Below are positions 1 through 51,041 of a stretch of 51,041 nucleotides of DNA, one piece after another (the stretch's first letter is position 1; each line of letters opens with the position of its first letter). The notes below the pieces were generated by a model. It searched no databases. It was given only the letters and a program-made list of their open reading frames with translations, and had not been told where the DNA came from. The DNA is taken from positions 203-51,243 of the forward strand of contig DJGU01000092.1 in NCBI GenBank assembly GCA_002432795.1, given 5' to 3'. The translations under genes and the position numbers were made by a program. This DNA comes from Anaerolineaceae bacterium UBA5838. Its GTDB lineage: Bacteria; Chloroflexota; Anaerolineae; Anaerolineales; Anaerolineaceae.

Positions 1-152
1 CATTAAGACCAATTCAACATGGAAAAGGCCTGCCTTTTCCCTACGGGGTACGGGGATAAAATTAATGAGCACCTTGTAGGGTTTATGCCGTGCAAAGCCT
101 CCCCCGCAGGATGCGTCAACCAGGATGACATTAAGACCGAATCAATATGGAA
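1..152. repeat. Intergenic REP-like repeat copies. Direct repeat CATTAAGACC..ATGGAA at 1-24 and 129-152; 8-bp hairpin at 21-40; TTGTAGGG..CAGGATG module at 74-127.
   Basis: The two 24-nt copies match at about 21/24 positions by eye. GGAAAAGG-CCTG-CCTTTTCC is a perfect inverted repeat. The same TTGTAGGG / CAGGATG / TTAAGAC words recur in the tandem array at 50611-50928. Confidence 0.6.
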
Positions 153-183
153 TTGGCATTATCCGATTCATTGGCACAAGTGA

Positions 184-1356
184 TCACACAAATTCCTGAA
201 AAACCTGGTTGCCAAGCAATATCCCACCCCGCGTAAGCACCAGGTGCGGTCCATCAGGGAAAGTACGCCATTGCACCAGTTTCCTTGCAAGGATGCGTTC
301 CAGTTCCTTTGGGAAAACATCCACAATTCTATTACCAAAACGATCCGTGAATTCCTGGTCCGAAACTCCTTCCCTCGTCAGCCGCATCCCCAACATCATC
401 GTCTCCTGCTGCATCGTATAAGGATCCAACGTGAGAGTTTCGACTGCAGCCGGAAAATTGCCCTTTTCTGCAGAATGGATATTGCTCATTCTGTTGATGT
501 AATATTCAATTGATGACGTATTGGCTATGCGCAGACCATTGAGGCTGCTGTGCGCTCCCGCACCCACTCCCAAATAGGCTTGGTTCTTCCAATAGATCTT
601 ATTGTGCTGTGCCTCATAGTCTTTTCCCCTGGACCAGTTCGAAATCTCATAGTGAGAAAACCCCTTTTCAACCAGCAGATCCATCGCCAATTCGTACATA
701 TCCGCGCTCAGGTCCTCTGAGACAGGTTGAAGTTTGCCGCTCTGAACATCGTCAAAGAGCTGCGTTCCCGGTTCAAGTATCAGCGAGTAAAGTGAGAGAT
801 GATCAGGCTGGAGGGCAAGTGCCTGCTGCAGATTTGACTTCCAGCCGGCAAGGCTTTGCCCCGGGATACCAAACATCAGATCAAGGCTGATATTCTTGAA
901 CCCTGCCTGGCGTGCAGAATGGATTGACTCCACCGCCTGCGAAGAATTATGGATCCTTCCGAGCAGCACCAAATCACAGTCTGCAAAAGATTGGACCCCG
1001 ATGCTGAGCCGGTTCACTCCAGCTTTGAGTAATTTGGCAGTCAATTTCTGATCAAGAGTCCCAGGATTTGCTTCCAATGAAATTTCAGCGTGCTTAGCCA
1101 AACCATATTCGCTGCGTATGCAGTCGATCAGGGTTTCAATCCACCCACCTTTCATTAAGGAAGGCGTTCCACCGCCGAAAAAGACCGTGTCCACCTGACG
1201 CGGAAAACCCTGCAGATTTTTTGCCTGATGCCTCAGTTCTGTCATTAAGGCAGCAATATAACCTGGCATAAATTTTTCTTTGCCAGCATACGTGATAAAA
1301 TCACAGTACTTACACCTTCTGAGACAGAAGGGAATATGGAGATAAATACCAAACAT
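184..1356 (-). CDS. hemW: Radical SAM heme chaperone / oxygen-independent coproporphyrinogen oxidase-like protein (HemW/HemN family)
   Basis: The CxxxCxxC radical-SAM motif is present in YLHIPFCLRRCKYCDF, followed by GGGTPS and a HemN-type C-terminal domain. The track ORF runs to 1443. I use the ATG at 1356 (MFGIYLHIPFC), which gives the usual short N-terminus and removes the overlap with the divergent gene at 1402. Confidence 0.85.
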   Translation of the reverse strand: MFGIYLHIPFCLRRCKYCDFITYAGKEKFMPGYIAALMTELRHQAKNLQGFPRQVDTVFFGGGTPSLMKGGWIETLIDCIRSEYGLAKHAEISLEANPGTLDQKLTAKLLKAGVNRLSIGVQSFADCDLVLLGRIHNSSQAVESIHSARQAGFKNISLDLMFGIPGQSLAGWKSNLQQALALQPDHLSLYSLILEPGTQLFDDVQSGKLQPVSEDLSADMYELAMDLLVEKGFSHYEISNWSRGKDYEAQHNKIYWKNQAYLGVGAGAHSSLNGLRIANTSSIEYYINRMSNIHSAEKGNFPAAVETLTLDPYTMQQETMMLGMRLTREGVSDQEFTDRFGNRIVDVFPKELERILARKLVQWRTFPDGPHLVLTRGGILLGNQVFQEFV

Positions 1357-1401
1357 TGAGCCAATTTTACCAAGATCTATTGGCTCGGTTATTAGAAGCC
1401 T

Positions 1402-2565
1402 ATGAAAAAAATTCAAACTGAAAAAATAAGCCGTGGAAGTCAAAATTGCCCGATTTGCGGCACACGTATCTCAGAAACTGCCACCCGCTGCCTGGTCTGC
1501 GGCACAGTCCTCGACGGAACTGCCAGCCCCAAGAAGGAAAGCCCGATTGACTCAAAACGCATTCCTGAAGTAAAGATGAGCCTGGGAGCATTGATCGGAT
1601 TAGGGGTTCTGATCCTCGCTTTAATCGGTGTGGTAATCTTTCTGGTGATTAACCAGGATCGTGCTGGCACTCCAGCAGCTCCACTCATCGACGAACCCAC
1701 CCAAACATCTACACCAACGATGACCCTCACCCCCACTAACACTCCCACCCTTCAACCGGAACCTACCTGGACGCCCTTACCGGACCTGGATTATGTCGTA
1801 AAAGCCAACGAAACCTGCTTGGATATCGCCGCCCAATTTCGGGTTTCCGTGCAGAGCATCATCCTGGCCAACAATCTGGGCACCGATTGTATGATCAGTG
1901 AAGGTCAAACACTCAAAGTCCCCCAACCCACTCTGACTCCCTCTCCGGTGCCAACCGCGACCCCTGAGGCAATCGAAATCGCAGCAGACATTTGCACCAA
2001 CACCGTTTCGATCGTTGTTTCCTCCAGCGATACACTACAAGGCATCGCATTAAATTACAACGTCTCGATGAAGGATATCCAGGATTTCAACAATCTGTCT
2101 GGCACTACCATTCGCCAGGGTCAAACGCTGATTGTCCCCCTATGCGATCGACTTCCCACACCAGGACCCACACTGACCCCAACGCCATTGCCGCCTTACC
2201 CAGCGCCAAACCTGCTTTTGCCACGCTCCGGCGCCGCCTTTTCGGCAACCGACGAAAGCGTAACCTTGCAATGGGCGGCGGTGGCTGCTTTACGCTCAGA
2301 CGAAGTTTATCGTGTAAAAGTACAGGATCTTACTTCAGTTGAAGAAAAAATTCTGGTTGCTTATGTCACCGATACCAAGTACATCCTGCCTGCAACATTC
2401 CGCCCCATAGATGGAAATCCACACATCATACAGTGGAGTGTGACAGTTGCAAGACAGATAAACCAGGATAATAATAATCCGATTTATGAAGAAGCCGGTG
2501 CCACAAGCGCATTCCGGGTCTTCAGTTGGATTGGTACTGGCATACAGCCGACCACGTCGCCGTAA
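1402..2565 (+). CDS. Membrane-anchored LysM-domain protein: N-terminal zinc ribbon, one TM helix, Pro/Thr-rich linkers, two LysM repeats
   Basis: CPICG..x..CLVCG forms a zinc-ribbon pair. The hydrophobic stretch is LGALIGLGVLILALIGVVIFLV, followed by PT-rich linkers. Two LysM-like segments are present (YVVKANETCLDIAAQF..GQTLKVP and VSSSDTLQGIALNYN..GQTLIVP). Confidence 0.75.
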   Translation: MKKIQTEKISRGSQNCPICGTRISETATRCLVCGTVLDGTASPKKESPIDSKRIPEVKMSLGALIGLGVLILALIGVVIFLVINQDRAGTPAAPLIDEPTQTSTPTMTLTPTNTPTLQPEPTWTPLPDLDYVVKANETCLDIAAQFRVSVQSIILANNLGTDCMISEGQTLKVPQPTLTPSPVPTATPEAIEIAADICTNTVSIVVSSSDTLQGIALNYNVSMKDIQDFNNLSGTTIRQGQTLIVPLCDRLPTPGPTLTPTPLPPYPAPNLLLPRSGAAFSATDESVTLQWAAVAALRSDEVYRVKVQDLTSVEEKILVAYVTDTKYILPATFRPIDGNPHIIQWSVTVARQINQDNNNPIYEEAGATSAFRVFSWIGTGIQPTTSP

Positions 2566-2571
2566 ATAAGC

Positions 2572-3510
2572 CTAAAGCCCGCACGACATATTTTCGAGAC
2601 AATGCGTCGCTGAAATTGCCGCAGCTGCTCCCATGCCAGCTGATGTAACAACCTGTCGGAAATGCGGGTCGGCAATTTCACCTGCTGCAAAAACACTCTT
2701 TTTACTGGTTTCCAGATGCTCATCAATTTTCAGCGTTCCGCCTGGTTCCATCTCGAGTTGCCCTTCAAAAAAAGTAGTATTCGGGCTGTGACCTATGAAA
2801 ATGAACAGTCCTTCAGTGGGCATCAAGCTCTTTTCGCCTGTTTTGACATTTTCGATCAAGAGCTCTTCCACACCCTCACTACCCCTGATTTCATTGACAA
2901 CCGAATCAAAAAGAAAACTGATCTTTGGGTTGGTTCTGGCCCGGTTCTCCAGGATGGCTCCGGCTCGCAAGGTGTCGCGCCTGTGAATAATTGTCACGCT
3001 GTGAGCAAACCGTGTCAGGAAGAGGGCTTCTTCGAGGGCGCTGTCGCCGCCGCCCACAACATGGATGTCTTTGTCCTTGTAGAACCAGCCATCGCAGGTC
3101 CCGCAGTACGAAACGCCTCTCCCGATAAATTCCTCTTCTCCAGGAACGTTAAGCCTTTTGTTGTTTGCCCCCATGGCAATGATCAACGCGTCAGCGGTAT
3201 AGTCCCCGCCATACACGCTGACTGTGTAGGGATGCCTGGAAAGATCTACAGCCTGAACTTCGTCAACTAAAAACTCCGCTCCAAAAGCTTTCGCCTGCTC
3301 CTCAAAGAGTTGACCAAGCTCCATACCCCCAACCCCTTTTGGGAAACCAGGATAATTTTCTATCGTATGAGTCAACGAAGATTGCCCATAAAGGACCATG
3401 CCAGTAATCACCAGGGGCTTCAATTCTGCCCGGGCTGCATAGATCGCAGCGGATAGCCCTGCAGGGCCAGCCCCCAAGATTATCAATTGTCTGTGTTCAA
3501 TCAAACCCAT
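2572..3510 (-). CDS. trxB: Thioredoxin-disulfide reductase
   Basis: FAD motif GAGPAGLSAAIYAARA, redox-active CGTC in SYCGTCDGWFY, NADPH motif VVGGGDSALEEALFL. Length is 312 aa. A strong GGAGAGG Shine-Dalgarno lies upstream of the ATG. Confidence 0.9.
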   Translation of the reverse strand: MGLIEHRQLIILGAGPAGLSAAIYAARAELKPLVITGMVLYGQSSLTHTIENYPGFPKGVGGMELGQLFEEQAKAFGAEFLVDEVQAVDLSRHPYTVSVYGGDYTADALIIAMGANNKRLNVPGEEEFIGRGVSYCGTCDGWFYKDKDIHVVGGGDSALEEALFLTRFAHSVTIIHRRDTLRAGAILENRARTNPKISFLFDSVVNEIRGSEGVEELLIENVKTGEKSLMPTEGLFIFIGHSPNTTFFEGQLEMEPGGTLKIDEHLETSKKSVFAAGEIADPHFRQVVTSAGMGAAAAISATHCLENMSCGL

Positions 3511-3689
3511 TTGTCAGCTTACCTCTCCTGCCCGAATTTCCTCATCAGTGATAGTATGCGCCAGATCATTCACACAGAATGCCTCATCGGCTTTTTTATC
3601 TGTGATGATGGGGGAAGAATTGATCGGGAGCATTTTTTAACTCTATGAAGAATGTCGTCAATATTGTACTCTGTTTACCTACAAACCAT

Positions 3690-3782
3690 CAGTGTAAAGA
3701 ATATTCAGTAAATTGACTAGTAGAAAGATCACGGTACCCTTTCAACATTTTAGCAAACCAAGATAGGAAAACGATATCAATC
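3690..3782 (-). promoter_or_regulatory. Conserved non-coding element, copy A (upstream of trxB); paralogous to 30958-31051
   Basis: About 80% identity over ~93 nt by eye with copy B, in the same orientation relative to the downstream minus-strand gene. The shared core on the minus strand is TTGAAAGGrTACCGTGATCT. A possible -10 TACACT sits at the gene-proximal end. Confidence 0.5.
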
Positions 3783-4207
3783 CTGGGACATGCCAATCTC
3801 CCGGATCACCTTCAGTGGACTGTCCACGAATGCGCGGTCAGGTTCTTACTGCTTCGATGTGCCGGAAAACACATCAGTCAGAAGGTAAGAGGTTTGGCAG
3901 CAAAGACGTCAAATACTTGTAGCAGGTCCTATATCGATTGTCGGTAGAGAAGCGCGTGTGTGCTTAAGAAAAAGAACATTCCTTCAACAAAACCGGTATT
4001 TTTATGGCTTGCCGGTTAAAATAAGGGCAGAAACCGCTGGTTTGTTAGGTGAATTCAACCGATGGGATCGTGAAAAATTTCCGATGAGGAAAAACAAGAA
4101 TGGTACTTTCAAACTTAAACTTTGACTCCAACCAGGCGGAGAACCGTCCAATTGAAATTACTTGCTTGCTTGCCCTTAAATGAATATTAATGACAGGAGA
4201 GTGAAGT

Positions 4208-6907
4208 GTGAAAAAGACAGCCGAACAACTACGACTTGAAGAGTATCACACCCGGAAAAAGAATTGGAAAAGATGGGGTCCCTACCTGAGCGAACGCGCC
4301 TGGGGTACAGTGCGTGAGGATTATAGCAAAACAGGAACCCCCTGGGAATATTTTCCGCATGATCATGCCCGCAGTCGTGCATACCGTTGGAATGAAGATG
4401 GTTTGGCTGGGATCAGTGATCGTTTTCAGTATCTTTGTTTTGCTCTGGCGCTGTGGAATGGAAAGGATCCCATTTTGAAAGAGCGCCTATTTGGATTGAA
4501 CGGATCCGAGGGAAATCATGGTGAGGATGTAAAAGAATATTACTACTATCTCGATAACACTCCCACGCACAGTTACATGAAGTATTTGTATAAGTGCCCC
4601 CAGAATACTTTCCCTTATGACAATTTGGTCAACACAAACCGCGAACGATACAAACAAGGCGAAGAATTCGAATTGGTTGATACAGGGATATTTGATCAGA
4701 AGAAATATTTTGACATTACGGTCGAGTATGCCAAGATCAACGAAAATGACATCCTTATCAGGATTAGTGCGGTCAATAATGGGCCTGAGCCTGCAGACCT
4801 TCATCTTCTTCCCACCTTATGGTACCGCAACACCTGGAGTTGTGGGTATGACTCCGGACCAATGGGGGATGTGGCTGAAAGACCGCTTCTTACCCAATTA
4901 AATAATTCAGGAAAAGAAGCGATAATCCAGGCTGAGCATCCGGTGTTGGGCGAATATTGGTTTTATGCGGAGGGTGTTTCGGACTTTCTTTTTACTGAGA
5001 ATGAGACCAATCAGCAGCGATTGTTTGGCTTGGCAAATGACAATCCTTACAAGAAAGATTCCTTTCATCGCTACCTGGTCGATGGTGAGTTGGAGTCTGT
5101 GAATCCAGAAAAGAGAGGTACCAAGGCTGCCGCATATTACCAGTTAACTCTGCAACCAGGAGAAACGAAAACCATTCGTATGCGTCTCTCAGACCACATC
5201 GTCCAGAAACCTTTTTATCAATTTGACAGGAATTTTAGTGCTCGAAAAGTTGATGCTGATAAATTCTATGAAACGTTTCAATCATCCACCATATCTGCGG
5301 ACAGGCAAAACATTCAACGCCAAGCGTATGCGGGTGTGTTGTGGAACAAACAACTCTACTACTATGATATTGAACAATGGCTGAAGGGCGATCCGTCATT
5401 TCCGATAGATTCTCCAAACCGGAAAAAAGGTCGTAACCATGAATGGATACATCTGAATAATTTTGACATTCTTTCCATGCCGGATAAATGGGAATACCCC
5501 TGGTATGCTGCCTGGGATTTGGCTTTTCACGCACTTCCACTAGCGCAAATTGATGCCGACTTTGCCAAACGGCAACTCATTCTGATGACACGCGAATGGT
5601 ATATGCACCCCAATGGGCAACTACCCGCCTACGAATGGTCTTTTGGCGATGTTAACCCTCCCGTACACGCCTGGGCTGCCTGGCGTGTTTACCAGATCGA
5701 CGGTGAACGGTCCGGCAATTATGACTGCAGTTTTTTGGAAAGCGTATTTCAAAAATTGCTTTTGAATTTTACCTGGTGGACGAATCGGAAAGATGCAGAT
5801 GGCAACAATATTTTCCAGGGTGGTTTCCTTGGATTAGATAATATCAGTCTGTTCGATCGAAGCGCGCAATTGCCTACCGGCGGTCACATAGACCAGTCAG
5901 ACGGAACGACATGGATGGCATTTTACAGTCTTGGCATGCTCGAAATAGCGCTTGAGCTGGCAAAGACAAACCCTGTCTACCAGGATCTGGCCTCTAAATT
6001 TTACGAACACTTTTTGGGGATTGCCACGGCGATGACAGATTGCGGTGGGCAGGGGCACTGCCTTTGGAATGAAGATGACAATTTCTTTTATGATGTTTTA
6101 CACCTTCCAGATGACAGCATTATCCCGCTAAAAGTGCGGTCACTGGTCGGACTCATGCCAATTTTGGCAGTGGACATCCTTGAGCCGGAAATTCTGGAAC
6201 AAATGCCGGATTTCACGCGCAGAATGCGTTGGTTTACAGAACAAAGACCTCACTTAAGCGGAAATATGGCGAGCGTTGAAGTTGAAGGGGTTGGGCAGCG
6301 CCATATTGTATCGTTATTAACAAAAGAGCGTCTTCTTTCAATTTTACGCCTCATGCTCGATCCAAATGAATTTCTTTCCGAGTTTGGGATCAGATCACTT
6401 TCCAGGTACCACCTGGAAAATCCGTATTCAGTTAATATTGCCGGCAAGGTCTTTAGTATTAACTATCAACCGGGTGAATCCGAAGACGGTATGTTTGGCG
6501 GAAATTCGAATTGGCGGGGTCCAATCTGGTTTCCAATCAATTATCTGATCATTGAATCTTTAAAAAAGTTCCATCAGTATTACGGCGATGATCTTCAAGT
6601 GGAATGTCCTACAGGCTCAGGTATTTTTATGAACTTAGAGCAAGTAGCGGATAATCTTGCTGGGCGATTAATCAAGATATTCGAACCAGACAGTTCTGGA
6701 AGGCGGCCCGTATTTGGAAATTCACAAATATTTCAGGAAGACCCTCTATGGCGTGAACACATCCTGTTCTATGAGTACTTTCACGGTGAAACAGGCGCGG
6801 GCTTGGGTGCCAGCCACCAAACCGGATGGACGGGATTGGTTGCGAACCTCATCCAACAAGTAGAAGAGACTCGTGCGGCGAAAAACTCAAACACAACGGT
6901 CAGGTGA
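4208..6907 (+). CDS. GH63-like / MGH1-like (alpha/alpha)6 glucosidase family protein
   Basis: 899-aa ORF with a GTG start preceded by AGGAGAG. Its size, the WEYPWYAAWD segment and the C-terminal FYEYFHGETGAGLGASHQTGWTGLVANL resemble bacterial GH63-type glucosidases. This is family recognition from memory, not a search. Confidence 0.7.
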   Translation: MKKTAEQLRLEEYHTRKKNWKRWGPYLSERAWGTVREDYSKTGTPWEYFPHDHARSRAYRWNEDGLAGISDRFQYLCFALALWNGKDPILKERLFGLNGSEGNHGEDVKEYYYYLDNTPTHSYMKYLYKCPQNTFPYDNLVNTNRERYKQGEEFELVDTGIFDQKKYFDITVEYAKINENDILIRISAVNNGPEPADLHLLPTLWYRNTWSCGYDSGPMGDVAERPLLTQLNNSGKEAIIQAEHPVLGEYWFYAEGVSDFLFTENETNQQRLFGLANDNPYKKDSFHRYLVDGELESVNPEKRGTKAAAYYQLTLQPGETKTIRMRLSDHIVQKPFYQFDRNFSARKVDADKFYETFQSSTISADRQNIQRQAYAGVLWNKQLYYYDIEQWLKGDPSFPIDSPNRKKGRNHEWIHLNNFDILSMPDKWEYPWYAAWDLAFHALPLAQIDADFAKRQLILMTREWYMHPNGQLPAYEWSFGDVNPPVHAWAAWRVYQIDGERSGNYDCSFLESVFQKLLLNFTWWTNRKDADGNNIFQGGFLGLDNISLFDRSAQLPTGGHIDQSDGTTWMAFYSLGMLEIALELAKTNPVYQDLASKFYEHFLGIATAMTDCGGQGHCLWNEDDNFFYDVLHLPDDSIIPLKVRSLVGLMPILAVDILEPEILEQMPDFTRRMRWFTEQRPHLSGNMASVEVEGVGQRHIVSLLTKERLLSILRLMLDPNEFLSEFGIRSLSRYHLENPYSVNIAGKVFSINYQPGESEDGMFGGNSNWRGPIWFPINYLIIESLKKFHQYYGDDLQVECPTGSGIFMNLEQVADNLAGRLIKIFEPDSSGRRPVFGNSQIFQEDPLWREHILFYEYFHGETGAGLGASHQTGWTGLVANLIQQVEETRAAKNSNTTVR

Positions 6908-6910
6908 ACA

Positions 6911-7648
6911 ATGGACTTTCCAATTTTAAAAAGTGCTCCTCCACATGTTGACACCCCTCAAATGATCGAAGTTGATCGCCTGATGGTTGAGGAATATTAC
7001 ATCGATCTTGTGCAAATGATGGAAAATGCCGGGCGTAACCTGGCAAGGCTGGCAGTAAACCGTTTTCTACAGAACGGAGCGAACCTTGTGGTAATCATGG
7101 CAGGAACAGGAGGGAACGGAGGGGGTGCCATGGTTGCCGCGCGTCATTTACATAATTGGGGAAAAAGCGTGAGAGTCATTCTCACCCGCTCTCAACAATT
7201 GTTTAAGGGCGTTCCCGCGCATCAGGTAGAGATATTACAGAATATGCGCGTCACTACCTCCACGTTTACCGATACACGGGATATCCCTGTCCCAGATTTG
7301 ATTATCGATGGGTTGATCGGATACAGCCTGAAGGGTTCGCCTTCTGGAAAGGCGGCTGAACTCATACGATGGGCAAACCTCCAAAAAGTGCCTGTGCTTT
7401 CTTTGGATATTCCCTCAGGATTGGATGCCTCCACCGGTATTGCTCATGAGCCAGTAATCAATGCGAATGCTACTATGACCCTTGCACTTCCAAAGAAAGG
7501 GTTCCTGACACCTGGTGCAAAATCACTTATCGGAGAACTATATCTTGCAGATATTGGTGTTCCTCCAGAGCTATACGCGAAACCTTCGTTAAACCTTGAT
7601 ATGGAGCCATTGTTTTCTTCTGGTGAAATTCTTCGGTTAGCGTTGTAG
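6911..7648 (+). CDS. NAD(P)H-hydrate epimerase (YjeF N-terminal domain only)
   Basis: IMAGTGGNGGGAMVAARHL and DGLIGYSLKG are typical of the YjeF_N family. Starts 3 nt after the GH63 stop. Confidence 0.75.
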   Translation: MDFPILKSAPPHVDTPQMIEVDRLMVEEYYIDLVQMMENAGRNLARLAVNRFLQNGANLVVIMAGTGGNGGGAMVAARHLHNWGKSVRVILTRSQQLFKGVPAHQVEILQNMRVTTSTFTDTRDIPVPDLIIDGLIGYSLKGSPSGKAAELIRWANLQKVPVLSLDIPSGLDASTGIAHEPVINANATMTLALPKKGFLTPGAKSLIGELYLADIGVPPELYAKPSLNLDMEPLFSSGEILRLAL

Positions 7649-7781
7649 AGACGGTAATTTTGCTGAATTTGCAAGCGAGTCAATTCCTGGTTGCCAAACC
7701 GTATGAAAACAGTGGTCAAATCTGAGTAAGACGAGATAAAGTGTCAGGTCTGTGATTAGTAACTGTTAAGTTAAGGAGAAT

Positions 7782-9815
7782 ATGTCAAATCATTTAGTTA
7801 ATTCCACGTCACCTTATCTGCTGCAACATGCTGAAAATCCGGTTGATTGGTACCCCTGGGCGAAAGAATCGCTGGAAAAAGCGCGTGTTGAGGATAAACC
7901 CATTTTCTTAAGCATTGGATATTCAGCCTGTCATTGGTGCCATGTGATGGCACATGAATCATTTGAAGATCCTGAAGTTGCTGCGATTATGAATAACAAC
8001 TTCATCAACATCAAGGTTGATCGAGAGGAACGCCCCGACCTGGATAGTATTTATATGTCTGCCGTTGTCAGCTTAACCGGTCAGGGAGGTTGGCCAATGT
8101 CGGTTTTCTTGACCCCGGAACTTATCCCTTTTTATGGAGGGACATACTTTCCTCCGCAGCCTCGATACGGTATGCCTGCTTTCAAAGATGTCTTGATTCA
8201 GCTTGCCGGGTTATGGAAAGATGACCGGGCTCAGATTCTGCAGGCCGGGAAAAATTTGGTGTCTGCCCTATCGAGTAAATCGGAAAGAGAAACTTCATCC
8301 GGATCAATTTCAAAAGAAGGATTGGCAAAAGCAACGCGTGAGTTGATCAAGACTTATGATTGGCAGCATGGTGGATGGGGAAGAGCGCCTAAATTTCCGC
8401 AGCCCATGGCACTTGATTTCCTTCTACGTCGTCATGTCGGGGGTGATGCCGGAGCGCTGCAGGTGGTTGCGCATGCCTTAAATGCCATGGCGCGTGGGGG
8501 AATGTATGATGTTCTTGGTGGAGGGTTCTCCAGATATTCAACAGACAATGATTGGCTGATTCCTCACTTCGAAAAAATGCTCTACGATAATGCCCAATTA
8601 AGCCTGGTCTACCTACATGCCTGGCAAATTACCAGGAATCCCCTGTATCGTAAGGTAGTCGAACAAACTCTCGACTTTGTAAAAAAAGAAATGCTTGATC
8701 CAGATGGAGGGTTCTACTCCAGCCTGGACGCTGACTCAGAAGGCATCGAAGGGAAGTATTACGTTTGGACCCTTGATGAAATCAGAAAGGCATTTGGAGA
8801 AAAAGACGACCTCTTTGAATCCGCCTATGGGATAACATCTGCAGGGAATTGGGAAGGCAAGATCGTTCTTCGGCGCGTAATGAGCGATTCGGAATTAGCA
8901 AGTCAGTTTAAATTGAATGTTGATGAGGTTCAATCCAGGCTTGCCGAACGGCAAGCCCAACTACTCACCGTGCGTAATAATCGCATCAGGCCCGGAACGG
9001 ATGACAAAGTGCTCACTTTTTGGAATGGGTTGATGCTCGCGACTTTTGCGGAAGCTACCAGAGCTTTTAATAACGCTGAGTATCTGCACATTGCTCAAAA
9101 CAATGCCAACTTTATCCTCACCTCTTTACGAGTGGAAGGCAATCTTCGCAGGGCCTGGAGGAAAGGGAGAGTGAGCGCAGAAGTATTCCTCGAAGACTAC
9201 GCGGCACTCATCCTGGGGTTGATCGAACTTTACCAGACAGACTTTGATAACCGCTGGTACCAGGAAGCATATGCACTAACCCAGGAAATGATTAACCTTT
9301 TCATCAATTCGAGAGGTGGCTTTTTTGATACAACCAGCGAAGCGGAAACTATCATTCAGCGACCTCAGGAGTTGCAAGACCATGCAACCCCTTCTGGAAA
9401 CGCCCTGGCGGTTGAAGCGCTGCTCAAAATGGCTGCCTTCTCGGAAAATGAAGAATACCACCAGCTTGCGGATAACGCATTTGGATTAATTGCCGATTTA
9501 TCTGCTGATTATCCGACGGCTTTCAGCCGCTGGCTTTCAGCTGCAGATTTCTATCTTAATCAAGTCAGGCAAATTGCTCTCATCGGAGAATTAGCAAACG
9601 GAAAATCAAAAATGTTCCTGCAAGAAATACGCCATAATTTCCTGCCAAACACAATAGTGGCTGTGTCAACATCTCCTCCCCCACATGGTTCGCCAAAACT
9701 GCTATCAGATCGACCAATGATTGGTGAAACAGCGACAGTTTATATTTGTGAAGGGTTTGTGTGCAAACAGCCGGTAATCACACATGAAAAATTACACGAA
9801 TTACTAAAAGAATAG
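7782..9815 (+). CDS. Thioredoxin-domain protein, YyaL/DUF255 family (N-terminal Trx fold plus six-hairpin domain)
   Basis: [28 protein letters not shown] and 677 aa. An AAGGAG Shine-Dalgarno lies upstream. Confidence 0.85.
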
Positions 9816-9843
9816 TTACTGAAAATTGGATAGAAAAATACTC

Positions 9844-9871
9844 CTTGTTAATCAAAACAAGATTATTTTTT
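9844..9871 (+). terminator. Rho-independent terminator candidate after the yyaL-like gene
   Basis: CTTGTT-aatcaa-AACAAG hairpin followed by ATTATTTTTT. Confidence 0.5.
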
Positions 9872-9938
9872 GTCTGATCCGTCGAAGTTAAAACAACAAC
9901 CAAATCCACACTGATCGTTGTTTCAATTTCTTGGTTGT

Positions 9939-10847
9939 TTATTTTTCTAACTTCACTTCATGCCCACCAAATTTGTTTCGCATGGCTGCCAGCAACTTAT
10001 CGGCAAAAGCTTCTTCTTCTCGTGACCTTATGCGTCGCTGTAGGGACAAGGTAATGATTGGAGCAGCGACATCTAGATCAATTGCCTCAAAAACCGTCCA
10101 GCGACCCTCCCCAGAGTCTGGAACCCAAGCTTTAATTCCTGACAGGTTTTCATCCTCAGCCAAAGCGCTTGCCGTCAGATCAAGTAGCCAGGACCGCACC
10201 ACGCTGCCATCCTGCCAAATTTTGGCAATTTGAGAAAGGCTCAGGTCAAAGTCCTTCTTCGCCCGAAGGATCTCAAACCCTTCGGCATAAGCTTGCATCA
10301 AACCATATTCAATCCCGTTGTGGATCATTTTAACGAAGTGCCCGGATCCAGCTGGACCCACGTGTCCCCATCCTTTGTCAGGGGCAGGCGCAAGTGTTTC
10401 AAAAATCGCTCGGTATTTTTCGACAAATTCTGTTTCCCCGCCAATCATCAAGCTGTATCCTTCAGTTAAACCCCAAACTCCACCACTTGTTCCAACATCG
10501 ATGAAATGAATTCCTCGATCACTCAGTTCCTTCCCACGGCGAATGGAATCTTTGTAATTCGAATTTCCGCCGTCGATCACCGTGTCACCCGGTTCAAGCA
10601 AGTCTGCTGCTTTTTTGATTGTGTCATCTGTGATTTTTCCTGATGGCACCATGACCCATACCAACCTTGGCGCTTCTAATTCTTCAATGAGGGCATTGAG
10701 CGTGCGAGCACCTTCAGCGCCCGATCTTTCAACCGCCTGAATTGAAGCTTCATCTATATCAAACGCCACAACCCTGTGCCCACCTTTCAACAGGCGCGAA
10801 GCCATATTTGCGCCCATCTTCCCTAAACCAATCATTCCAATATCCAT
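9939..10847 (-). CDS. gnd: 6-phosphogluconate dehydrogenase, decarboxylating (short YqeC/Gnd-like form)
   Basis: N-terminal IGLGKMGANMASRL Rossmann motif, GGNSNYKDS, GSGHFVKMIHNGIEYG signature. 302 aa. Confidence 0.85.
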   Translation of the reverse strand: MDIGMIGLGKMGANMASRLLKGGHRVVAFDIDEASIQAVERSGAEGARTLNALIEELEAPRLVWVMVPSGKITDDTIKKAADLLEPGDTVIDGGNSNYKDSIRRGKELSDRGIHFIDVGTSGGVWGLTEGYSLMIGGETEFVEKYRAIFETLAPAPDKGWGHVGPAGSGHFVKMIHNGIEYGLMQAYAEGFEILRAKKDFDLSLSQIAKIWQDGSVVRSWLLDLTASALAEDENLSGIKAWVPDSGEGRWTVFEAIDLDVAAPIITLSLQRRIRSREEEAFADKLLAAMRNKFGGHEVKLEK

Positions 10848-11085
10848 GACAATCTCCTTTTTAATTTACCTATCACTCAGGTTAAAGTCCCGATGTGTAT
10901 TATGGTTGACTCAAGTATCCTTACCAAAAATCCTAAAGGGCCTCTGTTCCATAATCAACGCCTGGATCAAAGCCACTCTCTTTAGACGTTGTGTTGAGTT
11001 TGTCTATTACCATCTTTTTTTTTAAAAAAAGCCCAATTCCAATAATTACATTGGAAGAGGGCAGGCGAAAAAGGGTTCAAGTTAT

Positions 11086-11814
11086 CTACGGACTTCCATA
11101 AAGTGGGATGCGCGCGCCATTCACTGTTCTTGCTTCATCAGAGCAAAGGTACTGGATCGCCGCAAAGATTTCGTCGGGAGTAGTCCAGCTTGAATTGGCT
11201 GTGGAAGGGTTATTTTCTCTCGCATGTTTTACGTCGATCGTCCGGACGTGCAAAATATTTGCTGTCACGCCGGTGTCTCTTAATTCCTCTGCGAGGGTGA
11301 GAATCAAGGCTTCTTGTCCCGCCTTTGCGACCGAATATGGCAACCCCCTGGCTGGAGGTCTAACCGCGTGTGGTGAAGAAACCACGATGATCCTTCCCCA
11401 CTTGTTCTCAATTAGCTTTGGTACTATAGCCTGGGCAACATAAAAGGTGGACCAAACGTGTTGCTTCAACATATCTTCTACGTCTTCAGCCTGAACCTGA
11501 GAAAGCGGCTTGCCGCCAATCCAACCTCCAATAAGATGAATTAAGATGTCGACTCGACCAAACTTATTCATCACAGCGTTCAGGATATCCTGAGCACCCT
11601 CCTTAGTCGTAAGATCGGCAGCTATTGAAAGCCACTTTTCTCCTGGGAGCTCCAACGCATTGCCCAACAAATCCAGCTTTTCAGGAGTTGTGCCAACCAG
11701 TACAACGTTAGCACCCAGCTTTGCTAATTGCCGCGTTACGACGCTGCCAAGCCCTCCGGTTGCGCCGGTAATCACAGCAACCTTGTCTTCAATACTATTG
11801 ATTACTCTATCCAT
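11086..11814 (-). CDS. SDR-family oxidoreductase
   Basis: TGATGGLG cofactor motif and YSVAKAG (YxxxK) catalytic motif. Confidence 0.85.
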   Translation of the reverse strand: MDRVINSIEDKVAVITGATGGLGSVVTRQLAKLGANVVLVGTTPEKLDLLGNALELPGEKWLSIAADLTTKEGAQDILNAVMNKFGRVDILIHLIGGWIGGKPLSQVQAEDVEDMLKQHVWSTFYVAQAIVPKLIENKWGRIIVVSSPHAVRPPARGLPYSVAKAGQEALILTLAEELRDTGVTANILHVRTIDVKHARENNPSTANSSWTTPDEIFAAIQYLCSDEARTVNGARIPLYGSP

Positions 11815-11817
11815 TAA

Positions 11818-12582
11818 TTAAACTTCTCCTTGGTGCAAAGCCCCAATCTGCTCGTTAGTCATCCCTTCAACGATGGGCAGGTCAGACTGCTCAAACAAAC
11901 GCGTTTCAGAACCAAAAGTCATCATATGACCTGATTTCTCTGCTTTGGTTCTCAAATAAAATTCATTGTACTGATTGGGTGGGATGACCAGAGGAATTCT
12001 TCCGGTGATATTAATGCCATATCGTTTTAATTCTTCAATTTTCTTGGGGTTATTCGTCATCAGTTGGATGGATTTTACTTTGAGTGAGTCGAGCATATGA
12101 GCAGCTGAACTGTATTCACGCTCATCATCCCGGAACCCCAAGGCAAGGTTCGCCTGAACCGTATCAAAACCCTTGTCCTGAAGCCCATAAGCCCTGATTT
12201 TATTGACCAGACCGATTCCTCGACCTTCCTGGCGCATATAGAGCAGGATTCCGTTTTCCATCTTGCCAATGGTCTTAAGGGATGTTTCCAATTGGTCCCT
12301 GCAATCGCAGCGCAAAGAGCCGATTGCATCTCCTGTCAGACACTCGCTGTGAACCCTGACAGGAACATTCTCGGCGCCGGTAATATCGCCATGAACGAAA
12401 GCGGCGTGTTCTTCCTTGTCTCTGTTATTCCAGAACGCAACCACCTGGAACTGCCCAAATCGCGAGGGCAATTCAGCAATTGATGCAATCCTCACACATA
12501 TATGGTCAGCTCCATATCCATCGCATTCGTGAGCTCGGTTCTCATCAAGGATCTCTTCAATTTGTAAATGAGTAAGTGACAT
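11818..12582 (-). CDS. ribA: GTP cyclohydrolase II (stand-alone, with a C-terminal extension)
   Basis: HSECLTGDAIGSLRCDCRDQLE zinc/cysteine motif and YMRQEGRGIGL. Confidence 0.85.
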   Translation of the reverse strand: MSLTHLQIEEILDENRAHECDGYGADHICVRIASIAELPSRFGQFQVVAFWNNRDKEEHAAFVHGDITGAENVPVRVHSECLTGDAIGSLRCDCRDQLETSLKTIGKMENGILLYMRQEGRGIGLVNKIRAYGLQDKGFDTVQANLALGFRDDEREYSSAAHMLDSLKVKSIQLMTNNPKKIEELKRYGINITGRIPLVIPPNQYNEFYLRTKAEKSGHMMTFGSETRLFEQSDLPIVEGMTNEQIGALHQGEV

Positions 12583-12602
12583 ATTTATTCTCCTTATTTA
12601 GT

Positions 12603-13283
12603 TTAAATTATATAGCGCAGGACTAATCCGTCATCGTCATATTGTTGAATCGAATCCAACTTTAATTGTTTTGCATATTCCCTTTCAAACCCATCACTGC
12701 TCGCGAAGGTTGGAGCGCTCGACCCACCAAAGATTAACGGCGCAATATAAATGTTTATCTCATTTATCAGATTTAGCTTGAGTAACTCTTCGTTTAAGGT
12801 TCCACCGCCTTCTACCAGCAGTTCTTTTACCCCAAGATTACCAAGTTGAGTAATGGCTTTTTTGAGGTCTACTCGCAAGCCTTCTGTCACAAACACGTTG
12901 ACCCCAAGATCGCGAAGTTCACGGATTTTTTCCGGAGCGGTTTTCGTGGTCGTAAAAATTACAATTTTGGCAGGTCCATTGTTTAGAAATCGGCAATTCC
13001 GGTTCAAATCTGCGTTTGTGATGATTCCAACCTTGATTGGGTTTTCTCCTTTTCCAGCAGCAAGCCGCGCTTTCCGCAGAGACTCCGTCTTAACTGTCAG
13101 CCTGGGATCATCACCAAGAAGCGTATGACCACCAACCATGATCGCGTCACTCGCAGCACGCAATTGATCAACTCTCATCATATCCAGGGGGGAAGAGATC
13201 AATGCTCCACGCCTGGCTATGGTATCCGTTTTACCGTCTGCGGTCATCGCCACATTGAGAGTGATATATGGCACATTTGTCAT
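12603..13283 (-). CDS. RibD C-terminal-domain reductase (2,5-diamino-6-ribosylamino-pyrimidinone 5-phosphate reductase-like; no deaminase domain)
   Basis: ITLNVAMTADGK and LLVEGGGTLN are typical of the RibD_C / dihydrofolate-reductase-like fold. 226 aa. Confidence 0.7.
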   Translation of the reverse strand: MTNVPYITLNVAMTADGKTDTIARRGALISSPLDMMRVDQLRAASDAIMVGGHTLLGDDPRLTVKTESLRKARLAAGKGENPIKVGIITNADLNRNCRFLNNGPAKIVIFTTTKTAPEKIRELRDLGVNVFVTEGLRVDLKKAITQLGNLGVKELLVEGGGTLNEELLKLNLINEINIYIAPLIFGGSSAPTFASSDGFEREYAKQLKLDSIQQYDDDGLVLRYII

Positions 13284-13365
13284 GGTTTACTCAAAAGTTC
13301 TCATCGTAAAACAAGATTATTGTAGCCCAACGTTATTGCGAATTCTTCAACATTCCTGGCTAAGC

Positions 13366-14115
13366 TTATGCAACTATTTGTTGCTCTGTCATCATATTAT
13401 TGATTACTTGAGGGAGTAGTCTGGCATCGTGCACAACCCAACGCTCATTCAATAGCACATTCTTTTTGAATGACGCATCTGTTAGTTGTGTTGTCACAGC
13501 AATAACTTGCATCCCGGCAGATAATGCTGCCCTTACGCCGCTGGGGGAATCCTCGATCACTAAGGTTTCGTTTGGCGCCACTCCTAACCTATTTGAAACC
13601 AGCGCGTAGATCTCTGGGTCGGGTTTTCCATTTTCAACGTCATCGCGGCTGGCAACAAAATCGAACGAATCGCGTAGATCCAAAGCATCCAGAATGCGAT
13701 TGACCTGAGGGCAGTAAGACATCGTGGCTAATCCGATACGGCAGCCTGTTCGTCGAACCTCATCGAGCAAGGTCATATTATGCGGCCAGATGTTCTCGCG
13801 GATGACTTGTGGATCGATGATTAACTGCTCGTAATATTTCAGCCTGATTTGTACAAACGCCTGCCAGGGGGACGAAACACCAAACTCAGGCATTCGAGCA
13901 CGCGCAGCATCCTCGAGTTCAAATTTCTCCAATAAACCTCGTGAGACTTCTGCCCGTGATAAACCCACCAATTCTTTATATGCCTCAAAAACGGTCTCCT
14001 CTTTGATGAGGTTTGGACTTAATTCTTGTAGAGCGTGAGCATAAGAATGTGCTTTTAACCTTTCTGTTTGAACGAGGGTACCATCCAGGTCAAAAATGAC
14101 GGCTCGTATGGTCAT
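13366..14115 (-). CDS. HAD-superfamily hydrolase (beta-phosphoglucomutase-like subfamily IA)
   Basis: Motif I VIFDLDGTLV, then GKPDPEIY, then motif IV VIEDSPSGVRAA. Confidence 0.8.
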   Translation of the reverse strand: MTIRAVIFDLDGTLVQTERLKAHSYAHALQELSPNLIKEETVFEAYKELVGLSRAEVSRGLLEKFELEDAARARMPEFGVSSPWQAFVQIRLKYYEQLIIDPQVIRENIWPHNMTLLDEVRRTGCRIGLATMSYCPQVNRILDALDLRDSFDFVASRDDVENGKPDPEIYALVSNRLGVAPNETLVIEDSPSGVRAALSAGMQVIAVTTQLTDASFKKNVLLNERWVVHDARLLPQVINNMMTEQQIVA

Positions 14116-14184
14116 TTTCAGTCCTCCATTAACATTTTCCGGGTTGATCGAATGTTCCTGCCCAAAATATAACTGATCATTGTC

Positions 14185-14934
14185 TTAACTTCTTTCCCTG
14201 ATCAACTTAGCCGCGCTTGAATCAACATGCCAGATAATATTTCCTTGAGCCGGCTGGATCCTTTGAACTGGAATATTCTCCGGGTCAAGATGGTCTGATA
14301 ATGCGATTTGGAGCATTCTTGCTTTGGCTTCACCCACAATCAGAAAGATTACATTTCTGGAAGCGTTGAAAACCATCGGTGTAAGCGTGACCCGCGCTGC
14401 CGGGCGGTCTTGACACGATGCATTAACCTGTATGACCGGGCTCACATCCTCACCTGGGCTAATTCTGCCTGGAAACAGCGAGGCTGTATGACCATCTTCA
14501 CCCATCCCCATCAGCGCGATATCAAAAACCGGCCAGGGGGTTTTGCCCTTGGCAAAATTCGAAAGGACATGAATATAGTCTGACACTGCATCCTGAGGGC
14601 TAAGTTCCCCTTTAATCCTGTGGATATTTTCAGCACTTGCAGGAATCTTACTCAGAAAATTGTCAAATGCTTGTCTATAATTGCTGTCCGAATACTCTGG
14701 GGGAACACAGCGCTCATCTCCCCAGAAAAAATGGACCTCACTCCAGGGAACAGAATAATGGCTTTGGTTTTGAGCAAGTGCCTCATACACACCAATCGGA
14801 GAAGAACCGCCAGAAAGCCCGATATTTGCAGTTCCGCGCAGATGTACAGCCTGTGTGAGGATCTCAGCAATGCTTTCAGAAGCAGCATTGTTAAGGTCTT
14901 CAACACTATTATGAATCCATACCGTTTTTTCCAT
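14185..14934 (-). CDS. pgl: 6-phosphogluconolactonase
   Basis: GLSGGSSP, FFWGDERCVP, GMGEDGHTASLFPG. Confidence 0.85.
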   Translation of the reverse strand: MEKTVWIHNSVEDLNNAASESIAEILTQAVHLRGTANIGLSGGSSPIGVYEALAQNQSHYSVPWSEVHFFWGDERCVPPEYSDSNYRQAFDNFLSKIPASAENIHRIKGELSPQDAVSDYIHVLSNFAKGKTPWPVFDIALMGMGEDGHTASLFPGRISPGEDVSPVIQVNASCQDRPAARVTLTPMVFNASRNVIFLIVGEAKARMLQIALSDHLDPENIPVQRIQPAQGNIIWHVDSSAAKLIRERS

Positions 14935-14986
14935 CTTATTTTCTTACTCCCGATTGAAGCGAGTCGCCCAAATCAACTTAAGATTC

Positions 14987-15082
14987 TTAATCAATCAAAC
15001 AGGCAAGTCCACAATCAACATAGACGACACCTAAAGCAGTTTTTGTTCCACCAACGTCACCAATAGGGTTACATTTTCCCAT
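14987..15082 (-). pseudogene. 31-codon remnant of an ASKHA sugar-kinase (glucokinase-like) N-terminus, with an intact Shine-Dalgarno and ATG
   Basis: MGKCNPIGDVGGTKTALGVVYVDCGLACLID carries the phosphate-1 motif GDxGGTKT..L..V of glucokinase-type kinases. AGGAG lies 5 nt upstream of the ATG. A stop follows after 31 codons, and only ~50 nt remain before pgl. Confidence 0.4.
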
Positions 15083-15251
15083 AGTTACTCCTATAAGATA
15101 AAATACTTGTATGACCTGCACGTATCCCGACGTGGTAAGGTTGGGTTTAATTACTTCGTTGAGTCTGTAAGAAATCTTCATCCGGAAGCATCCAACAAAA
15201 AATCCAGACGCAAGCGGAGAACTATAACCAAAGCGTATGAGGAGAAAAGTA

Positions 15252-16709
15252 ATGTCTGAATCAACCACAATTATCATTTTTGGAGTCTCTGGTGATCTTG
15301 CCCAGCGCAAATTAATTCCCGGATTATTTAACTTGTTTCAGAAGAAAAAGCTTGAAAGTAATTTTAGAATTGTCGGGCTGGCTGGACGCCCTTGGCAAGA
15401 TGAAGATCTTCGCGCCACCGCAAGGAAATCGATAGACTCCTTTGCCGGGTTCAAGGTAGAAAATGATAAATGGAATGAATTTGCTGGAAAACTATTTTAT
15501 ATTTCCGGAGATTTCCGCAATGAACAATCCTATAATACGCTGTCAGAGAAGCTGGAGTTTTTGGAAAAAGGAGCTGCAAACAGATTGTATTACCTCGCGA
15601 CTCCGCCAGATTTCTTTATCGATATCATTGAAAACCTTGGGAAAACGAATCAGGTTGATGAGTTGGAAGGCTGGAGAAGGGTAGTTATCGAAAAACCTTT
15701 CGGGACTGATTATGAATCAGCAAAGAAACTCAACTCCGAGATTCACAAGGTTCTTAACGAGGAACAGATCTACCGCATTGACCATTACTTGGGAAAAGAA
15801 ACTGTTCAAAATATCTTGGTAGCTCGATTTGCAAACACAATTTTTGAACCGATTTGGAACCGCAACTATATTGACAATGTTCAAATAACTGTCGCTGAAA
15901 AAGTTGGTTTGGAACGCCGCGCAAAATACTACGATAAAGTAGGTGTTGTTCGGGATATGTTCCAAAATCATTTACTCCAGTTGCTTTCTTTAATTGCTAT
16001 GGAACCCACAGCTTCTTACAAGGCTAATGACCTGCGTGATGAAAAAGTTAAAGTTATCAAATCCATCAGGAGAATTCCTTTTGAAAAAGTAGAAAGCGAA
16101 GCGGTTCGGGGTCAATACCGCGGCTATAGCCAAGAAGAAGGCGTATCGGAAGGAACACAAACGCCCACCTTTGCAGCGATTCGTTTCTATATCGACAATT
16201 GGCGCTGGCAGGGAGTTCCATTTTACCTTCGCTCCGGGAAAAGGATGCCTGAAAAAGTAAGTGAAATTGTCATCCAGTTCAAGAAACCACCCCATCTCAT
16301 GTTTCCGTTGCCTGAAGAGTATGAATTCTCAGCCAATCGTCTTACCCTTTGCCTGCAACCTGATGAAGGAATTCACCTGAAGTTTGAGACGAAAGTTCCG
16401 GACACGATTGCTGAAACCCGGTCGGTGGATCTTGAGTATCATTATCGGGATGTGTTTGGCAAAGATGCCATTCCTGAAGCCTACGAAAGGTTATTGTTGG
16501 ATGCGATTACCGGAGATGCATCATTATTTACCCGTGGGGATCGTAGTGAACTGGCCTGGGAATTAATTGATCCGATCCTTCAAGCATGGGAAAGCCCGAA
16601 CGCTCCACCTTTGCCCATATATGAACAGGGAAGCTGGGGTCCCATTGAGGCAGATATGCTGCTAGCAGGGGATTCTCTCAAATGGCAGCGTGGATGTGGA
16701 AATCATTGA
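15252..16709 (+). CDS. zwf: Glucose-6-phosphate 1-dehydrogenase
   Basis: IIFGVSGDLAQRKL, RIDHYLGKE, RDMFQNHLLQLL. The start is set at the ATG at 15252, preceded by GAGGAG. The track start at 15237 is the alternative. Confidence 0.9.
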   Translation: MSESTTIIIFGVSGDLAQRKLIPGLFNLFQKKKLESNFRIVGLAGRPWQDEDLRATARKSIDSFAGFKVENDKWNEFAGKLFYISGDFRNEQSYNTLSEKLEFLEKGAANRLYYLATPPDFFIDIIENLGKTNQVDELEGWRRVVIEKPFGTDYESAKKLNSEIHKVLNEEQIYRIDHYLGKETVQNILVARFANTIFEPIWNRNYIDNVQITVAEKVGLERRAKYYDKVGVVRDMFQNHLLQLLSLIAMEPTASYKANDLRDEKVKVIKSIRRIPFEKVESEAVRGQYRGYSQEEGVSEGTQTPTFAAIRFYIDNWRWQGVPFYLRSGKRMPEKVSEIVIQFKKPPHLMFPLPEEYEFSANRLTLCLQPDEGIHLKFETKVPDTIAETRSVDLEYHYRDVFGKDAIPEAYERLLLDAITGDASLFTRGDRSELAWELIDPILQAWESPNAPPLPIYEQGSWGPIEADMLLAGDSLKWQRGCGNH

Positions 16710-16723
16710 TAAAGGAAATCGAT

Positions 16724-17431
16724 ATGCCTGATCACACGGAAATAGATTTATATAACTACGACGAATTCGTTCCTGAAAAATTTGAGCGTTGGATGAGATT
16801 TGACGATAGCCCACCGGTGGGAAAACTGGTGCCGGATTTTCCCTTATGGAATTTGGATCGATCCACAACCAGTTTGAAAACTGAAATCACTAAACATGCC
16901 TACACCATAGTCGAGTTTGGTAGTTTTACCTGACCATACTGCGGGCTGGCGTGCCCAGCCATGAATAAAGTTGCTGTGGATTTCGAAAACAGTGACATTG
17001 GATCGGTTTTTATCTATACCCATGAAGCCCATCCAGGCGAAAACTATCCCCATTTAACGAGTATGGATCAAAAGTTCCGTCACGCCGAGGCACTTCGTGA
17101 TGTTTATGGTGTTACACGGCGGATACTTCTGGACGCTTTGAATGGTGCGTGCCACAGGCACTTTGGTTCCATGCCAAACATGACCTGGATATTCAACCGC
17201 TCCGGGATACCTGTTTATAAATCCGATTGGTCAGATTCCCACAGCGTGAGGAACGCCCTGGAGTATTATCTGGAAATCCCCAATCGCAGAAAAGCCGGCG
17301 AGCGATTGGCTCCATTCCATGTGGAGCGCCTTGATTATCGCAACCAGGAAAGGGAGTTATTTTACGAGTCTCTGGAAAGGAATGGACCAAAGGCCGTCGC
17401 GGAGTTTCAAAAAGCTTTTCCATCAGGTTGA
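16724..17431 (+). CDS. Deiodinase-like thioredoxin-fold selenoprotein; UGA at 16931-16933 read as selenocysteine
   Basis: Track ORFs 16682-16933 and 16961-17431 are in the same frame, separated by TGA plus 9 sense codons. The joined sequence TIVEFGSFT-U-PYC...VFIYTHEAHPGENYP fits the FGSxT-[U/C]-P ... Y.xEAHP pattern of the iodothyronine-deiodinase-like family. A hairpin follows the UGA. The start is placed at ATG 16724, after AAGGAAA. Confidence 0.75.
16944..16960 (+). promoter_or_regulatory. Candidate bacterial SECIS hairpin for the UGA at 16931
   Basis: GGCTGG-CGTGC-CCAGCC is a 6-bp GC-rich stem with a 5-nt loop containing GU. It starts after a 10-nt spacer from the UGA. A possible 3-bp lower stem pairs CAT (16935-16937) with ATG (16961-16963). 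Confidence 0.55.
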
Positions 17432-17488
17432 TAGAGTTCTATTGATAAACTTGGGATTTGGAGTACCTAATACCTGTATAATTGAAGA

Positions 17489-17833
17489 ATGGTGGTACGC
17501 AGCGATTCCGGTTGGATAAACCTGATTAATTGCGAGCGTACATTGAGCAATCCCGTTTTTGCTGAGCTGTATGAGCTAATAGTTTCACTGTTGCCTGTTG
17601 GAGTAAAAGACAGCCGCTTTGAGTTTTGTGAGCAGGTAGAAGAACAAATAAAGGGAGTTGCAAACTTTACACTTGAATATGTTAGCGAGAATTTGCAAAA
17701 ATATGATGGGGGTACACCATTTTTAAAATGGGTATTGAATATTGCGGTACGGCAGTTGTTATACGAATTACGAGTTGAAAAATGGAAAATTGACTCAAAG
17801 GAGGAAGGCTTCCCACAAGTACCTGAAGAATGA
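17489..17833 (+). CDS. ECF-type sigma-70 factor, sigma2 (region 2) portion; ends at an in-frame TGA in the inter-domain linker
   Basis: TPFLKWVLNIAVRQLLYELRVEKW aligns with FTTWVYTIAVRFALTEIRRAKW of the intact paralogue at 30252-30887. Confidence 0.6.
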   Translation: MVVRSDSGWINLINCERTLSNPVFAELYELIVSLLPVGVKDSRFEFCEQVEEQIKGVANFTLEYVSENLQKYDGGTPFLKWVLNIAVRQLLYELRVEKWKIDSKEEGFPQVPEE

Positions 17834-17836
17834 CGC

Positions 17837-18082
17837 ATGATACTTTCTGAAAATGAGTTTTTGCAATTTACCCACAACTTGTTCAAACAAGAGCTTTCAG
17901 AGAGTCAACGAATCGCAATTCGCTCGATGGTGATGTTCAGAATGCCAAAAGAAGAGGTAATGCGATTATTACTGATGGAGCGTTGTGATTATTTTAAAAT
18001 GATCCATGATGCGCGCCTGAGAATTAAGCGGCGTTTACAAAATGATAGCGTCGTTGTTACAGAACAGCTGACAGACCTGTAG
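17837..18082 (+). CDS. ECF-type sigma-70 factor, sigma4 (region 4 HTH) portion; same frame as 17489-17833, ATG 3 nt after the TGA
   Basis: LSESQRIAIRSMVMFRMPKEEVMRLLLMERCDYFKMIHDARLRIKRRL aligns with LTEKQRTALMAVAIHGIPLAEVARSMNTERNALYKLLHDARLKLKRHM of the paralogue. Confidence 0.55.
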   Translation: MILSENEFLQFTHNLFKQELSESQRIAIRSMVMFRMPKEEVMRLLLMERCDYFKMIHDARLRIKRRLQNDSVVVTEQLTDL

Positions 18083-18123
18083 ATCATCATCATAGTAGAA
18101 TACGCTTCAGTTTGGATTGAGAA

Positions 18124-19089
18124 ATGGACAAAAATCAAAAGGTGGAAAACCTCGAAGAATTTAAAGCCTCCTTTTCCTATGGAAAGAGGTCAGACTTAAA
18201 TTTTAAATTCCTCAAGGATTTGTCATCAGAAGAAGTTGGCTCTTTTTTTTCAGACTTATTCGGAAAAATCGGGGAAACACTAAATGATGGAAATATCAAC
18301 CGCTTAGTGAATCAAGTTATTGAGTGGCAAACAAGTGTCTATTCAAAACCAGGAAGGTATCTTTATGCTGATGTCCCATTTTCTCCATTACAGAAACCCC
18401 TTTCCCAGTCTCGATTGGCATTATTAACTTCCAGCGGTCACTTTGTGGCAGGGGATGACCCAAATCCTCTTGGCGTGGAGAACATGACTCAGACCGAAGC
18501 TGAGTTGAGAATTTCTGAGTTTTTAAGGGCGGTTCCACAGCTTTCGGAAGTCCCAATTGACACACCAGAAGATTCTTTGCGGGTCAGACACGGCGGCTAT
18601 GATATTAGTGGAGCCGTGAAAGATCCCAATGTCAATTTTCCAATAACGCGTTTACGAGAGATGCAGTCTAATGGCATGATCGGAGATCTATTCCCGATTG
18701 CGTTTTCCTTTGTTGGCGCTTGCTCGCAGTTGCAGTTGACAAAGAGATCAGGTCCAGCATGGGTGAAAAAATTCAAGTCCCTGGGTATCGAGGGAATGAT
18801 CCTGGTTCCAGTCTGACCAGTCTGTCATGTGTCCGTGGGACACATTGCGCGTATGCTTGAAGAAAGCGGGATATCCACTGTGGTAGTTTGTTCAGAAATA
18901 TTTCGTGAAAAAATGCTGGCCATGAACTTGCCTCGCATCCTTTTTACCCATACCCCTTTAGGTCGACCTTTAGGTGCTCCAGGGAATAAAGCCACCCAAA
19001 CAGATATTTTAGTATCAGCACTTGAATTGCTTGAATCCGCTCAAAGGGGAGGTAGCGTGGTAGACAGCCTTGCTTCGTATTTCCGGTAA
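18124..19089 (+). CDS. Glycine/sarcosine/betaine/D-proline reductase selenoprotein B (GrdB) family protein; UGA at 18814-18816 read as selenocysteine
   Basis: Track ORFs 18124-18816 and 18829-19089 are in the same frame, separated by TGA plus 4 sense codons. The joined sequence is GIEGMILVPV-U-PVCHVSVGHIARMLEESGISTVVV...PRILFTHTPLGRPLGAPGN. The upstream RVRHGGYD..DPNVNFP fits my recollection of the GRDB family. A hairpin follows the UGA. Confidence 0.75.
18827..18845 (+). promoter_or_regulatory. Candidate bacterial SECIS hairpin for the UGA at 18814
   Basis: ATGTGTCC-GTG-GGACACAT gives an 8-bp stem with a 3-nt loop, or a 7-bp stem with loop CGUGG. It starts after a 10-nt spacer from the UGA, the same spacing as at 16931. 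Confidence 0.55.
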
Positions 19090-19447
19090 GTAGATTAATT
19101 TCGTAGGAATATCGTCAGCTTTCACAGTTAACAATAGACAGTAAAGTAAATAAACCGGGGGTTGACCTTTTTGGCAGCAGTTGTTCCAGGTATTGTATCC
19201 ACGCTAGTTTTCAGGGTGGTTTTGCTTTTAGCCCCCCAGATGGAAATGCTGAAAATAGATATGGGATCCCTTCCAGCAAGTAAGGACAAGAAGGAAGGCA
19301 AGCCATTATTCGGATGGCTGGAACATCTCATGATTGGTATTGTCTTTGCAGACAACCTTTCATTGCAGTGGGGATTTTATGGGGAAAAGGTAAGAAAACA
19401 ACCCGCTTTGCAGTCAATTGACTAATACGAAAACATAAGGAGATGTT

Positions 19448-19963
19448 ATGAACACCTTGCGACATTTTAGAAAAGAAAAAGATGAGTTTTTTGCAGACCA
19501 TCCACAAAGTCCGCTAACGCATGAACAGAAACACAGCTTTGAAGGGTTAAACTACTTTCCTGAAAACCCCGGCTTGAAACTGACGGTTAGGGTTGAGGAA
19601 TTTGCAGAAAAAGAACAGATCACCATGCAAACTTCCACCGGGGATATATTGACCTACCAAAGATATGGCCGTTTCCAATTCAATATAGAAGGGCAGCCAG
19701 CAGAACTCACGATCTATTCAAGTGAAGATGAATACTTTTTACCCTTCGCAGATGCTCTGGCTGGCGAAGAAACCTACGGGGCTGGACGCTATCTGGAGCC
19801 TCATTCGCTCGGAAACGGAATGTTCTTGATTGATTTCAATTATGCGTACAACCCCTACTGTGCCTACAATGCGCGTTGGTCCTGCCCCATTACTCCAGCT
19901 GAAAACCGTTTGAGGGTCCCGATTCGAGCTGGCGAGAAAATATTCGAGACTCACGATTTGTAG
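19448..19963 (+). CDS. DUF1684-family protein
   Basis: GAGRYLE and DFNYAYNPYCAYN..WSCP..P.ENRL are characteristic. AAGGAG Shine-Dalgarno upstream. Confidence 0.75.
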   Translation: MNTLRHFRKEKDEFFADHPQSPLTHEQKHSFEGLNYFPENPGLKLTVRVEEFAEKEQITMQTSTGDILTYQRYGRFQFNIEGQPAELTIYSSEDEYFLPFADALAGEETYGAGRYLEPHSLGNGMFLIDFNYAYNPYCAYNARWSCPITPAENRLRVPIRAGEKIFETHDL

Positions 19964-19988
19964 AATTAGCATATCGTCAATTCACTTT

Positions 19989-20633
19989 TTGATAACGGTA
20001 AATTACGCGATGTTTGATCAAATTCTGCGAATTCCAAAAGAAAAGGTCCTTGAACCTCTGGCTCAAGGACCTTTGAAAAACACCAATCCGACAACAATGA
20101 CTGTAATCGCCTGTGGGGTTAGTGTAGCTGCTGGTGTAACGGCGTGGCAAGGTCAAACCGGTCTGACGCTTGGTCTTTGGTTCCTGAACAGGTTTCTGGA
20201 TGGATTAGATGGAACAATCGCCAGGGTTAATCATAAGCAGAGCGATTTTGGCGGGTATCTGGATATTGTTCTGGATATGGTCGCATATGTTTCCATTCCC
20301 CTGGGAATGGCTCTTGGAATGAATGAAAAGAATGTATTTTTAGCTCTGGCGTTATTATTTGCCGCTTTTTACATCAATAGCGCAGCCTGGATGATGTTGG
20401 CAGCCAATCTTGAAAAACGCGGTCAAGGAGCAACAACAAAAAAGGAATTCACGACAGTGACCATGCCCAGAGCGATTATCGAAGGCGGAGAGACCATTCT
20501 TTTTTACTCATTATTCATCTTATTTCCAGAGCGGTTGACAATTTTGTTTGGCTTATTGGCAGTCCTGGTCTTAGCATCAGCAACTCTCCAAGTGAGCTGG
20601 GCTCACCGTAACATACGAGAAAAAATAGGATAA
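19989..20633 (+). CDS. CDP-alcohol phosphatidyltransferase family membrane protein
   Basis: DGLDGTIARVNHKQSDFGGYLDIVLDMV satisfies D-G-x2-A-R-x8-G-x3-D-x3-D. Several TM segments are present. The track start is TTG 19989; ATG 20010 is the alternative. Confidence 0.75.
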   Translation: MITVNYAMFDQILRIPKEKVLEPLAQGPLKNTNPTTMTVIACGVSVAAGVTAWQGQTGLTLGLWFLNRFLDGLDGTIARVNHKQSDFGGYLDIVLDMVAYVSIPLGMALGMNEKNVFLALALLFAAFYINSAAWMMLAANLEKRGQGATTKKEFTTVTMPRAIIEGGETILFYSLFILFPERLTILFGLLAVLVLASATLQVSWAHRNIREKIG

Positions 20634-20639
20634 TGCCAC

Positions 20640-21347
20640 GTGAAAAAAGAAAACAAATTACCAGAAAATCAATCCTGGATGCACAGGAGTGGGAGGAAAA
20701 TCGCAGCTCTTGTTTTTTGGATGGCGGTTTTAGTTGGCTATCAGGTCTATGTTTATAAGAATGGGCTCACTGCAGTATCAGTAATGAATCAATTGCTGGG
20801 ATTAATGACCGATCGTTTTTGGGGTCCACTTATTTATATTTTGCTATATTCAATCAGACCCCTTATTCTCTTCCCTTCAACCTTTCTTACATTGGCAGGC
20901 GGTTTTCTTTTTGGACCAGTTTTGGGAGTCCTTTATACTATTGTGGCCAGTAACACTTCTGCCACAATTGCATTCCTTGTGGGGAAGTATTTTGGACAGG
21001 GAATTATTAAAGAGGGTTCCTCAAGCAATTTCATCCAAAGATATGCTGAGCGGATGCGCGAAAATAGCTTTGCTACTGTTATCGTGATGAGATTTATCTT
21101 CTTACCATATGATCTGGTGAACTATCTTGCCGGTTTTCTGCGGATCCGTTGGAGACCCTTTATGTTAGCTACTCTTCTTGGATCAATTCCAGGAACTATT
21201 GCCTTTATTTTGGCAGGAGCATCATTTGAACGATTTGAGGGCGGTGTGCCAAAACTCAATCCTGCGACATTAGCAGCTTCGATCATCATCTTTATCGGTA
21301 GTTTACTTCTGTCGCGATTCTTTAAAAAACGTGAGGAAATTGCATAA
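20640..21347 (+). CDS. TVP38/TMEM64 (DedA/SNARE-associated) family membrane protein
   Basis: Polytopic protein with an LILFPSTFLTLAGGFLFG core typical of the family. GTG start. The stop overlaps the next start (TAATG). Confidence 0.7.
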   Translation: MKKENKLPENQSWMHRSGRKIAALVFWMAVLVGYQVYVYKNGLTAVSVMNQLLGLMTDRFWGPLIYILLYSIRPLILFPSTFLTLAGGFLFGPVLGVLYTIVASNTSATIAFLVGKYFGQGIIKEGSSSNFIQRYAERMRENSFATVIVMRFIFLPYDLVNYLAGFLRIRWRPFMLATLLGSIPGTIAFILAGASFERFEGGVPKLNPATLAASIIIFIGSLLLSRFFKKREEIA

Positions 21348-22756
21348 TGAAAAATGAAAATTTCGAGAACATTGTTATTGGTGCTGGTTCAGGCGGGTTG
21401 ACAGTTGCGATTGGATTGGCAATGCAAGGTAAAAAGGTTGCACTGATTGAATCAAATCATGTGGGAGGGGACTGCACCAACGTTGGTTGCATTCCGTCAA
21501 AAACACTTATTCATCTTGCGGCAAATTACCAACCTGGAGATGATATTGGAAAGATACTGGAAAAAGTTACACAAAAAAGAGACGATCTTCGGATCAAAGA
21601 AACAGATGAAGTTGGAAAGATAGACAATCTTCATTTGATATTCGGTCAAGCCCGATTCACCGGTCCTAAAATGATCCGGATCAGCAGTGACGATAAACCA
21701 GCGAGAGAGATAACGGGGAAGAACGTCATCATTGCGACAGGCGCACGCCCACGATTGTTGGACATTCCTGGACTTCCAGTTGATAGAATGCTGACAAATG
21801 AGTCTTTGTTTGACATCACCACCATTCCCGATCACCTTGCCATAATTGGAGCGGGTATCATAGCGATCGAATTGGCGTTTGCTTTTCGCAAGTTAGGCAC
21901 AAAAGTGAGCTTAATCGCCCTGGATCCACGAGCCTTACCCACCTATAGCCCGGATGTCTCGGCAGCAATACAGCCAGAGCTTGATAAGTTAGGTATTGAA
22001 ACACACTACAATGCTACAGGGGACTCTTTTGATGAGAGCACACATACTCTCACAATACGTTCTGCTCAAAATACGTATCCATTAAATGATGTAGATAAAG
22101 TGCTTATAGCAATTGGACGGATTCGAAATATTGACAACTTAGGGCTCGACTCAGCGGGGGTTTTGTGGGGGAAAACCGGGATTATAGTCGACGGCTTTGG
22201 ACGGACGAACGTAAAAGGCGTATACGCAGTAGGTGATGTCACCCCTACATCTGCCTTCACACACTCAGCGAACGCACAAGGACGAAGAGTTGTCCAAAAA
22301 ATTGCTTTTCCGTGGCTGCCATTAAAAAAATCTGAACCATTGGTTCCCACCTCCGTTTTTAGTGATCCAGAAATTGCAACGGTTGGCCTTTCGCAGTCGC
22401 AAATTAACAAGAAATATCACAGCAATCTCATCAAAAGTTTGCGCGTTGATCTAAAATCGCTCGACCGGGGGTACACGGATGATGTTGAAAATGGTTTTAT
22501 CCATGTAGATGTAATTCGTCTGACTGGCAGAATTCTTGGGGCAACCATCGTCGGTCCACGGGCTTCAGAAATGATTTCATTTTTCACCCTGGCCATAAGT
22601 CAAAAGATCAGCCTTTACAAATTGTTCCCCCTGGTCTACCCTTACCCAACCTATTCGAGTGGCATATTGGATATTGCGGATAATTATCTCAAGGAAACAT
22701 TGCAAAACTTGCCGCTAGAACTGTTGAATTTCTTACGCTATCGACTAATGAAGTAA
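21347..22756 (+). CDS. Class I pyridine nucleotide-disulfide oxidoreductase (mercuric-reductase / dihydrolipoamide-dehydrogenase-like, substrate unknown)
   Basis: IGAGSGGLTVAIGLA FAD motif, redox-active GGDCTNVGCIPSK, a second Rossmann IIGAGIIAIELA, and a C-terminal dimerisation domain. Confidence 0.85.
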   Translation: MKNENFENIVIGAGSGGLTVAIGLAMQGKKVALIESNHVGGDCTNVGCIPSKTLIHLAANYQPGDDIGKILEKVTQKRDDLRIKETDEVGKIDNLHLIFGQARFTGPKMIRISSDDKPAREITGKNVIIATGARPRLLDIPGLPVDRMLTNESLFDITTIPDHLAIIGAGIIAIELAFAFRKLGTKVSLIALDPRALPTYSPDVSAAIQPELDKLGIETHYNATGDSFDESTHTLTIRSAQNTYPLNDVDKVLIAIGRIRNIDNLGLDSAGVLWGKTGIIVDGFGRTNVKGVYAVGDVTPTSAFTHSANAQGRRVVQKIAFPWLPLKKSEPLVPTSVFSDPEIATVGLSQSQINKKYHSNLIKSLRVDLKSLDRGYTDDVENGFIHVDVIRLTGRILGATIVGPRASEMISFFTLAISQKISLYKLFPLVYPYPTYSSGILDIADNYLKETLQNLPLELLNFLRYRLMK

Positions 22757-22811
22757 AGTAAGAAAATTCGACGTTCTCTCGTCTATAAGTTAACTAATAT
22801 AATAAAGGAAT

Positions 22812-24080
22812 ATGATTATGAGAAAATTAATAGCACTGCTAATTCTTTCTGTTTTTGCATTGTCTGCCTGTACATCGATCGTGCAAACCCAAATAGTCTC
22901 TTCAGAATCGTTTGATATTAATAATTGGGACAGTATTGTTGCTGCCGCCAATGGTCAAACAGTGAACTGGTATATTTGGGGTGGGTCTGAATCAATCAAT
23001 AGCTTCGTCGATAATTTTTATGGAGAAGCGCTTAAGGACCGCTACAATATCACTTTAAATCGCGTTCCAGTCGCAGACACAGTGGATGCAGTCAATCAAG
23101 TCTTGAGCGAAAAGCAAGCGGGAAAGGATCCTGGCGCTGTTGACCTGATCTGGATCAATGGAGAGAATTTTGCCACATTAAAGCAGGCTGATTTGCTCTA
23201 CAGGGATTGGGCAAACAAACTCCCCAACAGTCAATATGTCAACTGGGATAATCCCGCCATAAACCGGGACTTTGGGACTCCGGTAGATTTTCAAGAAAGC
23301 CCATGGTCTTCTGCGCAGTTCCAATTTATCTATGATTCTGCCAGAATGCAGCCGGAGGAATTACCCCGTTCGTATGCTCAACTAAAAAACTGGGCGATCA
23401 AGAATCCGGGACGGTTTACTTATATTGCTCCTGGTCCGGGCGCGTTCCAGGGAACCCGTTTCGTGAAGGGTGCACTATTTGAGATCAGTGGTGGCGCAGA
23501 CCAATGGGCAACCTTCGACCAAACCACCTGGGATAAATGGTCCCCTGAATTGTGGGCATACTTCAATGAAATTAAACCTTATCTATGGCGCCAGGGCGAG
23601 ACTTATCCAAAAGATGAGAATGAGTTACACAGCCTGTTTGCCAACAAAGAAGTCGATTTTAGTATCACCCAGGCAATTGTTGGAGCAGGCGCGTTGGTAG
23701 AACAGGGATTAGTTCCTCAAACATCAAAGGCATTTGTTTTCGAAGACTACATGATTGGTGACTTCAATTATGTGGGAATTCCATCTAACGCTCCCAATAA
23801 AGCGGCAGCTCTTGTGCTGGCTAATTTGATCCTTGAACCAGAATTCCAGGCTGCACAGATCTTACCTGAAAATGGGTTTGGTTTGGGCTTTGGCATTGAT
23901 ATTAATCAGGTTACAGATACTGCGTCCACGACCCTTTTAGCAGACGCGTCCAAAAAACTGGGCGACGCTGCAACATCACCTTCTGATCTGGCGAAATCAT
24001 TGGTTGGTGATTCAGCCGCACAATATCAAAGCCTGATAGAAGAAGGTTGGCGCCAATATGTACTTCTCAATTCGAAATAA
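22812..24080 (+). CDS. ABC transporter substrate-binding lipoprotein (YnjB-like family, substrate unknown)
   Basis: Lipobox LSVFALSAC. VNWYIWGGSESIN...DLIWINGENF resembles YnjB-type binding proteins, recalled from memory. Confidence 0.7.
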   Translation: MIMRKLIALLILSVFALSACTSIVQTQIVSSESFDINNWDSIVAAANGQTVNWYIWGGSESINSFVDNFYGEALKDRYNITLNRVPVADTVDAVNQVLSEKQAGKDPGAVDLIWINGENFATLKQADLLYRDWANKLPNSQYVNWDNPAINRDFGTPVDFQESPWSSAQFQFIYDSARMQPEELPRSYAQLKNWAIKNPGRFTYIAPGPGAFQGTRFVKGALFEISGGADQWATFDQTTWDKWSPELWAYFNEIKPYLWRQGETYPKDENELHSLFANKEVDFSITQAIVGAGALVEQGLVPQTSKAFVFEDYMIGDFNYVGIPSNAPNKAAALVLANLILEPEFQAAQILPENGFGLGFGIDINQVTDTASTTLLADASKKLGDAATSPSDLAKSLVGDSAAQYQSLIEEGWRQYVLLNSK

Positions 24081-24082
24081 GG

Positions 24083-24961
24083 ATGAATAAGCAGTCGAAT
24101 TTTTCTCCTCCATGGCTTAGTCTGGCCCCAGCAATCGCAATAATTGGATTATTGTTTGGGGTCAGCGTGCTTTATGGTTTGGCGCAAAGCTTCGGAATTC
24201 TCACGGGAACTGAACAAGAAGCACTAAACCTGGACGCGTATCGCAATGTATTTGCCGGTCAAGGACCTGCAGGACGGGAGTTCTGGTCTTCCTTCGGCTT
24301 CTCTCTTTGGATTGCCGGGATATCTACTTTTGTGTCTGCAATAGGCGGGTTCTTCGTTGCCGTTTGGCTCAATGGTCGTCGAGGCAGGGGGAGCCGCGGT
24401 GATACTCTCGCATTAAACTGGAATTTAGCATTCCCTCATTTGGTCTGGGCAATCGGTTTGTTGTTGTTTTTTTCACAAAGCGGTTTGCTCGCGCGCATAT
24501 TAGCATCAATGGGTATTATCCAAACGCCGAGCCAATTCCCTGTTCTGGTTCGTGATCGACTTGGAATAGGTATTATTGTCGATTACATATCAAAGGAAAT
24601 CCCATTTCTGGCGTTAATTGTCTTAGCCGTATTGCGTTCTCAGGCAGAAAACTTTGAGGTTGTAGCTGAGAATTTAGGGGCATCGCGTTGGCAGCGCTTG
24701 AGGTATGTCACCATCCCACAGGTCTTGCCATCCTTATTGTCTGGATCGCTGCTGGTATTTGCTTTTGTTTTTAGTGCCTATGAGGTTCCAGCACTTTTAG
24801 GAGTTAGATATCCAAGAATGCTGCCAGTTCTGGCATTGGAGTTTTTCACAAATCCTGATCTGAACAGCCGCGCAGAAGGAATGGTGATCAGCCTGGCTAT
24901 TACCGTGGTGGTGATGATTATCGCTGCGATCAGTATCAAATTTGAAAAGAAGATTGGCTGA
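24083..24961 (+). CDS. ABC transporter permease
   Basis: Six hydrophobic segments and an EAA-like loop (VAENLGASRWQRLRYVTIP). The start is set at ATG 24083, just after the SBP stop; the track ORF begins at 24047 inside the upstream gene. Confidence 0.8.
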   Translation: MNKQSNFSPPWLSLAPAIAIIGLLFGVSVLYGLAQSFGILTGTEQEALNLDAYRNVFAGQGPAGREFWSSFGFSLWIAGISTFVSAIGGFFVAVWLNGRRGRGSRGDTLALNWNLAFPHLVWAIGLLLFFSQSGLLARILASMGIIQTPSQFPVLVRDRLGIGIIVDYISKEIPFLALIVLAVLRSQAENFEVVAENLGASRWQRLRYVTIPQVLPSLLSGSLLVFAFVFSAYEVPALLGVRYPRMLPVLALEFFTNPDLNSRAEGMVISLAITVVVMIIAAISIKFEKKIG

Positions 24962-24964
24962 CGG

Positions 24965-25759
24965 ATGAAGAAGATTCTCAATGCTGCAATCAGGTTTTTT
25001 TTATATCTGGTGTTGATTGCGCCTCTTCTTCTTTTTGGAGTGTATGCCTTCTCTGAACGTTGGTTTTTTCCCGATGTTCTCCCATCAACTTGGTCAACCG
25101 CACCTTTTTTACGTTTATTTTCTGACCCCAAGACTGTCGGAGGGCTGCTCACAAGCATTGGTATTGCGCTGGTGGTAAGTTTGTTCTCCTTGATTGTTGC
25201 TTTTCCAGCTGCACGAACATTGGGATTACGGAGATTTCCCGGTCGTCAATTTGCCTGGTTATTATTCTTCTTGCCCACAGTGGTCCCTCCTTTAGCTGTC
25301 GGTATGGGAATGAATATTTTATTTCTCAGGCTTGATCTGGCGGGATCTTTTGTTGGAGTTATCCTTTCTCATCTTGTGCCCACATTGCCGTATACAATAT
25401 TTACACTCTCCGGTTTGTTTGCTAATTACGATGAAAATTATGAATACCAAGCCATAGTGCTCGGCGCAAGCAAAAGACGGACGTTCTTCAATGTGACATT
25501 ACGTTTGGTCTTTCCAGGATTGATCGTTGCTGGATTGTTTGCATTCTTAATCTCATGGAGTCAGTACCTATTAACATTATTGATAGGCGGCGGGAAGGTT
25601 CTCACGCTTCCTATGCTTCTTTTCTCAGCGGTATCAGGTGGGAATCCGTCAACCATCGCCGCGTTATCTTTGTTGTTTATCGCTCCTCCTGTCTTGGTTA
25701 TCGCATTAACAGCGCGCCAACTCAACCAACACGGAAACGCGATTAAGGAGCAGTACTAA
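24965..25759 (+). CDS. ABC transporter permease
   Basis: Polytopic, with an EAA-like loop (QAIVLGASKRRTFFNVTLRLV). Tightly packed with its neighbours. Confidence 0.8.
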   Translation: MKKILNAAIRFFLYLVLIAPLLLFGVYAFSERWFFPDVLPSTWSTAPFLRLFSDPKTVGGLLTSIGIALVVSLFSLIVAFPAARTLGLRRFPGRQFAWLLFFLPTVVPPLAVGMGMNILFLRLDLAGSFVGVILSHLVPTLPYTIFTLSGLFANYDENYEYQAIVLGASKRRTFFNVTLRLVFPGLIVAGLFAFLISWSQYLLTLLIGGGKVLTLPMLLFSAVSGGNPSTIAALSLLFIAPPVLVIALTARQLNQHGNAIKEQY

Positions 25760-26799
25760 TGGCAAAAGTTGAATTGCTGAATTTATCTAAAAATTATCCT
25801 GGACGAAAAACGCCGGTACTAGATCAATTTTCCCTGACCGTTGATTCTGGAGAGTTGGTCTCCTTATTAGGTCCCTCAGGAAGCGGTAAATCTACTCTGC
25901 TCAGGTTGATCACAGGGATAGAATACCCGGATTCGGGGGATATTCTCTTTGATGGAAAGAGCATACTATCTATTCCTCCAAATAAGCGTGGAGCTGTTCT
26001 CATGTTCCAGAAAGCCTATTTGTTTCCTTTCCTGAGTGTTGAAGAAAACATCGGATTTGGACTGAAAGTACAAGGGGCAACAAAACAAACTATTCAAATA
26101 GAGGTAGCAAAAATTCTTGACTTGATCGGATTACCCGGAATTGAGAGGCGAAAACCCGCCCATCTTTCAGGTGGTGAGCAACAACGGGTTTCCCTTGCAA
26201 GAGCCTTAATTGTGCGTCCGACCTTGTTATTACTGGATGAACCTTTAAGCAGTCTGGATACTGCCGTGCGTCAGAATTTACAGGAGGCAATCCGGCGAAT
26301 TCAACACGAATTGGGAATTACAGCCATTTTGGTAACTCACGATCTTGGTGAAGCCATGGGAATGTCAGACCGCATGGCATTATTACTTGAGGGTAAAGTG
26401 GCCGCCATCGATGAACCGATGAAGTTGTTTCAAAAACCGCCCAGCAGCCAGGTGGCAAAATTTGTAGGGATAGACACTTTCCTCAAGGGGCGTGTAAACC
26501 ATGGAACCCTTGAAACCCAACATGGCAACCTGACGGTTAGGACAAACGGATTTGTTTCTGATTCGGCAACGTTTGCAATTAGACCTGAGCATATTGAGGT
26601 CGGCAGCGAACTGGCTGAGAACATACTCACTGGAGTGGTAAAGGATTGCATGTATCGGGGTGAATATGTGGAATACCAAATCCAGATCGATACAATGGTT
26701 GTCAGAGCCCGGGTTGCGATGCCTGCAGCAATGATTCCACATGGTGAGGTGATCAAGGTGGCGTTTCCCGCTGAACATCTATTTCCATTAACCGCTTAA
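25759..26799 (+). CDS. ABC transporter ATP-binding protein with a C-terminal TOBE-like domain (PotA/CysA type)
   Basis: Walker A GPSGSGKST, signature LSGGEQQRVSLARAL, Walker B LLLLDEPLSSLD. Confidence 0.9.
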   Translation: MAKVELLNLSKNYPGRKTPVLDQFSLTVDSGELVSLLGPSGSGKSTLLRLITGIEYPDSGDILFDGKSILSIPPNKRGAVLMFQKAYLFPFLSVEENIGFGLKVQGATKQTIQIEVAKILDLIGLPGIERRKPAHLSGGEQQRVSLARALIVRPTLLLLDEPLSSLDTAVRQNLQEAIRRIQHELGITAILVTHDLGEAMGMSDRMALLLEGKVAAIDEPMKLFQKPPSSQVAKFVGIDTFLKGRVNHGTLETQHGNLTVRTNGFVSDSATFAIRPEHIEVGSELAENILTGVVKDCMYRGEYVEYQIQIDTMVVRARVAMPAAMIPHGEVIKVAFPAEHLFPLTA

Positions 26800-26869
26800 G
26801 CTTTACTCCCAATATTTTGTCAATTTGATGCATCCTGATTGTTAGAGATGCAACCATTTGATGTAAAGA

Positions 26870-26896
26870 GAGCAGGTAGCAAAATCCTACCTGCTC
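26870..26896. terminator. 10-bp perfect hairpin between convergent genes (candidate bidirectional terminator; no strong U-tract)
   Basis: GAGCAGGTAG-caaaatc-CTACCTGCTC. Confidence 0.45.
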
Positions 26897-26932
26897 AATA
26901 GTTAAATCGATGACCTATAAAAATAATCCGGA

Positions 26933-28318
26933 TCAGGATTTGGAGCGAATGTAACGGGTGACTCCCTTTTTGACAATCTCCGAAAAAGTTGGATAAATGA
27001 AAATCGTTTCAGCTAAAGCCTGCATACTGAGCTCCTGCATAATTGCCAAAGTGAAAAACTGAATCCATTCACCTGCATGCAAACCAATTGCATCAGCTCC
27101 AACAATGACATCGTTTTCATCCATGATTATCTTCAAGAATCCTTCTGTCTCGCTTTCAGTGATGAATCGGTCGACCGAATTGGTATCAACACGAGAAATA
27201 TTTACTTTTCCAAATTTCTTGATGGCTTGAGCTTCAGATAAGCCAACATGCCCAACTTCAGGCTCCATGAAAATTGCCCATGGGACTATGGAGAGATCAT
27301 TCTCGCGCTTATTTACCTGAAGAATATTATCGATACAGATATCTGCCTGAAAGGAAGCCATATGCGTAAATTTCGCTGGCGAGGTGACATCGCCACATGC
27401 ATAGATATTAGCCGCTGTAGTTTGCAAATATTCATTGGTTTTTATTCCATAAGGCAGGTACTCGACTCCAGCCTTTTCCAGTTGCAATCCATTGATGTTT
27501 GGCACCCGCCCTAGTGCGACAAAGATTTGTTCTGCAAAAAGGTCTTTCAGTTCCCCATCTTGATCAAGAACAAGTTTGATTTGACCATCAGAATTTTGAA
27601 TACAATTGGTCACCTCTGAGTTCGTAATAATCCGAACCCCATCTTCTTCAAGCGCTTTCGTGACCAAGGCGACAATTTCGGGATCCAGGGCATTTAATAT
27701 GGCCGGATTACGCTCAACAATCGTCACGTCTGTGCCAAACCTGGCCAGTGATTGTCCCAATTCAACTGAGATTACCCCACCACCAAGGAACACAACTGAC
27801 TTTGGCTGTTCACGCAATTCCCAAAAGTTTTCATTGTCCAGGAATTTGAGCATTTCACTGCCCTCATGCGGTGCCATGCGAGGGGATGAGCCAGTTGCAA
27901 TGACAAAATAATCGGATTCAAGAACGGAATCCCCAATCGATATGTGGTTTTGATCGATAAACTTTGCCCCGGAAGGATCAATAAACACATCAATCCCCAT
28001 GTCCTGGAAATGGGCAGGCTGTTCGTTGCGATAGACGCCTTGCACCACATCATCCACATGTGTCATGACTTTAGCAAAGTCAAACTCTGACCCCAGTTGT
28101 ACCATTGGGAGACCGTGGCTCTCAAATTTCTTTCTTGATTGGAATAGCCGCGCGCTGCTGATGAGCGTTTTGCTTGGAACACAGCCCGCGTGAGTACATT
28201 CCCCACCTATCTTATTCTTTTCGACCAATGCCACCCGGGCTCCCCGGCGGTGAGCAGTTAATGCTGCCACCAACCCACCTGAACCGGCACCAATTACTGT
28301 AATATCGTATTTTTCCAT
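26933..28318 (-). CDS. Class I pyridine nucleotide-disulfide oxidoreductase (second mercuric-reductase-like paralogue)
   Basis: IGAGSGGLVAALTA, redox-active GGECTHAGCVPSK, a second Rossmann FLGGGVISVELG, and a C-terminal YPTFSE in place of the usual HPTxSE. Confidence 0.85.
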   Translation of the reverse strand: MEKYDITVIGAGSGGLVAALTAHRRGARVALVEKNKIGGECTHAGCVPSKTLISSARLFQSRKKFESHGLPMVQLGSEFDFAKVMTHVDDVVQGVYRNEQPAHFQDMGIDVFIDPSGAKFIDQNHISIGDSVLESDYFVIATGSSPRMAPHEGSEMLKFLDNENFWELREQPKSVVFLGGGVISVELGQSLARFGTDVTIVERNPAILNALDPEIVALVTKALEEDGVRIITNSEVTNCIQNSDGQIKLVLDQDGELKDLFAEQIFVALGRVPNINGLQLEKAGVEYLPYGIKTNEYLQTTAANIYACGDVTSPAKFTHMASFQADICIDNILQVNKRENDLSIVPWAIFMEPEVGHVGLSEAQAIKKFGKVNISRVDTNSVDRFITESETEGFLKIIMDENDVIVGADAIGLHAGEWIQFFTLAIMQELSMQALAETIFIYPTFSEIVKKGVTRYIRSKS

Positions 28319-28388
28319 TTATTCTATCCTTTCGTAGTGAAACAAAGATGATTTTTAACCGACCGATAGAAATTCAATAACAGCTAAG

Positions 28389-29522
28389 TTAAGCCAAAAC
28401 GCTTAATACCGGTGAGTTTGATGAACTGCGGATATGACTCGTTGCAATATCAACCGCTTCGACGATGGCAGGATCTCCTACCGGAAGTCCCTCGTAAACA
28501 TATCCTGCTTGAAAGATTCCAACCGTGCGCGCAAGGATTTCGCAACCAAAGTGAATTGAGCTTTCGTCGAATCCCTCCCTTCCAAAGACCATTTCGAAAT
28601 CTGACCCCAATGATTTTCGGTAAGCTCTCAAAAACGCATCGTTCATGGAAAGAATGCTTTTTGAAATCGAGGGTGTTGCTGCTCGATGAGCCAGCATCCA
28701 TAAGTGAGCAGAAAAATGACCGACGTCTTGTGCAGGTTTTCCATAGTGGGCTAATTCCCAATCGATTATTCTCAGTTTAGCATCTGAAACAATCACCGAA
28801 CGCGGCCATAGATCTCCCATAATTAAGACTTTTCCTGGAAGATGAAGTTTTCTGCCAAAATCCATCGCGCGGTTTGCCAGAACCTGTGCATCAGGAACGT
28901 CTGCACGAGACGCATAATTTTGAATATTCCCATACTGCACATCCAAACGGGTTCGCTGAATCTGTGGATTATTAAATTCTTGCGATAAGCCTGGAATGTG
29001 AGCACTGACCCGGTGCAATTTGCCGATGAATTCCCCCAAAAGGTTGCCCAACAATTCAGATTCATCATTTGAATGCGGTTCGCGAAGCCAGGTCTCCAAA
29101 TCTGGACAACGACAAACATCTTCCATAAGGATCAGATGATGTTGTTCGTCAAGAGCATATAAACCTGGCAATCTTACTGAGTCTGTTGCCAAGGCACCCA
29201 TCACTCCATCAGGGCTGAAGGCTTTCATGGCTTTTGCTTCGATAAGGATCCTGTTTGGGTCAAGCTGAACGTTTGGGGAGGAGGCAACAAACGGTGGCGC
29301 CCATTTTGCAACGAGCGAATCTGGTGATGAACCCGCCTTTCCCTCAATGCGCCAGACACAGTTCATTAACCCCCCCGATAGTGGTTTTGGTTCTCCATCT
29401 ATCGCAAATTCAGGCATAGTGGAAAGTAATCTCATCAGAACGGCTGGAATGTCCATGTCCGGTAAAGTGGGGTTATCCAAATTGGAGTCTGGAATATTCC
29501 CATGTTTTTTGAATTTGATCAT
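28389..29522 (-). CDS. Aminoglycoside-phosphotransferase-fold kinase (methylthioribose-kinase-like)
   Basis: The glycine-rich segment PLSGGLMNCVWRI, the catalytic-loop-like GDLWPRSVIV and IDWELAHYG resemble the MtnK/APH family. The canonical His of HxD is Met here. Confidence 0.6.
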   Translation of the reverse strand: MIKFKKHGNIPDSNLDNPTLPDMDIPAVLMRLLSTMPEFAIDGEPKPLSGGLMNCVWRIEGKAGSSPDSLVAKWAPPFVASSPNVQLDPNRILIEAKAMKAFSPDGVMGALATDSVRLPGLYALDEQHHLILMEDVCRCPDLETWLREPHSNDESELLGNLLGEFIGKLHRVSAHIPGLSQEFNNPQIQRTRLDVQYGNIQNYASRADVPDAQVLANRAMDFGRKLHLPGKVLIMGDLWPRSVIVSDAKLRIIDWELAHYGKPAQDVGHFSAHLWMLAHRAATPSISKSILSMNDAFLRAYRKSLGSDFEMVFGREGFDESSIHFGCEILARTVGIFQAGYVYEGLPVGDPAIVEAVDIATSHIRSSSNSPVLSVLA

Positions 29523-29582
29523 TCATAATTAAAGCCTTTTTTTGATAAATGCGAGAACCTCAATAGTAATATTTTTCCATAC

Positions 29583-29599
29583 ATTCTGAATGTCAGAAT
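29583..29599. promoter_or_regulatory. Perfect 7-3-7 palindrome upstream of the kinase gene (candidate operator)
   Basis: ATTCTGA-atg-TCAGAAT, about 60-75 nt upstream of the ATG at 29522. Confidence 0.3.
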
Positions 29600-29909
29600 A
29601 CCTATTTGTTCAATCGCCTGCCCAGGAACAGATTTCAGGAGAAATAATGCCGTTCAATTACGATTCCCGGAATAGTTTTTTTGCACAGTATCTTCCAGAG
29701 GAGAATCCTCAATTTGATTTATAAAGAATTTTTCCTTTACCAACTTAGACGCATGATGGCGAAAAAATCTTACGTTGATAAAAGAAATAGAGCGCAATAA
29801 ATGCAAATTAACTAAAACACCTCTGAAAGAAGGTTGAAAGATGCGTTTTGTTTTAAGATGTGGGCAGTAAATTTGGTACAAAATTTGAAGCCGATGATTT
29901 AGTGCAAGT

Positions 29910-30200
29910 TCAGATAGCATGTAATATGCGGGATAATGCTTCATATTCTTCGCGGCAATCCGGGCACATGTCCAAATGATGATGAACTAAGGGGAGCAAA
30001 CTAGCCACATCTTCGCCGCGGATGGCCATTTCAGTATATTGGTCCAACAATCCATGGACATCATCACAGGTCAGCTCAATCTCCTGTGTGTTTTGAATCA
30101 TGTACAGCATTTTTTCGGCTTGATCAGGTGATATATTCAATTCCATCTTATCAAGAGTGGTTTTTCTTCTACGTTGAAAAAGACGCGTAAACAAGTTCAT
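29910..30200 (-). CDS. Zinc-binding anti-sigma factor (ZAS / zf-HC2), soluble, no TM segment
   Basis: LTCDDVH...HHHLDMCPDCREEY contains H-x3-C-x2-C plus an upstream Cys. The start is placed at ATG 30200, with GGAGA 9 nt upstream; the track start 30221 is the alternative. Confidence 0.7.
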   Translation of the reverse strand: MNLFTRLFQRRRKTTLDKMELNISPDQAEKMLYMIQNTQEIELTCDDVHGLLDQYTEMAIRGEDVASLLPLVHHHLDMCPDCREEYEALSRILHAI

Positions 30201-30251
30201 TAAGTTAGATCTCCAATACATTAGATGCAGTTGTTGATTGAAAAATTACTT

Positions 30252-30887
30252 TCATCTCTCAAATATTGCGATTAATTCTTCTGATGACATTCCTTGTTCT
30301 TCCATGTGGCGTTTCAACTTTAACCTGGCATCATGAAGCAATTTGTATAACGCGTTCCTTTCGGTATTCATACTGCGAGCAACTTCCGCTAATGGTATTC
30401 CATGGATTGCCACTGCCATCAAGGCTGTCCGTTGCTTTTCAGTTAATTCCTCGAGCATCACTTTTTGTATCATGGAGATCGTTTCACGTTTTTCAAATGA
30501 CATTTCGACATTAACACCCATATCCGGCATTTCACGAGACTCATCTCCCACATCTTTGCCTTCGAGCATCTGATCAAGCGAGGTCTCCTTCCATTTTGCT
30601 CTTCGAATTTCAGTAAGTGCAAACCGTACAGCAATCGTATAGACCCACGTTGTAAACTGGCTGCGCCCCTCAAAGGAGTCTAAACGCGCCAGTACTCGCA
30701 GAAGAGTTTCCTGCGCGACCTCCTCTACCAATGGAGAAAACCGGGGATCGTCCTGTTGGATCCACTTGGAAAGCGCATAAGGCATACCGTTTATGATAAT
30801 CTTAGATAAGTCAGCAAGTGCAACTTCCCGCTGCTCTCCAGACGACCTAAGGCTTGTCAGCCAATCTTCATTGGTGCGATTTCCCAT
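30252..30887 (-). CDS. ECF-type RNA polymerase sigma-70 factor (intact paralogue of 17489-18082)
   Basis: Region 2 is AQETLLRVLARLDSFEGRSQFTTWVYTIAVRFALTEIRR. The region 4 HTH is IPLAEVARSMNTERNALYKLLHDARLKLKRHM. Confidence 0.85.
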   Translation of the reverse strand: MGNRTNEDWLTSLRSSGEQREVALADLSKIIINGMPYALSKWIQQDDPRFSPLVEEVAQETLLRVLARLDSFEGRSQFTTWVYTIAVRFALTEIRRAKWKETSLDQMLEGKDVGDESREMPDMGVNVEMSFEKRETISMIQKVMLEELTEKQRTALMAVAIHGIPLAEVARSMNTERNALYKLLHDARLKLKRHMEEQGMSSEELIAIFER

Positions 30888-30957
30888 AATGGTTCTCCAA
30901 CGAAATAAGTATACTATCCTTTGAAAGTCATACCTTCATGCGTTGATGCCTGTCGGT

Positions 30958-31051
30958 CAGTGTAACGAATTTTCGGTAAATTAACAAAAAGAGTAGATCA
31001 CGGTATCCTTTCAACAGTTTAGTGAACCAAGAAAGGAAAAAGATCATAATC
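30958..31051 (-). promoter_or_regulatory. Conserved non-coding element, copy B (upstream of the sigma/anti-sigma operon)
   Basis: See copy A at 3690-3782. The core TTGAAAGGATACCGTGATCT is on the minus strand at 30995-31014. The gene-proximal end lies 71 nt from the sigma ATG. Confidence 0.5.
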
Positions 31052-31460
31052 TGCACCACTGATTTTTCAACAACTGGAGAGACATTTTACATACAAAAAA
31101 AAATACCTACATTAGCTCACCGAACTATGATTGGAGAGATTCCACAGTCGAGAAACACCTTAGAATATAGTCAAATTAGATGCCCGCATTGCGTCTGAGT
31201 TGGCAAATCGGACTAAGGTCAACTTTCCCGAAGGATGTTCGCTATTTGCATTTCCACGAATGTATCAAAAATGATTGCGCACAGCCAGCACTCTTTAAAG
31301 GCTAAGTCAATGCATCAGGCAGCATACCAAGGTCATGCGTTTTTTTTTTCAATGAAGATGCCTGACTGCGGCTAACCTTAGCAGTGCTGATCAGTTTAGT
31401 GAGAATTGGGAATTTCGAAAGATCTGTTTGAATGAAGAAAACAAACAGGCAATTCTTTCC

Positions 31461-31490
31461 GGAAAGGATCCGTGACTATTCTTTTATAAT
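31461..31490 (+). promoter_or_regulatory. Partial inverted copy (C) of the element core, ending in TATAAT, facing the M20 dipeptidase operon
   Basis: GGAAAGGATCCGTGACTATTCTTTTATAAT aligns with the minus-strand core of copy B, GAAAGGATACCGTGATCTACTCTTTT. About 23 of 25 positions match, with two 1-nt gaps, by eye. Confidence 0.4.
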
Positions 31491-31584
31491 CTGACACATG
31501 ATCGCCGAACCTTGCGTATTGCCGTAGCTATCACGAATTTTTGCCAAATGGCATATAATCAGAAAAAATATGCGAGGGAAGAAA

Positions 31585-32961
31585 ATGTCCAGAACACAAA
31601 AAGCAATCCAGGAATTTGAAATTTCAGAACTTGAAAAGATGCGTACCTTTGACGCCTTCTTGCGGATACCCTCTGTTTCATCTGACCCGGAAATGAAACC
31701 TCATCTGCAAGAAGCAGCCGAATTTCTAAAATCGTACTTTGAGAAACTCGGCATGGATGAGGTGAGAATCTATCCGACTGACTTACATCCTGTTGTTTTT
31801 GCTGAGAAGTACTCTAACCTTCCAGAAGCAAAAACCCTCCTGATCTATGGTCACTACGATGTGCAGCCGCCTGATCCGTTGGATGCCTGGATAACACCTG
31901 CATTCGAACCGACCATCCGCGGGGAGAACTTGTATGCCCGCGGAGCATCGGACATGAAAGGTCAGATCCTGGCATCGGTTTTTGCGCTTGAGAGCGTTCT
32001 GAAAACTGGAGAATTGCCCATCAATATCAAATTCATCCTCGAAGGCGAAGAGGAGATTGGATCTCCGTCTTTGGAAGGCTTTATTCGCGACCACACTGAT
32101 TTGTTGAAATGCGACATGATCCTCAATCCGGATGCCGGCATGATCAACAAAGACAGTCCCACGATTGTTAACGGTCTGCGCGGATTGGTCTATTTTGAAG
32201 TGCGCATTGATGGTCCAAAAATGGACCTGCATTCCGGTCTTTTTGGTGGAAACATTGCCAACCCTGCCAACGTCCTGGCCAAGATCATTGCCCAACTCCA
32301 CAACCCGGATGGATCAGTGGCAATTCCTGGTTTCTATGACCGTGTTCGGCCCCTGAGCGATGAAGATCGCCAAAAAATTGCTATGAATCCGACCAGCGAA
32401 GCTGATTTTCTAAAAATTACTGGCGCGCCTGCCATTTTCGGTGAGCAAGGATACACCTTGCTCGAACGCCAGGGGGCAAGACCGACATTGGACGTGAACG
32501 GGCTCTATGCCGGTTTCATCGGCGAAGGCGCAAAAACCATCATTCCCGCTTACGCAAAGGCAAAAATCTCCTGCCGGTTGGTTCCAGACCAGCAGCATGC
32601 AGAAATTTATGAACTCGCTGAAAAATACATCCGTACGCTGGTTCCTCCAACCGTGAAAGTCAGTTTTATCAAACACTCCGGCGGACCTTCCTACCTGGCA
32701 GATGATGCTCCCGGATTACCCAACCTGATCCAAGCTTTCAAGGAATCCTGGCAGAAAGATGTAATTTATAAACGTGAAGGCGGAAGCATCCCCGTCGCAA
32801 CGGTCATGCAGGAAATTTTAGGGGTCAAGTCAATCCTCACCGGCTTTGGTCTGCCCGACGATGCGATCCACTCCCCTAATGAGCATCTCCACCTGCCCAC
32901 CTGGCGAAAAGGCATCCAGGCTTACATTCGTTTCCTGACCAGTTTCGAGGCCCAGGCGTGA
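31585..32961 (+). CDS. M20-family dipeptidase (DUG1/CNDP-like)
   Basis: IYGHYDVQPPDPLDAW, LYARGASDMKGQ, LEGEEEIGS. The start is set at ATG 31585, preceded by GAGGGA; ATG 31570 is the alternative. Confidence 0.85.
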   Translation: MSRTQKAIQEFEISELEKMRTFDAFLRIPSVSSDPEMKPHLQEAAEFLKSYFEKLGMDEVRIYPTDLHPVVFAEKYSNLPEAKTLLIYGHYDVQPPDPLDAWITPAFEPTIRGENLYARGASDMKGQILASVFALESVLKTGELPINIKFILEGEEEIGSPSLEGFIRDHTDLLKCDMILNPDAGMINKDSPTIVNGLRGLVYFEVRIDGPKMDLHSGLFGGNIANPANVLAKIIAQLHNPDGSVAIPGFYDRVRPLSDEDRQKIAMNPTSEADFLKITGAPAIFGEQGYTLLERQGARPTLDVNGLYAGFIGEGAKTIIPAYAKAKISCRLVPDQQHAEIYELAEKYIRTLVPPTVKVSFIKHSGGPSYLADDAPGLPNLIQAFKESWQKDVIYKREGGSIPVATVMQEILGVKSILTGFGLPDDAIHSPNEHLHLPTWRKGIQAYIRFLTSFEAQA

Positions 32962-33887
32962 CGGGCGATCAGAAAGACTTGAGACTCCCCTCCTACGGCG
33001 GCCAGGCTGTCATGGAAGGCGTCATGATGCGCGGAAAACAGCATGTTGCCATGGCTGTGCGTGCGCCGGATGGTCAAATCCTCACTTACGAAGAGGAACT
33101 CCCCGCTCTTTACCGCTCAAAATGGATGAGCATTCCATTTTTACGAGGCGTGTTAGGTTTGTGGGATTCTTTGAACCTGGGCATGCGCTTCCTCACAAAG
33201 TCCTCCAACATGGTCAGCAGTGAAGACGAGCAAATAGAGGGAAAAGACCTCGTTCTCGCGGTTTTGCTGTCTCTTGGGCTTGGGGTAGGGCTATTTTTCC
33301 TTTTTCCGGCTTTGCTCACTGGTTGGTTGGACGGTCCACTCGGAATTGAACGGTTGGGAACACTTGGTACCTGGCTTAGCAATCTGATGGAAGGCTTACT
33401 GCGCCTTGCTCTCCTGGTAGTTTATCTTGCAGTGGTTGGCAGAATGCCGGAAATTCGGCGGGTATTCTCCTATCATGGCGCAGAACATAAAACGATCAAC
33501 GCTTTTGAAGCCCGCGCGGATCTGACACCCAAAAACGTGAGCGAGTTTACCCTCGTTCATCCGCGGTGTGGGACCTCTTTTATCCTGACCCTCGTGTTGA
33601 TATCGATCCTGTTTTTTAGCCTTCTCGGCCCTCTTCCCCTGCACTGGCGCCTGCTCACACGTATTCTCCTGCTGCCTGTGGTTTCTGGAATAGCTTATGA
33701 ATATATCCGCTTTGCCGCCAATCACATGGACGAGTCCGCCCTGGTGCGTGCCTTGATCAAACCCAATCTCGCCCTGCAAAAGCTCACCACTCGTGAGCCT
33801 TCAGAAGACATGCTCGAAGTATCGATCAAAGCATTCAACCTGATGTACGAGGCTGAACAAAAGGCATCTGAAAGCTCATCCGCATGA
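32958..33887 (+). CDS. DUF1385-family membrane protein
   Basis: GGQAVMEGVMMRG and YHGAEHKTINAFE motifs. GTG start overlapping the upstream stop. Confidence 0.8.
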   Translation: MTGDQKDLRLPSYGGQAVMEGVMMRGKQHVAMAVRAPDGQILTYEEELPALYRSKWMSIPFLRGVLGLWDSLNLGMRFLTKSSNMVSSEDEQIEGKDLVLAVLLSLGLGVGLFFLFPALLTGWLDGPLGIERLGTLGTWLSNLMEGLLRLALLVVYLAVVGRMPEIRRVFSYHGAEHKTINAFEARADLTPKNVSEFTLVHPRCGTSFILTLVLISILFFSLLGPLPLHWRLLTRILLLPVVSGIAYEYIRFAANHMDESALVRALIKPNLALQKLTTREPSEDMLEVSIKAFNLMYEAEQKASESSSA

Positions 33888-34465
33888 AATCCTGGCAGCA
33901 GACACTGATGGGATTTTTGTTAGGACTGGTCGTGGTAGGGGCCATTATCCTGGTCGTTTCTCCCCAAAAAGGGCAACCAATCGCCCTGGTAACCCATACG
34001 CCCAACCTGACGCCAGACCCTACCTCAACGCCCAAACTTATCCGGGTTCATATCACAGGGTCAGTCAAACTTCCGGGCGTCTACACCTTGCCGGAAAACG
34101 CGCGTGTAGAAGACGCAATCCAGGCCGCCGGTGGACTGCAGGAGAGTTCTGATCCCCAATTGCTCAACCTTGCAGCCGCATTGGTGGATGGTCAGAGGAT
34201 ATACATTCCATCGGCGCAGGATGGGACCTTGTCGACAGACGATAGAGGATTGAGCATTCAAACATCCCCAATGGTCAACATAAACACGGCCAGTTTTGCC
34301 GAGCTGGACAGTTTGCCGGGCATTGGTGAGGTAAAAGCGCAAGCCATCTTGGATTACCGGCAGAAAAATGGACTTTTCACCGCGCTTGAAGATTTGCTGA
34401 AAGTGGACGGCATCAGCCAGTCTCTTTTTGAAAAGCTGGTGGGGCTGATCACACTTGGTGAATGA
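33884..34465 (+). CDS. comEA: ComEA-family DNA-binding protein (TM anchor, SLBB-like domain, helix-hairpin-helix)
   Basis: VHITGSVKLPGVYTL and the C-terminal INTASFAELDSLPGIGEVKAQAILDYRQKNGLF. Confidence 0.8.
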   Translation: MKSWQQTLMGFLLGLVVVGAIILVVSPQKGQPIALVTHTPNLTPDPTSTPKLIRVHITGSVKLPGVYTLPENARVEDAIQAAGGLQESSDPQLLNLAAALVDGQRIYIPSAQDGTLSTDDRGLSIQTSPMVNINTASFAELDSLPGIGEVKAQAILDYRQKNGLFTALEDLLKVDGISQSLFEKLVGLITLGE

Positions 34466-34496
34466 GATTGCAGGAAGAGACAGGTATAATAAAACC

Positions 34497-34943
34497 ATGG
34501 ACCTAAAAGAACGTTTGCAAGCAGACTTAATCCACGCCATGAAAACCCATGATGATACTAAAAAGTGGGTGGTCAAAATGATCAAAGCAGCCATCCAACT
34601 GGCAGAAGTTGCCAAGGGCAATGAACTTGACCAGGAAGAAATCATTGCAATTATTCAAAAGGAAATCAAAACCCGTCAGGAAGCCAGGTCTGACGCTGAG
34701 AAGGCACATCGCGAAGACCTGGTGGCACAAGCTGACGCGGAAATTGCCTGCTTAAAAACCTATCTGCCGGCGCAATTAAATCCCGAGGAATTGCAGGATT
34801 TGGTTCGCAGCGTGATCGCGCAATGCAATGCCACCTCAATCAAGGACATGGGCGTTGTGATGAAGACTCTCCAACCCCTGTTGGCAGGAAGAGCCAGTAA
34901 CGCTGAAGCCAGCCGCGTGGTGCGGGAATTTCTGACAGGATAA
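34497..34943 (+). CDS. GatB/YqeY-domain protein
   Basis: MDLKERLQADLIHAMK.. is a typical YqeY N-terminus. ATG 34497 is chosen over the track start at 34455, which overlaps comEA. Confidence 0.8.
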   Translation: MDLKERLQADLIHAMKTHDDTKKWVVKMIKAAIQLAEVAKGNELDQEEIIAIIQKEIKTRQEARSDAEKAHREDLVAQADAEIACLKTYLPAQLNPEELQDLVRSVIAQCNATSIKDMGVVMKTLQPLLAGRASNAEASRVVREFLTG

Positions 34944-34947
34944 ACGC

Positions 34948-37086
34948 ATGGCAGGAAAAACAGGCACAGAAAATTCAGGCAAGAAAGCCACCCACGGAAT
35001 GCTCAAAGTCCTCATTCTGGTCATTTCGTGTCTTTTAGCCTTTGCTTGCCTTGTCTTGCCTGATATCCTGAGTGACCAAAGCGAATCCGTCCGCATCGGA
35101 CAAGTTGCCCCACAAGAAATAACTGCTCCTTATTCCATCACTTTTGAGTCCAAAGTCTTTACCGATCAGGCCCGCAATGAAGCCGCGGCGGCAGTTGAGC
35201 CAATTTTTCTCCCGGCAGATCCCAGCATTGCCAAAGCGCAGCTTGAAACACTCAACAACGCCCTCTATTTCTTCACTTCGGTTCGAAACGACAAGTTTTC
35301 AACCCAGCAGCAAAAACTCAATGATATGCGTTCAGCTGAAAAGCTTACTCTGAAGGATGAAGCTTACCAAGCCATTTTAGACCTCACGGACGAAGACTGG
35401 CAAGCCATCACCACAGAAGCGAATCGAGTACTCGAGTTGGTTTTGCGGGACAGTATACGCAATGACCAGATCGGTCGAACGCGCAGCAATTTACCAGCCG
35501 TCATTGATTTCGGATTCAAAAGCGATCAAACCCAGTTAATTACACTGATCGTCTCGCCGCTGATTGTCCCTACCAGCTTGTTTAGTGAAGAACAGACTCA
35601 GCAAGCCAGGGAAGCAGCCAGGAATAACGTGGAACCAATCACCAGGCAAATTATGGCAGGTGAAGTATTGGTTCGAAGGGGTCAAATTATTGATGATGCG
35701 GACCTGGAATCGCTGAACGTCTTCGGTTTGGGTGAGCCGAAAAACCGAAGGAATCTGCTCATCACCAGCGGTATTTTGGTTGCCGTCTGTGGTTTGATCT
35801 GCGCGACATACTACAATCGCCGGCGAAAATTCGAAGCCCTGATGGAAATCAGGACGATTGTCATGCTGGCGGTTTTCTTCCTGATATTCCTCGCGCTGGC
35901 TCGTTTCCTGGTGTTGGACCGCACTGTCATTCCCTGGCTCTATCCTGTAGCTGCCTTTGGACTGACAGTCGCGATTGTATTGCGGGTCGAAACCGGCATG
36001 TTAATGAGTATGTTACTGGCAATTCTGATTGTTTTCGGTCACCCACGCGACATGGAGCTGGCCCTCTTTTATATCCTTCCAACCTTTGCCGGCATCTTCG
36101 TGATCGGGCGTGCAAGGAGGATCAGCTCGTTTATTGGCACTGGTGCCGTAGTGAGCCTGGTTGGCATAGCTATGGTCCTCATTTTCCGGATTGGCGACTC
36201 TTTCACGGATTGGATGGGCTTAGCCTCGCTGATTGCTTCTGCATTGCTTAATGGTCTCGCCGCTGGTACGCTGACAATTCTGTTCGAATACATTTTTTCC
36301 TTTGTTCTTGATATTCCCACCGCCCTGCAGTTGATGGACATTTCCAGACCCGATCACCCATTGATGCAGCATGTGCTCCAGACCATGCCCGGCTCCTACC
36401 AACATAGCCTCCAAGTCTCCAACCTGGCAGAACAAGCCGCCGAAGCCATCGGGGCTGACAGGCTGCTGGTCAGAGTTGGCGCTCTTTATCATGACGTTGG
36501 TAAATCCGTAAACCCCGGTTTCTTTGTTGAGAATCAAGTCCGCGACAGCGTTAACCCCCACGACGATATCTCCCCGGAAGTAGCCGCTGCAACCATCATC
36601 AAGCATGTCACCGATGGGGTCGCCATTGCAAAACGCTATCGTTTGCCTTCCAGGGTGATCGACTTCATCCGCGAACACCACGGCACAATGATTACCCGCT
36701 ACCAGTACGGAAAGGCTCGCTCATCAGCTCAAAATCCCGACGAAGTCGATCCGGAAATGTTCAGATATCCAGGGCCTGCTCCCCGCTCGAAAGAAACAGC
36801 TATCCTGATGCTTGCTGATGGCACTGAAGCCAGGTCCCGTGCTGAAAACGCCCGAACCGATGAAGAGATCCTTGAGGCCATCAACGCGGTTATCAACTCC
36901 TGCAAAGATGCCGGTCAATTTGACAATACCGACCTGACCCTAAAAGACCTGAGCACCATTCGGGATTCATTCTTCAAGACACTTCAACGGTCCTACCATC
37001 CTCGTATTCAATACCCTGATTCCAAACGCGGAAAGACTGAACCGGTCAATGTCACAATTCAACCAATGACAGCTTCAGAAGAATAA
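34948..37086 (+). CDS. 7TM-HD membrane phosphohydrolase (PgpH/YqfF-like)
   Basis: Extracellular N-domain, about 7 TM helices, and an HD domain with HSLQVSNLA...VGALYHDVGK. Confidence 0.85.
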   Translation: MAGKTGTENSGKKATHGMLKVLILVISCLLAFACLVLPDILSDQSESVRIGQVAPQEITAPYSITFESKVFTDQARNEAAAAVEPIFLPADPSIAKAQLETLNNALYFFTSVRNDKFSTQQQKLNDMRSAEKLTLKDEAYQAILDLTDEDWQAITTEANRVLELVLRDSIRNDQIGRTRSNLPAVIDFGFKSDQTQLITLIVSPLIVPTSLFSEEQTQQAREAARNNVEPITRQIMAGEVLVRRGQIIDDADLESLNVFGLGEPKNRRNLLITSGILVAVCGLICATYYNRRRKFEALMEIRTIVMLAVFFLIFLALARFLVLDRTVIPWLYPVAAFGLTVAIVLRVETGMLMSMLLAILIVFGHPRDMELALFYILPTFAGIFVIGRARRISSFIGTGAVVSLVGIAMVLIFRIGDSFTDWMGLASLIASALLNGLAAGTLTILFEYIFSFVLDIPTALQLMDISRPDHPLMQHVLQTMPGSYQHSLQVSNLAEQAAEAIGADRLLVRVGALYHDVGKSVNPGFFVENQVRDSVNPHDDISPEVAAATIIKHVTDGVAIAKRYRLPSRVIDFIREHHGTMITRYQYGKARSSAQNPDEVDPEMFRYPGPAPRSKETAILMLADGTEARSRAENARTDEEILEAINAVINSCKDAGQFDNTDLTLKDLSTIRDSFFKTLQRSYHPRIQYPDSKRGKTEPVNVTIQPMTASEE

Positions 37087-37087
37087 T

Positions 37088-37552
37088 ATGCTCACGATAA
37101 AATCACGCCGTACGATCCAGAAAGAACTGGACGTAAAACGATTACAAAGAGCCAGCGCAACCGTCTTCAGCTTGCTTGAATTTGAAACCCAACCGGAGAT
37201 CACACTCCAGATTACAGACGATCAAACAATTCAGAAATTCAACCTTCAATATCGTGACATTGACGAAGTTACGGATGTACTTTCATTCGAAAACGCCTTT
37301 ACTGATCCGGAGAGCGGTGAAACTTATCTGGGAGATATTCTTATTTCCTATGAGACAGCAAAGAGTCAGGCCGACACCCGCGGACTGCAATTAATGGATG
37401 AGCTTGAAATGCTGCTCGTTCACGGCATTTTGCATCTGGCCGGCATGGATCATGGCTCAACCCCCCAGTGGCAGGAAATGTCCACTCTGCAGGATAAGAT
37501 CCTCGCGGAACTCAGCAACCCCATCCAAAAAAGTATTCACAAACCAGAATAA
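37088..37552 (+). CDS. ybeY: rRNA maturation endoribonuclease YbeY
   Basis: HGILHLAGMDH zinc motif. 154 aa. Conserved position after the PgpH-like gene. Confidence 0.9.
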   Translation: MLTIKSRRTIQKELDVKRLQRASATVFSLLEFETQPEITLQITDDQTIQKFNLQYRDIDEVTDVLSFENAFTDPESGETYLGDILISYETAKSQADTRGLQLMDELEMLLVHGILHLAGMDHGSTPQWQEMSTLQDKILAELSNPIQKSIHKPE

Positions 37553-37734
37553 TTTCTGCACCCTTTCTAATGCCACAGGAAGAACTGTACGTTAAGCTTC
37601 CTGGAGTCGAATCTAACCCGCTTCTCAGACTGAAAGCTATAATTCTGGTACAATCCAACCAGGCGATCGCACTATTCTCTTGACCTGTGCGATTCTATTG
37701 AATATGCCAAAAAAAGGAGATTGTAGGAGTAAAT

Positions 37735-38661
37735 ATGCACAAAGATTTCTTGGATATTATCGATTACACCCCCGAAGAGCTGCTTGCCCTGCTTGATTTA
37801 GCCAGGAGGCTAAAGGAAGAGTATCAGGCAGGCGGCAATCAGCCAACCCTGAAGGGTAAAGTGTTGGCACTAATTTTCCAAAAGCCTTCACTGCGAACCC
37901 GTGTCAGCTTCGATATGGGTATGCGCCACCTCGGAGGAGACGCACTGTATCTCTCACCAAATGAGATTGGACTGGGCAAGCGCGAGTCCATTGCCGACAT
38001 CGCCCGGGTGCTCTCGGGCATGGTACACGGCATCATGGCGCGCGTCTTTGAGCACCAACACGTGCTCGAGCTCGCAAAATGGTCCTCCATCCCGGTCATC
38101 AACGGTCTCAGTGACTACAGTCATCCCTGCCAGGCGATGGCAGACATCATGACCGTCTATGAAGAATTTGGCAAAATCAAAGATGTCAACATCACTTATG
38201 TCGGCGATGGAAACAATGTGGCTGTTTCCCTGATGCAGATATCCGCCAAATTGGGCGCAAATTTTACAATTGCCAATCCAATAGATTATGACATGCCGGC
38301 AGAAGCGATCGAGACTGTCAAACCAATCGCGGCTGTCAGCGGCAGCAAATTATCTTTTCTTAACGATCCTCACGAAGCCGTCAAGGGTGCTCACGTGATC
38401 TATACCGACACCTGGACAAGCATGGGGCAAGAAGAGGAAACTGCTAAACGTGAATTGGTCTTTCCCCCATATCAGGTCAATGACCAATTGGTAGCTGAAG
38501 CCGATCCTGAAGTGATTGTCATGCACTGCCTGCCCGCTCACCGAAACCAGGAAATTACAGACGAAGTCGCCGACGGACCTCACTCACGCCTCTTCCCCCA
38601 GGCACACAATCGTCTGCACGCACAGAAAGCCATTCTGCAAACACTATTAGGAGAGAAATAA
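37735..38661 (+). CDS. argF: Ornithine carbamoyltransferase
   Basis: FQKPSLRTRVSF, HPCQAMAD, HCLPAHR. AAGGAG Shine-Dalgarno upstream. Confidence 0.9.
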   Translation: MHKDFLDIIDYTPEELLALLDLARRLKEEYQAGGNQPTLKGKVLALIFQKPSLRTRVSFDMGMRHLGGDALYLSPNEIGLGKRESIADIARVLSGMVHGIMARVFEHQHVLELAKWSSIPVINGLSDYSHPCQAMADIMTVYEEFGKIKDVNITYVGDGNNVAVSLMQISAKLGANFTIANPIDYDMPAEAIETVKPIAAVSGSKLSFLNDPHEAVKGAHVIYTDTWTSMGQEEETAKRELVFPPYQVNDQLVAEADPEVIVMHCLPAHRNQEITDEVADGPHSRLFPQAHNRLHAQKAILQTLLGEK

Positions 38662-39861
38662 ATGAACACGAAAGACTACATTGAAATCGAAGACCAATAC
38701 GGCGCACATAATTACAAACCGCTGAGTGTTGTGCTTTCTGAGGGCAAAGGCGTTTGGGTTTGGGATGTTGAGGGCAAAAAATACCTTGACTGTCTCAGTG
38801 CATATTCCGCTCTCAATCAGGGGCACTGCCATCCGCACATCGTCAAGGCCATGGTTGACCAGGCACAAAAAATTGCTCTGACCTCACGCGCCTTCCGCAA
38901 CGACAGACTTGGCCAGTTATACAAAAAACTGGTTGATCTCACCGGTTATGAGCGCGTGTTGCCCATGAACAGCGGCGCGGAAGCAGTTGAAACAGCTATC
39001 AAGGTTGCGCGCAAGTGGGCTTATGTGGTCAAGGGAGTTCCCAAGTATGAAGCCGAAATTATTGTTGCTGCTGGTAATTTCCATGGTCGCACCGTAACAA
39101 TCGTCTCTTTCTCTACTGAACAATTTTATAAGGAGGCCTTCGGACCTTTCACACCTGGTTTTAAAGTTGTCACGTACGGCAACATTGAAGAAATGAAAGC
39201 CGCCATCACACCTAATACGGCAGCTGTCATGCTGGAGCCAATTCAAGGCGAAAATGGCGTGGTTTTACCTCCAGATGGCTATCTCAAAGCAGTCTCAGAC
39301 TTGTGCAAAGAAAACAACGTTTTATTCATTGCTGATGAAATTCAAACAGGTCTTTGCCGAACTGGCAAGTGGTTTGCGTCTCAGCACGAAGACCTGCGTC
39401 CGGATGTAATCGTCATCGGCAAGGCTCTTTCTGGCGGTATGTATCCCGTTTCGGCAGTCCTGGCTGATGACGCGGTTTTGGGGTTATTCCAACCTGGCGA
39501 GCATGGTTCCACTTTTGGCGGCAGCCCACTCGCCGCGGCAGTAGCTGTGGCAGCCCTTGAAGTTCTGGATGAAGAACACCTGGCAGATCGCGCGACCGAG
39601 CTTGGCAATTACTTCATGTCAAAACTGCGCCAAATCAATTCACCCGTCGTTAAGGAAGTTCGCGGACGCGGCTTGCTGATCGGCGTTGAACTCTATCCTG
39701 AAGCTGGCGGAGCCCGCCGCTACTGCGAAATGCTGCAGGAAGCCGGCATCCTCGCGAAAGAAACACACGACAACGTGATCCGTTTTGCCCCACCGCTCGT
39801 CATCGAGAAAGAAACTCTCGACTGGGCACTCGAAATCATCGCGGATGTCTTGAAAAGATAA
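38662..39861 (+). CDS. rocD: Ornithine--oxo-acid aminotransferase (class III PLP aminotransferase)
   Basis: YGAHNYKPL..VWDVEGKKYLDCLSAYSALNQGHCHP, DEIQTGLCRTG, GKALSGG (PLP lysine). Confidence 0.8.
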   Translation: MNTKDYIEIEDQYGAHNYKPLSVVLSEGKGVWVWDVEGKKYLDCLSAYSALNQGHCHPHIVKAMVDQAQKIALTSRAFRNDRLGQLYKKLVDLTGYERVLPMNSGAEAVETAIKVARKWAYVVKGVPKYEAEIIVAAGNFHGRTVTIVSFSTEQFYKEAFGPFTPGFKVVTYGNIEEMKAAITPNTAAVMLEPIQGENGVVLPPDGYLKAVSDLCKENNVLFIADEIQTGLCRTGKWFASQHEDLRPDVIVIGKALSGGMYPVSAVLADDAVLGLFQPGEHGSTFGGSPLAAAVAVAALEVLDEEHLADRATELGNYFMSKLRQINSPVVKEVRGRGLLIGVELYPEAGGARRYCEMLQEAGILAKETHDNVIRFAPPLVIEKETLDWALEIIADVLKR

Positions 39862-39872
39862 GGAAATTTACT

Positions 39873-41315
39873 ATGTACCGGTTTGCCAAGATAGTTGCCA
39901 CATTAGGTCCCAGCAGCTCTACTGAAGCCGTGCTAGTAGAGATGGTAAAAGCAGGCATGGATGTCTGCCGTTTGAATTTTTCACACGGGTCCCACGAAGA
40001 CCACGGCGAGAAAATCAAGTTGATTCGGAAAATCTCAAAAGATCTTGGCAAACCTGTTTCAATCCTCATGGACCTCCAGGGTCCCAAACTACGAATCGGC
40101 GTCTTACCGGATGGGGTTATTAAGCTCCGGTCCGGACAAGAAGTCGCATTATCTTCCCGCGAAGACCCACAAAATCTACCCGAGGGCGTGGTTTTCATTC
40201 CCTTTGACGTTCCTAAATTGCATGAAGCCCTTGTTCCCGGCAACCATATCCTCCTGGATGACGGTCAGCTCGAGTTTGAAGTGCTGCGCCTGGATGGTGA
40301 AACCATTTATGCAAGGGTCATCCTTGGCGGCAACCTGAAATCCCACAAGGGCGTCAACCTTCCCGGCTCCAATCTCGACATTCCCGTTCTTACTGCCAAG
40401 GATCTCGAAGATCTTAAGTTTGGGCTCGAGGCAGGGGTTGACCTCGTGGCGATTTCCTTCGTCAAAAAAGCATCAGATATCGAAATGGTGCAAGATACTA
40501 TGCGCAATATAGTGGGTAATCGACGCTTACCCCCCATTGTTGCCAAATTAGAGCGCCCTGAAGCGATCACCAACCTGGAGGAGATCATCAAAGTAACCGA
40601 TGGTGTGATGGTCGCCCGCGGCGATCTGGGCGTGGAGATCTCGCCTGCCCTGGTACCATCGGTTCAAAAAGAAATTATCAAAAAAGCAAACAACCTGGGT
40701 AAATTTGTGATCACTGCCACCCAAATGCTTGAATCGATGATCAACAATCCCCGCCCCACCCGTGCTGAAGCAGCCGATGTGGCCAATGCAATTTTTGATG
40801 GCACCGACGCCGTCATGCTTTCCGCCGAATCTGCTGCCGGTAAATATCCGGTCCAAAGCATCCGCATGATGGCAAACATCATTTTGGAGTCTGAAAGCCA
40901 TGCGGCTGATTGGGGACACCACAACATTCTGCAAGCCGACATCTCGAATGATGATGCTATCGTCATTTCTCATGCCGCGCGCGATATGACTCAGGATACA
41001 GATGTGGATGCGATTGTGGTCTTTACACGTTCCGGGACTTCGGCTCTCTGGATCAGCAAGACCAAACCAAACGTACCAATTTTTGCCTTCACACCGGAAC
41101 TCAGCACCTACCAGTGGCTGGGAATCTGTTGGGGCGTCACACCCTTCCGCGTTCCACACGCCGACACCCTGGAAACTATGGTCACTCATGTCGAGACGGC
41201 ACTGACCGCTGCAACCGCCCTGAAAGGTGGTGACCAGGTTGTTGTTATCTCCGGCTTCCCCGTAGGAGCATTCACCAGCCCAAACCTTGCGATGCTTTAT
41301 ACCCTCAAAGGCTGA
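39873..41315 (+). CDS. pyk: Pyruvate kinase
   Basis: KIVATLGPSS, MDLQGPKLR, MVARGDLGVEI. Confidence 0.9.
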   Translation: MYRFAKIVATLGPSSSTEAVLVEMVKAGMDVCRLNFSHGSHEDHGEKIKLIRKISKDLGKPVSILMDLQGPKLRIGVLPDGVIKLRSGQEVALSSREDPQNLPEGVVFIPFDVPKLHEALVPGNHILLDDGQLEFEVLRLDGETIYARVILGGNLKSHKGVNLPGSNLDIPVLTAKDLEDLKFGLEAGVDLVAISFVKKASDIEMVQDTMRNIVGNRRLPPIVAKLERPEAITNLEEIIKVTDGVMVARGDLGVEISPALVPSVQKEIIKKANNLGKFVITATQMLESMINNPRPTRAEAADVANAIFDGTDAVMLSAESAAGKYPVQSIRMMANIILESESHAADWGHHNILQADISNDDAIVISHAARDMTQDTDVDAIVVFTRSGTSALWISKTKPNVPIFAFTPELSTYQWLGICWGVTPFRVPHADTLETMVTHVETALTAATALKGGDQVVVISGFPVGAFTSPNLAMLYTLKG

Positions 41316-41357
41316 TGCAATCTATCAGGAACAATCTCCAAGGCTTTTGTCATTCAC

Positions 41358-41389
41358 AAAAAAACCGGTCTGAAAAGACCGGTTTTTTT
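41358..41389. terminator. Bidirectional rho-independent terminator between pyk and korB
   Basis: AAAAAAA-CCGGTCT-GAAA-AGACCGG-TTTTTTT: a 7-bp stem with a GNRA loop, flanked by an A-tract and a T-tract. Confidence 0.8.
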
Positions 41390-41399
41390 CTAATTTTTG

Positions 41400-42431
41400 C
41401 TAATAGAGCGTGGCATTTATTGCCTCAAGCGACTCGCGGCTTGGGCGTAAGCGGTCTTTTGTGAGGCGATTGAGCGACTCCTCGGGAAGATCGTACTTCT
41501 CCTGGATGGTTGGGGGAACTCCTGAAAAATAGATCAAACCTGTCGCAAAATAATGATACTTATAGGACTCCGTCAGGAGATCCAAGGCAGCATGAAGATC
41601 AGTGGGATCATAATCCTTGTCGATCTTCTTTAACACCAAATAAGATCCATCCTGGAGCTGGATCTCACGATAAGAGCCTTCTTCAAAATTCTCAAGCTGA
41701 ATCTCTTCACGACTCTGAAAGTGCGCTATATCCTGGATAGGCGCTTCATGTTCTCGACCCCAGGAGTAAGATTGCAGGGCTTCGTCACGGTTGTTAAATG
41801 TGACACATGGGCTGATGACGTCGATCACAGCCACACCATTCTGAGACAAAGCAGCTTTGATCAACTGCTTCATCTGCTTCACATCCCCTGAGAAGGTGCG
41901 AGCCACAAAAGGCGCTCCACTGATCAGCGCCTCCATACACAGGTCAAGCGGAGGAAGAATATTGACACCCTGGTGCTTGAGCCTGAGACCCTGGTCGGAA
42001 GTGGCAGAAAATTGCCCCTTGGTGAGACCGTAACATCCATTGTTTTCGATGATGTAAACCATTGGCACATTGCGTCGGATGACATGTTTGAAGTGCCCCA
42101 TGCCAATACTGGCCGTGTCGCCATCGCCGGAGATGCCCAGAATTTTGATTGAAGGATCTCCAAAACAAGCCCCCGTCGCCAGGGTTGGCATTCGACCATG
42201 TATACCATTGAAGCCAAATGAGCGGTCGAGGAAATAATTTGCGCTCTTGCTTGAGCAGCCGATGCCGCTTATCTTCATTACTTTTTCAGGAGCAATGCCC
42301 AGCTCCCAGACAGCAGCCTGAATCTGATTTGAAATAGCATTATGACCGCAGCCTGGGCATAGGGTCGAGGGCTTTCCCTTATAGTCAGCCAGTGAGAGAC
42401 CGATCCGATTTAACTCAACGTGTTTTTCCAC
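41400..42431 (-). CDS. korB: 2-oxoacid:ferredoxin oxidoreductase, beta (TPP-binding) subunit
   Basis: CPGCGH near the N-terminus and a GISGDGD TPP motif. Overlaps the alpha subunit gene by 17 nt. Confidence 0.85.
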   Translation of the reverse strand: MEKHVELNRIGLSLADYKGKPSTLCPGCGHNAISNQIQAAVWELGIAPEKVMKISGIGCSSKSANYFLDRSFGFNGIHGRMPTLATGACFGDPSIKILGISGDGDTASIGMGHFKHVIRRNVPMVYIIENNGCYGLTKGQFSATSDQGLRLKHQGVNILPPLDLCMEALISGAPFVARTFSGDVKQMKQLIKAALSQNGVAVIDVISPCVTFNNRDEALQSYSWGREHEAPIQDIAHFQSREEIQLENFEEGSYREIQLQDGSYLVLKKIDKDYDPTDLHAALDLLTESYKYHYFATGLIYFSGVPPTIQEKYDLPEESLNRLTKDRLRPSRESLEAINATLY

Positions 42432-44256
42432 CTTTTTTCTCCTTTGCTAAGATGCTTTCAGCTGTCCATGCCGCAGTCAAAGGAAGACCGCCAATTACTG
42501 AGATTGAGGTCAATTTTTCTGAGTATTCCGAAACCTCGAGGGAGAGGATCTGCTCCAATTGCCCGTCGCGATTGAGTTCCACAACATAATTCCGCGCATG
42601 GCTGGCAATAAACTCCCGCACCGCGGAATTGGCGGGCAGTGCCCGCACACGCATATAATCCGCGTTAACTCCCTTTTCCGCCAGAATGTCCTGAGCCTCA
42701 ATCATGGCATCGTGAGTAGAGCCCATTCCGATAATTCCGATATCAGCTTCAACCTTGGACCTGCGAATGACCGGTTCAGGCAAGTCCTTAACCACACCTT
42801 CCAGCTTTCGTCCGATTCGACCTAACATATCTGACCAGTTTTTTGGATCTTCGCTGTAATTTCCATACTCATCATGCCCTGTCCCGCGGGCAAAGTAAGC
42901 CGCCTTGGGGCTCAGATTGCCAATTACGGTGCGATAAGGAATCCCGTCTCCATCAAGATCCCTATACCGTCCCCAATCCTTGAATTCCTCCAGCTTTTCT
43001 TCCCAAATAATCTTGCCCCGTTCTATGGGCTGATTGGGATATTCAAACCGCTTGGTGACCCAGGTATTCATTCCGAGGTCAAGATCGGACAGCACAAATA
43101 TCGGGGTTTGATACTTTTCTGCGATATCAAGCGAACGCCAACCAAACTCAAAACATTCCGTGACAGTACCTGGAATGAGAATAACATGCTGGGTGTCTCC
43201 GTGTCCAAGCGTATAAATCATGGAGAGGTCGCCCTGGGCTGTCCGGGTAGGCAAACCGGTGCTCGGTCCCACCCGCTGCACATTCCAGATGACCATGGGT
43301 GTTTCGGTAAAATATGCCAAACCGATATTTTCTGTCATCAGGCTTAACCCAGGTCCGGAAGTAGCGGTCATCGCCCGCAATCCAGCCCAACCAGCCCCCA
43401 ATGTGGCACCAGCAGCAGCAAGTTCGTCCTCAACCTGCAAAATCACACAAGTGTTCTTTCCAGTTAGTGGATCTTTCCGCAATTTGTCCACCTGCTCTAT
43501 CGCTGATTCAACCAGGCTTGTTGCCGGGGTAATTGGATACCAGCCGCAAAACTGCACCCCGCCATAAAGAGCACCTAACGCGCCAGCGTTATTACCATCT
43601 GTAAGAATGTAGTCACTTAATTCTGGCAACTGTTCCAGGTAGAAGTGATCTTTCTTTTCAATATTCTCAAGCGCATATTGGAAGCCAAGTTTCACGATAT
43701 TAAAATTTGATTCAGCAACAGTTGGTTTGCTTTGGAACTGATGCTCAATGCTGGCCTTCAAAATTTCTTCGGGAATCCGCAGCACCTGACCCACAATGCC
43801 GACGTAAAGCATATTCTCCATGTAAGTCTGAAGATTTCGAGGCACGTCCACCTGCTTCATCAAGGTCTTGATGGGCATAGGATAGACGATCACATCTTTA
43901 TCCTTTATTTCGGGTTTTTCCAGGTGGTCAGCATAGAACAGCACCCCTCCATCCTGGAGGTAAGTTACGTCCTTATGGATGGTGGCTGAGTTCATCGCCA
44001 CTACCACATCGTCGTGCGCTACACGTCCGGTATAACCGCGGGCTGAAGCCCGGATCACAAACCAAGTGGATAACCCCTTGATATTGGACGGGAAAATGTT
44101 CTTACCGGAGGTCAGGATCCCCATACGAAACAGCGAACGGTAAAGGATGCTGTTCGCTGTAGCACTGCCGGATCCATTGACCGTGCAGATAGCCACACAG
44201 ACTTCGTTGACAATCCACTCGTCACCCTGCAGCAATTTTTGCGTGGAATCTAGCAT
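42415..44256 (-). CDS. korA: 2-oxoacid:ferredoxin oxidoreductase, alpha subunit
   Basis: 613 aa. GWYPITPATSLVE and the order of the fused gamma/alpha-type domains. Confidence 0.85.
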   Translation of the reverse strand: MLDSTQKLLQGDEWIVNEVCVAICTVNGSGSATANSILYRSLFRMGILTSGKNIFPSNIKGLSTWFVIRASARGYTGRVAHDDVVVAMNSATIHKDVTYLQDGGVLFYADHLEKPEIKDKDVIVYPMPIKTLMKQVDVPRNLQTYMENMLYVGIVGQVLRIPEEILKASIEHQFQSKPTVAESNFNIVKLGFQYALENIEKKDHFYLEQLPELSDYILTDGNNAGALGALYGGVQFCGWYPITPATSLVESAIEQVDKLRKDPLTGKNTCVILQVEDELAAAGATLGAGWAGLRAMTATSGPGLSLMTENIGLAYFTETPMVIWNVQRVGPSTGLPTRTAQGDLSMIYTLGHGDTQHVILIPGTVTECFEFGWRSLDIAEKYQTPIFVLSDLDLGMNTWVTKRFEYPNQPIERGKIIWEEKLEEFKDWGRYRDLDGDGIPYRTVIGNLSPKAAYFARGTGHDEYGNYSEDPKNWSDMLGRIGRKLEGVVKDLPEPVIRRSKVEADIGIIGMGSTHDAMIEAQDILAEKGVNADYMRVRALPANSAVREFIASHARNYVVELNRDGQLEQILSLEVSEYSEKLTSISVIGGLPLTAAWTAESILAKEKKGGKTR

Positions 44257-44273
44257 TACGATTATCTCTCCTT

Positions 44274-44954
44274 TTACTCAAATCTTTGTCGAAGATCTGC
44301 TTTCTTGAAAGTTTTTATCAAATCAAAATGAGTCACCAAGGCTTCATATCCTTTTTCATAAGCTTTGCTTGCGATTGCATCCAGCATCTGGCGGTGATAA
44401 CTCCAGACACTTTCCAGGTATTCATGGTTGCGGTAATATTGGATTCGAGATGCCTCATAGAGATCCCAGTAGGTTTCAAGGACACTATTGAGCACACGAT
44501 TGTTTAACGGGCGATAAATCGCCAGGTGAAAATTTCGATGTTCTGCGGTGGGTATCACCACCGGACTTTGGTTAATTTTCCAGTTAGCCCGTTCTTCCAG
44601 TGTCTGGAGCTCCTCAATCTGGGATTTGCCCAGGAGAGCACAGGCTTCATACCAGTAAGCAATCTCGAGTTGCCGGCGCACAGATGCATATTCCTGGAAA
44701 AGCCCGGGGTCGACTCGCAAACCATAGGTCATTGAAAGTGTGAGGGGACGGGTAAGGCAAAATTCATGTTTTTGGATACCTGTTCGTGTGCGCACCTCGA
44801 CAAAACCCAACTCTTTTGGGACTTCAAGCTGCTCGCGAACACTGGCAGTGGAGATGCCAAGTTGAGAACTTAACTCGGATATGTTTGGAATAGGCTCATC
44901 CTGACGGGTAGCGTCTGCAATAAACTTCAAAACAGGACTGAGCTCGTTGATCAT
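44274..44954 (-). CDS. GntR-family (FadR/FCD subfamily) transcriptional regulator
   Basis: N-terminal winged HTH (ISELSSQLGISTASVREQLEV) and a helical FCD-like C-domain. Lies 17 nt upstream of korA. Confidence 0.8.
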   Translation of the reverse strand: MINELSPVLKFIADATRQDEPIPNISELSSQLGISTASVREQLEVPKELGFVEVRTRTGIQKHEFCLTRPLTLSMTYGLRVDPGLFQEYASVRRQLEIAYWYEACALLGKSQIEELQTLEERANWKINQSPVVIPTAEHRNFHLAIYRPLNNRVLNSVLETYWDLYEASRIQYYRNHEYLESVWSYHRQMLDAIASKAYEKGYEALVTHFDLIKTFKKADLRQRFE

Positions 44955-45152
44955 ATTTATCTGATTAATAATATTAATTAATCAATATCATTCTAACCGC
45001 CTCAATCAGATCGGTCAAGGCACAAATACCCAATTTTGCAACCTTTCCACGAACGCGCTCTTTTTAAAATCAGAAAAATGGTCAAAATCCCTCTTAAATT
45101 ACAGGCATCGGGTAGAATAACGATTTGGTAACATTAGGTTATCTGGTTAATT

Positions 45153-46913
45153 ATGTCAATAAGCGAATTTAACAGTCCTTTTCGATATAAAACGATACGC
45201 ACTAACGCGTTCAGTTGGGTGGCATCGCATGCTTTGCATCACTGGGCTATCTTCCTGGTAGCCATTATTGGTGCGGCCGGCAATGCTGCCCTGGCTTCAA
45301 TCCCGGCAATTCAATTTGGTATCGTTTTTGAAAACCTGACCAGCGGCAATCCCTTGCCCTCAATTTTCTTACGCGCCGGTGTGCTGGTTGGAATATCTCA
45401 GATCATCCGCGGATTAATGCAGTTTTTCCGCAATTTTGGTTTCGAAGTTACTGCCCAACGTATCGAACGCGATGTGCGGGATGAGTTTTACACCAGTCTG
45501 CTGGGCAAGAGCATGACTTTCCACTCCTTGCAGTCCATTGGTGACTTGATGGCACGCGCCACCAACGACATCCGCGAAGTCAACTATATCTTCAGCCCAG
45601 GCCTCAACATGGTATTGGGCTCGATCAACTTCTTGTTCATTCCCATTGGCGTTGGTTTGTCCATTCACCCCGCTTTGCTGCTGACCCCGGTCTTATTCAT
45701 TATTTTCTATTTTGTCGCAATTGTCCACTTCCTGAGGATCCTTGAACCTGTCACACGCGAGGTTCGCTCAACATTCGGCAGACTCAACAGCCGCCTGGCA
45801 GAAGACATCGACGGAATAGAGACGGTCAAAGCAGCATCCCAGGAAGAAGCTGAGATTGATCTCTTCAAAGTAAACTCGCAAGCTTTTCGCGACGCAAACG
45901 TCAAACAAGGTGATATCGAAGCCCGTTTTATCCCGCTCCTTTTATTGGCCTTGGCTATGGGCTTTGGCTTAACGCATGCTCTCTTGCTTCACCGGCAGGG
46001 GCTGATCTCATTAGGCAGTGTCATCTCGTACTTCAGCTCTCTCTCTTTGCTCGGATTTCCAACGCGCACCTCCATCCGTTCTTACTCGCAAATATCGCTT
46101 GGGGTTGCCGGCGCGCGCAGGTTGCTTTCCATTATGAACAGCGAGAACAATCTCGATCAAAATGAATCCGGATACAGTGCTGTGATCAAAGGCAAGGTCA
46201 ACTTTGAAAATGTCAGTTTTGCTTATGACGGCGAAAACCTGAATCTGCACGACCTGAGTTTTGAAGTCAACCCCGGGCAGACTGTGGCAATTGTCGGGCA
46301 AACCGGTTCCGGAAAAACCAGTCTGGTTCGTCTGATTAACCGCACCTATGATCCCCTTTCGGGTAGTGTCTACATTGATGGGATCGACTTGCGGGATTGG
46401 AAACTGGATAGCCTCCGCAGTCAGATCTCGATCATCGAACAGGATGTGTTCTTGTTTTCAAAATCAGTCGCTGAAAATATCGCTTTTGGCAAACCAAACG
46501 CTACTCAAGAGGAAATCGTAATTGCGGCAGAGAAGGCTCAGGCAAACGGCTTCATTGATGAACTGCCGGAAGGCTACGACACGGTTATCGGAGAAAGAGG
46601 GACAACCATTTCCGGTGGTCAGCGGCAGCGCCTTGCGCTTGCCAGAGCCTTCCTGACAGACCCCAAGATCCTGATCCTGGACGACTCAACCAGTGCCATC
46701 GACAGCAAAACCGAAGACGAGATCCAACAGGCTATCAAGCTGGCTTCGGAAGGCAGAACCACCTTCATCATCACCCACCGCCTTTCCCAGATCCGTTGGG
46801 CGGATCTGATCATCGTCATGCGCAAAGGGCGCATCTCTGCCATCGGCACACACGATCAATTGATGGAGACTTCTAAATCTTACCGAAACATCTTCGCGGA
46901 GGCAAAAGAGTAA
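45153..46913 (+). CDS. ABC exporter half-transporter (TMD-NBD), subunit with a degenerate Walker B/catalytic residue
   Basis: Walker A GQTGSGKTS, signature ISGGQRQRLALARA, Walker B ILILDDSTSAID. Asp replaces the catalytic Glu. Confidence 0.85.
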   Translation: MSISEFNSPFRYKTIRTNAFSWVASHALHHWAIFLVAIIGAAGNAALASIPAIQFGIVFENLTSGNPLPSIFLRAGVLVGISQIIRGLMQFFRNFGFEVTAQRIERDVRDEFYTSLLGKSMTFHSLQSIGDLMARATNDIREVNYIFSPGLNMVLGSINFLFIPIGVGLSIHPALLLTPVLFIIFYFVAIVHFLRILEPVTREVRSTFGRLNSRLAEDIDGIETVKAASQEEAEIDLFKVNSQAFRDANVKQGDIEARFIPLLLLALAMGFGLTHALLLHRQGLISLGSVISYFSSLSLLGFPTRTSIRSYSQISLGVAGARRLLSIMNSENNLDQNESGYSAVIKGKVNFENVSFAYDGENLNLHDLSFEVNPGQTVAIVGQTGSGKTSLVRLINRTYDPLSGSVYIDGIDLRDWKLDSLRSQISIIEQDVFLFSKSVAENIAFGKPNATQEEIVIAAEKAQANGFIDELPEGYDTVIGERGTTISGGQRQRLALARAFLTDPKILILDDSTSAIDSKTEDEIQQAIKLASEGRTTFIITHRLSQIRWADLIIVMRKGRISAIGTHDQLMETSKSYRNIFAEAKE

Positions 46914-48769
46914 TGGGCTTCCATCAAGGTCTCAGCGGTGAACTTTATGATCGTCAATATAGCAACAAAGCCCTGCTCAGCCGCATCTGGGATTACGCCA
47001 AAGGTCATCGCAAATACATCGCGTGGATGAGCGTCAGCATCATTCTGCAGGGTCTTTTTGCCGCTTTACCTCCTCTGTTGATCTCGAATGTCCTTGATGA
47101 GGGCATTGCCGGCGTTCCAAACGAAACAGCCTATGCCATCCTGGTAGCAGGCATTCTCTTCCTTGAGGTGATGGACTTCGTTTTCTACTATATAATCAGG
47201 CGGCTTTTATCTCGCGTCACCGCGGACATGAACCGTGATCTGTCTGTTGACGCTTTCGCATCATCCATCAAACAGGATCTCGCCTTCCATGACCGCCTTT
47301 CATCCGGGCGCATTGTCTCCCGAATCACCACTGACACTAATGACTTCTCTATGCTGATCAGGCTGACAATGGATGTTGCAGGCAGCACCGTTCAATCTGT
47401 CGTGACTGCCATCATCCTGTTCAATGCCGAGTGGCGGCTCGCGTTGGCCTTGATGGCTTTTGTTCCGCTCGTCATGCTCATTGTGTCTCAGTTCCGCAAA
47501 CTTGCGCGCCGCGTTACCACCAGGGGCATGCGTGCCATGGCAAATGTGAACGCCACCATCAAAGAAACGATCAGCGGCATCTCCGTTGCCAAAAATTTCC
47601 GCCAGGAAGAAGAAATATACCGGGATTTTGATGCCTCGAACACCACTTCTTACAAAGTCAATGTGCAGCGGGGTTTTGTACTATCGATCGTTTTTCCGAT
47701 CATGCGCACCCTTAGTGGCATCAGCATCGCGCTCCTGGTTTATTTTGGCGCATTGAGTGTCACCCAGGGACTGATCACCGCTGGTGCCTGGTATATGATT
47801 CTGCTGGCAAGCGACCGCTTCCTGATGCCTATTTTGAGCATCACCTCTTACTGGACCCAGGTACAGACTGGACTTTCAGCTGCAGAGCGCATTTTTGCCT
47901 TGATCGATTCAGAACATTCGGTCATTCAGACTAATAATCTCAAGGTTGACAGTCTATCTGGCAAAATTGATTTCAATCAGCTCAGTTTCAACTACGCGAC
48001 CGGTGGAAACGTGCTCAACAATTTTGATCTCCACATCGCACCCGGAGAAAATATTGCAATCGTTGGACATACTGGCGCCGGAAAATCCTCGATCGCCAGG
48101 TTGATAACCCGTTTCTATGAGTTCCAGGAAGGTCAACTGCTCCTTGACGACATCGACATTCGCCAGTTCGATCTGCCTTCCCTGCGGCGAAACATGGGCA
48201 TCGTCACCCAGGTACCCTTCCTCTTCGATGGTACGGTCGAAGAAAACATCCGCTTTGCCGCTCCCAACATCAGTCGGGAGGAAATCACCCAGCTTGCTAA
48301 CCAAATCGGCAACGGTGAATGGCTCGAAACTTTCTCGAACGGGCTTGATACACAAGTCGGCGAACGCGGTGCCCACATCTCCATGGGGCAGCGGCAGTTA
48401 GTGGCACTGATGCGCGTTTTGGCGCATAAACCCGCCATTTTTATCCTTGATGAAGCTACCGCCAGCATTGATCCTTTTACGGAATATCAGATCCAACAGG
48501 CTCTGGGGCTGATTTTGCAGTGCTCAACCAGCATCCTCATTGCTCATCGTCTTTCCACTGTCAGGTCGGCTGACCGCATCATCGTGCTTGACCGCGGCTC
48601 CATCATTGAAGAGGGTAATCATCAGGGCTTGTTGGAGCAAGGTGGTCACTATGCGGAGCTCTACAATACTTATTTCCGCCACCAATCGCTCAAATACGTT
48701 GAAGAAGCCGGGCAAATCCTTGGCAAAAGCACCCCAACAGAATTACCTCCTGAAATCCTCTATAATTAG
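46913..48769 (+). CDS. ABC exporter half-transporter (TMD-NBD), subunit with a degenerate signature motif
   Basis: Walker A GHTGAGKSS, signature ISMGQRQLVALMRV, Walker B IFILDEATASID. The start overlaps the upstream stop (TAATG). Confidence 0.85.
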   Translation: MGFHQGLSGELYDRQYSNKALLSRIWDYAKGHRKYIAWMSVSIILQGLFAALPPLLISNVLDEGIAGVPNETAYAILVAGILFLEVMDFVFYYIIRRLLSRVTADMNRDLSVDAFASSIKQDLAFHDRLSSGRIVSRITTDTNDFSMLIRLTMDVAGSTVQSVVTAIILFNAEWRLALALMAFVPLVMLIVSQFRKLARRVTTRGMRAMANVNATIKETISGISVAKNFRQEEEIYRDFDASNTTSYKVNVQRGFVLSIVFPIMRTLSGISIALLVYFGALSVTQGLITAGAWYMILLASDRFLMPILSITSYWTQVQTGLSAAERIFALIDSEHSVIQTNNLKVDSLSGKIDFNQLSFNYATGGNVLNNFDLHIAPGENIAIVGHTGAGKSSIARLITRFYEFQEGQLLLDDIDIRQFDLPSLRRNMGIVTQVPFLFDGTVEENIRFAAPNISREEITQLANQIGNGEWLETFSNGLDTQVGERGAHISMGQRQLVALMRVLAHKPAIFILDEATASIDPFTEYQIQQALGLILQCSTSILIAHRLSTVRSADRIIVLDRGSIIEEGNHQGLLEQGGHYAELYNTYFRHQSLKYVEEAGQILGKSTPTELPPEILYN

Positions 48770-48782
48770 CAGAGGAGAAGTT

Positions 48783-49832
48783 ATGCCAAAAGTCATTGTA
48801 GCCATGAGTGGTGGCGTAGATAGCGCAGTTGCAGCCGCCTTGTTGATCAGGCAAGGTTACGACGTGGAAGGTTTAACCCTTCAGCTTTGGCATGCCAACC
48901 GGATGGATCAAAAAGGACTCGAAGCCGCTCAGCAGGTTGCCAGGCAGTTAAGCATCCCCTTGCACGTCGTAGACGCACGTGAATCTTTCCGCCGGAAGAT
49001 TGTGGAAGCCTTCATCGCCAGCCACCTGGCAAACGAAACCCCCAATCCCTGCGTCCTTTGCAACCCTGCCCTCAAGTGGGCTGAGATGATCGCTGTTGCT
49101 GATGCGCAAGGGGCAGAATATGTGGCAACAGGTCACTATGCGCGCGTTCTCCAGGCTGCTGATGGCAAGTTTGAACTCTGGCGAGCCACTGACCCTGCCA
49201 AAGACCAATCTTACGTGCTGAGCAATCTGAACCAGCAGGAACTGAAAAGATCAATTCTTCCCCTTGGCGAACTGCGAAAACCAGAGGTGAGGGTAATCGC
49301 CCAAAGCCTTGAACTGGCAGTTTCGCAGACACCCGACAGCCAGGACCTCTGTTTCGTTGACCAGGAAGACTACCAACAATTCTTGCGCGACTATGCCCCT
49401 GAGGCAACCAAACCCGGAGAGATTCGGACTGCCAACGGGCGGCTTTTGGGCATGCACCAGGGCTTGGCTTTTTACACCATCGGGCAAAGGAAAGGCCTGC
49501 CTGCCTATACTGAAGCCCTTTACGTCCTCGAAAAAAGACCTGAAACCAACACTCTGGTCGTCGGAACAGTCAACCAGCTGGGAAGCAGCCAGTTTCTCGT
49601 GCGCCCGGTAAACTGGATCAGCGGCGAAACGCCTGACCTGCCTATGGCTTGCGAGGTGAAGATCCGATACCGGGCAATTCCCGTCAGTTCAAGGCTTAGC
49701 ACGTTTGATAACAGCAGTTTGCTGGTTGAGACCTACCTGCCCCTGCGGGATATCACTCCCGGGCAGAGCGCGGTATTTTACGAAGGCCAAAAAGTGCTCG
49801 GTGGCGGCGTCATTCGGGCAGATGGAAAGTAA
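48783..49832 (+). CDS. mnmA: tRNA 2-thiouridine(34) synthase
   Basis: PP-loop VAMSGGVDSAV, NPCVLCN, DQSYVL. ATG 48783 is preceded by GGAGAAG. The track ORF start at 48540 lies inside the upstream gene. Confidence 0.9.
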   Translation: MPKVIVAMSGGVDSAVAAALLIRQGYDVEGLTLQLWHANRMDQKGLEAAQQVARQLSIPLHVVDARESFRRKIVEAFIASHLANETPNPCVLCNPALKWAEMIAVADAQGAEYVATGHYARVLQAADGKFELWRATDPAKDQSYVLSNLNQQELKRSILPLGELRKPEVRVIAQSLELAVSQTPDSQDLCFVDQEDYQQFLRDYAPEATKPGEIRTANGRLLGMHQGLAFYTIGQRKGLPAYTEALYVLEKRPETNTLVVGTVNQLGSSQFLVRPVNWISGETPDLPMACEVKIRYRAIPVSSRLSTFDNSSLLVETYLPLRDITPGQSAVFYEGQKVLGGGVIRADGK

Positions 49833-49836
49833 GTAT

Positions 49837-50604
49837 ATGAAAAGCATCGAACTCTCCTTTTTTCAGTACTCTGAAGGCAAATGGCAGACTCAAACAGGTC
49901 AGGTTCCCCTCGAACAGGCAGTCACCCTGATCGTCAACGGCAAGCCCTGGATGGAAATGCTCTGCACTCCTGCAATGATCGCCGAATTGGCAGTCGGTTT
50001 TCTTTACAACGAGCGCCTGATTAACTCCGCGGAAGAAATTACGCGAGTGCACGTCTGCGATACCGCGGATTTTGTGGAAGTAGACACTCCCTCACCCATC
50101 AACAAACCATCAAACTGGATCAAAACCACCGGCTGCGGCGGCGGGCAAACTGCCCAGCGGCTCGAACAGCCGGAGAAGCCCGACCTGAATGAAGTCACTT
50201 TGAGCGCTGAAACTGTTGCCAGGTTGCTGGATGAATTCCTGAAAACACAACACGCCCATACAACCTCCCGCGGTGTCCACTGCTCGGCAATTGCCGATGG
50301 CGCAAACATTCTGCTATTGGCTGACGATATCGGCAGACACAACACCCTGGATAAACTGATGGGTTTCATTCTGCTCAGGGAACCCTCGCTCAAACCGTCC
50401 ATCATGCTCACCACCGGGCGCATCAGTTCAGAAATGCTGCAAAAATCTGCTCGCATGGGCGTGTCGGTTGTGATCTCGCTTACCTCCCCCAACACCACCA
50501 CGGTCGAGCTGGCACAAGAAATGGGCATAACCCTCATCGGCTATGCCAGGGGCTCTCGCTTCAACGTCTACTCCCACCCGGAGCGCTTTACAGATCTGAG
50601 TTAA
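49837..50604 (+). CDS. fdhD: Formate dehydrogenase accessory sulfurtransferase FdhD
   Basis: GCGGG loop, GRHNTLDKLMG, TGRISSEMLQKSARMGV. ATG 49837 lies 4 nt after the mnmA stop. Confidence 0.85.
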   Translation: MKSIELSFFQYSEGKWQTQTGQVPLEQAVTLIVNGKPWMEMLCTPAMIAELAVGFLYNERLINSAEEITRVHVCDTADFVEVDTPSPINKPSNWIKTTGCGGGQTAQRLEQPEKPDLNEVTLSAETVARLLDEFLKTQHAHTTSRGVHCSAIADGANILLLADDIGRHNTLDKLMGFILLREPSLKPSIMLTTGRISSEMLQKSARMGVSVVISLTSPNTTTVELAQEMGITLIGYARGSRFNVYSHPERFTDLS

Positions 50605-50610
50605 AAAAGC

Positions 50611-50928
50611 GCGTAAGGTTAAAGCCTGTGAATCTTGTTTACTTGTAGGGCTGAGGCCTGCCTCAGCCAGGATGATGTGGCCAATAAACCTCTTGTACCC
50701 TGTAGGGCTGAGGCCTGCCTCAGCCAGAATGATGTGGCGGGTGTGCCACGAGGAACAGGCAGGCCGGTTCCCTACTGAGCTTGTGAGGCGTGTAAGGTTG
50801 AGGTCTGTTTCAACAAGATTGAGTGGCATCTAAATCTCTTGTACCTTGTATGGCTAAGGCCTGTTTCAACAAGATTAAGTGGCATCTAAACCTCGTGTAC
50901 CCTGTAGGGCTGAGGCCTGAGTTAAGAC
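50611..50928. repeat. Degenerate tandem array (about 5 units of ~57 nt) of the REP-like family also seen at 1-152
   Basis: Unit consensus is roughly TTGTACCyTGTAGGGCTGAGGCCTG(CCTCAGCC|TTTCAACA)AGAwTrAkGTGGC..TAAAyCTC. Perfect hairpins GGCTGAGG-CCTG-CCTCAGCC lie at 50649-50668 and 50706-50725. Confidence 0.7.
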
Positions 50929-51041
50929 AGTGATTGTTTACACTTTGTTTGAGGGGATAATTTACATTTTTATCCATCAAACACATCACTTTTGAGGGAC
51001 GTGCTGATCCAAGTAATCAACAATAACGGGTAACCAGAGGC

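Follow-up and report, generated by a model that had tools for sequence, protein, structure and literature searches.

The question raised by this locus is whether a UGA codon shortly downstream of zwf ends a small protein or encodes the catalytic residue of a larger one. The window (the whole stretch of DNA that was analysed, 51,041 nucleotides) contains two open reading frames, 16682-16933 and 16961-17431, which share one frame at an offset of 279 nt; these and all features given below lie on the forward strand. Re-reading of the sequence confirmed the layout described in an earlier note on this DNA, in which the frames are separated only by the TGA at 16931-16933 and nine sense codons (16934-16960). 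The sequence obtained by reading through the TGA, ...KHAYTIVEFGSFT*PYCGLACPAMNKVAVDFENSDIGSVFIYTHEAHPGENYP..., is identical to the one quoted there. The earlier note opened the first frame at ATG 16682. This codon falls within zwf, and orthologues have 63-72 residues ahead of the TGA, mostly 67-69, so the true start is almost certainly ATG 16724. The product of 235 amino acids and the start 14 nt past zwf, as previously given, hold for this ATG. A Shine-Dalgarno-like AAGGAA can be read off the sequence at 16712-16717, 2 nt past the zwf stop and 6 nt 5' of the ATG. zwf encodes glucose-6-phosphate dehydrogenase (15237-16709; Pfam G6PD_N and G6PD_C) and is probably co-transcribed with the gene that follows it. 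Positions 16724-17431 are one gene with the UGA inside EFGSFT-U-PYC, and the complete coding sequence comprises 69 residues, the predicted Sec70 and 165 further residues, ending in the stop TGA at 17429-17431. The product is very probably a cytoplasmic 235-residue oxidoreductase of the thioredoxin fold and the bacterial deiodinase-like family, in which catalytic residue 70 is selenocysteine.

The arrangement around the UGA is far beyond chance. All 80 related genomes fetched, nearly all from Chloroflexota, have TGA as codon 70, as does the window, giving 81/81 sequences. The tblastn matches in these 80 genomes cover query residues 1-235, and homologues thus run on past the UGA. Where a homologue lacks TGA at this position it may carry Cys (TGT in P0004 and P0010), and more distant relatives have CPYC, CPFC, CPPF or CPLC at the same site. 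The placement of the UGA at the catalytic position of a U-P-Y-C (UxxC) motif was borne out, since U-P-Y-C is present in 81/81 sequences and relatives have Cys at that site. Among 34 diverse members, the TGA is flanked by invariant residues; upstream these include Y10 N11 Y12 D13 and E64-T69, and downstream P71 Y72 C73. The EFGSFT codons (E64-F-G-S-F-T69, 16913-16930), which form the FGSxT half of the deiodinase-type active-site motif, are invariant in 34/34. The codon of Cys73, the putative resolving cysteine (TGC in the window, 16940-16942), always encodes Cys (TGC in 48 and TGT in 33 of 81). Entropy at codon positions 1/2/3 is 0.73/0.61/1.38 in the 18 codons upstream and 0.76/0.52/1.57 downstream. 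As judged from the aligned sequences, both the coding signature and protein-level conservation are present on either side of the TGA.

Sequencing error, raised in the earlier note as a way in which the reading could fail, is excluded because TGA is conserved in 81/81 sequences. A related explanation is a nonsense mutation in a gene that once encoded Cys, and the next gene downstream (17489-18082) does resemble such a case. The conservation of TGA across different species and the purifying selection on both sides of it refute a pseudogene or an error at 16931, which leaves this explanation with next to no probability.

It is also highly improbable that the UGA simply terminates translation, giving a 69-aa N-terminal peptide and a separate 156-aa protein from ATG 16961 by termination-reinitiation or independent initiation. 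Gene callers yield exactly this product of 154-160 aa in more than 100 protein clusters, and the corresponding Met80 (ATG) is nearly invariant (78/81). However, such a split would cut through a single thioredoxin-fold domain, leaving the U/CxxC motif and strand beta1 apart from the remainder. Conservation at the protein level extends through the nine codons that lie between TGA and ATG, with P71, Y72 and C73 invariant, and full-length Cys forms exist as a single open reading frame. Moreover, no conserved ribosome-binding site precedes 16961, where the stretch is instead the 3' arm of a hairpin.

This hairpin, which the earlier note described as following the UGA, is real. It occupies 16944-16960, 10 nt past the UGA, and consists of a 5' arm GGCUGG (16944-16949), a loop CGUGC (16950-16954) and a 3' arm CCAGCC (16955-16960). 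The window hairpin taken alone folds no more stably than its shuffles (z = -0.06), and its significance therefore comes from comparison with relatives. In most relatives the stem has 7 bp and closes on a G(G/U)C triloop, and the window has a 6-bp stem. In the alignment 98.6% of hairpin cells are paired, against 26-60% in slid controls, and RNAalifold recovered the same stem. Compensatory changes occur at three stem pairs (G-C to A-U twice, G-C to C-G once), and the number of double-change cells is 23, where shuffles give 5.0 +/- 1.6; stem pair 22-34 is AU in 61 sequences, CG in 19 and UG in one. Synonymous sites are frozen within the stem only (Ala GCG in 81/81, GGG in 76/79, CCA in 68/77), whereas a control Ala codon varies among GCC (40), GCT (18), GCG (11) and GCA (11). 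Amino acid changes are coupled so that base pairs are retained: Leu(CUG)/Ala(GCC) exchanges with Met(AUG)/Ser(UCC), and Gly(GGA)/Phe(UUC) behaves in the same way. The evolution of the protein is thus constrained by an RNA element within its own reading frame.

The published model of the bacterial selenocysteine insertion sequence (bSECIS) calls for a loop of 3-9 nt, an upper stem of 4-16 bp, a G in the first two loop positions and a loop 16-37 nt from the UGA (PMC13188914). The hairpin, conserved with covariation, satisfies this model, which answers the check proposed in the earlier note. In the window the first loop base lies 19 nt past the U of the UGA (16 intervening nt). In most relatives the loop begins 20 nt past that U (17 intervening nt), and G27 is invariant. 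The hairpin decays in the four homologues that encode Cys, Leu or Phe where the UGA would stand (TGT, TTA, TTC); these retain 4-6 of the 7 pairs and have dG values of -2.3 to -6.5 compared with -8.9 to -11.6. Rfam gave no SECIS family match, either at gathering thresholds for the whole window or at E <= 10 for 16880-17040, but this says little because bacterial SECIS elements are short and diverse.

A further explanation is that the UGA is recoded as Trp or Cys by a near-cognate or special tRNA, in which case the hairpin would be a generic stimulator of read-through or pausing. Two close homologues (P0005/L081 and P0012/L087) have TGG (Trp) at the UGA codon with an intact hairpin. An origin of these 'W' homologues in code-4 translation was rejected because they carry genuine TGG codons. 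SelB-dependent insertion of Cys at UGA has reportedly been observed in another system. In addition, neither the 51-kb window nor 1.2 Mb of related +/-10-kb loci yielded the Sec-insertion machinery (selA, selB, selD or tRNA-Sec). No tRNA-Sec was present in the window or 57 related loci, and a six-frame search of 1.22 Mb for motifs of SelA (GDK..GGPQ), SelD ([C/U]GCK) and SelB (GHVDHGKT) gave chance matches only. Such absence is expected from samples so small, and Chloroflexota is among the listed Sec-using phyla. Against recoding as Trp or Cys, each TGG variant comes from a lone metagenome contig and differs from TGA by a single nucleotide. The UGA occupies the catalytic Cys/Sec site of a CxxC-type thioredoxin-fold motif, where relatives have Cys and where Trp would abolish the motif. 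Global reassignment of TGA was rejected, since TGA is the ordinary stop for a third of the window's open reading frames (13/40). The hairpin geometry and loop G fit the bSECIS model, and the same geometry recurs in a second UGA-containing gene 1.4 kb downstream (18124-19089). This gene is GrdB-like (PF07355), a family that a 2026 review lists as experimentally verified selenoproteins (PMC13188914). In 6 loci its TGA is retained, again with a spacer of 10 nt and with a GUG loop, and its presence lends indirect support to the existence of the Sec-insertion genes in this genome. Recoding as Trp or Cys is accordingly considered very unlikely.

The assignment to a deiodinase-like family, proposed in the earlier note, holds at family level. 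The motifs FGSxT-[U/C]-P and (I/V)Y-x-x-EAHP (here EFGSFT-U-P and IYTHEAHPGE) are invariant or nearly so and align column for column with Dio3 and Dio2, in which FGSxT is FGSCT and FGSAT, and the EAHP region is YIEEAHPSD and YIDEAHPSD, respectively. The UGA codon aligns with the Sec-to-Cys position of the Dio3 (4tr3) and Dio2 (9h48) structures. The second motif is encoded at 17015-17041 (Y98-T-H-E-A-H-P-G-E106), where Y98, T99, E101, A102, H103, P104 and E106 are invariant, and a second conserved Cys lies in the invariant pair Cys143-His144 (17150-17155, DGACHRAYGSMPNM). PF00837 (T4_deiodinase) matches 34/34 clade members at E <= 0.01, with a best value of 3.9e-10, and 10/10 distant Cys-type (non-Sec) relatives found with the clade profile exceed its gathering cutoff (29-66 bits). 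For the window protein alone (U replaced by C) the score is 21.2 bits, short of the gathering cutoff of 27. When the family profile was compared with PDB, the top match was Dio3 (2.8e-6, residues 25-167), followed by Dio2 (5.6e-5), with the Sec column aligned.

Membership in the NCBIfam 'deiodinase family protein' NF038285 (deiodinase_rel) was rejected, because the score of 33.9 bits is far under the cutoff of 250 and only model positions 174-324 of 347 match (residues 28-167). Redoxin (PF08534) and AhpC-TSA (PF00578) match all 34 members weakly to moderately. Kinship with this superfamily is clear, and the window protein appears to fall short of specific membership, with 24.6 bits against a cutoff of 26.6 and 20.5 against 26, respectively. 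The structure was modelled on P0004, a natural Cys homologue, in place of the window protein, and the AF2 model reached a pLDDT of 80.2. Foldseek neighbours of this model are TlpA, ResA, Prx and Dio folds. The longest coverage was obtained with the deiodinases Dio2 (9h48; TMq 0.57, TMt 0.71, rmsd 3.5) and Dio3 (4tr3; TMq 0.59, TMt 0.72). The best matches by E-value were 3hdc, ResA and 4nmu (TMt 0.7-0.85), and by this measure ResA/TlpA-type structures match as well as the deiodinases. The model thus predicts a Prx/Trx-like catalytic fold akin to the solved deiodinase cores.

The following mechanism can be proposed, in which the translation steps follow the established bacterial system. Once the ribosome has arrived at UGA 16931, the hairpin, located 10 nt further on and bearing a G in the small loop at its apex, would recruit SelB-GTP-Sec-tRNA(Sec), and Sec would be inserted in place of termination. 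In the folded protein, the selenolate of U70 would lie at the N-terminus of helix alpha1 of the thioredoxin fold, within the motif S67-x-T69-U70-P-Y-C73, and would be backed by the E101-x-H103 motif that is common to animal deiodinases. U70 may then attack an electrophilic atom of the substrate, such as the oxygen of a peroxide, the sulfur of a disulfide or sulfenyl group, or possibly a halogen. C73 would resolve the U70 adduct to form a selenenylsulfide, which could be re-reduced by an NADPH-fed thioredoxin or flavoprotein-disulfide-reductase system. zwf lies 14 nt upstream of the selenoprotein gene; pgl and a gnd-like gene are also found in the window, as are a TrxB-like gene and two class-I disulfide reductases. 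The link to NADPH is weak because the neighbourhood is variable; zwf is directly upstream in only about 10-11 of 81 loci, and these are confined to Anaerolineaceae-type relatives.

Other neighbours could point to metal or metalloid handling, in place of peroxide or disulfide reduction, as the task of a real selenoprotein, for instance the binding or reduction of Hg, Cu or Se/Te, with U-x-x-C serving as a metal ligand pair alongside a MerA-like reductase. In 21/81 loci a class-I flavoprotein disulfide reductase is present at a distance of no more than 5 kb, and the scanned example is MerA-like with an HMA domain. DUF3179, itself a listed selenoprotein family (PMC13188914), is close by in 16 loci, and a VTT/DedA membrane protein paired with Pyr_redox is found within the window. 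The 2026 review also ties several Sec families to heavy-metal detoxification (PMC13188914). However, the neighbourhood is not conserved in most loci, the window has no adjacent HMA domain or metal-transport gene, and the fold with its S-x-T-U ... E-x-H motifs is of the Prx/Dio catalytic type and not that of a metallochaperone. A role in metal handling is therefore regarded as unlikely. Two conserved downstream neighbours of 190 and 101 aa were considered as a sigma/anti-sigma pair; this idea was dropped because neither has a Pfam match. In the gene of 17489-18082, which adjoins the selenoprotein gene, an in-frame TGA stands where relatives have Trp or Leu codons and resembles a nonsense mutation or sequencing error.

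Chloroflexota is a phylum known for organohalide metabolism. The clade could represent the true bacterial equivalent of the thyroid-hormone deiodinases and act in the cytoplasm as a selenoenzyme for the reductive dehalogenation of halogenated phenolics via a Se-X intermediate resolved by Cys73, but this is unlikely. The deiodinase motif U-P-P-F, which has no Cys at +3, is absent, and U-P-Y-C stands in its place in 81/81 sequences; this argues against deiodinase function and not against family homology. If dehalogenation were true, it would provide a corrinoid-independent route, and the enzyme would be a present-day model for the reaction of the ancestral deiodinase.

The preferred reading of a UxxC selenoprotein bears directly on annotation. 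At least 113 of the best 120 public protein clusters are UGA-truncated "hypothetical proteins" of 154-160 aa, as are the examples named by NCBI and JGI; gene calling ends at the UGA, and the active site is therefore missing from these products. Among the best 120 protein matches, no Sec-annotated full-length version was found. No Pfam or NCBIfam model would rescue the truncated records, and one built for this family would put right the annotation of hundreds of Chloroflexota genomes. The gene is real and of a known kind, since deiodinase-like UxxC selenoproteins have already been catalogued in bacteria, and it is routinely truncated in annotation. It leaves the knowledge of how Sec is decoded unchanged. 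An incomplete search of the literature found no paper on the selenoproteins of Anaerolineae. No experimental function of bacterial deiodinase-family proteins is given in the selenoprotein literature cited here (PMC1088965, PMC9312934, PMC13188914). The MAGs that carry the gene have been assigned to Anaerolinea, Litorilinea and Caldilineaceae. Cultured members of these groups exist and would be tractable organisms in which to study the role of bacterial deiodinase relatives.

Compared with known systems, the protein shares with the animal deiodinases Dio1-3 the FGSxT-U-P strand-helix junction, the (I/V)Y-x-EAHP motif after beta2, the Prx/Trx-like fold and a presumed Sec nucleophile. In contrast, animal deiodinases have U-P-P-F where U-P-Y-C with a putative resolving Cys at +3 is found here, and identity is about 19-20%. 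The N-terminus read from the sequence is hydrophilic and has no membrane anchor, unlike that of the animal enzymes, and the SECIS element is an in-frame bacterial hairpin instead of a 3'-UTR element. The thyroid-hormone substrates of animal deiodinases are not expected in these bacteria. With TlpA/ResA/DsbE-type proteins and the UxxC selenoproteins named 'Redoxin family' or 'Prx-like thiol:disulfide oxidoreductase' (PF08534, PF00578), the protein shares the thioredoxin fold, an N-terminal beta-hairpin and C/UxxC at the opening of alpha1. It differs from these proteins in carrying an EAHP motif of the deiodinase type and about 45 additional residues at the C-terminus. It has no signal peptide or membrane anchor and is therefore predicted to be cytoplasmic, whereas TlpA/ResA/DsbE-type proteins are periplasmic.

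The closest known system is the bacterial 'deiodinase-like protein' selenoprotein family (PF00837, UxxC), first reported from the Sargasso Sea metagenome by Zhang et al. in 2005 (PMC1088965) and included in the selenoproteome reviews of 2022 and 2026 (PMC9312934, PMC13188914). Both are bacterial and have Sec in UxxC, a bSECIS element right after the UGA, PF00837 homology, Cys homologues and a presumed redox role. The published representatives are marine metagenome sequences, with which the Chloroflexota clade was compared by description. The present clade is nearly confined to Chloroflexota genomes and is unusual in being almost exclusively of the Sec form (80/80 genomes). It has segments of its own, an N-terminal YNYD-F-PEKF and a C-terminal helical tail ERLDYR...NGPKAV-EF, and it scores at or under the PF00837 cutoff, with no specific NCBIfam or Pfam model. 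As the family has been listed since 2005, the gene adds a member or clade to a kind already on record.

The predicted selenoprotein coding sequence occupies 16724-17431 (+) and comprises 235 codons, of which codon 70 is UGA. It lies downstream of zwf (15237-16709, +), which encodes glucose-6-phosphate dehydrogenase and matches Pfam G6PD_N and G6PD_C. ORFs 16682-16933 and 16961-17431 are in the same frame and, as the earlier note described, are separated only by TGA 16931-16933 and nine sense codons. The read-through product includes ...TIVEFGSFT-U-PYCGLACPAMN...IYTHEAHPGENYP.... The note also placed the gene start 14 nt past zwf, and ATG 16724, preceded by AAGGAA, is indeed 14 nt beyond the stop of ORF 15237-16709. 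The ORF start at 16682 was not retained, because this ATG falls within zwf and because orthologues have 63-72 residues ahead of the TGA, mostly 67-69; the joined product is 235 codons long when counted from 16724.

The joined sequence, with U replaced by C, was searched against 5.8 billion proteins and gave 1644 matches. Among the best 120, 113 were proteins of 137-162 aa (mostly 154-160 aa) whose match is confined to the C-terminal two-thirds of the query; most of them start at the first Met past the TGA. These short forms are the same gene-caller truncation everywhere. Seven clusters among the best 120 cross the Sec site, with Cys (P0004 and P0010), Leu, Trp or Phe there. A genome scan limited to one genome for each GTDB species yielded 243 relatives, of which the best 80 were retrieved. 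These are almost all Chloroflexota MAGs, and the carriers include Anaerolineae, Caldilineaceae, Ardenticatenaceae, Promineifilaceae, Litorilinea, Brevefilum and Bellilinea. The proposal that homologues continue past the stop with Cys or Sec aligned to it was borne out: in 80/80 genomes the tblastn match crosses the stop, and each of them has TGA as the codon opposite residue 70. This result rules out a sequencing error at TGA 16931-16933, an objection that had been raised beforehand. In a 34-sequence alignment of diverse members, invariant residues are found both upstream (Y10 N11 Y12 D13 F15 ... E64 F65 G66 S67 F68 T69) and downstream (P71 Y72 C73) of the TGA. Entropy at codon positions 1/2/3 is 0.73/0.61/1.38 over the 18 codons upstream of the TGA, which is a coding signature that is not distinguishable from the downstream pattern. 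Two independent genes and a pseudogene are ruled out as well. A few carriers are labelled as non-Chloroflexota, namely L034 (CP070790, 'Planctomycetota bacterium'), L058 ('Deinococcus sp.') and L028 ('Sulfomarinibacteraceae'). Their proteins share 65-67% identity with the window protein, which suggests horizontal transfer, or contigs that were mis-binned or mis-labelled.

The hairpin reported after the UGA is present as GGCUGG-CGUGC-CCAGCC at 16944-16960 (+), 10 nt past the UGA. By itself, the window hairpin is not significant, and Rfam contains no family matching it; the case for it rests on comparison with relatives, in which the majority form is GGAUGGC-G(G/U)C-GCCAUCC. In a nucleotide alignment of 81 sequences (A2), 98.6% of hairpin cells are paired, and shifting the 3' arm by 1-3 columns as a control lowers pairing to 26-60%. 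Compensatory double changes occur at 3 of the 7 pairs. Pair 22-34 (alignment columns) is never broken: 61 sequences have A-U there, 19 have C-G and 1 has U-G. G-C changes to A-U twice and to C-G once. In the protein, the changes correspond to coupled amino-acid replacements, Leu(CUG)...Ala(GCC) versus Met(AUG)...Ser(UCC) and also Gly(GGA)...Phe(UUC); the protein sequence co-varies so that the stem is kept. Synonymous sites are frozen within the stem only. An Ala codon in the stem is GCG in 81/81 sequences, compared with GCC 40, GCT 18, GCG 11 and GCA 11 for a control eight codons later. A stem Pro codon is CCA in 68/77, while the control Pro directly after the UGA uses all four codons; a stem Gly codon, which has no outside-stem control, is GGG in 76/79. 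The published bacterial SECIS model (PMC13188914) describes a loop of 3-9 nt, a stem of 4-16 bp, a G within the first two loop positions and a loop 16-37 nt from the UGA, and the hairpin at 16944-16960 conforms to it. Four homologues with TGT, TGT, TTA or TTC at the Sec codon provide a natural control and retain only 4-6 of the 7 pairs (dG -2.3 to -6.5 kcal/mol), compared with -8.9 to -11.6 kcal/mol for TGA forms. Two metagenome homologues (L081, or P0005, and L087, or P0012) have TGG (Trp) at this codon, which may reflect strain variation, an assembly error or a mutation of very recent date; their SECIS hairpin is perfect, as expected for single-base changes that are very recent or erroneous.

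TGA is the ordinary stop for 13 of the 40 long ORFs of the window; therefore, the code is not reassigned, and this explanation of the in-frame UGA was ruled out. The 51-kb window and 1.2 Mb of the relatives' flanks, which are partial genome regions, yielded no selA, selB, selD or tRNA-Sec. Chloroflexota are named among the Sec-using phyla and are included in BSepDB (2026). In line with the established bacterial mechanism, SelB-GTP-Sec-tRNA(Sec) would bind the hairpin while the ribosome stands at the UGA. A second UGA-containing gene (18124-19089, +), probably also encoding a selenoprotein, is located 1.4 kb downstream. Its ORF 18124-18816 matches Pfam GRDB (2.3e-12, model positions 213-345 of 347), the selenoprotein B of glycine/sarcosine/betaine reductase. 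The in-frame TGA 18814-18816 (+) lies in the motif VPV-U-PVCHVSVGH, the frame runs on for 90 more codons, and six related loci (L005, L006, L007, L020, L025 and L030) retain the TGA. A hairpin AUGUGUCC-GUG-GGACACAU (18827-18845, +) follows after the same 10-nt spacer as in 16724-17431. With 321 aa, the product falls well short of the length that the GRDB model region implies for a true GrdB; neither grdA nor grdC is found near 18124-19089. Two unrelated genes thus have in common a UGA, a spacer of 10 nt and a stem whose small loop contains G, which is what one SelB would recognise.

The neighbourhood of the selenoprotein gene is redox-rich and not fixed. The window holds a dense redox/NADPH context (2572-3510, 7782-9815, 9939-10847, 14185-14934, 15237-16709, 20640-22756 and 26933-28318), with a TrxB-like Pyr_redox_2 gene, a DUF255 thioredoxin-domain protein, gnd-like 6PGDH, pgl, zwf and two class-I flavoprotein (pyridine-nucleotide) disulfide reductases, one of them directly after a VTT/DedA membrane protein. 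Across the 81 loci, zwf adjoins the gene in about 11. The commonest neighbour is a class-I flavoprotein disulfide reductase (21 loci; a scanned example is MerA-like and HMA-containing), followed by an unannotated 190-aa protein (20), DUF3179 (16), VTT/DedA (15) and YjeF_N (13). DUF3179 was itself named as a selenoprotein family (UxxC/T) in a 2026 review. Within 5 kb of the selenoprotein gene in L001-L080, the disulfide reductase and DUF3179 recur as neighbours without being universal; examples of such neighbours lie in L071 (+507..+2334) and L080 (+503..+1709), both relative to the TGA. The gene directly downstream (17489-18082, +) encodes the conserved ~190-aa protein, which has no Pfam match and occupies this position in about 20/81 loci. 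An in-frame TGA (17831-17833) divides it into ORFs 17489-17833 and 17837-18082. At this position, which falls in a poorly conserved linker with no Cys nearby, close relatives encode Trp (TGG; L003, L004) or Leu. The TGA resembles a leaky stop, or the sign of a nonsense mutation or pseudogene, more than it does a Sec codon. Amid the pentose-phosphate genes are two ordinary genes of riboflavin biosynthesis type (11818-13283, -), one for GTP cyclohydrolase II and one for a RibD C-terminal-domain protein.

The window protein scores just below the Pfam cutoffs for Redoxin (24.6 bits), T4_deiodinase (21.2) and AhpC-TSA (20.5), and reaches 33.9 bits against NCBIfam NF038285 deiodinase_rel (cutoff 250). 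All 34 clade members match T4_deiodinase (best 3.9e-10), and the best PDB matches of the clade profile are mouse Dio3 4TR3 (2.8e-6, residues 25-167) and Dio2 9H48. In both alignments, the columns of FGSxT-C(Sec)-P and YxxEAHP correspond one to one, in agreement with the deiodinase-like motif first noticed. A library of 1.84 billion representatives contains at least 1000 relatives. Ten distant full-length relatives all exceed the T4_deiodinase cutoff (29-66 bits), and the Sec site in such relatives reads CPYC, CPFC, CPPF or CPPA, or in some cases has Ser, Ala or Gly. The natural Cys homologue P0004, modelled with AlphaFold (pLDDT 80.2), is predicted to adopt a Trx/Prx-type fold with a beta-hairpin at the N-terminus and two additional helices at the C-terminus. 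Foldseek placed this model in the TlpA/ResA/Prx/Dio superfamily, with the longest coverage for Dio2 and Dio3 (TMq 0.57-0.59). These Pfam, profile and fold results place the clade within the bacterial deiodinase-like family, as a divergent branch. The U70 selenolate would be at the N-terminus of helix alpha1, flanked by S67/T69 and E101/H103, which we take to be the counterparts of the Dio3 residues for which a proton relay has been proposed. It may attack an electrophile, after which C73 would form a selenenylsulfide and a thiol reductase system would regenerate the enzyme. The most likely role, to which we give about an even chance, is that of a thiol-dependent reductase or peroxidase in oxidative or disulfide stress defence. 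The protein might instead act in metal or metalloid handling, which seems improbable, or in reductive dehalogenation, which we consider equally doubtful.

Since the Sargasso Sea study (PMC1088965), the "Deiodinase-like protein, PF00837, UxxC" has been recognised as a selenoprotein family of prokaryotes, and it appears in the 2022 and 2026 inventories. BSepDB, with 57,630 bacterial selenoproteins, may already hold this Chloroflexota clade. In the literature searched, no description was found of a nearly Sec-only clade almost exclusive to Chloroflexota, of its specific N- and C-terminal extensions, of its SECIS with coupled amino-acid covariation or of the way in which NCBI, JGI and ENA annotation systematically truncates it, and no paper was found on Anaerolineae selenoproteins. 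It is well supported that the UGA-containing gene at 16724-17431 is real and represents a new member or clade within the known deiodinase-like selenoprotein family. Animal deiodinases carry a U-P-P-F motif, whereas this clade has a thioredoxin-type U-x-x-C in its place.

Follow-up and report, generated by a model that had tools for sequence, protein, structure and literature searches.

The stretch of DNA analyzed here, called the window below, is 51,041 nucleotides long. It carries a sigma factor gene whose reading frame is interrupted by a TGA, a gene of selenoprotein type on either side of it, and an intact paralogue of the sigma gene on the opposite strand. The features concerned are the following:

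16724–17431, plus strand: Redoxin/deiodinase-like gene, with a UGA at 16931–16933 in the motif FGSFT-U-PYC and a hairpin at 16944–16960
17477–17482, plus strand: TATAAT box, located 6 nt before the ATG at 17489 and probably the -10 element for a leaderless mRNA
17489–17833, plus strand: N-terminal ORF, sigma2-like part and short linker, 114 codons followed by TGA
17803–17846, plus strand: patch of 44 nt with eight of the nine private changes of the window allele, creating the stop and the ATG
17831–17833, plus strand: in-frame TGA in place of the Trp115 codon TGG, judged ancestral from protein and DNA alignments
17837–18082, plus strand: C-terminal ORF, sigma4 helix-turn-helix part, 81 codons followed by TAG at 18080–18082
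18124–19089, plus strand: GRDB-family (GrdB-like) gene, with a UGA at 18814–18816 in the motif LVPV-U-PVC and a hairpin at 18823–18849
29910–30221, minus strand: ORF of 103 amino acids 3' of the paralogue, possible zinc-type anti-sigma factor (RsrA-type, E 0.005, well below the family cut-off)
30252–30887, minus strand: intact canonical ECF sigma paralogue of 211 amino acids (Sigma70_r2 and Sigma70_r4_2; TIGR02937 sigma70-ECF, E 1.7e-19)

The two sigma ORFs lie in a single frame throughout, with CGC (17834–17836) between the TGA at 17831–17833 and the ATG at 17837; the sequence agrees with the initial annotation, which had seen here one ECF-like sigma gene cut by TGA-CGC-ATG. We take the gene at 17489–18082 to be a sigma gene because of its alignment with the paralogue, the Pfam matches of its family and the fold matches of its model. 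Joined into one, the two products align with the 211 amino acid paralogue over their entire length at 28% identity (BLASTP, E 8e-23), an alignment reported before and reproduced here, although the minus-strand position of the paralogue had gone unstated. The interrupted protein itself lies below every Pfam sigma threshold and below the NCBIfam cut-offs, so that the earlier sigma assignment stands by way of the paralogue, the family (12 of 20 members match Sigma70_r2) and the fold, and not by a direct domain match. An AlphaFold (AF2) model of the intact orthologue has a pLDDT of 88.5, and in a Foldseek search all 25 of its best PDB matches are sigma factors, 24 of them of the ECF type (sigmaE, SigH, SigL, AlgU, SigW and CnrH are among them); the scores of these matches are modest (best E 0.012, TM 0.25–0.37). 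With sigma2 and sigma4 as its only domains and homology to known ECF sigmas, including the canonical paralogue, the gene has what defines the ECF (group IV) class of sigma-70 factors. Where does the break fall? The initial annotation had placed it in the acidic linker. In the AlphaFold model the inter-domain loop comprises residues 104–112, and helix 113–121, the first one past the loop, has residue 115 at its third position; the break is therefore predicted at the boundary between linker and sigma4 and not in the middle of the linker.

The sigma gene belongs to a small family. A profile search of 1.84 billion representatives finds 24 at E <= 1e-30, and 10 of the 11 genome matches are Anaerolineae or Chloroflexota metagenome-assembled genomes (one is labelled Latescibacterota). 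The family departs from canonical ECF sigmas in several respects: the sigma2 region is very divergent and the N-terminal part variable, while the C-terminal part is unusually conserved; the promoter is a TATAAT leaderless-type promoter and not an ECF-type autoregulated one; and there is conserved synteny with zwf, pgl, glk, tkt and a Sec-redoxin gene. In the relatives, the sigma gene follows zwf and the Sec-redoxin gene and lies beside pgl, glk, tkt and tal, and in some genomes it stands in tandem with the canonical paralogue, an anti-sigma-like ORF and a TPR gene. From this synteny, a role of the family in redox or NADPH-related stress may be suggested. No anti-sigma-like ORF is recognized beside the interrupted sigma gene, whose neighbors are the redoxin and GRDB-family genes. 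The arrangement of the paralogue with its 103 amino acid ORF is repeated in L022 and L023. An adjacent anti-sigma gene is missing in some ECF groups. The profile search reveals no population of stand-alone sigma2 or sigma4 halves. Three short family proteins (P0045, P0048, P0053) were considered as such halves and rejected, being fragments or starts at an internal Met; many family members have an internal Met at position 115.

The TATAAT at 17477–17482 is present as the initial annotation had described it, 6 nt before the ATG, and the accompanying suggestion of a leaderless transcript has gained support. A TATAAT box 6–7 nt before the ATG is also found in L001, L024, L033, L009, L010 and L017, and because this spacing is kept in orthologues down to approximately 40% identity, we consider the sigma mRNA probably leaderless. 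A consensus scan upstream of the sigma gene gives no match to a -35 element.

To which residue does the interrupted codon correspond in other organisms? A search of 5.8 billion proteins yields 26 homologues, nearly all of about 197 amino acids and uninterrupted. The closest relatives, down to 40–56% identity, have Trp at the UGA column: P0001 (93% identity) reads PEEWHAIL and P0002 (56% identity) PDDWYPIL at the site, and Trp is found also in P0006, P0010 and P0012. More distant homologues have Met, Leu, Ile or Gln, and none of the aligned homologues has Cys. The same picture emerges at the DNA level. In contigs of the same species with the same gene order (L001–L003, L037–L041; 97.8–99.0% nucleotide identity) the gene runs through 197 codons without a break and has TGG at this place. 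L001–L003 match the window at 97.8–99.0% over 8–18 kb; their sequence here is GAA GAA TGG CAC GCG ATC CTT ACT, that of the window GAA GAA TGA CGC ATG ATA CTT TCT. The UGA is missing from most of the same-species contigs found (97–99% nucleotide identity), and the 90%-identity protein cluster adds seven further intact variants of 197 amino acids, the commonest of which (P0029) occurs on 11 contigs. These alignments show that the ancestral codon 115 was TGG (Trp). The comparison of orthologous loci that the initial annotation had proposed thus gives a clear result: the TGA is not conserved, its place is taken by TGG in most same-species contigs and never by a Cys codon. Relative to intact alleles of the same species, the window copy has a disabling change, TGG to TGA, within flanking sequence of 97.8–99% identity.

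The interrupted allele occurs in more than one data set. Its exact 114 amino acid and 81 amino acid products are found in three other assemblies (JGI, Logan, ENA), and therefore the allele is real and no assembly artefact. L005 and L006 match the window at 100% identity, and in 14 kb L004 departs from it at one SNP and in one recombined patch; the interrupted allele is that of one clone of an uncultured Anaerolineae bacterium species. Its presence in at least four assemblies argues that it is not under strong counter-selection.

Compared with all other haplotypes for which DNA was compared, the window allele has nine private nucleotide changes, eight of them within the 44 nt at 17803–17846. 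These eight give D105E, a synonymous CCA>CCT, TGG>TGA, CAC>CGC, GCG>ATG, a synonymous ATC>ATA and T120S; TGG CAC GCG has become TGA CGC ATG, and the ATG at 17837, which is new in this allele, takes two of the eight changes. The clustering is extreme: in 2,000,000 random placements of eight sites in 594 nt, none was as tight as 44 nt. The patch can alternatively be parsed as a compensated frameshift, -2 (GC) and +2 (AT), plus substitutions. The junction 27-mer of the window allele is CCTGAAGAATGACGCATGATACTTTCT. We looked for a donor of the patch inside the window, as expected for ectopic conversion or template switching, and rejected this origin, there being no second copy within three mismatches; L032 and L033 are ruled out as donors, and the window contains no convincing local inverted repeat for the patch.

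Outside the patch the allele looks much like the intact ones. From residue 121 on, its protein is identical to the intact alleles and the differences are synonymous (codons 121–197 against L001: 0 nonsynonymous, 3 synonymous). The pN/pS ratio is approximately 0.5–0.6 in the N-terminal part as against 0–0.08 for codons 121–197. We considered the N-terminal value as a sign of decay after the stop and rejected this, because intact alleles carry the same residues (I31, E51, G56, V57, F60 and G75 in intact variants, C15 in intact P0030, G8 in intact P0035); the N-terminal diversity is standing variation. There is no second stop or frameshift in the window allele. The allele is young, and therefore its lack of decay cannot separate a gene that has just been broken from one that is still used.

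The window copy is not the only broken one. L036 reads GAA GAA TAG CAC GCG, a single isolated G>A having turned Trp115 into an amber codon, and no start codon follows this stop before codon 131. In L024, L025, L034, L035 and the protein P0003, the sequence AAA TGA GTA ATG makes an opal codon of Trp81, a nearly invariant residue inside sigma2, and this stop sits in a divergent recombined patch. The ATG near it probably pre-existed, since P0002, at 56% identity, has WVMK at this place. A relative at 66% identity, L032, which shares its sample with L001, is stopped twice, by TAA at codon 45 and by TAG at codon 59; its C-terminal half is intact and its TATAAT box is missing. There are thus three independent stops in one species, plus a doubly stopped copy in a related species, which is the pattern of independent disabling lesions in related lineages that marks recurrent loss. 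The source data include SRR1050523, ERZ2931043 and JGI 3300013829 for the UGA115 allele, ERZ27315058 for TAG115, 3300035338 and 3300005252 for UGA81, and ERZ27315071 and ERZ2931072 for intact alleles. L022 and L023 were considered as further interrupted orthologues and rejected, their lesions (an N run and a low-coverage frameshift; L023 has a coverage of 2.4) being treated as artefacts. The double hit on codon 115 was considered as site-specific selection; it is not significant (p ~0.19; single transitions can produce a stop in 21 ways at 17 codons, and eight of these ways concern the four Trp codons).

How specific are these lesions to the sigma gene? Of 15 genes tabulated for 16 loci, nine besides the sigma gene are clean wherever they are covered, and the redoxin gene has only its UGA. 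The GrdB-like gene has a 1-nt deletion common to L001–L003. Three singleton lesions may be assembly errors: the DUF1684 gene of L040 has a frameshift, the CDP-OH transferase gene of L037 a stop, and the GrdB-like gene of L024 a frameshift. Three lineages had suggested a reciprocity in which either the sigma gene or the GrdB-like gene is broken; we rejected this pattern, as haplotypes with both genes intact are common.

Both neighbors of the sigma gene have the signature of bacterial selenoprotein genes. Each has a perfect, G+C-rich hairpin with a stem of 6–8 bp that begins 13 nt after the U of its UGA, with the stem GGCUGG/CCAGCC in the redoxin gene and the hairpin AUGUGUCC-GUG-GGACACAU in the GRDB-family gene. 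The UGA and hairpin of the redoxin gene are kept in L009 and L010, where the sigma protein is only 44–48% identical, and in all 12 same-species copies checked; UGA231 of the GrdB-like gene is kept in every in-frame same-species copy. On these sequence features, the status of both genes as selenoprotein genes is well supported. The description of the sigma gene as sandwiched between selenoprotein genes is true of the window, but L009 and L010 retain only the adjoining redoxin gene upstream, without the GrdB-like gene beside the sigma gene.

Could the UGA at 17831–17833 then be a Sec codon, or a selenium-dependent switch for the neighboring selenoprotein genes, as the initial annotation had considered? 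The sigma gene resembles bacterial selenoprotein genes in that a UGA lies in its frame and its host evidently uses Sec, and its position between two genes with UGA and hairpin is the sole support for this reading. Against it are the orthologues, with Trp, Met, Leu, Ile or Gln and never Cys, the same-species contigs, most of which lack the UGA, and L036, which has TAG at the codon. The GrdB-like gene, moreover, is not conserved beside the sigma gene. Unlike its neighbors, the sigma UGA has no G+C stem at +13 and no SECIS-like hairpin after it; the fold there is -7.2 kcal/mol (z -0.07) with weak A+U-rich pairing, in keeping with the weak AU-rich hairpin noted before, and there is no redox motif around the codon. 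Because both defining features (a Sec/Cys column and a bSECIS hairpin) are missing, the sigma gene is not a selenoprotein gene, and we reject selenium-dependent recoding as very improbable. This genome uses UGA as an ordinary stop: TGA terminates 15 of the 54 long ORFs in the window. Genome-wide reassignment of UGA was rejected on this count and because no other gene is interrupted among the stops flanked by long same-frame ORFs. Scans of the window gave no match for tRNA genes, the tRNA-Trp gene thus not lying in the window, and none for Rfam families. The chance that the interruption is a sequencing or assembly artefact is negligible. The sources are metagenomes, and probable errors do occur in relatives (the low-coverage frameshift of L023, the GrdB-like frameshift of L024), but three more assemblies, each independent, contain the identical junction, and eight changes without a homopolymer slip are not what such an error looks like.

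It is tempting to see in the new ATG the making of a two-polypeptide sigma, in which translation stops at the UGA and restarts at AUG 17837 and the 114 and 81 amino acid halves assemble on RNA polymerase. Stop and start lie within a few nucleotides on one mRNA, as in translational coupling, and the geometry TGA-N3-ATG is identical to that of two native junctions in the window (TGAacaATG at 6905, between the genes at 4208–6907 and 6911–7648, and TGAcggATG at 24959, between those at 24047–24961 and 24965–25759), which makes a stop-restart mechanistically plausible. Those junctions join distinct conserved genes, however, whereas the sigma junction lies inside a single ancestral gene. Leaderless mRNAs are translated by 70S ribosomes, which could reinitiate nearby. 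One 44-nt patch gave rise to both the stop and the new ATG, and under the -2/+2 indel reading of this patch its second event puts sigma4 back in frame and makes the start codon for it; the cut falls at a domain boundary, and sigma4 has stayed unchanged. The genes of SigO and RsoA are separate and long established. They provide the precedent of a natural split sigma (PMC7826278), and as there, the sigma2-like and sigma4-like parts would be separate polypeptides from adjacent ORFs; here, in contrast, the split is a within-species novelty in an otherwise fused gene, and any function of the halves is putative. We do not regard the locus as of the SigO-RsoA kind, because orthologues do not keep the two halves as genes of their own. 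The split is present in one clone, and the other haplotypes and species examined are fused or differently broken: L036 has TAG at the same codon and no start before codon 131, and the stop of allele C at Trp81 falls inside sigma2. The restart fragment would also be without the first four residues of helix 113–121, and the clustering of the changes fits a single complex mutation or a short recombination import equally well, import-type patches being known in alleles C and E and in L004. The stop-restart that the initial annotation had offered is thus plausible as a mechanism but not conserved as a split, and a working two-polypeptide sigma seems to us rather unlikely. A particular course for its birth, with Trp115 lost, a compensating change making AUG 17837, and the halves reassembling while the intact ancestor is still segregating, we judge unlikely as well. 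We think it quite improbable, too, that the allele is a leaky hypomorph, attenuated and not null, in which near-cognate tRNA-Trp occasionally decodes the UGA-C. UGA-C, the sequence found here, is the weakest UGA context in E. coli. Readthrough by tRNA-Trp would restore the ancestral residue, with the junction peptide VPEEWRMILSENEF, and a background of UGA readthrough with endogenous tRNA-Trp(CCA) is known from E. coli (PMC13092985). There is, however, no stimulatory structure 3' of the stop, and 15 of the 54 long ORFs terminate with TGA. The sister alleles use TAG and TAA, and therefore UGA-specific decoding would not be general to the interrupted alleles. Neither restart nor readthrough finds comparative support: the other interrupted alleles have TAG or TAA, are cut elsewhere, or are without a restart codon.

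These findings lead us to think it likely that 17489–18082 is a nonsense allele specific to one strain, young and loss-of-function or hypomorphic, of a divergent ECF-like sigma gene that is restricted to Anaerolineae. Translation of the probably leaderless mRNA would stop at 17831–17833 and give a 114 amino acid fragment with sigma2 only; a restart of some ribosomes at AUG 17837 may yield an 81 amino acid sigma4 fragment, and a small fraction may decode the UGA by tRNA-Trp and produce near-wild-type protein. The net result would be that sigma activity is lost or strongly reduced, and the window allele would be one among several parallel nonsense alleles segregating in the species. The recent pseudogene that the initial annotation had listed among its readings is the best supported of them, with TGG in most same-species orthologues and a clonal allele. 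It had named uninterrupted orthologues together with extra disabling mutations as the mark of a pseudogene, and while the orthologues are indeed mostly uninterrupted, the window copy has no such mutations. Because there is no second lesion, we prefer to speak of a young loss-of-function or hypomorphic allele and not of a pseudogene; nor is relaxed constraint seen in the window copy, though the allele is too young for either sign of decay to be informative. Some observations count against a loss: the want of a second lesion, the unchanged sigma4 protein, the recovery of the allele in at least four assemblies, and a stop and ATG within one patch that match native coupled junctions and look less random than a plain nonsense hit.

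A young nonsense allele of this kind has a parallel in natural E. coli, where premature-stop and attenuating alleles of rpoS segregate and are readily selected (PMC2700278). In both cases, independent stop alleles of a dispensable alternative sigma exist beside intact alleles in one species. The cases differ in that rpoS encodes a group 2 sigma and the present gene a divergent ECF-like one, and in that the window allele gained a restart codon directly after its stop.

The kind of event described here, a nonsense polymorphism of an alternative sigma factor, is ordinary, while its setting is unusual. To our knowledge, regulator evolution in this phylum is essentially unstudied. The locus illustrates that lying in frame between two selenoprotein genes does not by itself make a UGA a Sec codon or a selenium switch. 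If the split reading were true, it would represent a natural, within-species origin of a two-subunit ECF sigma like SigO-RsoA, and the co-existing intact and split alleles (~98–99% identity) would be a clean system in which to study how split sigmas originate. The analysis delimits a small and divergent family of ECF-like sigmas, characterized by conserved leaderless-type promoters, by synteny with genes of the oxidative pentose-phosphate pathway and by a neighboring Sec-redoxin gene. It also brings to light, from metagenomes alone, that one alternative sigma has acquired several nonsense alleles in parallel within one and the same uncultured species of Anaerolineae.

Several independent lesions are present in the pair formed by the ECF-like sigma gene and its 3' neighbour, the GrdB-like selenoprotein gene, within the species of the window. 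Three contigs of this species (L001-L003) carry an intact sigma gene, and their GrdB-like gene has lost 1 nt (ATCGAGGG to ATCG-GGG) 24 nt 5' of the Sec-UGA, which leads to a frameshift and a stop. A strict either-or pattern, in which one gene of the pair is broken where the other is intact, is ruled out because many haplotypes carry an undamaged copy of each. L032, which shares its sample of origin with L001, holds a 66%-identical sigma orthologue with an in-frame TAA at codon 45 and a TAG at codon 59, and the C-terminal half of this orthologue is fully conserved; the stops could be errors, since L032 is a single 1-kb contig.

Sites of these lesions and of divergent patches
Window 18791 (equivalent region L001 8768-8908; also L002, L003): deletion in the GrdB-like gene
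L032 135-737: doubly stopped sigma gene
Window 17667-17770: divergent patch in the sigma gene of allele C (Trp81 to TGA)
Window 17938-18079: divergent patch in the sigma gene of allele E
L036 2480-3600 (window 18124-19249): divergent GrdB-like allele

The patches in the two sigma alleles are similar to one in the HAD-hydrolase gene (window 13853-14074), where L004, a contig of the same clone that is otherwise identical, differs at 38 positions within 220 nt; this looks like a short recombination import. In L036, the same-species contig with TAG at codon 115, the GrdB-like gene is just 86% identical to that of the window, with flanks at 97-98%, and keeps the Sec-UGA. It seems that this contig acquired the selenoprotein gene in its entirety as a divergent allele, by replacement.

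We also compared the start of the sigma gene and its break with other sites.

Start and junction elements
Window 17477-17491: TATAAT and sigma start (likewise upstream of sigma in L033, L009, L010 and L017)
Window 6905-6913: native junction TGAacaATG
Window 24959-24967: native junction TGAcggATG

The TATAAT lies 6-7 nt 5' of the ATG, with no Shine-Dalgarno, and orthologues as distant as about 40% identity keep this arrangement, which points to a leaderless sigma mRNA. The two-stop copy on L032 lacks the TATAAT. The TGA-N3-ATG spacing at the break is that of the two native gene junctions, and in neither of these is the ATG preceded by a normally spaced Shine-Dalgarno.

The oxidative pentose-phosphate genes zwf, pgl, glk, tkt and tal-pgi are syntenic with the sigma family (L009, L010, L012, window 14185-17431), as is the Sec-redoxin gene in L009, L010 and the window. 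The GrdB-like gene adjoins sigma in no species but that of the window. Two Anaerolineae MAGs have the divergent sigma immediately 5' of three genes: the canonical 212-aa ECF paralogue, a Cys-rich anti-sigma-like ORF of about 101 aa and a gene for a TPR protein. A distance of 12 kb separates the divergent sigma from the paralogue in the window, where the two are encoded on opposite strands.

Divergent sigma and ECF paralogue
L022 1291-2928 and L023 4844-6469: cluster of both genes
Window 29910-30887, minus strand: ECF paralogue region

At position 115, many distant family members have Met, in contrast to the Trp of the window clade (protein alignment A1), and an 81-aa database protein (P0045) begins at this Met. 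Translation in the Met115 lineages could conceivably also begin internally, at the boundary of sigma4.

Follow-up and report, generated by a model that had tools for sequence, protein, structure and literature searches.

The closest described counterparts of the protein analyzed here are the B subunits of Stickland-type reductases, i.e., PrdB of the D-proline reductase of Clostridium sticklandii and Clostridioides difficile, and GrdB, GrdF, and GrdH of the glycine, sarcosine, and betaine reductases. PrdB depends on the pyruvoyl subunit PrdA, which holds the substrate. In the present study, we compared these systems with a gene from the window, which is the whole 51,041-nucleotide stretch of Anaerolineaceae bacterium UBA5838 that was analyzed. 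PrdB provides the best curated model for its product, with model positions 56-228 of 238 aligned over the selenocysteine (Sec), and the two proteins share a U-x-x-C dyad (for PrdB, Table 3 of PMC1088965) and a core of similar size. The window protein differs from PrdB in its score (110 bits, below 300), in an extra N-terminal helical extension of ~80 residues, and in its surroundings, since neither prdA nor any other prd gene lies near family members in more than 80 loci. Moreover, the window protein and its relatives are hosted mainly by Chloroflexota, Acidimicrobiia, and Desulfobacterota, not by proline-fermenting Clostridia. GrdB, GrdF, and GrdH share Pfam family PF07355 with the window protein, and their NCBIfam models align over the Sec at positions ~264-421 of 431. 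However, the window protein corresponds to the C-terminal half of GrdB only, it scores 48-57 bits where the cutoffs are 602-800 (and also stays below the subfamily cutoff of 65.45), and the grdA, grdE, grdC, and grdD context is missing.

Related sequences have been found in metagenomes. The surveys of 2005-2008 placed "PrdB, pfam07355, UxxC" among the abundant selenoprotein families, with 42 members from the Sargasso Sea, 235 with Sec and 110 with Cys from GOS, and 5 from the Olavius delta-1 symbiont (PMC1088965, PMC2398784, PMC1976440), and "PrdB UXXC" was classed with the thiol-dependent redox selenoproteins (PMC1088965, Table 3). These proteins resemble the window protein in belonging to the same Pfam family, in carrying UxxC with Sec more often than Cys, and in coming from environmental, nonclostridial hosts. 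In those parts of the papers that were available to us, they are treated as proline reductase subunits, and the N-terminal extension, the absence of PrdA, and the gene neighborhood are not discussed. Setting the two side by side by description, and not by sequence comparison, we infer that the metagenomic "PrdB" proteins and the window subfamily are the same. A homologue with 54% identity and a TGA codon (L023) comes from an Olavius delta-1 assembly, in which a UGSC selenoprotein gene adjoins it. Proteins of the UGSC family (PF24696/NF041046) share with the window protein the U-x-x-C motif and a following ...G(I/V)PTV... strand; residues 231-265 align with model positions 69-103 at E = 0.039 (E = 9e-4 for the relative P0134), far under the cutoffs. 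UGSC proteins are, however, only ~150 aa long and have no GRDB N-terminal region.

A PrdB-like member of the GRDB superfamily

The features of the gene are as follows:
18124..19089, + strand: full predicted selenoprotein gene, 321 codons plus TAA, with a single in-frame UGA (reading frame; homologues)
18814..18816, + strand: predicted UGA selenocysteine codon, residue U231 (TGA/TGC in homologues)
18814..18825, + strand: putative U-P-V-C redox motif, Sec231 and Cys234 (superfamily alignment; AlphaFold model)
18824..18848, + strand: bacterial SECIS-type hairpin within the coding sequence (fold and covariation)
18124..18369, + strand: subfamily-specific N-terminal helical extension, residues 1-82 (outside the models; predicted helices)
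18370..18807, + strand: match to Pfam GRDB (PF07355), covering residues 83-228 and model positions 213-345 of 347 (Pfam search)
18541..19062, + strand: region aligned to NCBIfam PrdB (TIGR04483), residues 140-313, across the UGA (NCBIfam search)

The ORF at 18124-18816 encodes 230 aa, from an ATG start to the TGA at 18814-18816. Beyond this TGA the frame stays open, reading CCA GTC TGT CAT (P-V-C-H), then GTG at 18829, and continuing to a TAA stop at 19087-19089; the joined product has 321 residues (...SLGIEGMILVPV-U-PVCHVSVGHIARMLEESGISTVVV...). The original prediction had fused these two ORFs into one gene, and re-reading the frame returned the same 705-nt offset and the same four sense codons between them. 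The fusion is borne out by the homologues: the downstream frame offers 83-110 open codons in all 75 genes looked at, and since the same TGA followed by open, conserved codons recurs in 75-77 distinct genes from many phyla, read-through is far beyond chance. The 321-residue product can be aligned from end to end with complete Cys homologues (328 aa), and tblastn matches in 80 loci span query residues 1-320.

The joined protein, assigned in the original prediction to the GrdB family, matched PF07355 with 46.2 bits (gathering score 22; E = 5e-12), which places it in the GRDB superfamily. This model ends 3 residues ahead of the TGA, and the NCBIfam models of PrdB, GrdB, GrdF, and GrdH all cross it and align over the Sec. 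The superfamily assignment therefore stands, whereas the narrower name does not, since the protein is nearer to PrdB than to GrdB (110 versus 48 bits) and lies under every curated cutoff. More specifically, TIGR04483 (PrdB) scored 109.9 bits (E = 1.3e-31) against an equivalog cutoff of 300, and TIGR01917, NF040794, NF040795, and TIGR01918 scored 47.5, 57.0, 51.7, and 49.8 bits against cutoffs of 602, 800, 775, and 65.45, respectively. Ten relatives compared with the PrdB model gave 73-150 bits and likewise missed the curated cutoffs. Because it is nearer to PrdB and yet under every cutoff, we call the protein PrdB-like and give it the name of neither enzyme. The predicted product is a stand-alone PrdB-like GRDB member with an N-terminal helical extension.

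The extension (~80 residues, with four predicted helices) is uncovered by the Pfam and NCBIfam models, and the N-terminal profile positions are covered only by the closest ~60 cluster representatives. The family as a whole is broad, with 1,393 cluster hits and 2,171 representatives at 50% identity from at least eight phyla, and it nearly always carries Sec over Cys. Hosts of the relatives include Anaerolineae, Acidimicrobiia, and Gemmatimonadales, and most belong to Chloroflexota, Acidimicrobiia, and Desulfobacterota. Fusions to AMP-binding domains occur in distant Cys relatives only and were not counted as evidence for the window subfamily.

In the wider superfamily, the first position of the redox motif is Cys in 42 of 54 sequences and the second in 44 of 55. 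The ARxLExxGIxTV segment that had been recognized downstream of the motif is indeed conserved across the superfamily, with E247, G250, T253, and also R272 nearly invariant (P0002 numbering), and the window protein shows both the U/C-x-x-C and the ARxxExxGxxTV pattern. A structural model was obtained with AlphaFold for P0002, a Cys homologue 56% identical to the window protein, from a 75-row alignment that contained Cys homologues and both window pieces (pLDDT 95.3). In this model, the motif lies where a strand (225-229) gives way to the N-terminal end of a helix (233-248). A Foldseek search with this model found no neighbor in the PDB (best E = 0.026, TM ≤ 0.30), and sequence and profile searches of the PDB returned chance matches only (hexokinase, ClpP). 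An earlier model from a 6-row alignment (pLDDT 65) was dropped, its fold search being meaningless.

Gene neighborhood

The neighboring genes considered are listed below:
2572-3507: TrxR
16682..17431, + strand: redoxin/deiodinase-like UGA gene with FGSFT-U-PYC, TGA at 16931-16933, and its own downstream hairpin (sequence; conservation)
19989..26799, + strand: co-directional ynj-like array, its association with the selenoprotein gene only hinted at (identity to E. coli), comprising the genes of the next six lines
19989-20633, + strand: YnjF-like CDP-alcohol phosphatidyltransferase
20640-21347, + strand: YdjZ-like VTT/DedA protein
21347-22756, + strand: flavoprotein disulfide reductase
22812-24080, + strand: YnjB-like SBP
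24047-25759, + strand: permeases
25759-26799, + strand: ATPase
26933-28318: a further flavoprotein disulfide reductase

The contig is present in hydrocarbon-degrading communities (SRR636597). The deiodinase-like gene lies ~1.2 kb upstream and carries the FGSFT-U-PYC motif, as originally described. Its linkage to the PrdB-like gene, whose conservation had been put forward as a check, was found in a few Anaerolineae-type loci and nowhere beyond them. Linkage to the G6PD, sigma-like, and deiodinase-like genes was rejected as a functional signal, being confined to Chloroflexota and amounting to lineage synteny; likewise, DUF1684, directly 3', was rejected as a conserved neighbor since it recurs in 2 loci only.

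An alternative that would give the protein a specific role is that it forms a working part of the adjacent ydjZ/ynjBCD/ynjF-like module and reduces or cleaves either the compound that is taken up or an intermediate of a lipid head group. All genes from 15237 to 26799 are co-directional, and the SBP, transferase, and VTT proteins are homologous to E. coli YnjB (38% identity), YnjF (37%), and YdjZ (31%). The module also lies near the gene in other loci, from Chloroflexota (L014, L017, L024, L025, and L093), Acidimicrobiia (L075 and L077), and Bacillota (L083), and in both Acidimicrobiia loci a flavoprotein reductase lies immediately 5' of the selenoprotein gene on the same strand, with an AhpD-like (YnjA-like) CMD protein 3'. 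However, these are only 8 of the 88 other loci whose flanks were examined, the neighbors are unrelated in most relatives, and the E. coli ynj cluster is itself uncharacterized. In addition, since the Acidimicrobiia SBP is 63% identical to that of the window, the shared neighborhood may reflect transfer of an island and not independent selection. We thus regard this role as unlikely.

Across loci, thiol-redox proteins and flavoprotein disulfide reductases are frequent among the neighbors, one of these reductases being MerA-like with a C-terminal CC. The adjacent reductase was considered as a dedicated orthologous partner and rejected: these reductases share 27-36% mutual identity, no closer than the paralogue within the window itself, and roughly 15% of loci have one.

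Stickland reductase partners

The observation that no grdA-, grdE-, or prdA-type partner is visible held for the window, and none lay near any relative either. Flanks of up to 10 kb were covered in these searches. Neither PF09338 (the PrdA pyruvoyl proprotein) nor PF04723 was detected in the window or in 10 Pfam-annotated contexts, and no partner recurred within ±6 kb among 80 loci. The Sec motif of GrdA is C-x-V-U-T-A-A-G; it had no match in six-frame translations of 1.3 Mb (the window and the loci).

These data bear on whether the protein could be a genuine B subunit for D-proline, glycine, sarcosine, or betaine, with prdA, or grdE together with grdA, grdC, and grdD, located elsewhere in the genome. 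PrdB is, after all, the best curated model (E = 1.3e-31), JGI pipelines label relatives "D-proline reductase PrdB," and the gene surroundings covered extend to ±6-10 kb only. Against this reading, the scores fall short for every enzyme (110 versus 300, 48 versus 602, and 50 versus 65 bits) and do so alike in ten relatives, and the N-terminal extension is not part of the PrdB model. The prd and grd genes are clustered as a rule, yet a PrdA-, GrdE-, or GrdA-type neighbor was seen in none of more than 80 loci from at least eight phyla: prdA and prd clustering was lacking in the window, the 10 contexts, and the 80 loci, and grdA, grdE, grdC, and grdD were not found adjacent. The hosts are Anaerolineae, Acidimicrobiia, Gemmatimonadales, and similar groups, which are not known as classical amino-acid fermenters. 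A Stickland subunit is, in our estimation, very improbable. Genes for partners may lie at other sites of the genome, but on the scores and flanks covered here we read the window protein as distinct from the B subunits of the classical reductases for D-proline, glycine, sarcosine, or betaine.

Predicted selenocysteine decoding of the UGA

The preferred reading of the locus as a selenoprotein gene draws on the codon at position 231, which is TGA in 77 distinct homologues (at least eight phyla) and TGC (Cys) in 6. The Cys homologues, aligned over their full length, put their Cys exactly on the TGA (LVPV-C-PVCHVSVGH), in favor of the original reading. Protein identity among homologues is 49.8% downstream of the UGA and 52.6% upstream, and substitutions per codon position past the UGA are 0.47, 0.26, and 0.70 for the first, second, and third positions, respectively. 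The locus thus combines the marks of a bacterial selenoprotein gene, i.e., an in-frame UGA aligned with Cys and coding conservation on both sides. TGA is not reassigned in the window, since 10 of 37 confident genes use it as their regular stop, among them G6PD, pyruvate kinase, and POR with full Pfam length. Because selA, selB, selC, and selD were not found within the 51-kb window, the Sec machinery of the host is presumed; when the whole window was scanned for tRNAs and for Rfam families (gathering thresholds), nothing was found.

The hairpin begins 10 nt past the U of the UGA and has ten pairs (18824-25/18847-48 and 18827-34/18838-45) with an apical GUG loop at 18835-18837. A bacterial SECIS is described as a stem-loop right after the UGA whose small apical loop includes a G (PMC1088965), and the 18824-18848 hairpin with its GUG loop agrees with that description. 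The predicted SECIS-type hairpin is backed by covariation. Among 75 sequences, pairing is kept in 94.8% of cells, two pairs show compensatory changes (C-G/U-A, 46/14; G-C/A-U, 59/12), and the covariation score was reached by none of 500 shuffles. All 12 changes of Val to Met (AUG) come with a change of His CAC to CAU. The hairpin Val codon is GUG in 62 of 62 cases and the Gly codon GGR in 77 of 77, compared with 39% and 41%, respectively, elsewhere in those genes. This constraint is relaxed in the Cys forms: three of the six have GUC or GUA as Val codon 5, and none has GUG as its loop codon. Taken by itself, the hairpin region does not stand out thermodynamically (z-score 0.13); the support for the hairpin is comparative. 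The conserved peptide C-H-V-S-V-G-H is encoded by the codons that make up this hairpin.

The deiodinase-like gene keeps its TGA and hairpin, with compensatory changes, in L011, L025, L088, and L018, and its putative Sec codon lends independent support to Sec decoding in the lineage. That the TGA is instead a true stop (with a 230-aa product and the downstream part started at GTG 18829 or untranslated), the mark of a pseudogene, or a reassigned codon (code 4 or 25) is scarcely credible: public gene calls all end at the TGA (~114 of the top 120 matches are ~230 aa), a few database entries have W at the Sec position (P0157, P0225), and a nearby sigma-like ORF shows a TGA/TGG polymorphism, but a "nonsense" codon shared by 77 species, the remainder carrying Cys, excludes decay, the downstream frame evolves as coding at a rate equal to the upstream part, synonymous sites keep the hairpin only where the codon is TGA, TGA ends G6PD, pyruvate kinase, POR, and other genes at full Pfam length, and a stop would split the catalytic dyad between two polypeptides. 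Hence, the comparative evidence shows UGA 18814-18816 to be a codon predicted to be read as selenocysteine.

Proposed function and implications

We conclude that 18124-19089 is very probably one gene for a 321-residue, stand-alone PrdB-like GRDB protein with UGA-encoded Sec, likely a selenol/thiol oxidoreductase and not a Stickland B subunit. In bacteria, SelB-GTP-Sec-tRNASec binds the SECIS and brings Sec to the ribosome; here, the mRNA hairpin at 18824-18848, with its small G-containing loop 10 nt past the UGA, would prompt Sec insertion. By analogy, the protein is most likely a U-P-V-C selenol/thiol oxidoreductase. This redox role is suggested by a dyad that is conserved across the superfamily and located at a helix N-terminus in the pLDDT 95 model, by the thiol-redox neighbors, and by the class given to such proteins in the survey (PMC1088965). 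The U231 selenolate would attack the substrate and Cys234 would resolve the adduct to a selenenylsulfide, which may then be re-reduced with NAD(P)H-derived electrons through thioredoxin and thioredoxin reductase (TrxR, 2572-3507) or a neighboring flavoprotein disulfide reductase. The mechanism is drawn by analogy with PrdB as reportedly described by Kabisch et al. in 1999, with the difference that no equivalent of PrdA is seen near the window protein.

The family itself is already known, having been catalogued since 2005, and the window gene adds one member (PMC1088965, PMC2398784, PMC1976440). Placing it outside the Stickland reductases sharpens an old question without answering it and overturns no current knowledge. 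The new lead is that, in a minority of loci spread over several phyla, flavoprotein disulfide reductases and a ydjZ/ynjBCD/ynjF-like cluster lie in the neighborhood of the gene. It is conceivable, though we think it rather doubtful, that the N-terminally extended, PrdA-less PrdB-like selenoproteins form a distinct class of stand-alone selenoenzymes coupled to a flavoprotein disulfide reductase and a ydjZ/ynjBCD/ynjF-type importer/phosphatidyltransferase module. If so, the neighborhood would provide the first functional handle on one of the most abundant environmental orphan selenoprotein families and on the uncharacterized E. coli ynj cluster.

In the databases, the entries for the window gene and for about 95% of its relatives are either cut short at 230 aa or wrongly named "D-proline reductase PrdB," and the catalytic dyad is therefore absent there, together with the 90 C-terminal residues. 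For re-annotation, the peptide U-P-V-C-H-V-S-V-G-H, encoded as UGA CCN GUN UGY CAY GUG UCC GUG GGR CAY, offers a simple and specific marker.

Read-through of the in-frame UGA

The window holds an ATG-initiated ORF at 18124-18816 (+) terminated by TGA at 18814-18816; past this codon, the frame stays open through CCA GTC TGT CAT and the GTG at 18829 up to a TAA at 19087-19089. Re-reading the frame joined the ORF and its in-frame continuation, as originally proposed, into one product of 321 residues (...GIEGMILVPV-U-PVCHVSVGHIARMLEESGISTVVV...; 18124-19089, +). A search of a 5.8-billion-protein collection returned 1393 relatives; among the best 120 of them, about 114 are ~230 aa long and end in "...LVPV", and five are full length (~328 aa). 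The full-length homologues carry Cys exactly opposite the TGA (LVPV-C-PVCHVS(V/I)GHVAR), the match that the original prediction had proposed to look for.

Scanning one genome per GTDB species yielded 80 homologous loci with tblastn matches crossing the TGA position. The codon at the Sec position is TGA in 77 distinct sequences and TGC in 3 (6 once three further Cys-type contigs are included), and 83-110 open codons are kept 3' of the TGA in all 75 TGA genes examined. Across 77 homologues, identity to the window protein averages 52.6% before and 49.8% after the TGA, and the differences per codon position downstream of it (0.47, 0.26, and 0.70 at positions 1, 2, and 3) are indicative of translated sequence under purifying selection. 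Since 10 of the 37 confident window genes, including those for G6PD, pyruvate kinase, and POR, terminate with TGA at full domain length, TGA has not been reassigned.

Collectively, these comparisons show one gene with a Sec codon at 18814-18816. Two separate genes at 18124-19089 are excluded by the combined read-through results, as is an alternative genetic code, with TGA as a normal terminator in the window among the results that bear on it. A pseudogene is excluded by the conservation of the TGA, the Cys alignment, and the open and conserved downstream frame, together with the other read-through results. Three database entries (the homologous proteins P0157, P0204, and P0225) show Trp at the Sec position (...W-PVCH...) and most likely stem from gene calling under genetic code 4 or 25, the contigs truly encoding Sec.

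A SECIS-type hairpin 3' of the UGA

The mRNA fold prediction placed a hairpin directly downstream:

18824-18848, +, hairpin starting 10 nt after the U of the UGA

It comprises a G-C and a U-G pair, a 1x1 internal mismatch, and then eight Watson-Crick pairs (AUGUGUCC/GGACACAU) closed by a GUG apical loop (18835-18837). Because its stability is unremarkable for the local composition (z = 0.13) and it is encoded within the conserved peptide C-H-V-S-V-G-H, silent sites were needed to test it.

Among 75 distinct Sec-type sequences, 94.8% of 750 pair cells hold standard pairs, and two pairs covary (C-G in 46 and U-A in 14; G-C in 59 and A-U in 12). Double-change cells numbered 26 against 6.5 expected, the covariation score was reached in 0 of 500 shuffles, and pairing fell to 20-51% when the 3' partner was shifted by 1-3 columns. 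Wherever Met replaces Val (GUG to AUG; 12 cases), the His codon that pairs with it has silently changed from CAC to CAU. Within the stem, Val is always encoded by GUG (62/62 cases, compared with 39% in the rest of the same genes) and Gly always by GGR (77/77, compared with 41%); all four codons are used for the Val two codons 3' of the UGA. A less common form, UCG-GUC, present in 13 sequences spread over several phyla, turns the GUG triloop into a loop containing GGUC; a loop G-U is always kept.

These constraints are relaxed among the six Cys-type genes: three of them use GUC or GUA for the stem Val, none has GUG as loop codon (two have AUU), and the fixed structure averages -9.6 kcal/mol versus -11.8 kcal/mol for the Sec type. 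The bSECIS check thus found the hairpin, with covariation in 75 sequences and with silent-site constraint, and the comparison shows a SECIS hairpin under selection. From established knowledge, SelB would bind it.

Sec decoding in the lineage

No selA, selB, selD, or tRNA genes occur in the 51,041-nt window. Indirect support for Sec decoding in this lineage comes from a second UGA gene:

16682-17431, +, redoxin/deiodinase-like gene with in-frame TGA at 16931-16933 (FGSFT-U-PYC)

Its product matches Pfam Redoxin, T4_deiodinase, and AhpC-TSA, all slightly under the gathering scores. A hairpin lies 3' of its TGA at about 16944-16960 (GGGCUGG-CGUGC-CCAGCC, with G-U in the loop), and both are kept, with compensatory stem changes, in four related loci (L011, L025, L088, and L018). 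At the window edge lies an FdhD/NarQ-family gene (49705-50604, +); FdhD/NarQ is an accessory factor of formate dehydrogenase, which is often a selenoprotein, and fdhA, if present, would be beyond that edge.

Family placement and structure

The original prediction of a GrdB-family (selenoprotein B-like) protein agrees with Pfam GRDB (PF07355), which the joined protein passes at 46.2 bits (threshold 22), the nearest model being PrdB. That a family match spans both halves holds for the NCBIfam models, whose alignments cross the Sec but miss every cutoff, and not for Pfam, whose match covers residues 83-228 and ends three residues short of U231, at model position 345 of 347. Ten relatives, close and distant, likewise miss the NCBIfam cutoffs.

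Table. Scores of the joined protein against NCBIfam models for PrdB/GrdB-type proteins
PrdB: 109.9 bits, cutoff 300
GrdF: 57.0 bits, cutoff 800
GrdH: 51.7 bits, cutoff 775
Selenoprotein B subfamily (TIGR01918): 49.8 bits, cutoff 65.45
GrdB: 47.5 bits, cutoff 602

An exhaustive profile search gave 2171 cluster representatives at E <= 1e-3. Coverage of the first ~80 residues is confined to the ~60 closest of these; more remote representatives, 240-420 aa long, start later and carry C-P-x-C-H. In 75 aligned relatives, Cys occupies the first dyad position in 42/54 and the second in 44/55; D168, P174, and R272 do not vary, and E247, G250, and T253 hardly do (numbering of P0002, a Cys-type homologue). 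Comparison thus shows a conserved U/C-x-x-C dyad and a GRDB superfamily member nearest PrdB; the protein belongs to a subfamily of its own, distinguished by an N-terminal helical extension and near-exclusive Sec use (Sec to Cys, 77 to 3 in GTDB species hits).

No PDB chain was detectably related by sequence or profile search. An AlphaFold2 model of P0002 (56% identical; 75-row alignment; pLDDT 95.3, pTM 0.92) predicts four N-terminal helices followed by a core of alternating strands and helices. In it, the dyad is flanked by strand 225-229 and the N-terminus of helix 233-248, as is usual for redox-active CxxC centers. Foldseek with this model found no PDB neighbor (best E = 0.026, TM <= 0.30).

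The kind is already known, since it was catalogued in three surveys: as "Proline reductase PrdB" (UXXC), the third most abundant selenoprotein family in the Sargasso Sea, with 42 Sec and 1 Cys homologue (PMC1088965); as "Proline reductase PrdB, pfam07355, UxxC", with 235 selenoproteins and 110 Cys homologues, in the GOS data (PMC2398784); and as five "proline reductase" selenoproteins of the Olavius delta-1 symbiont (PMC1976440). L023, a locus from the Olavius delta-1 assembly, is 54% identical and has the TGA. The gene at 18124-19089 is a new, unannotated member of this kind. The accessible parts of the three surveys do not discuss the failing of the curated PrdB/GrdB definitions, the missing PrdA, or the N-terminal extension; literature coverage is thin, and later work may exist. 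The observation is real and the selenoprotein reading right on comparative read-through, SECIS, and family evidence. The gene is a textbook example of how a bacterial selenoprotein comes to be mis-annotated; it belongs to a catalogued family, and the covariation in its SECIS is clean. Its overall interest is modest, with one weak but testable contextual lead.

On the same L023 contig, a UGSC-family selenoprotein gene (3957-4562, -; ...LAGIGD-U-GSCSSG..., in-frame TGA) directly adjoins the PrdB-like gene, convergently. The UGSC family is weakly similar to the PrdB-like segment after the Sec (E = 0.039 for the window protein, E = 9e-4 for the homologue P0134). Two distant Cys-type relatives, P0183 (514 aa) and P0249 (805 aa), have an AMP-binding (adenylation) domain fused to a GRDB-like domain at the C-terminus (C-P-V-C-H-Q), which in this branch may act on an activated carboxylate.

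Gene neighborhood and a possible redox mechanism

The predicted lack of grdA/grdE/prdA-type partners was borne out: PrdA/GrdE (PF09338) and GrdA (PF04723) are absent from the window and ten Pfam-annotated contexts, and a GrdA Sec-motif search over 1.3 Mb was empty, showing comparatively that Stickland partners are absent nearby. All-against-all clustering of ORFs within +-6 kb of 80 loci found no neighbor in more than 12. Class-I flavoprotein disulfide reductases recur in 12 loci from at least 5 phyla, directly adjacent and on the same strand in five (L045, L048, L052, L075, and L077); since their mutual identity is only 27-36%, they are not one orthologous partner. UbiE-type methyltransferases, AhpC-TSA_2, AhpC/TSA, AhpD-like proteins, thioredoxin, and DsbA also recur. 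Linkage to the deiodinase-like gene is conserved, but, like that of the upstream G6PD and sigma-like genes, among Chloroflexota only. Co-directional genes downstream in the window encode DUF1684, a CDP-alcohol phosphatidyltransferase, a VTT/DedA protein, a flavoprotein reductase, and an ABC importer.

The surroundings of the selenoprotein genes are redox rich, with NADPH-supplying oxidative pentose-phosphate genes and two paralogous class-I flavoprotein disulfide reductases:

9939-10847, -, 6PGDH-like
14185-14934, -, 6-phosphogluconolactonase
15237-16709, +, G6PD
2572-3507, -, bona fide thioredoxin reductase (TrxR; 371 bits, cutoff 343)
7782-9815, +, DUF255 thioredoxin-domain protein
21347-22756, +, flavoprotein disulfide reductase
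26933-28318, -, flavoprotein disulfide reductase

By analogy with PrdB, reportedly described by Kabisch et al. in 1999, the U231 selenolate would attack a substrate and C234 would resolve the adduct to a selenenylsulfide. NAD(P)H-derived electrons would regenerate the latter, either through thioredoxin and the TrxR at 2572-3507 or through a neighboring flavoprotein reductase. A further basis of the proposal is that the Sargasso Sea survey places "PrdB UXXC" among the thiol-dependent redox selenoproteins (PMC1088965).

An ORF at 17489-18082 (+), which clusters with ECF-sigma-like neighbors, is split by an in-frame TGA (17831-17833). The otherwise near-identical strain of L001 has TGG (Trp) there and several amino-acid differences, the adjoining selenoprotein gene is 100% identical in nucleotides between the same assemblies, and the ORF is likewise split in the gene calls of loci L002 and L003. 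This TGA looks like a real nonsense or read-through polymorphism, not a Sec codon. At L090, two abutting small ORFs (78 and 42 aa; 1-365, +), the second with a weak AhpC-TSA match, lie 5' of a Cys-type homologue and may be another peroxiredoxin-like gene split by UGA.

A ynj-like array downstream

The contextual lead is the following array:

19989-26799, +, YnjF-like CDP-alcohol phosphatidyltransferase, YdjZ-like DedA/VTT protein, flavoprotein disulfide reductase, and YnjB-like SBP with permeases and ATPase

The array parallels the uncharacterized E. coli ydjXYZ-ynjABCD-ynjF cluster (L097, NC_000913.3 1834000-1846000), with window homologues of YnjF (37%, E = 1e-16), YdjZ (31%, E = 4e-16), and YnjB (38%, E = 5e-55; NCBIfam PRK11622, 398 bits). 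The window has the flavoprotein disulfide reductase, and AhpD-like (YnjA) and rhodanese (YnjE) genes were not seen in it. A ynj-like set occurs in the examined flanks of 8 of 88 other loci (Chloroflexota, Acidimicrobiia, and Bacillota); its link to the selenoprotein gene is a weak but testable lead. The YnjB-like SBPs of two Acidimicrobiia loci (L075 3224-4501 and L077 3712-4989) are 63% identical to that at 22812-24080 in the window, exceeding the 50-51% identity between the respective selenoproteins and suggesting that the module was transferred laterally between phyla.
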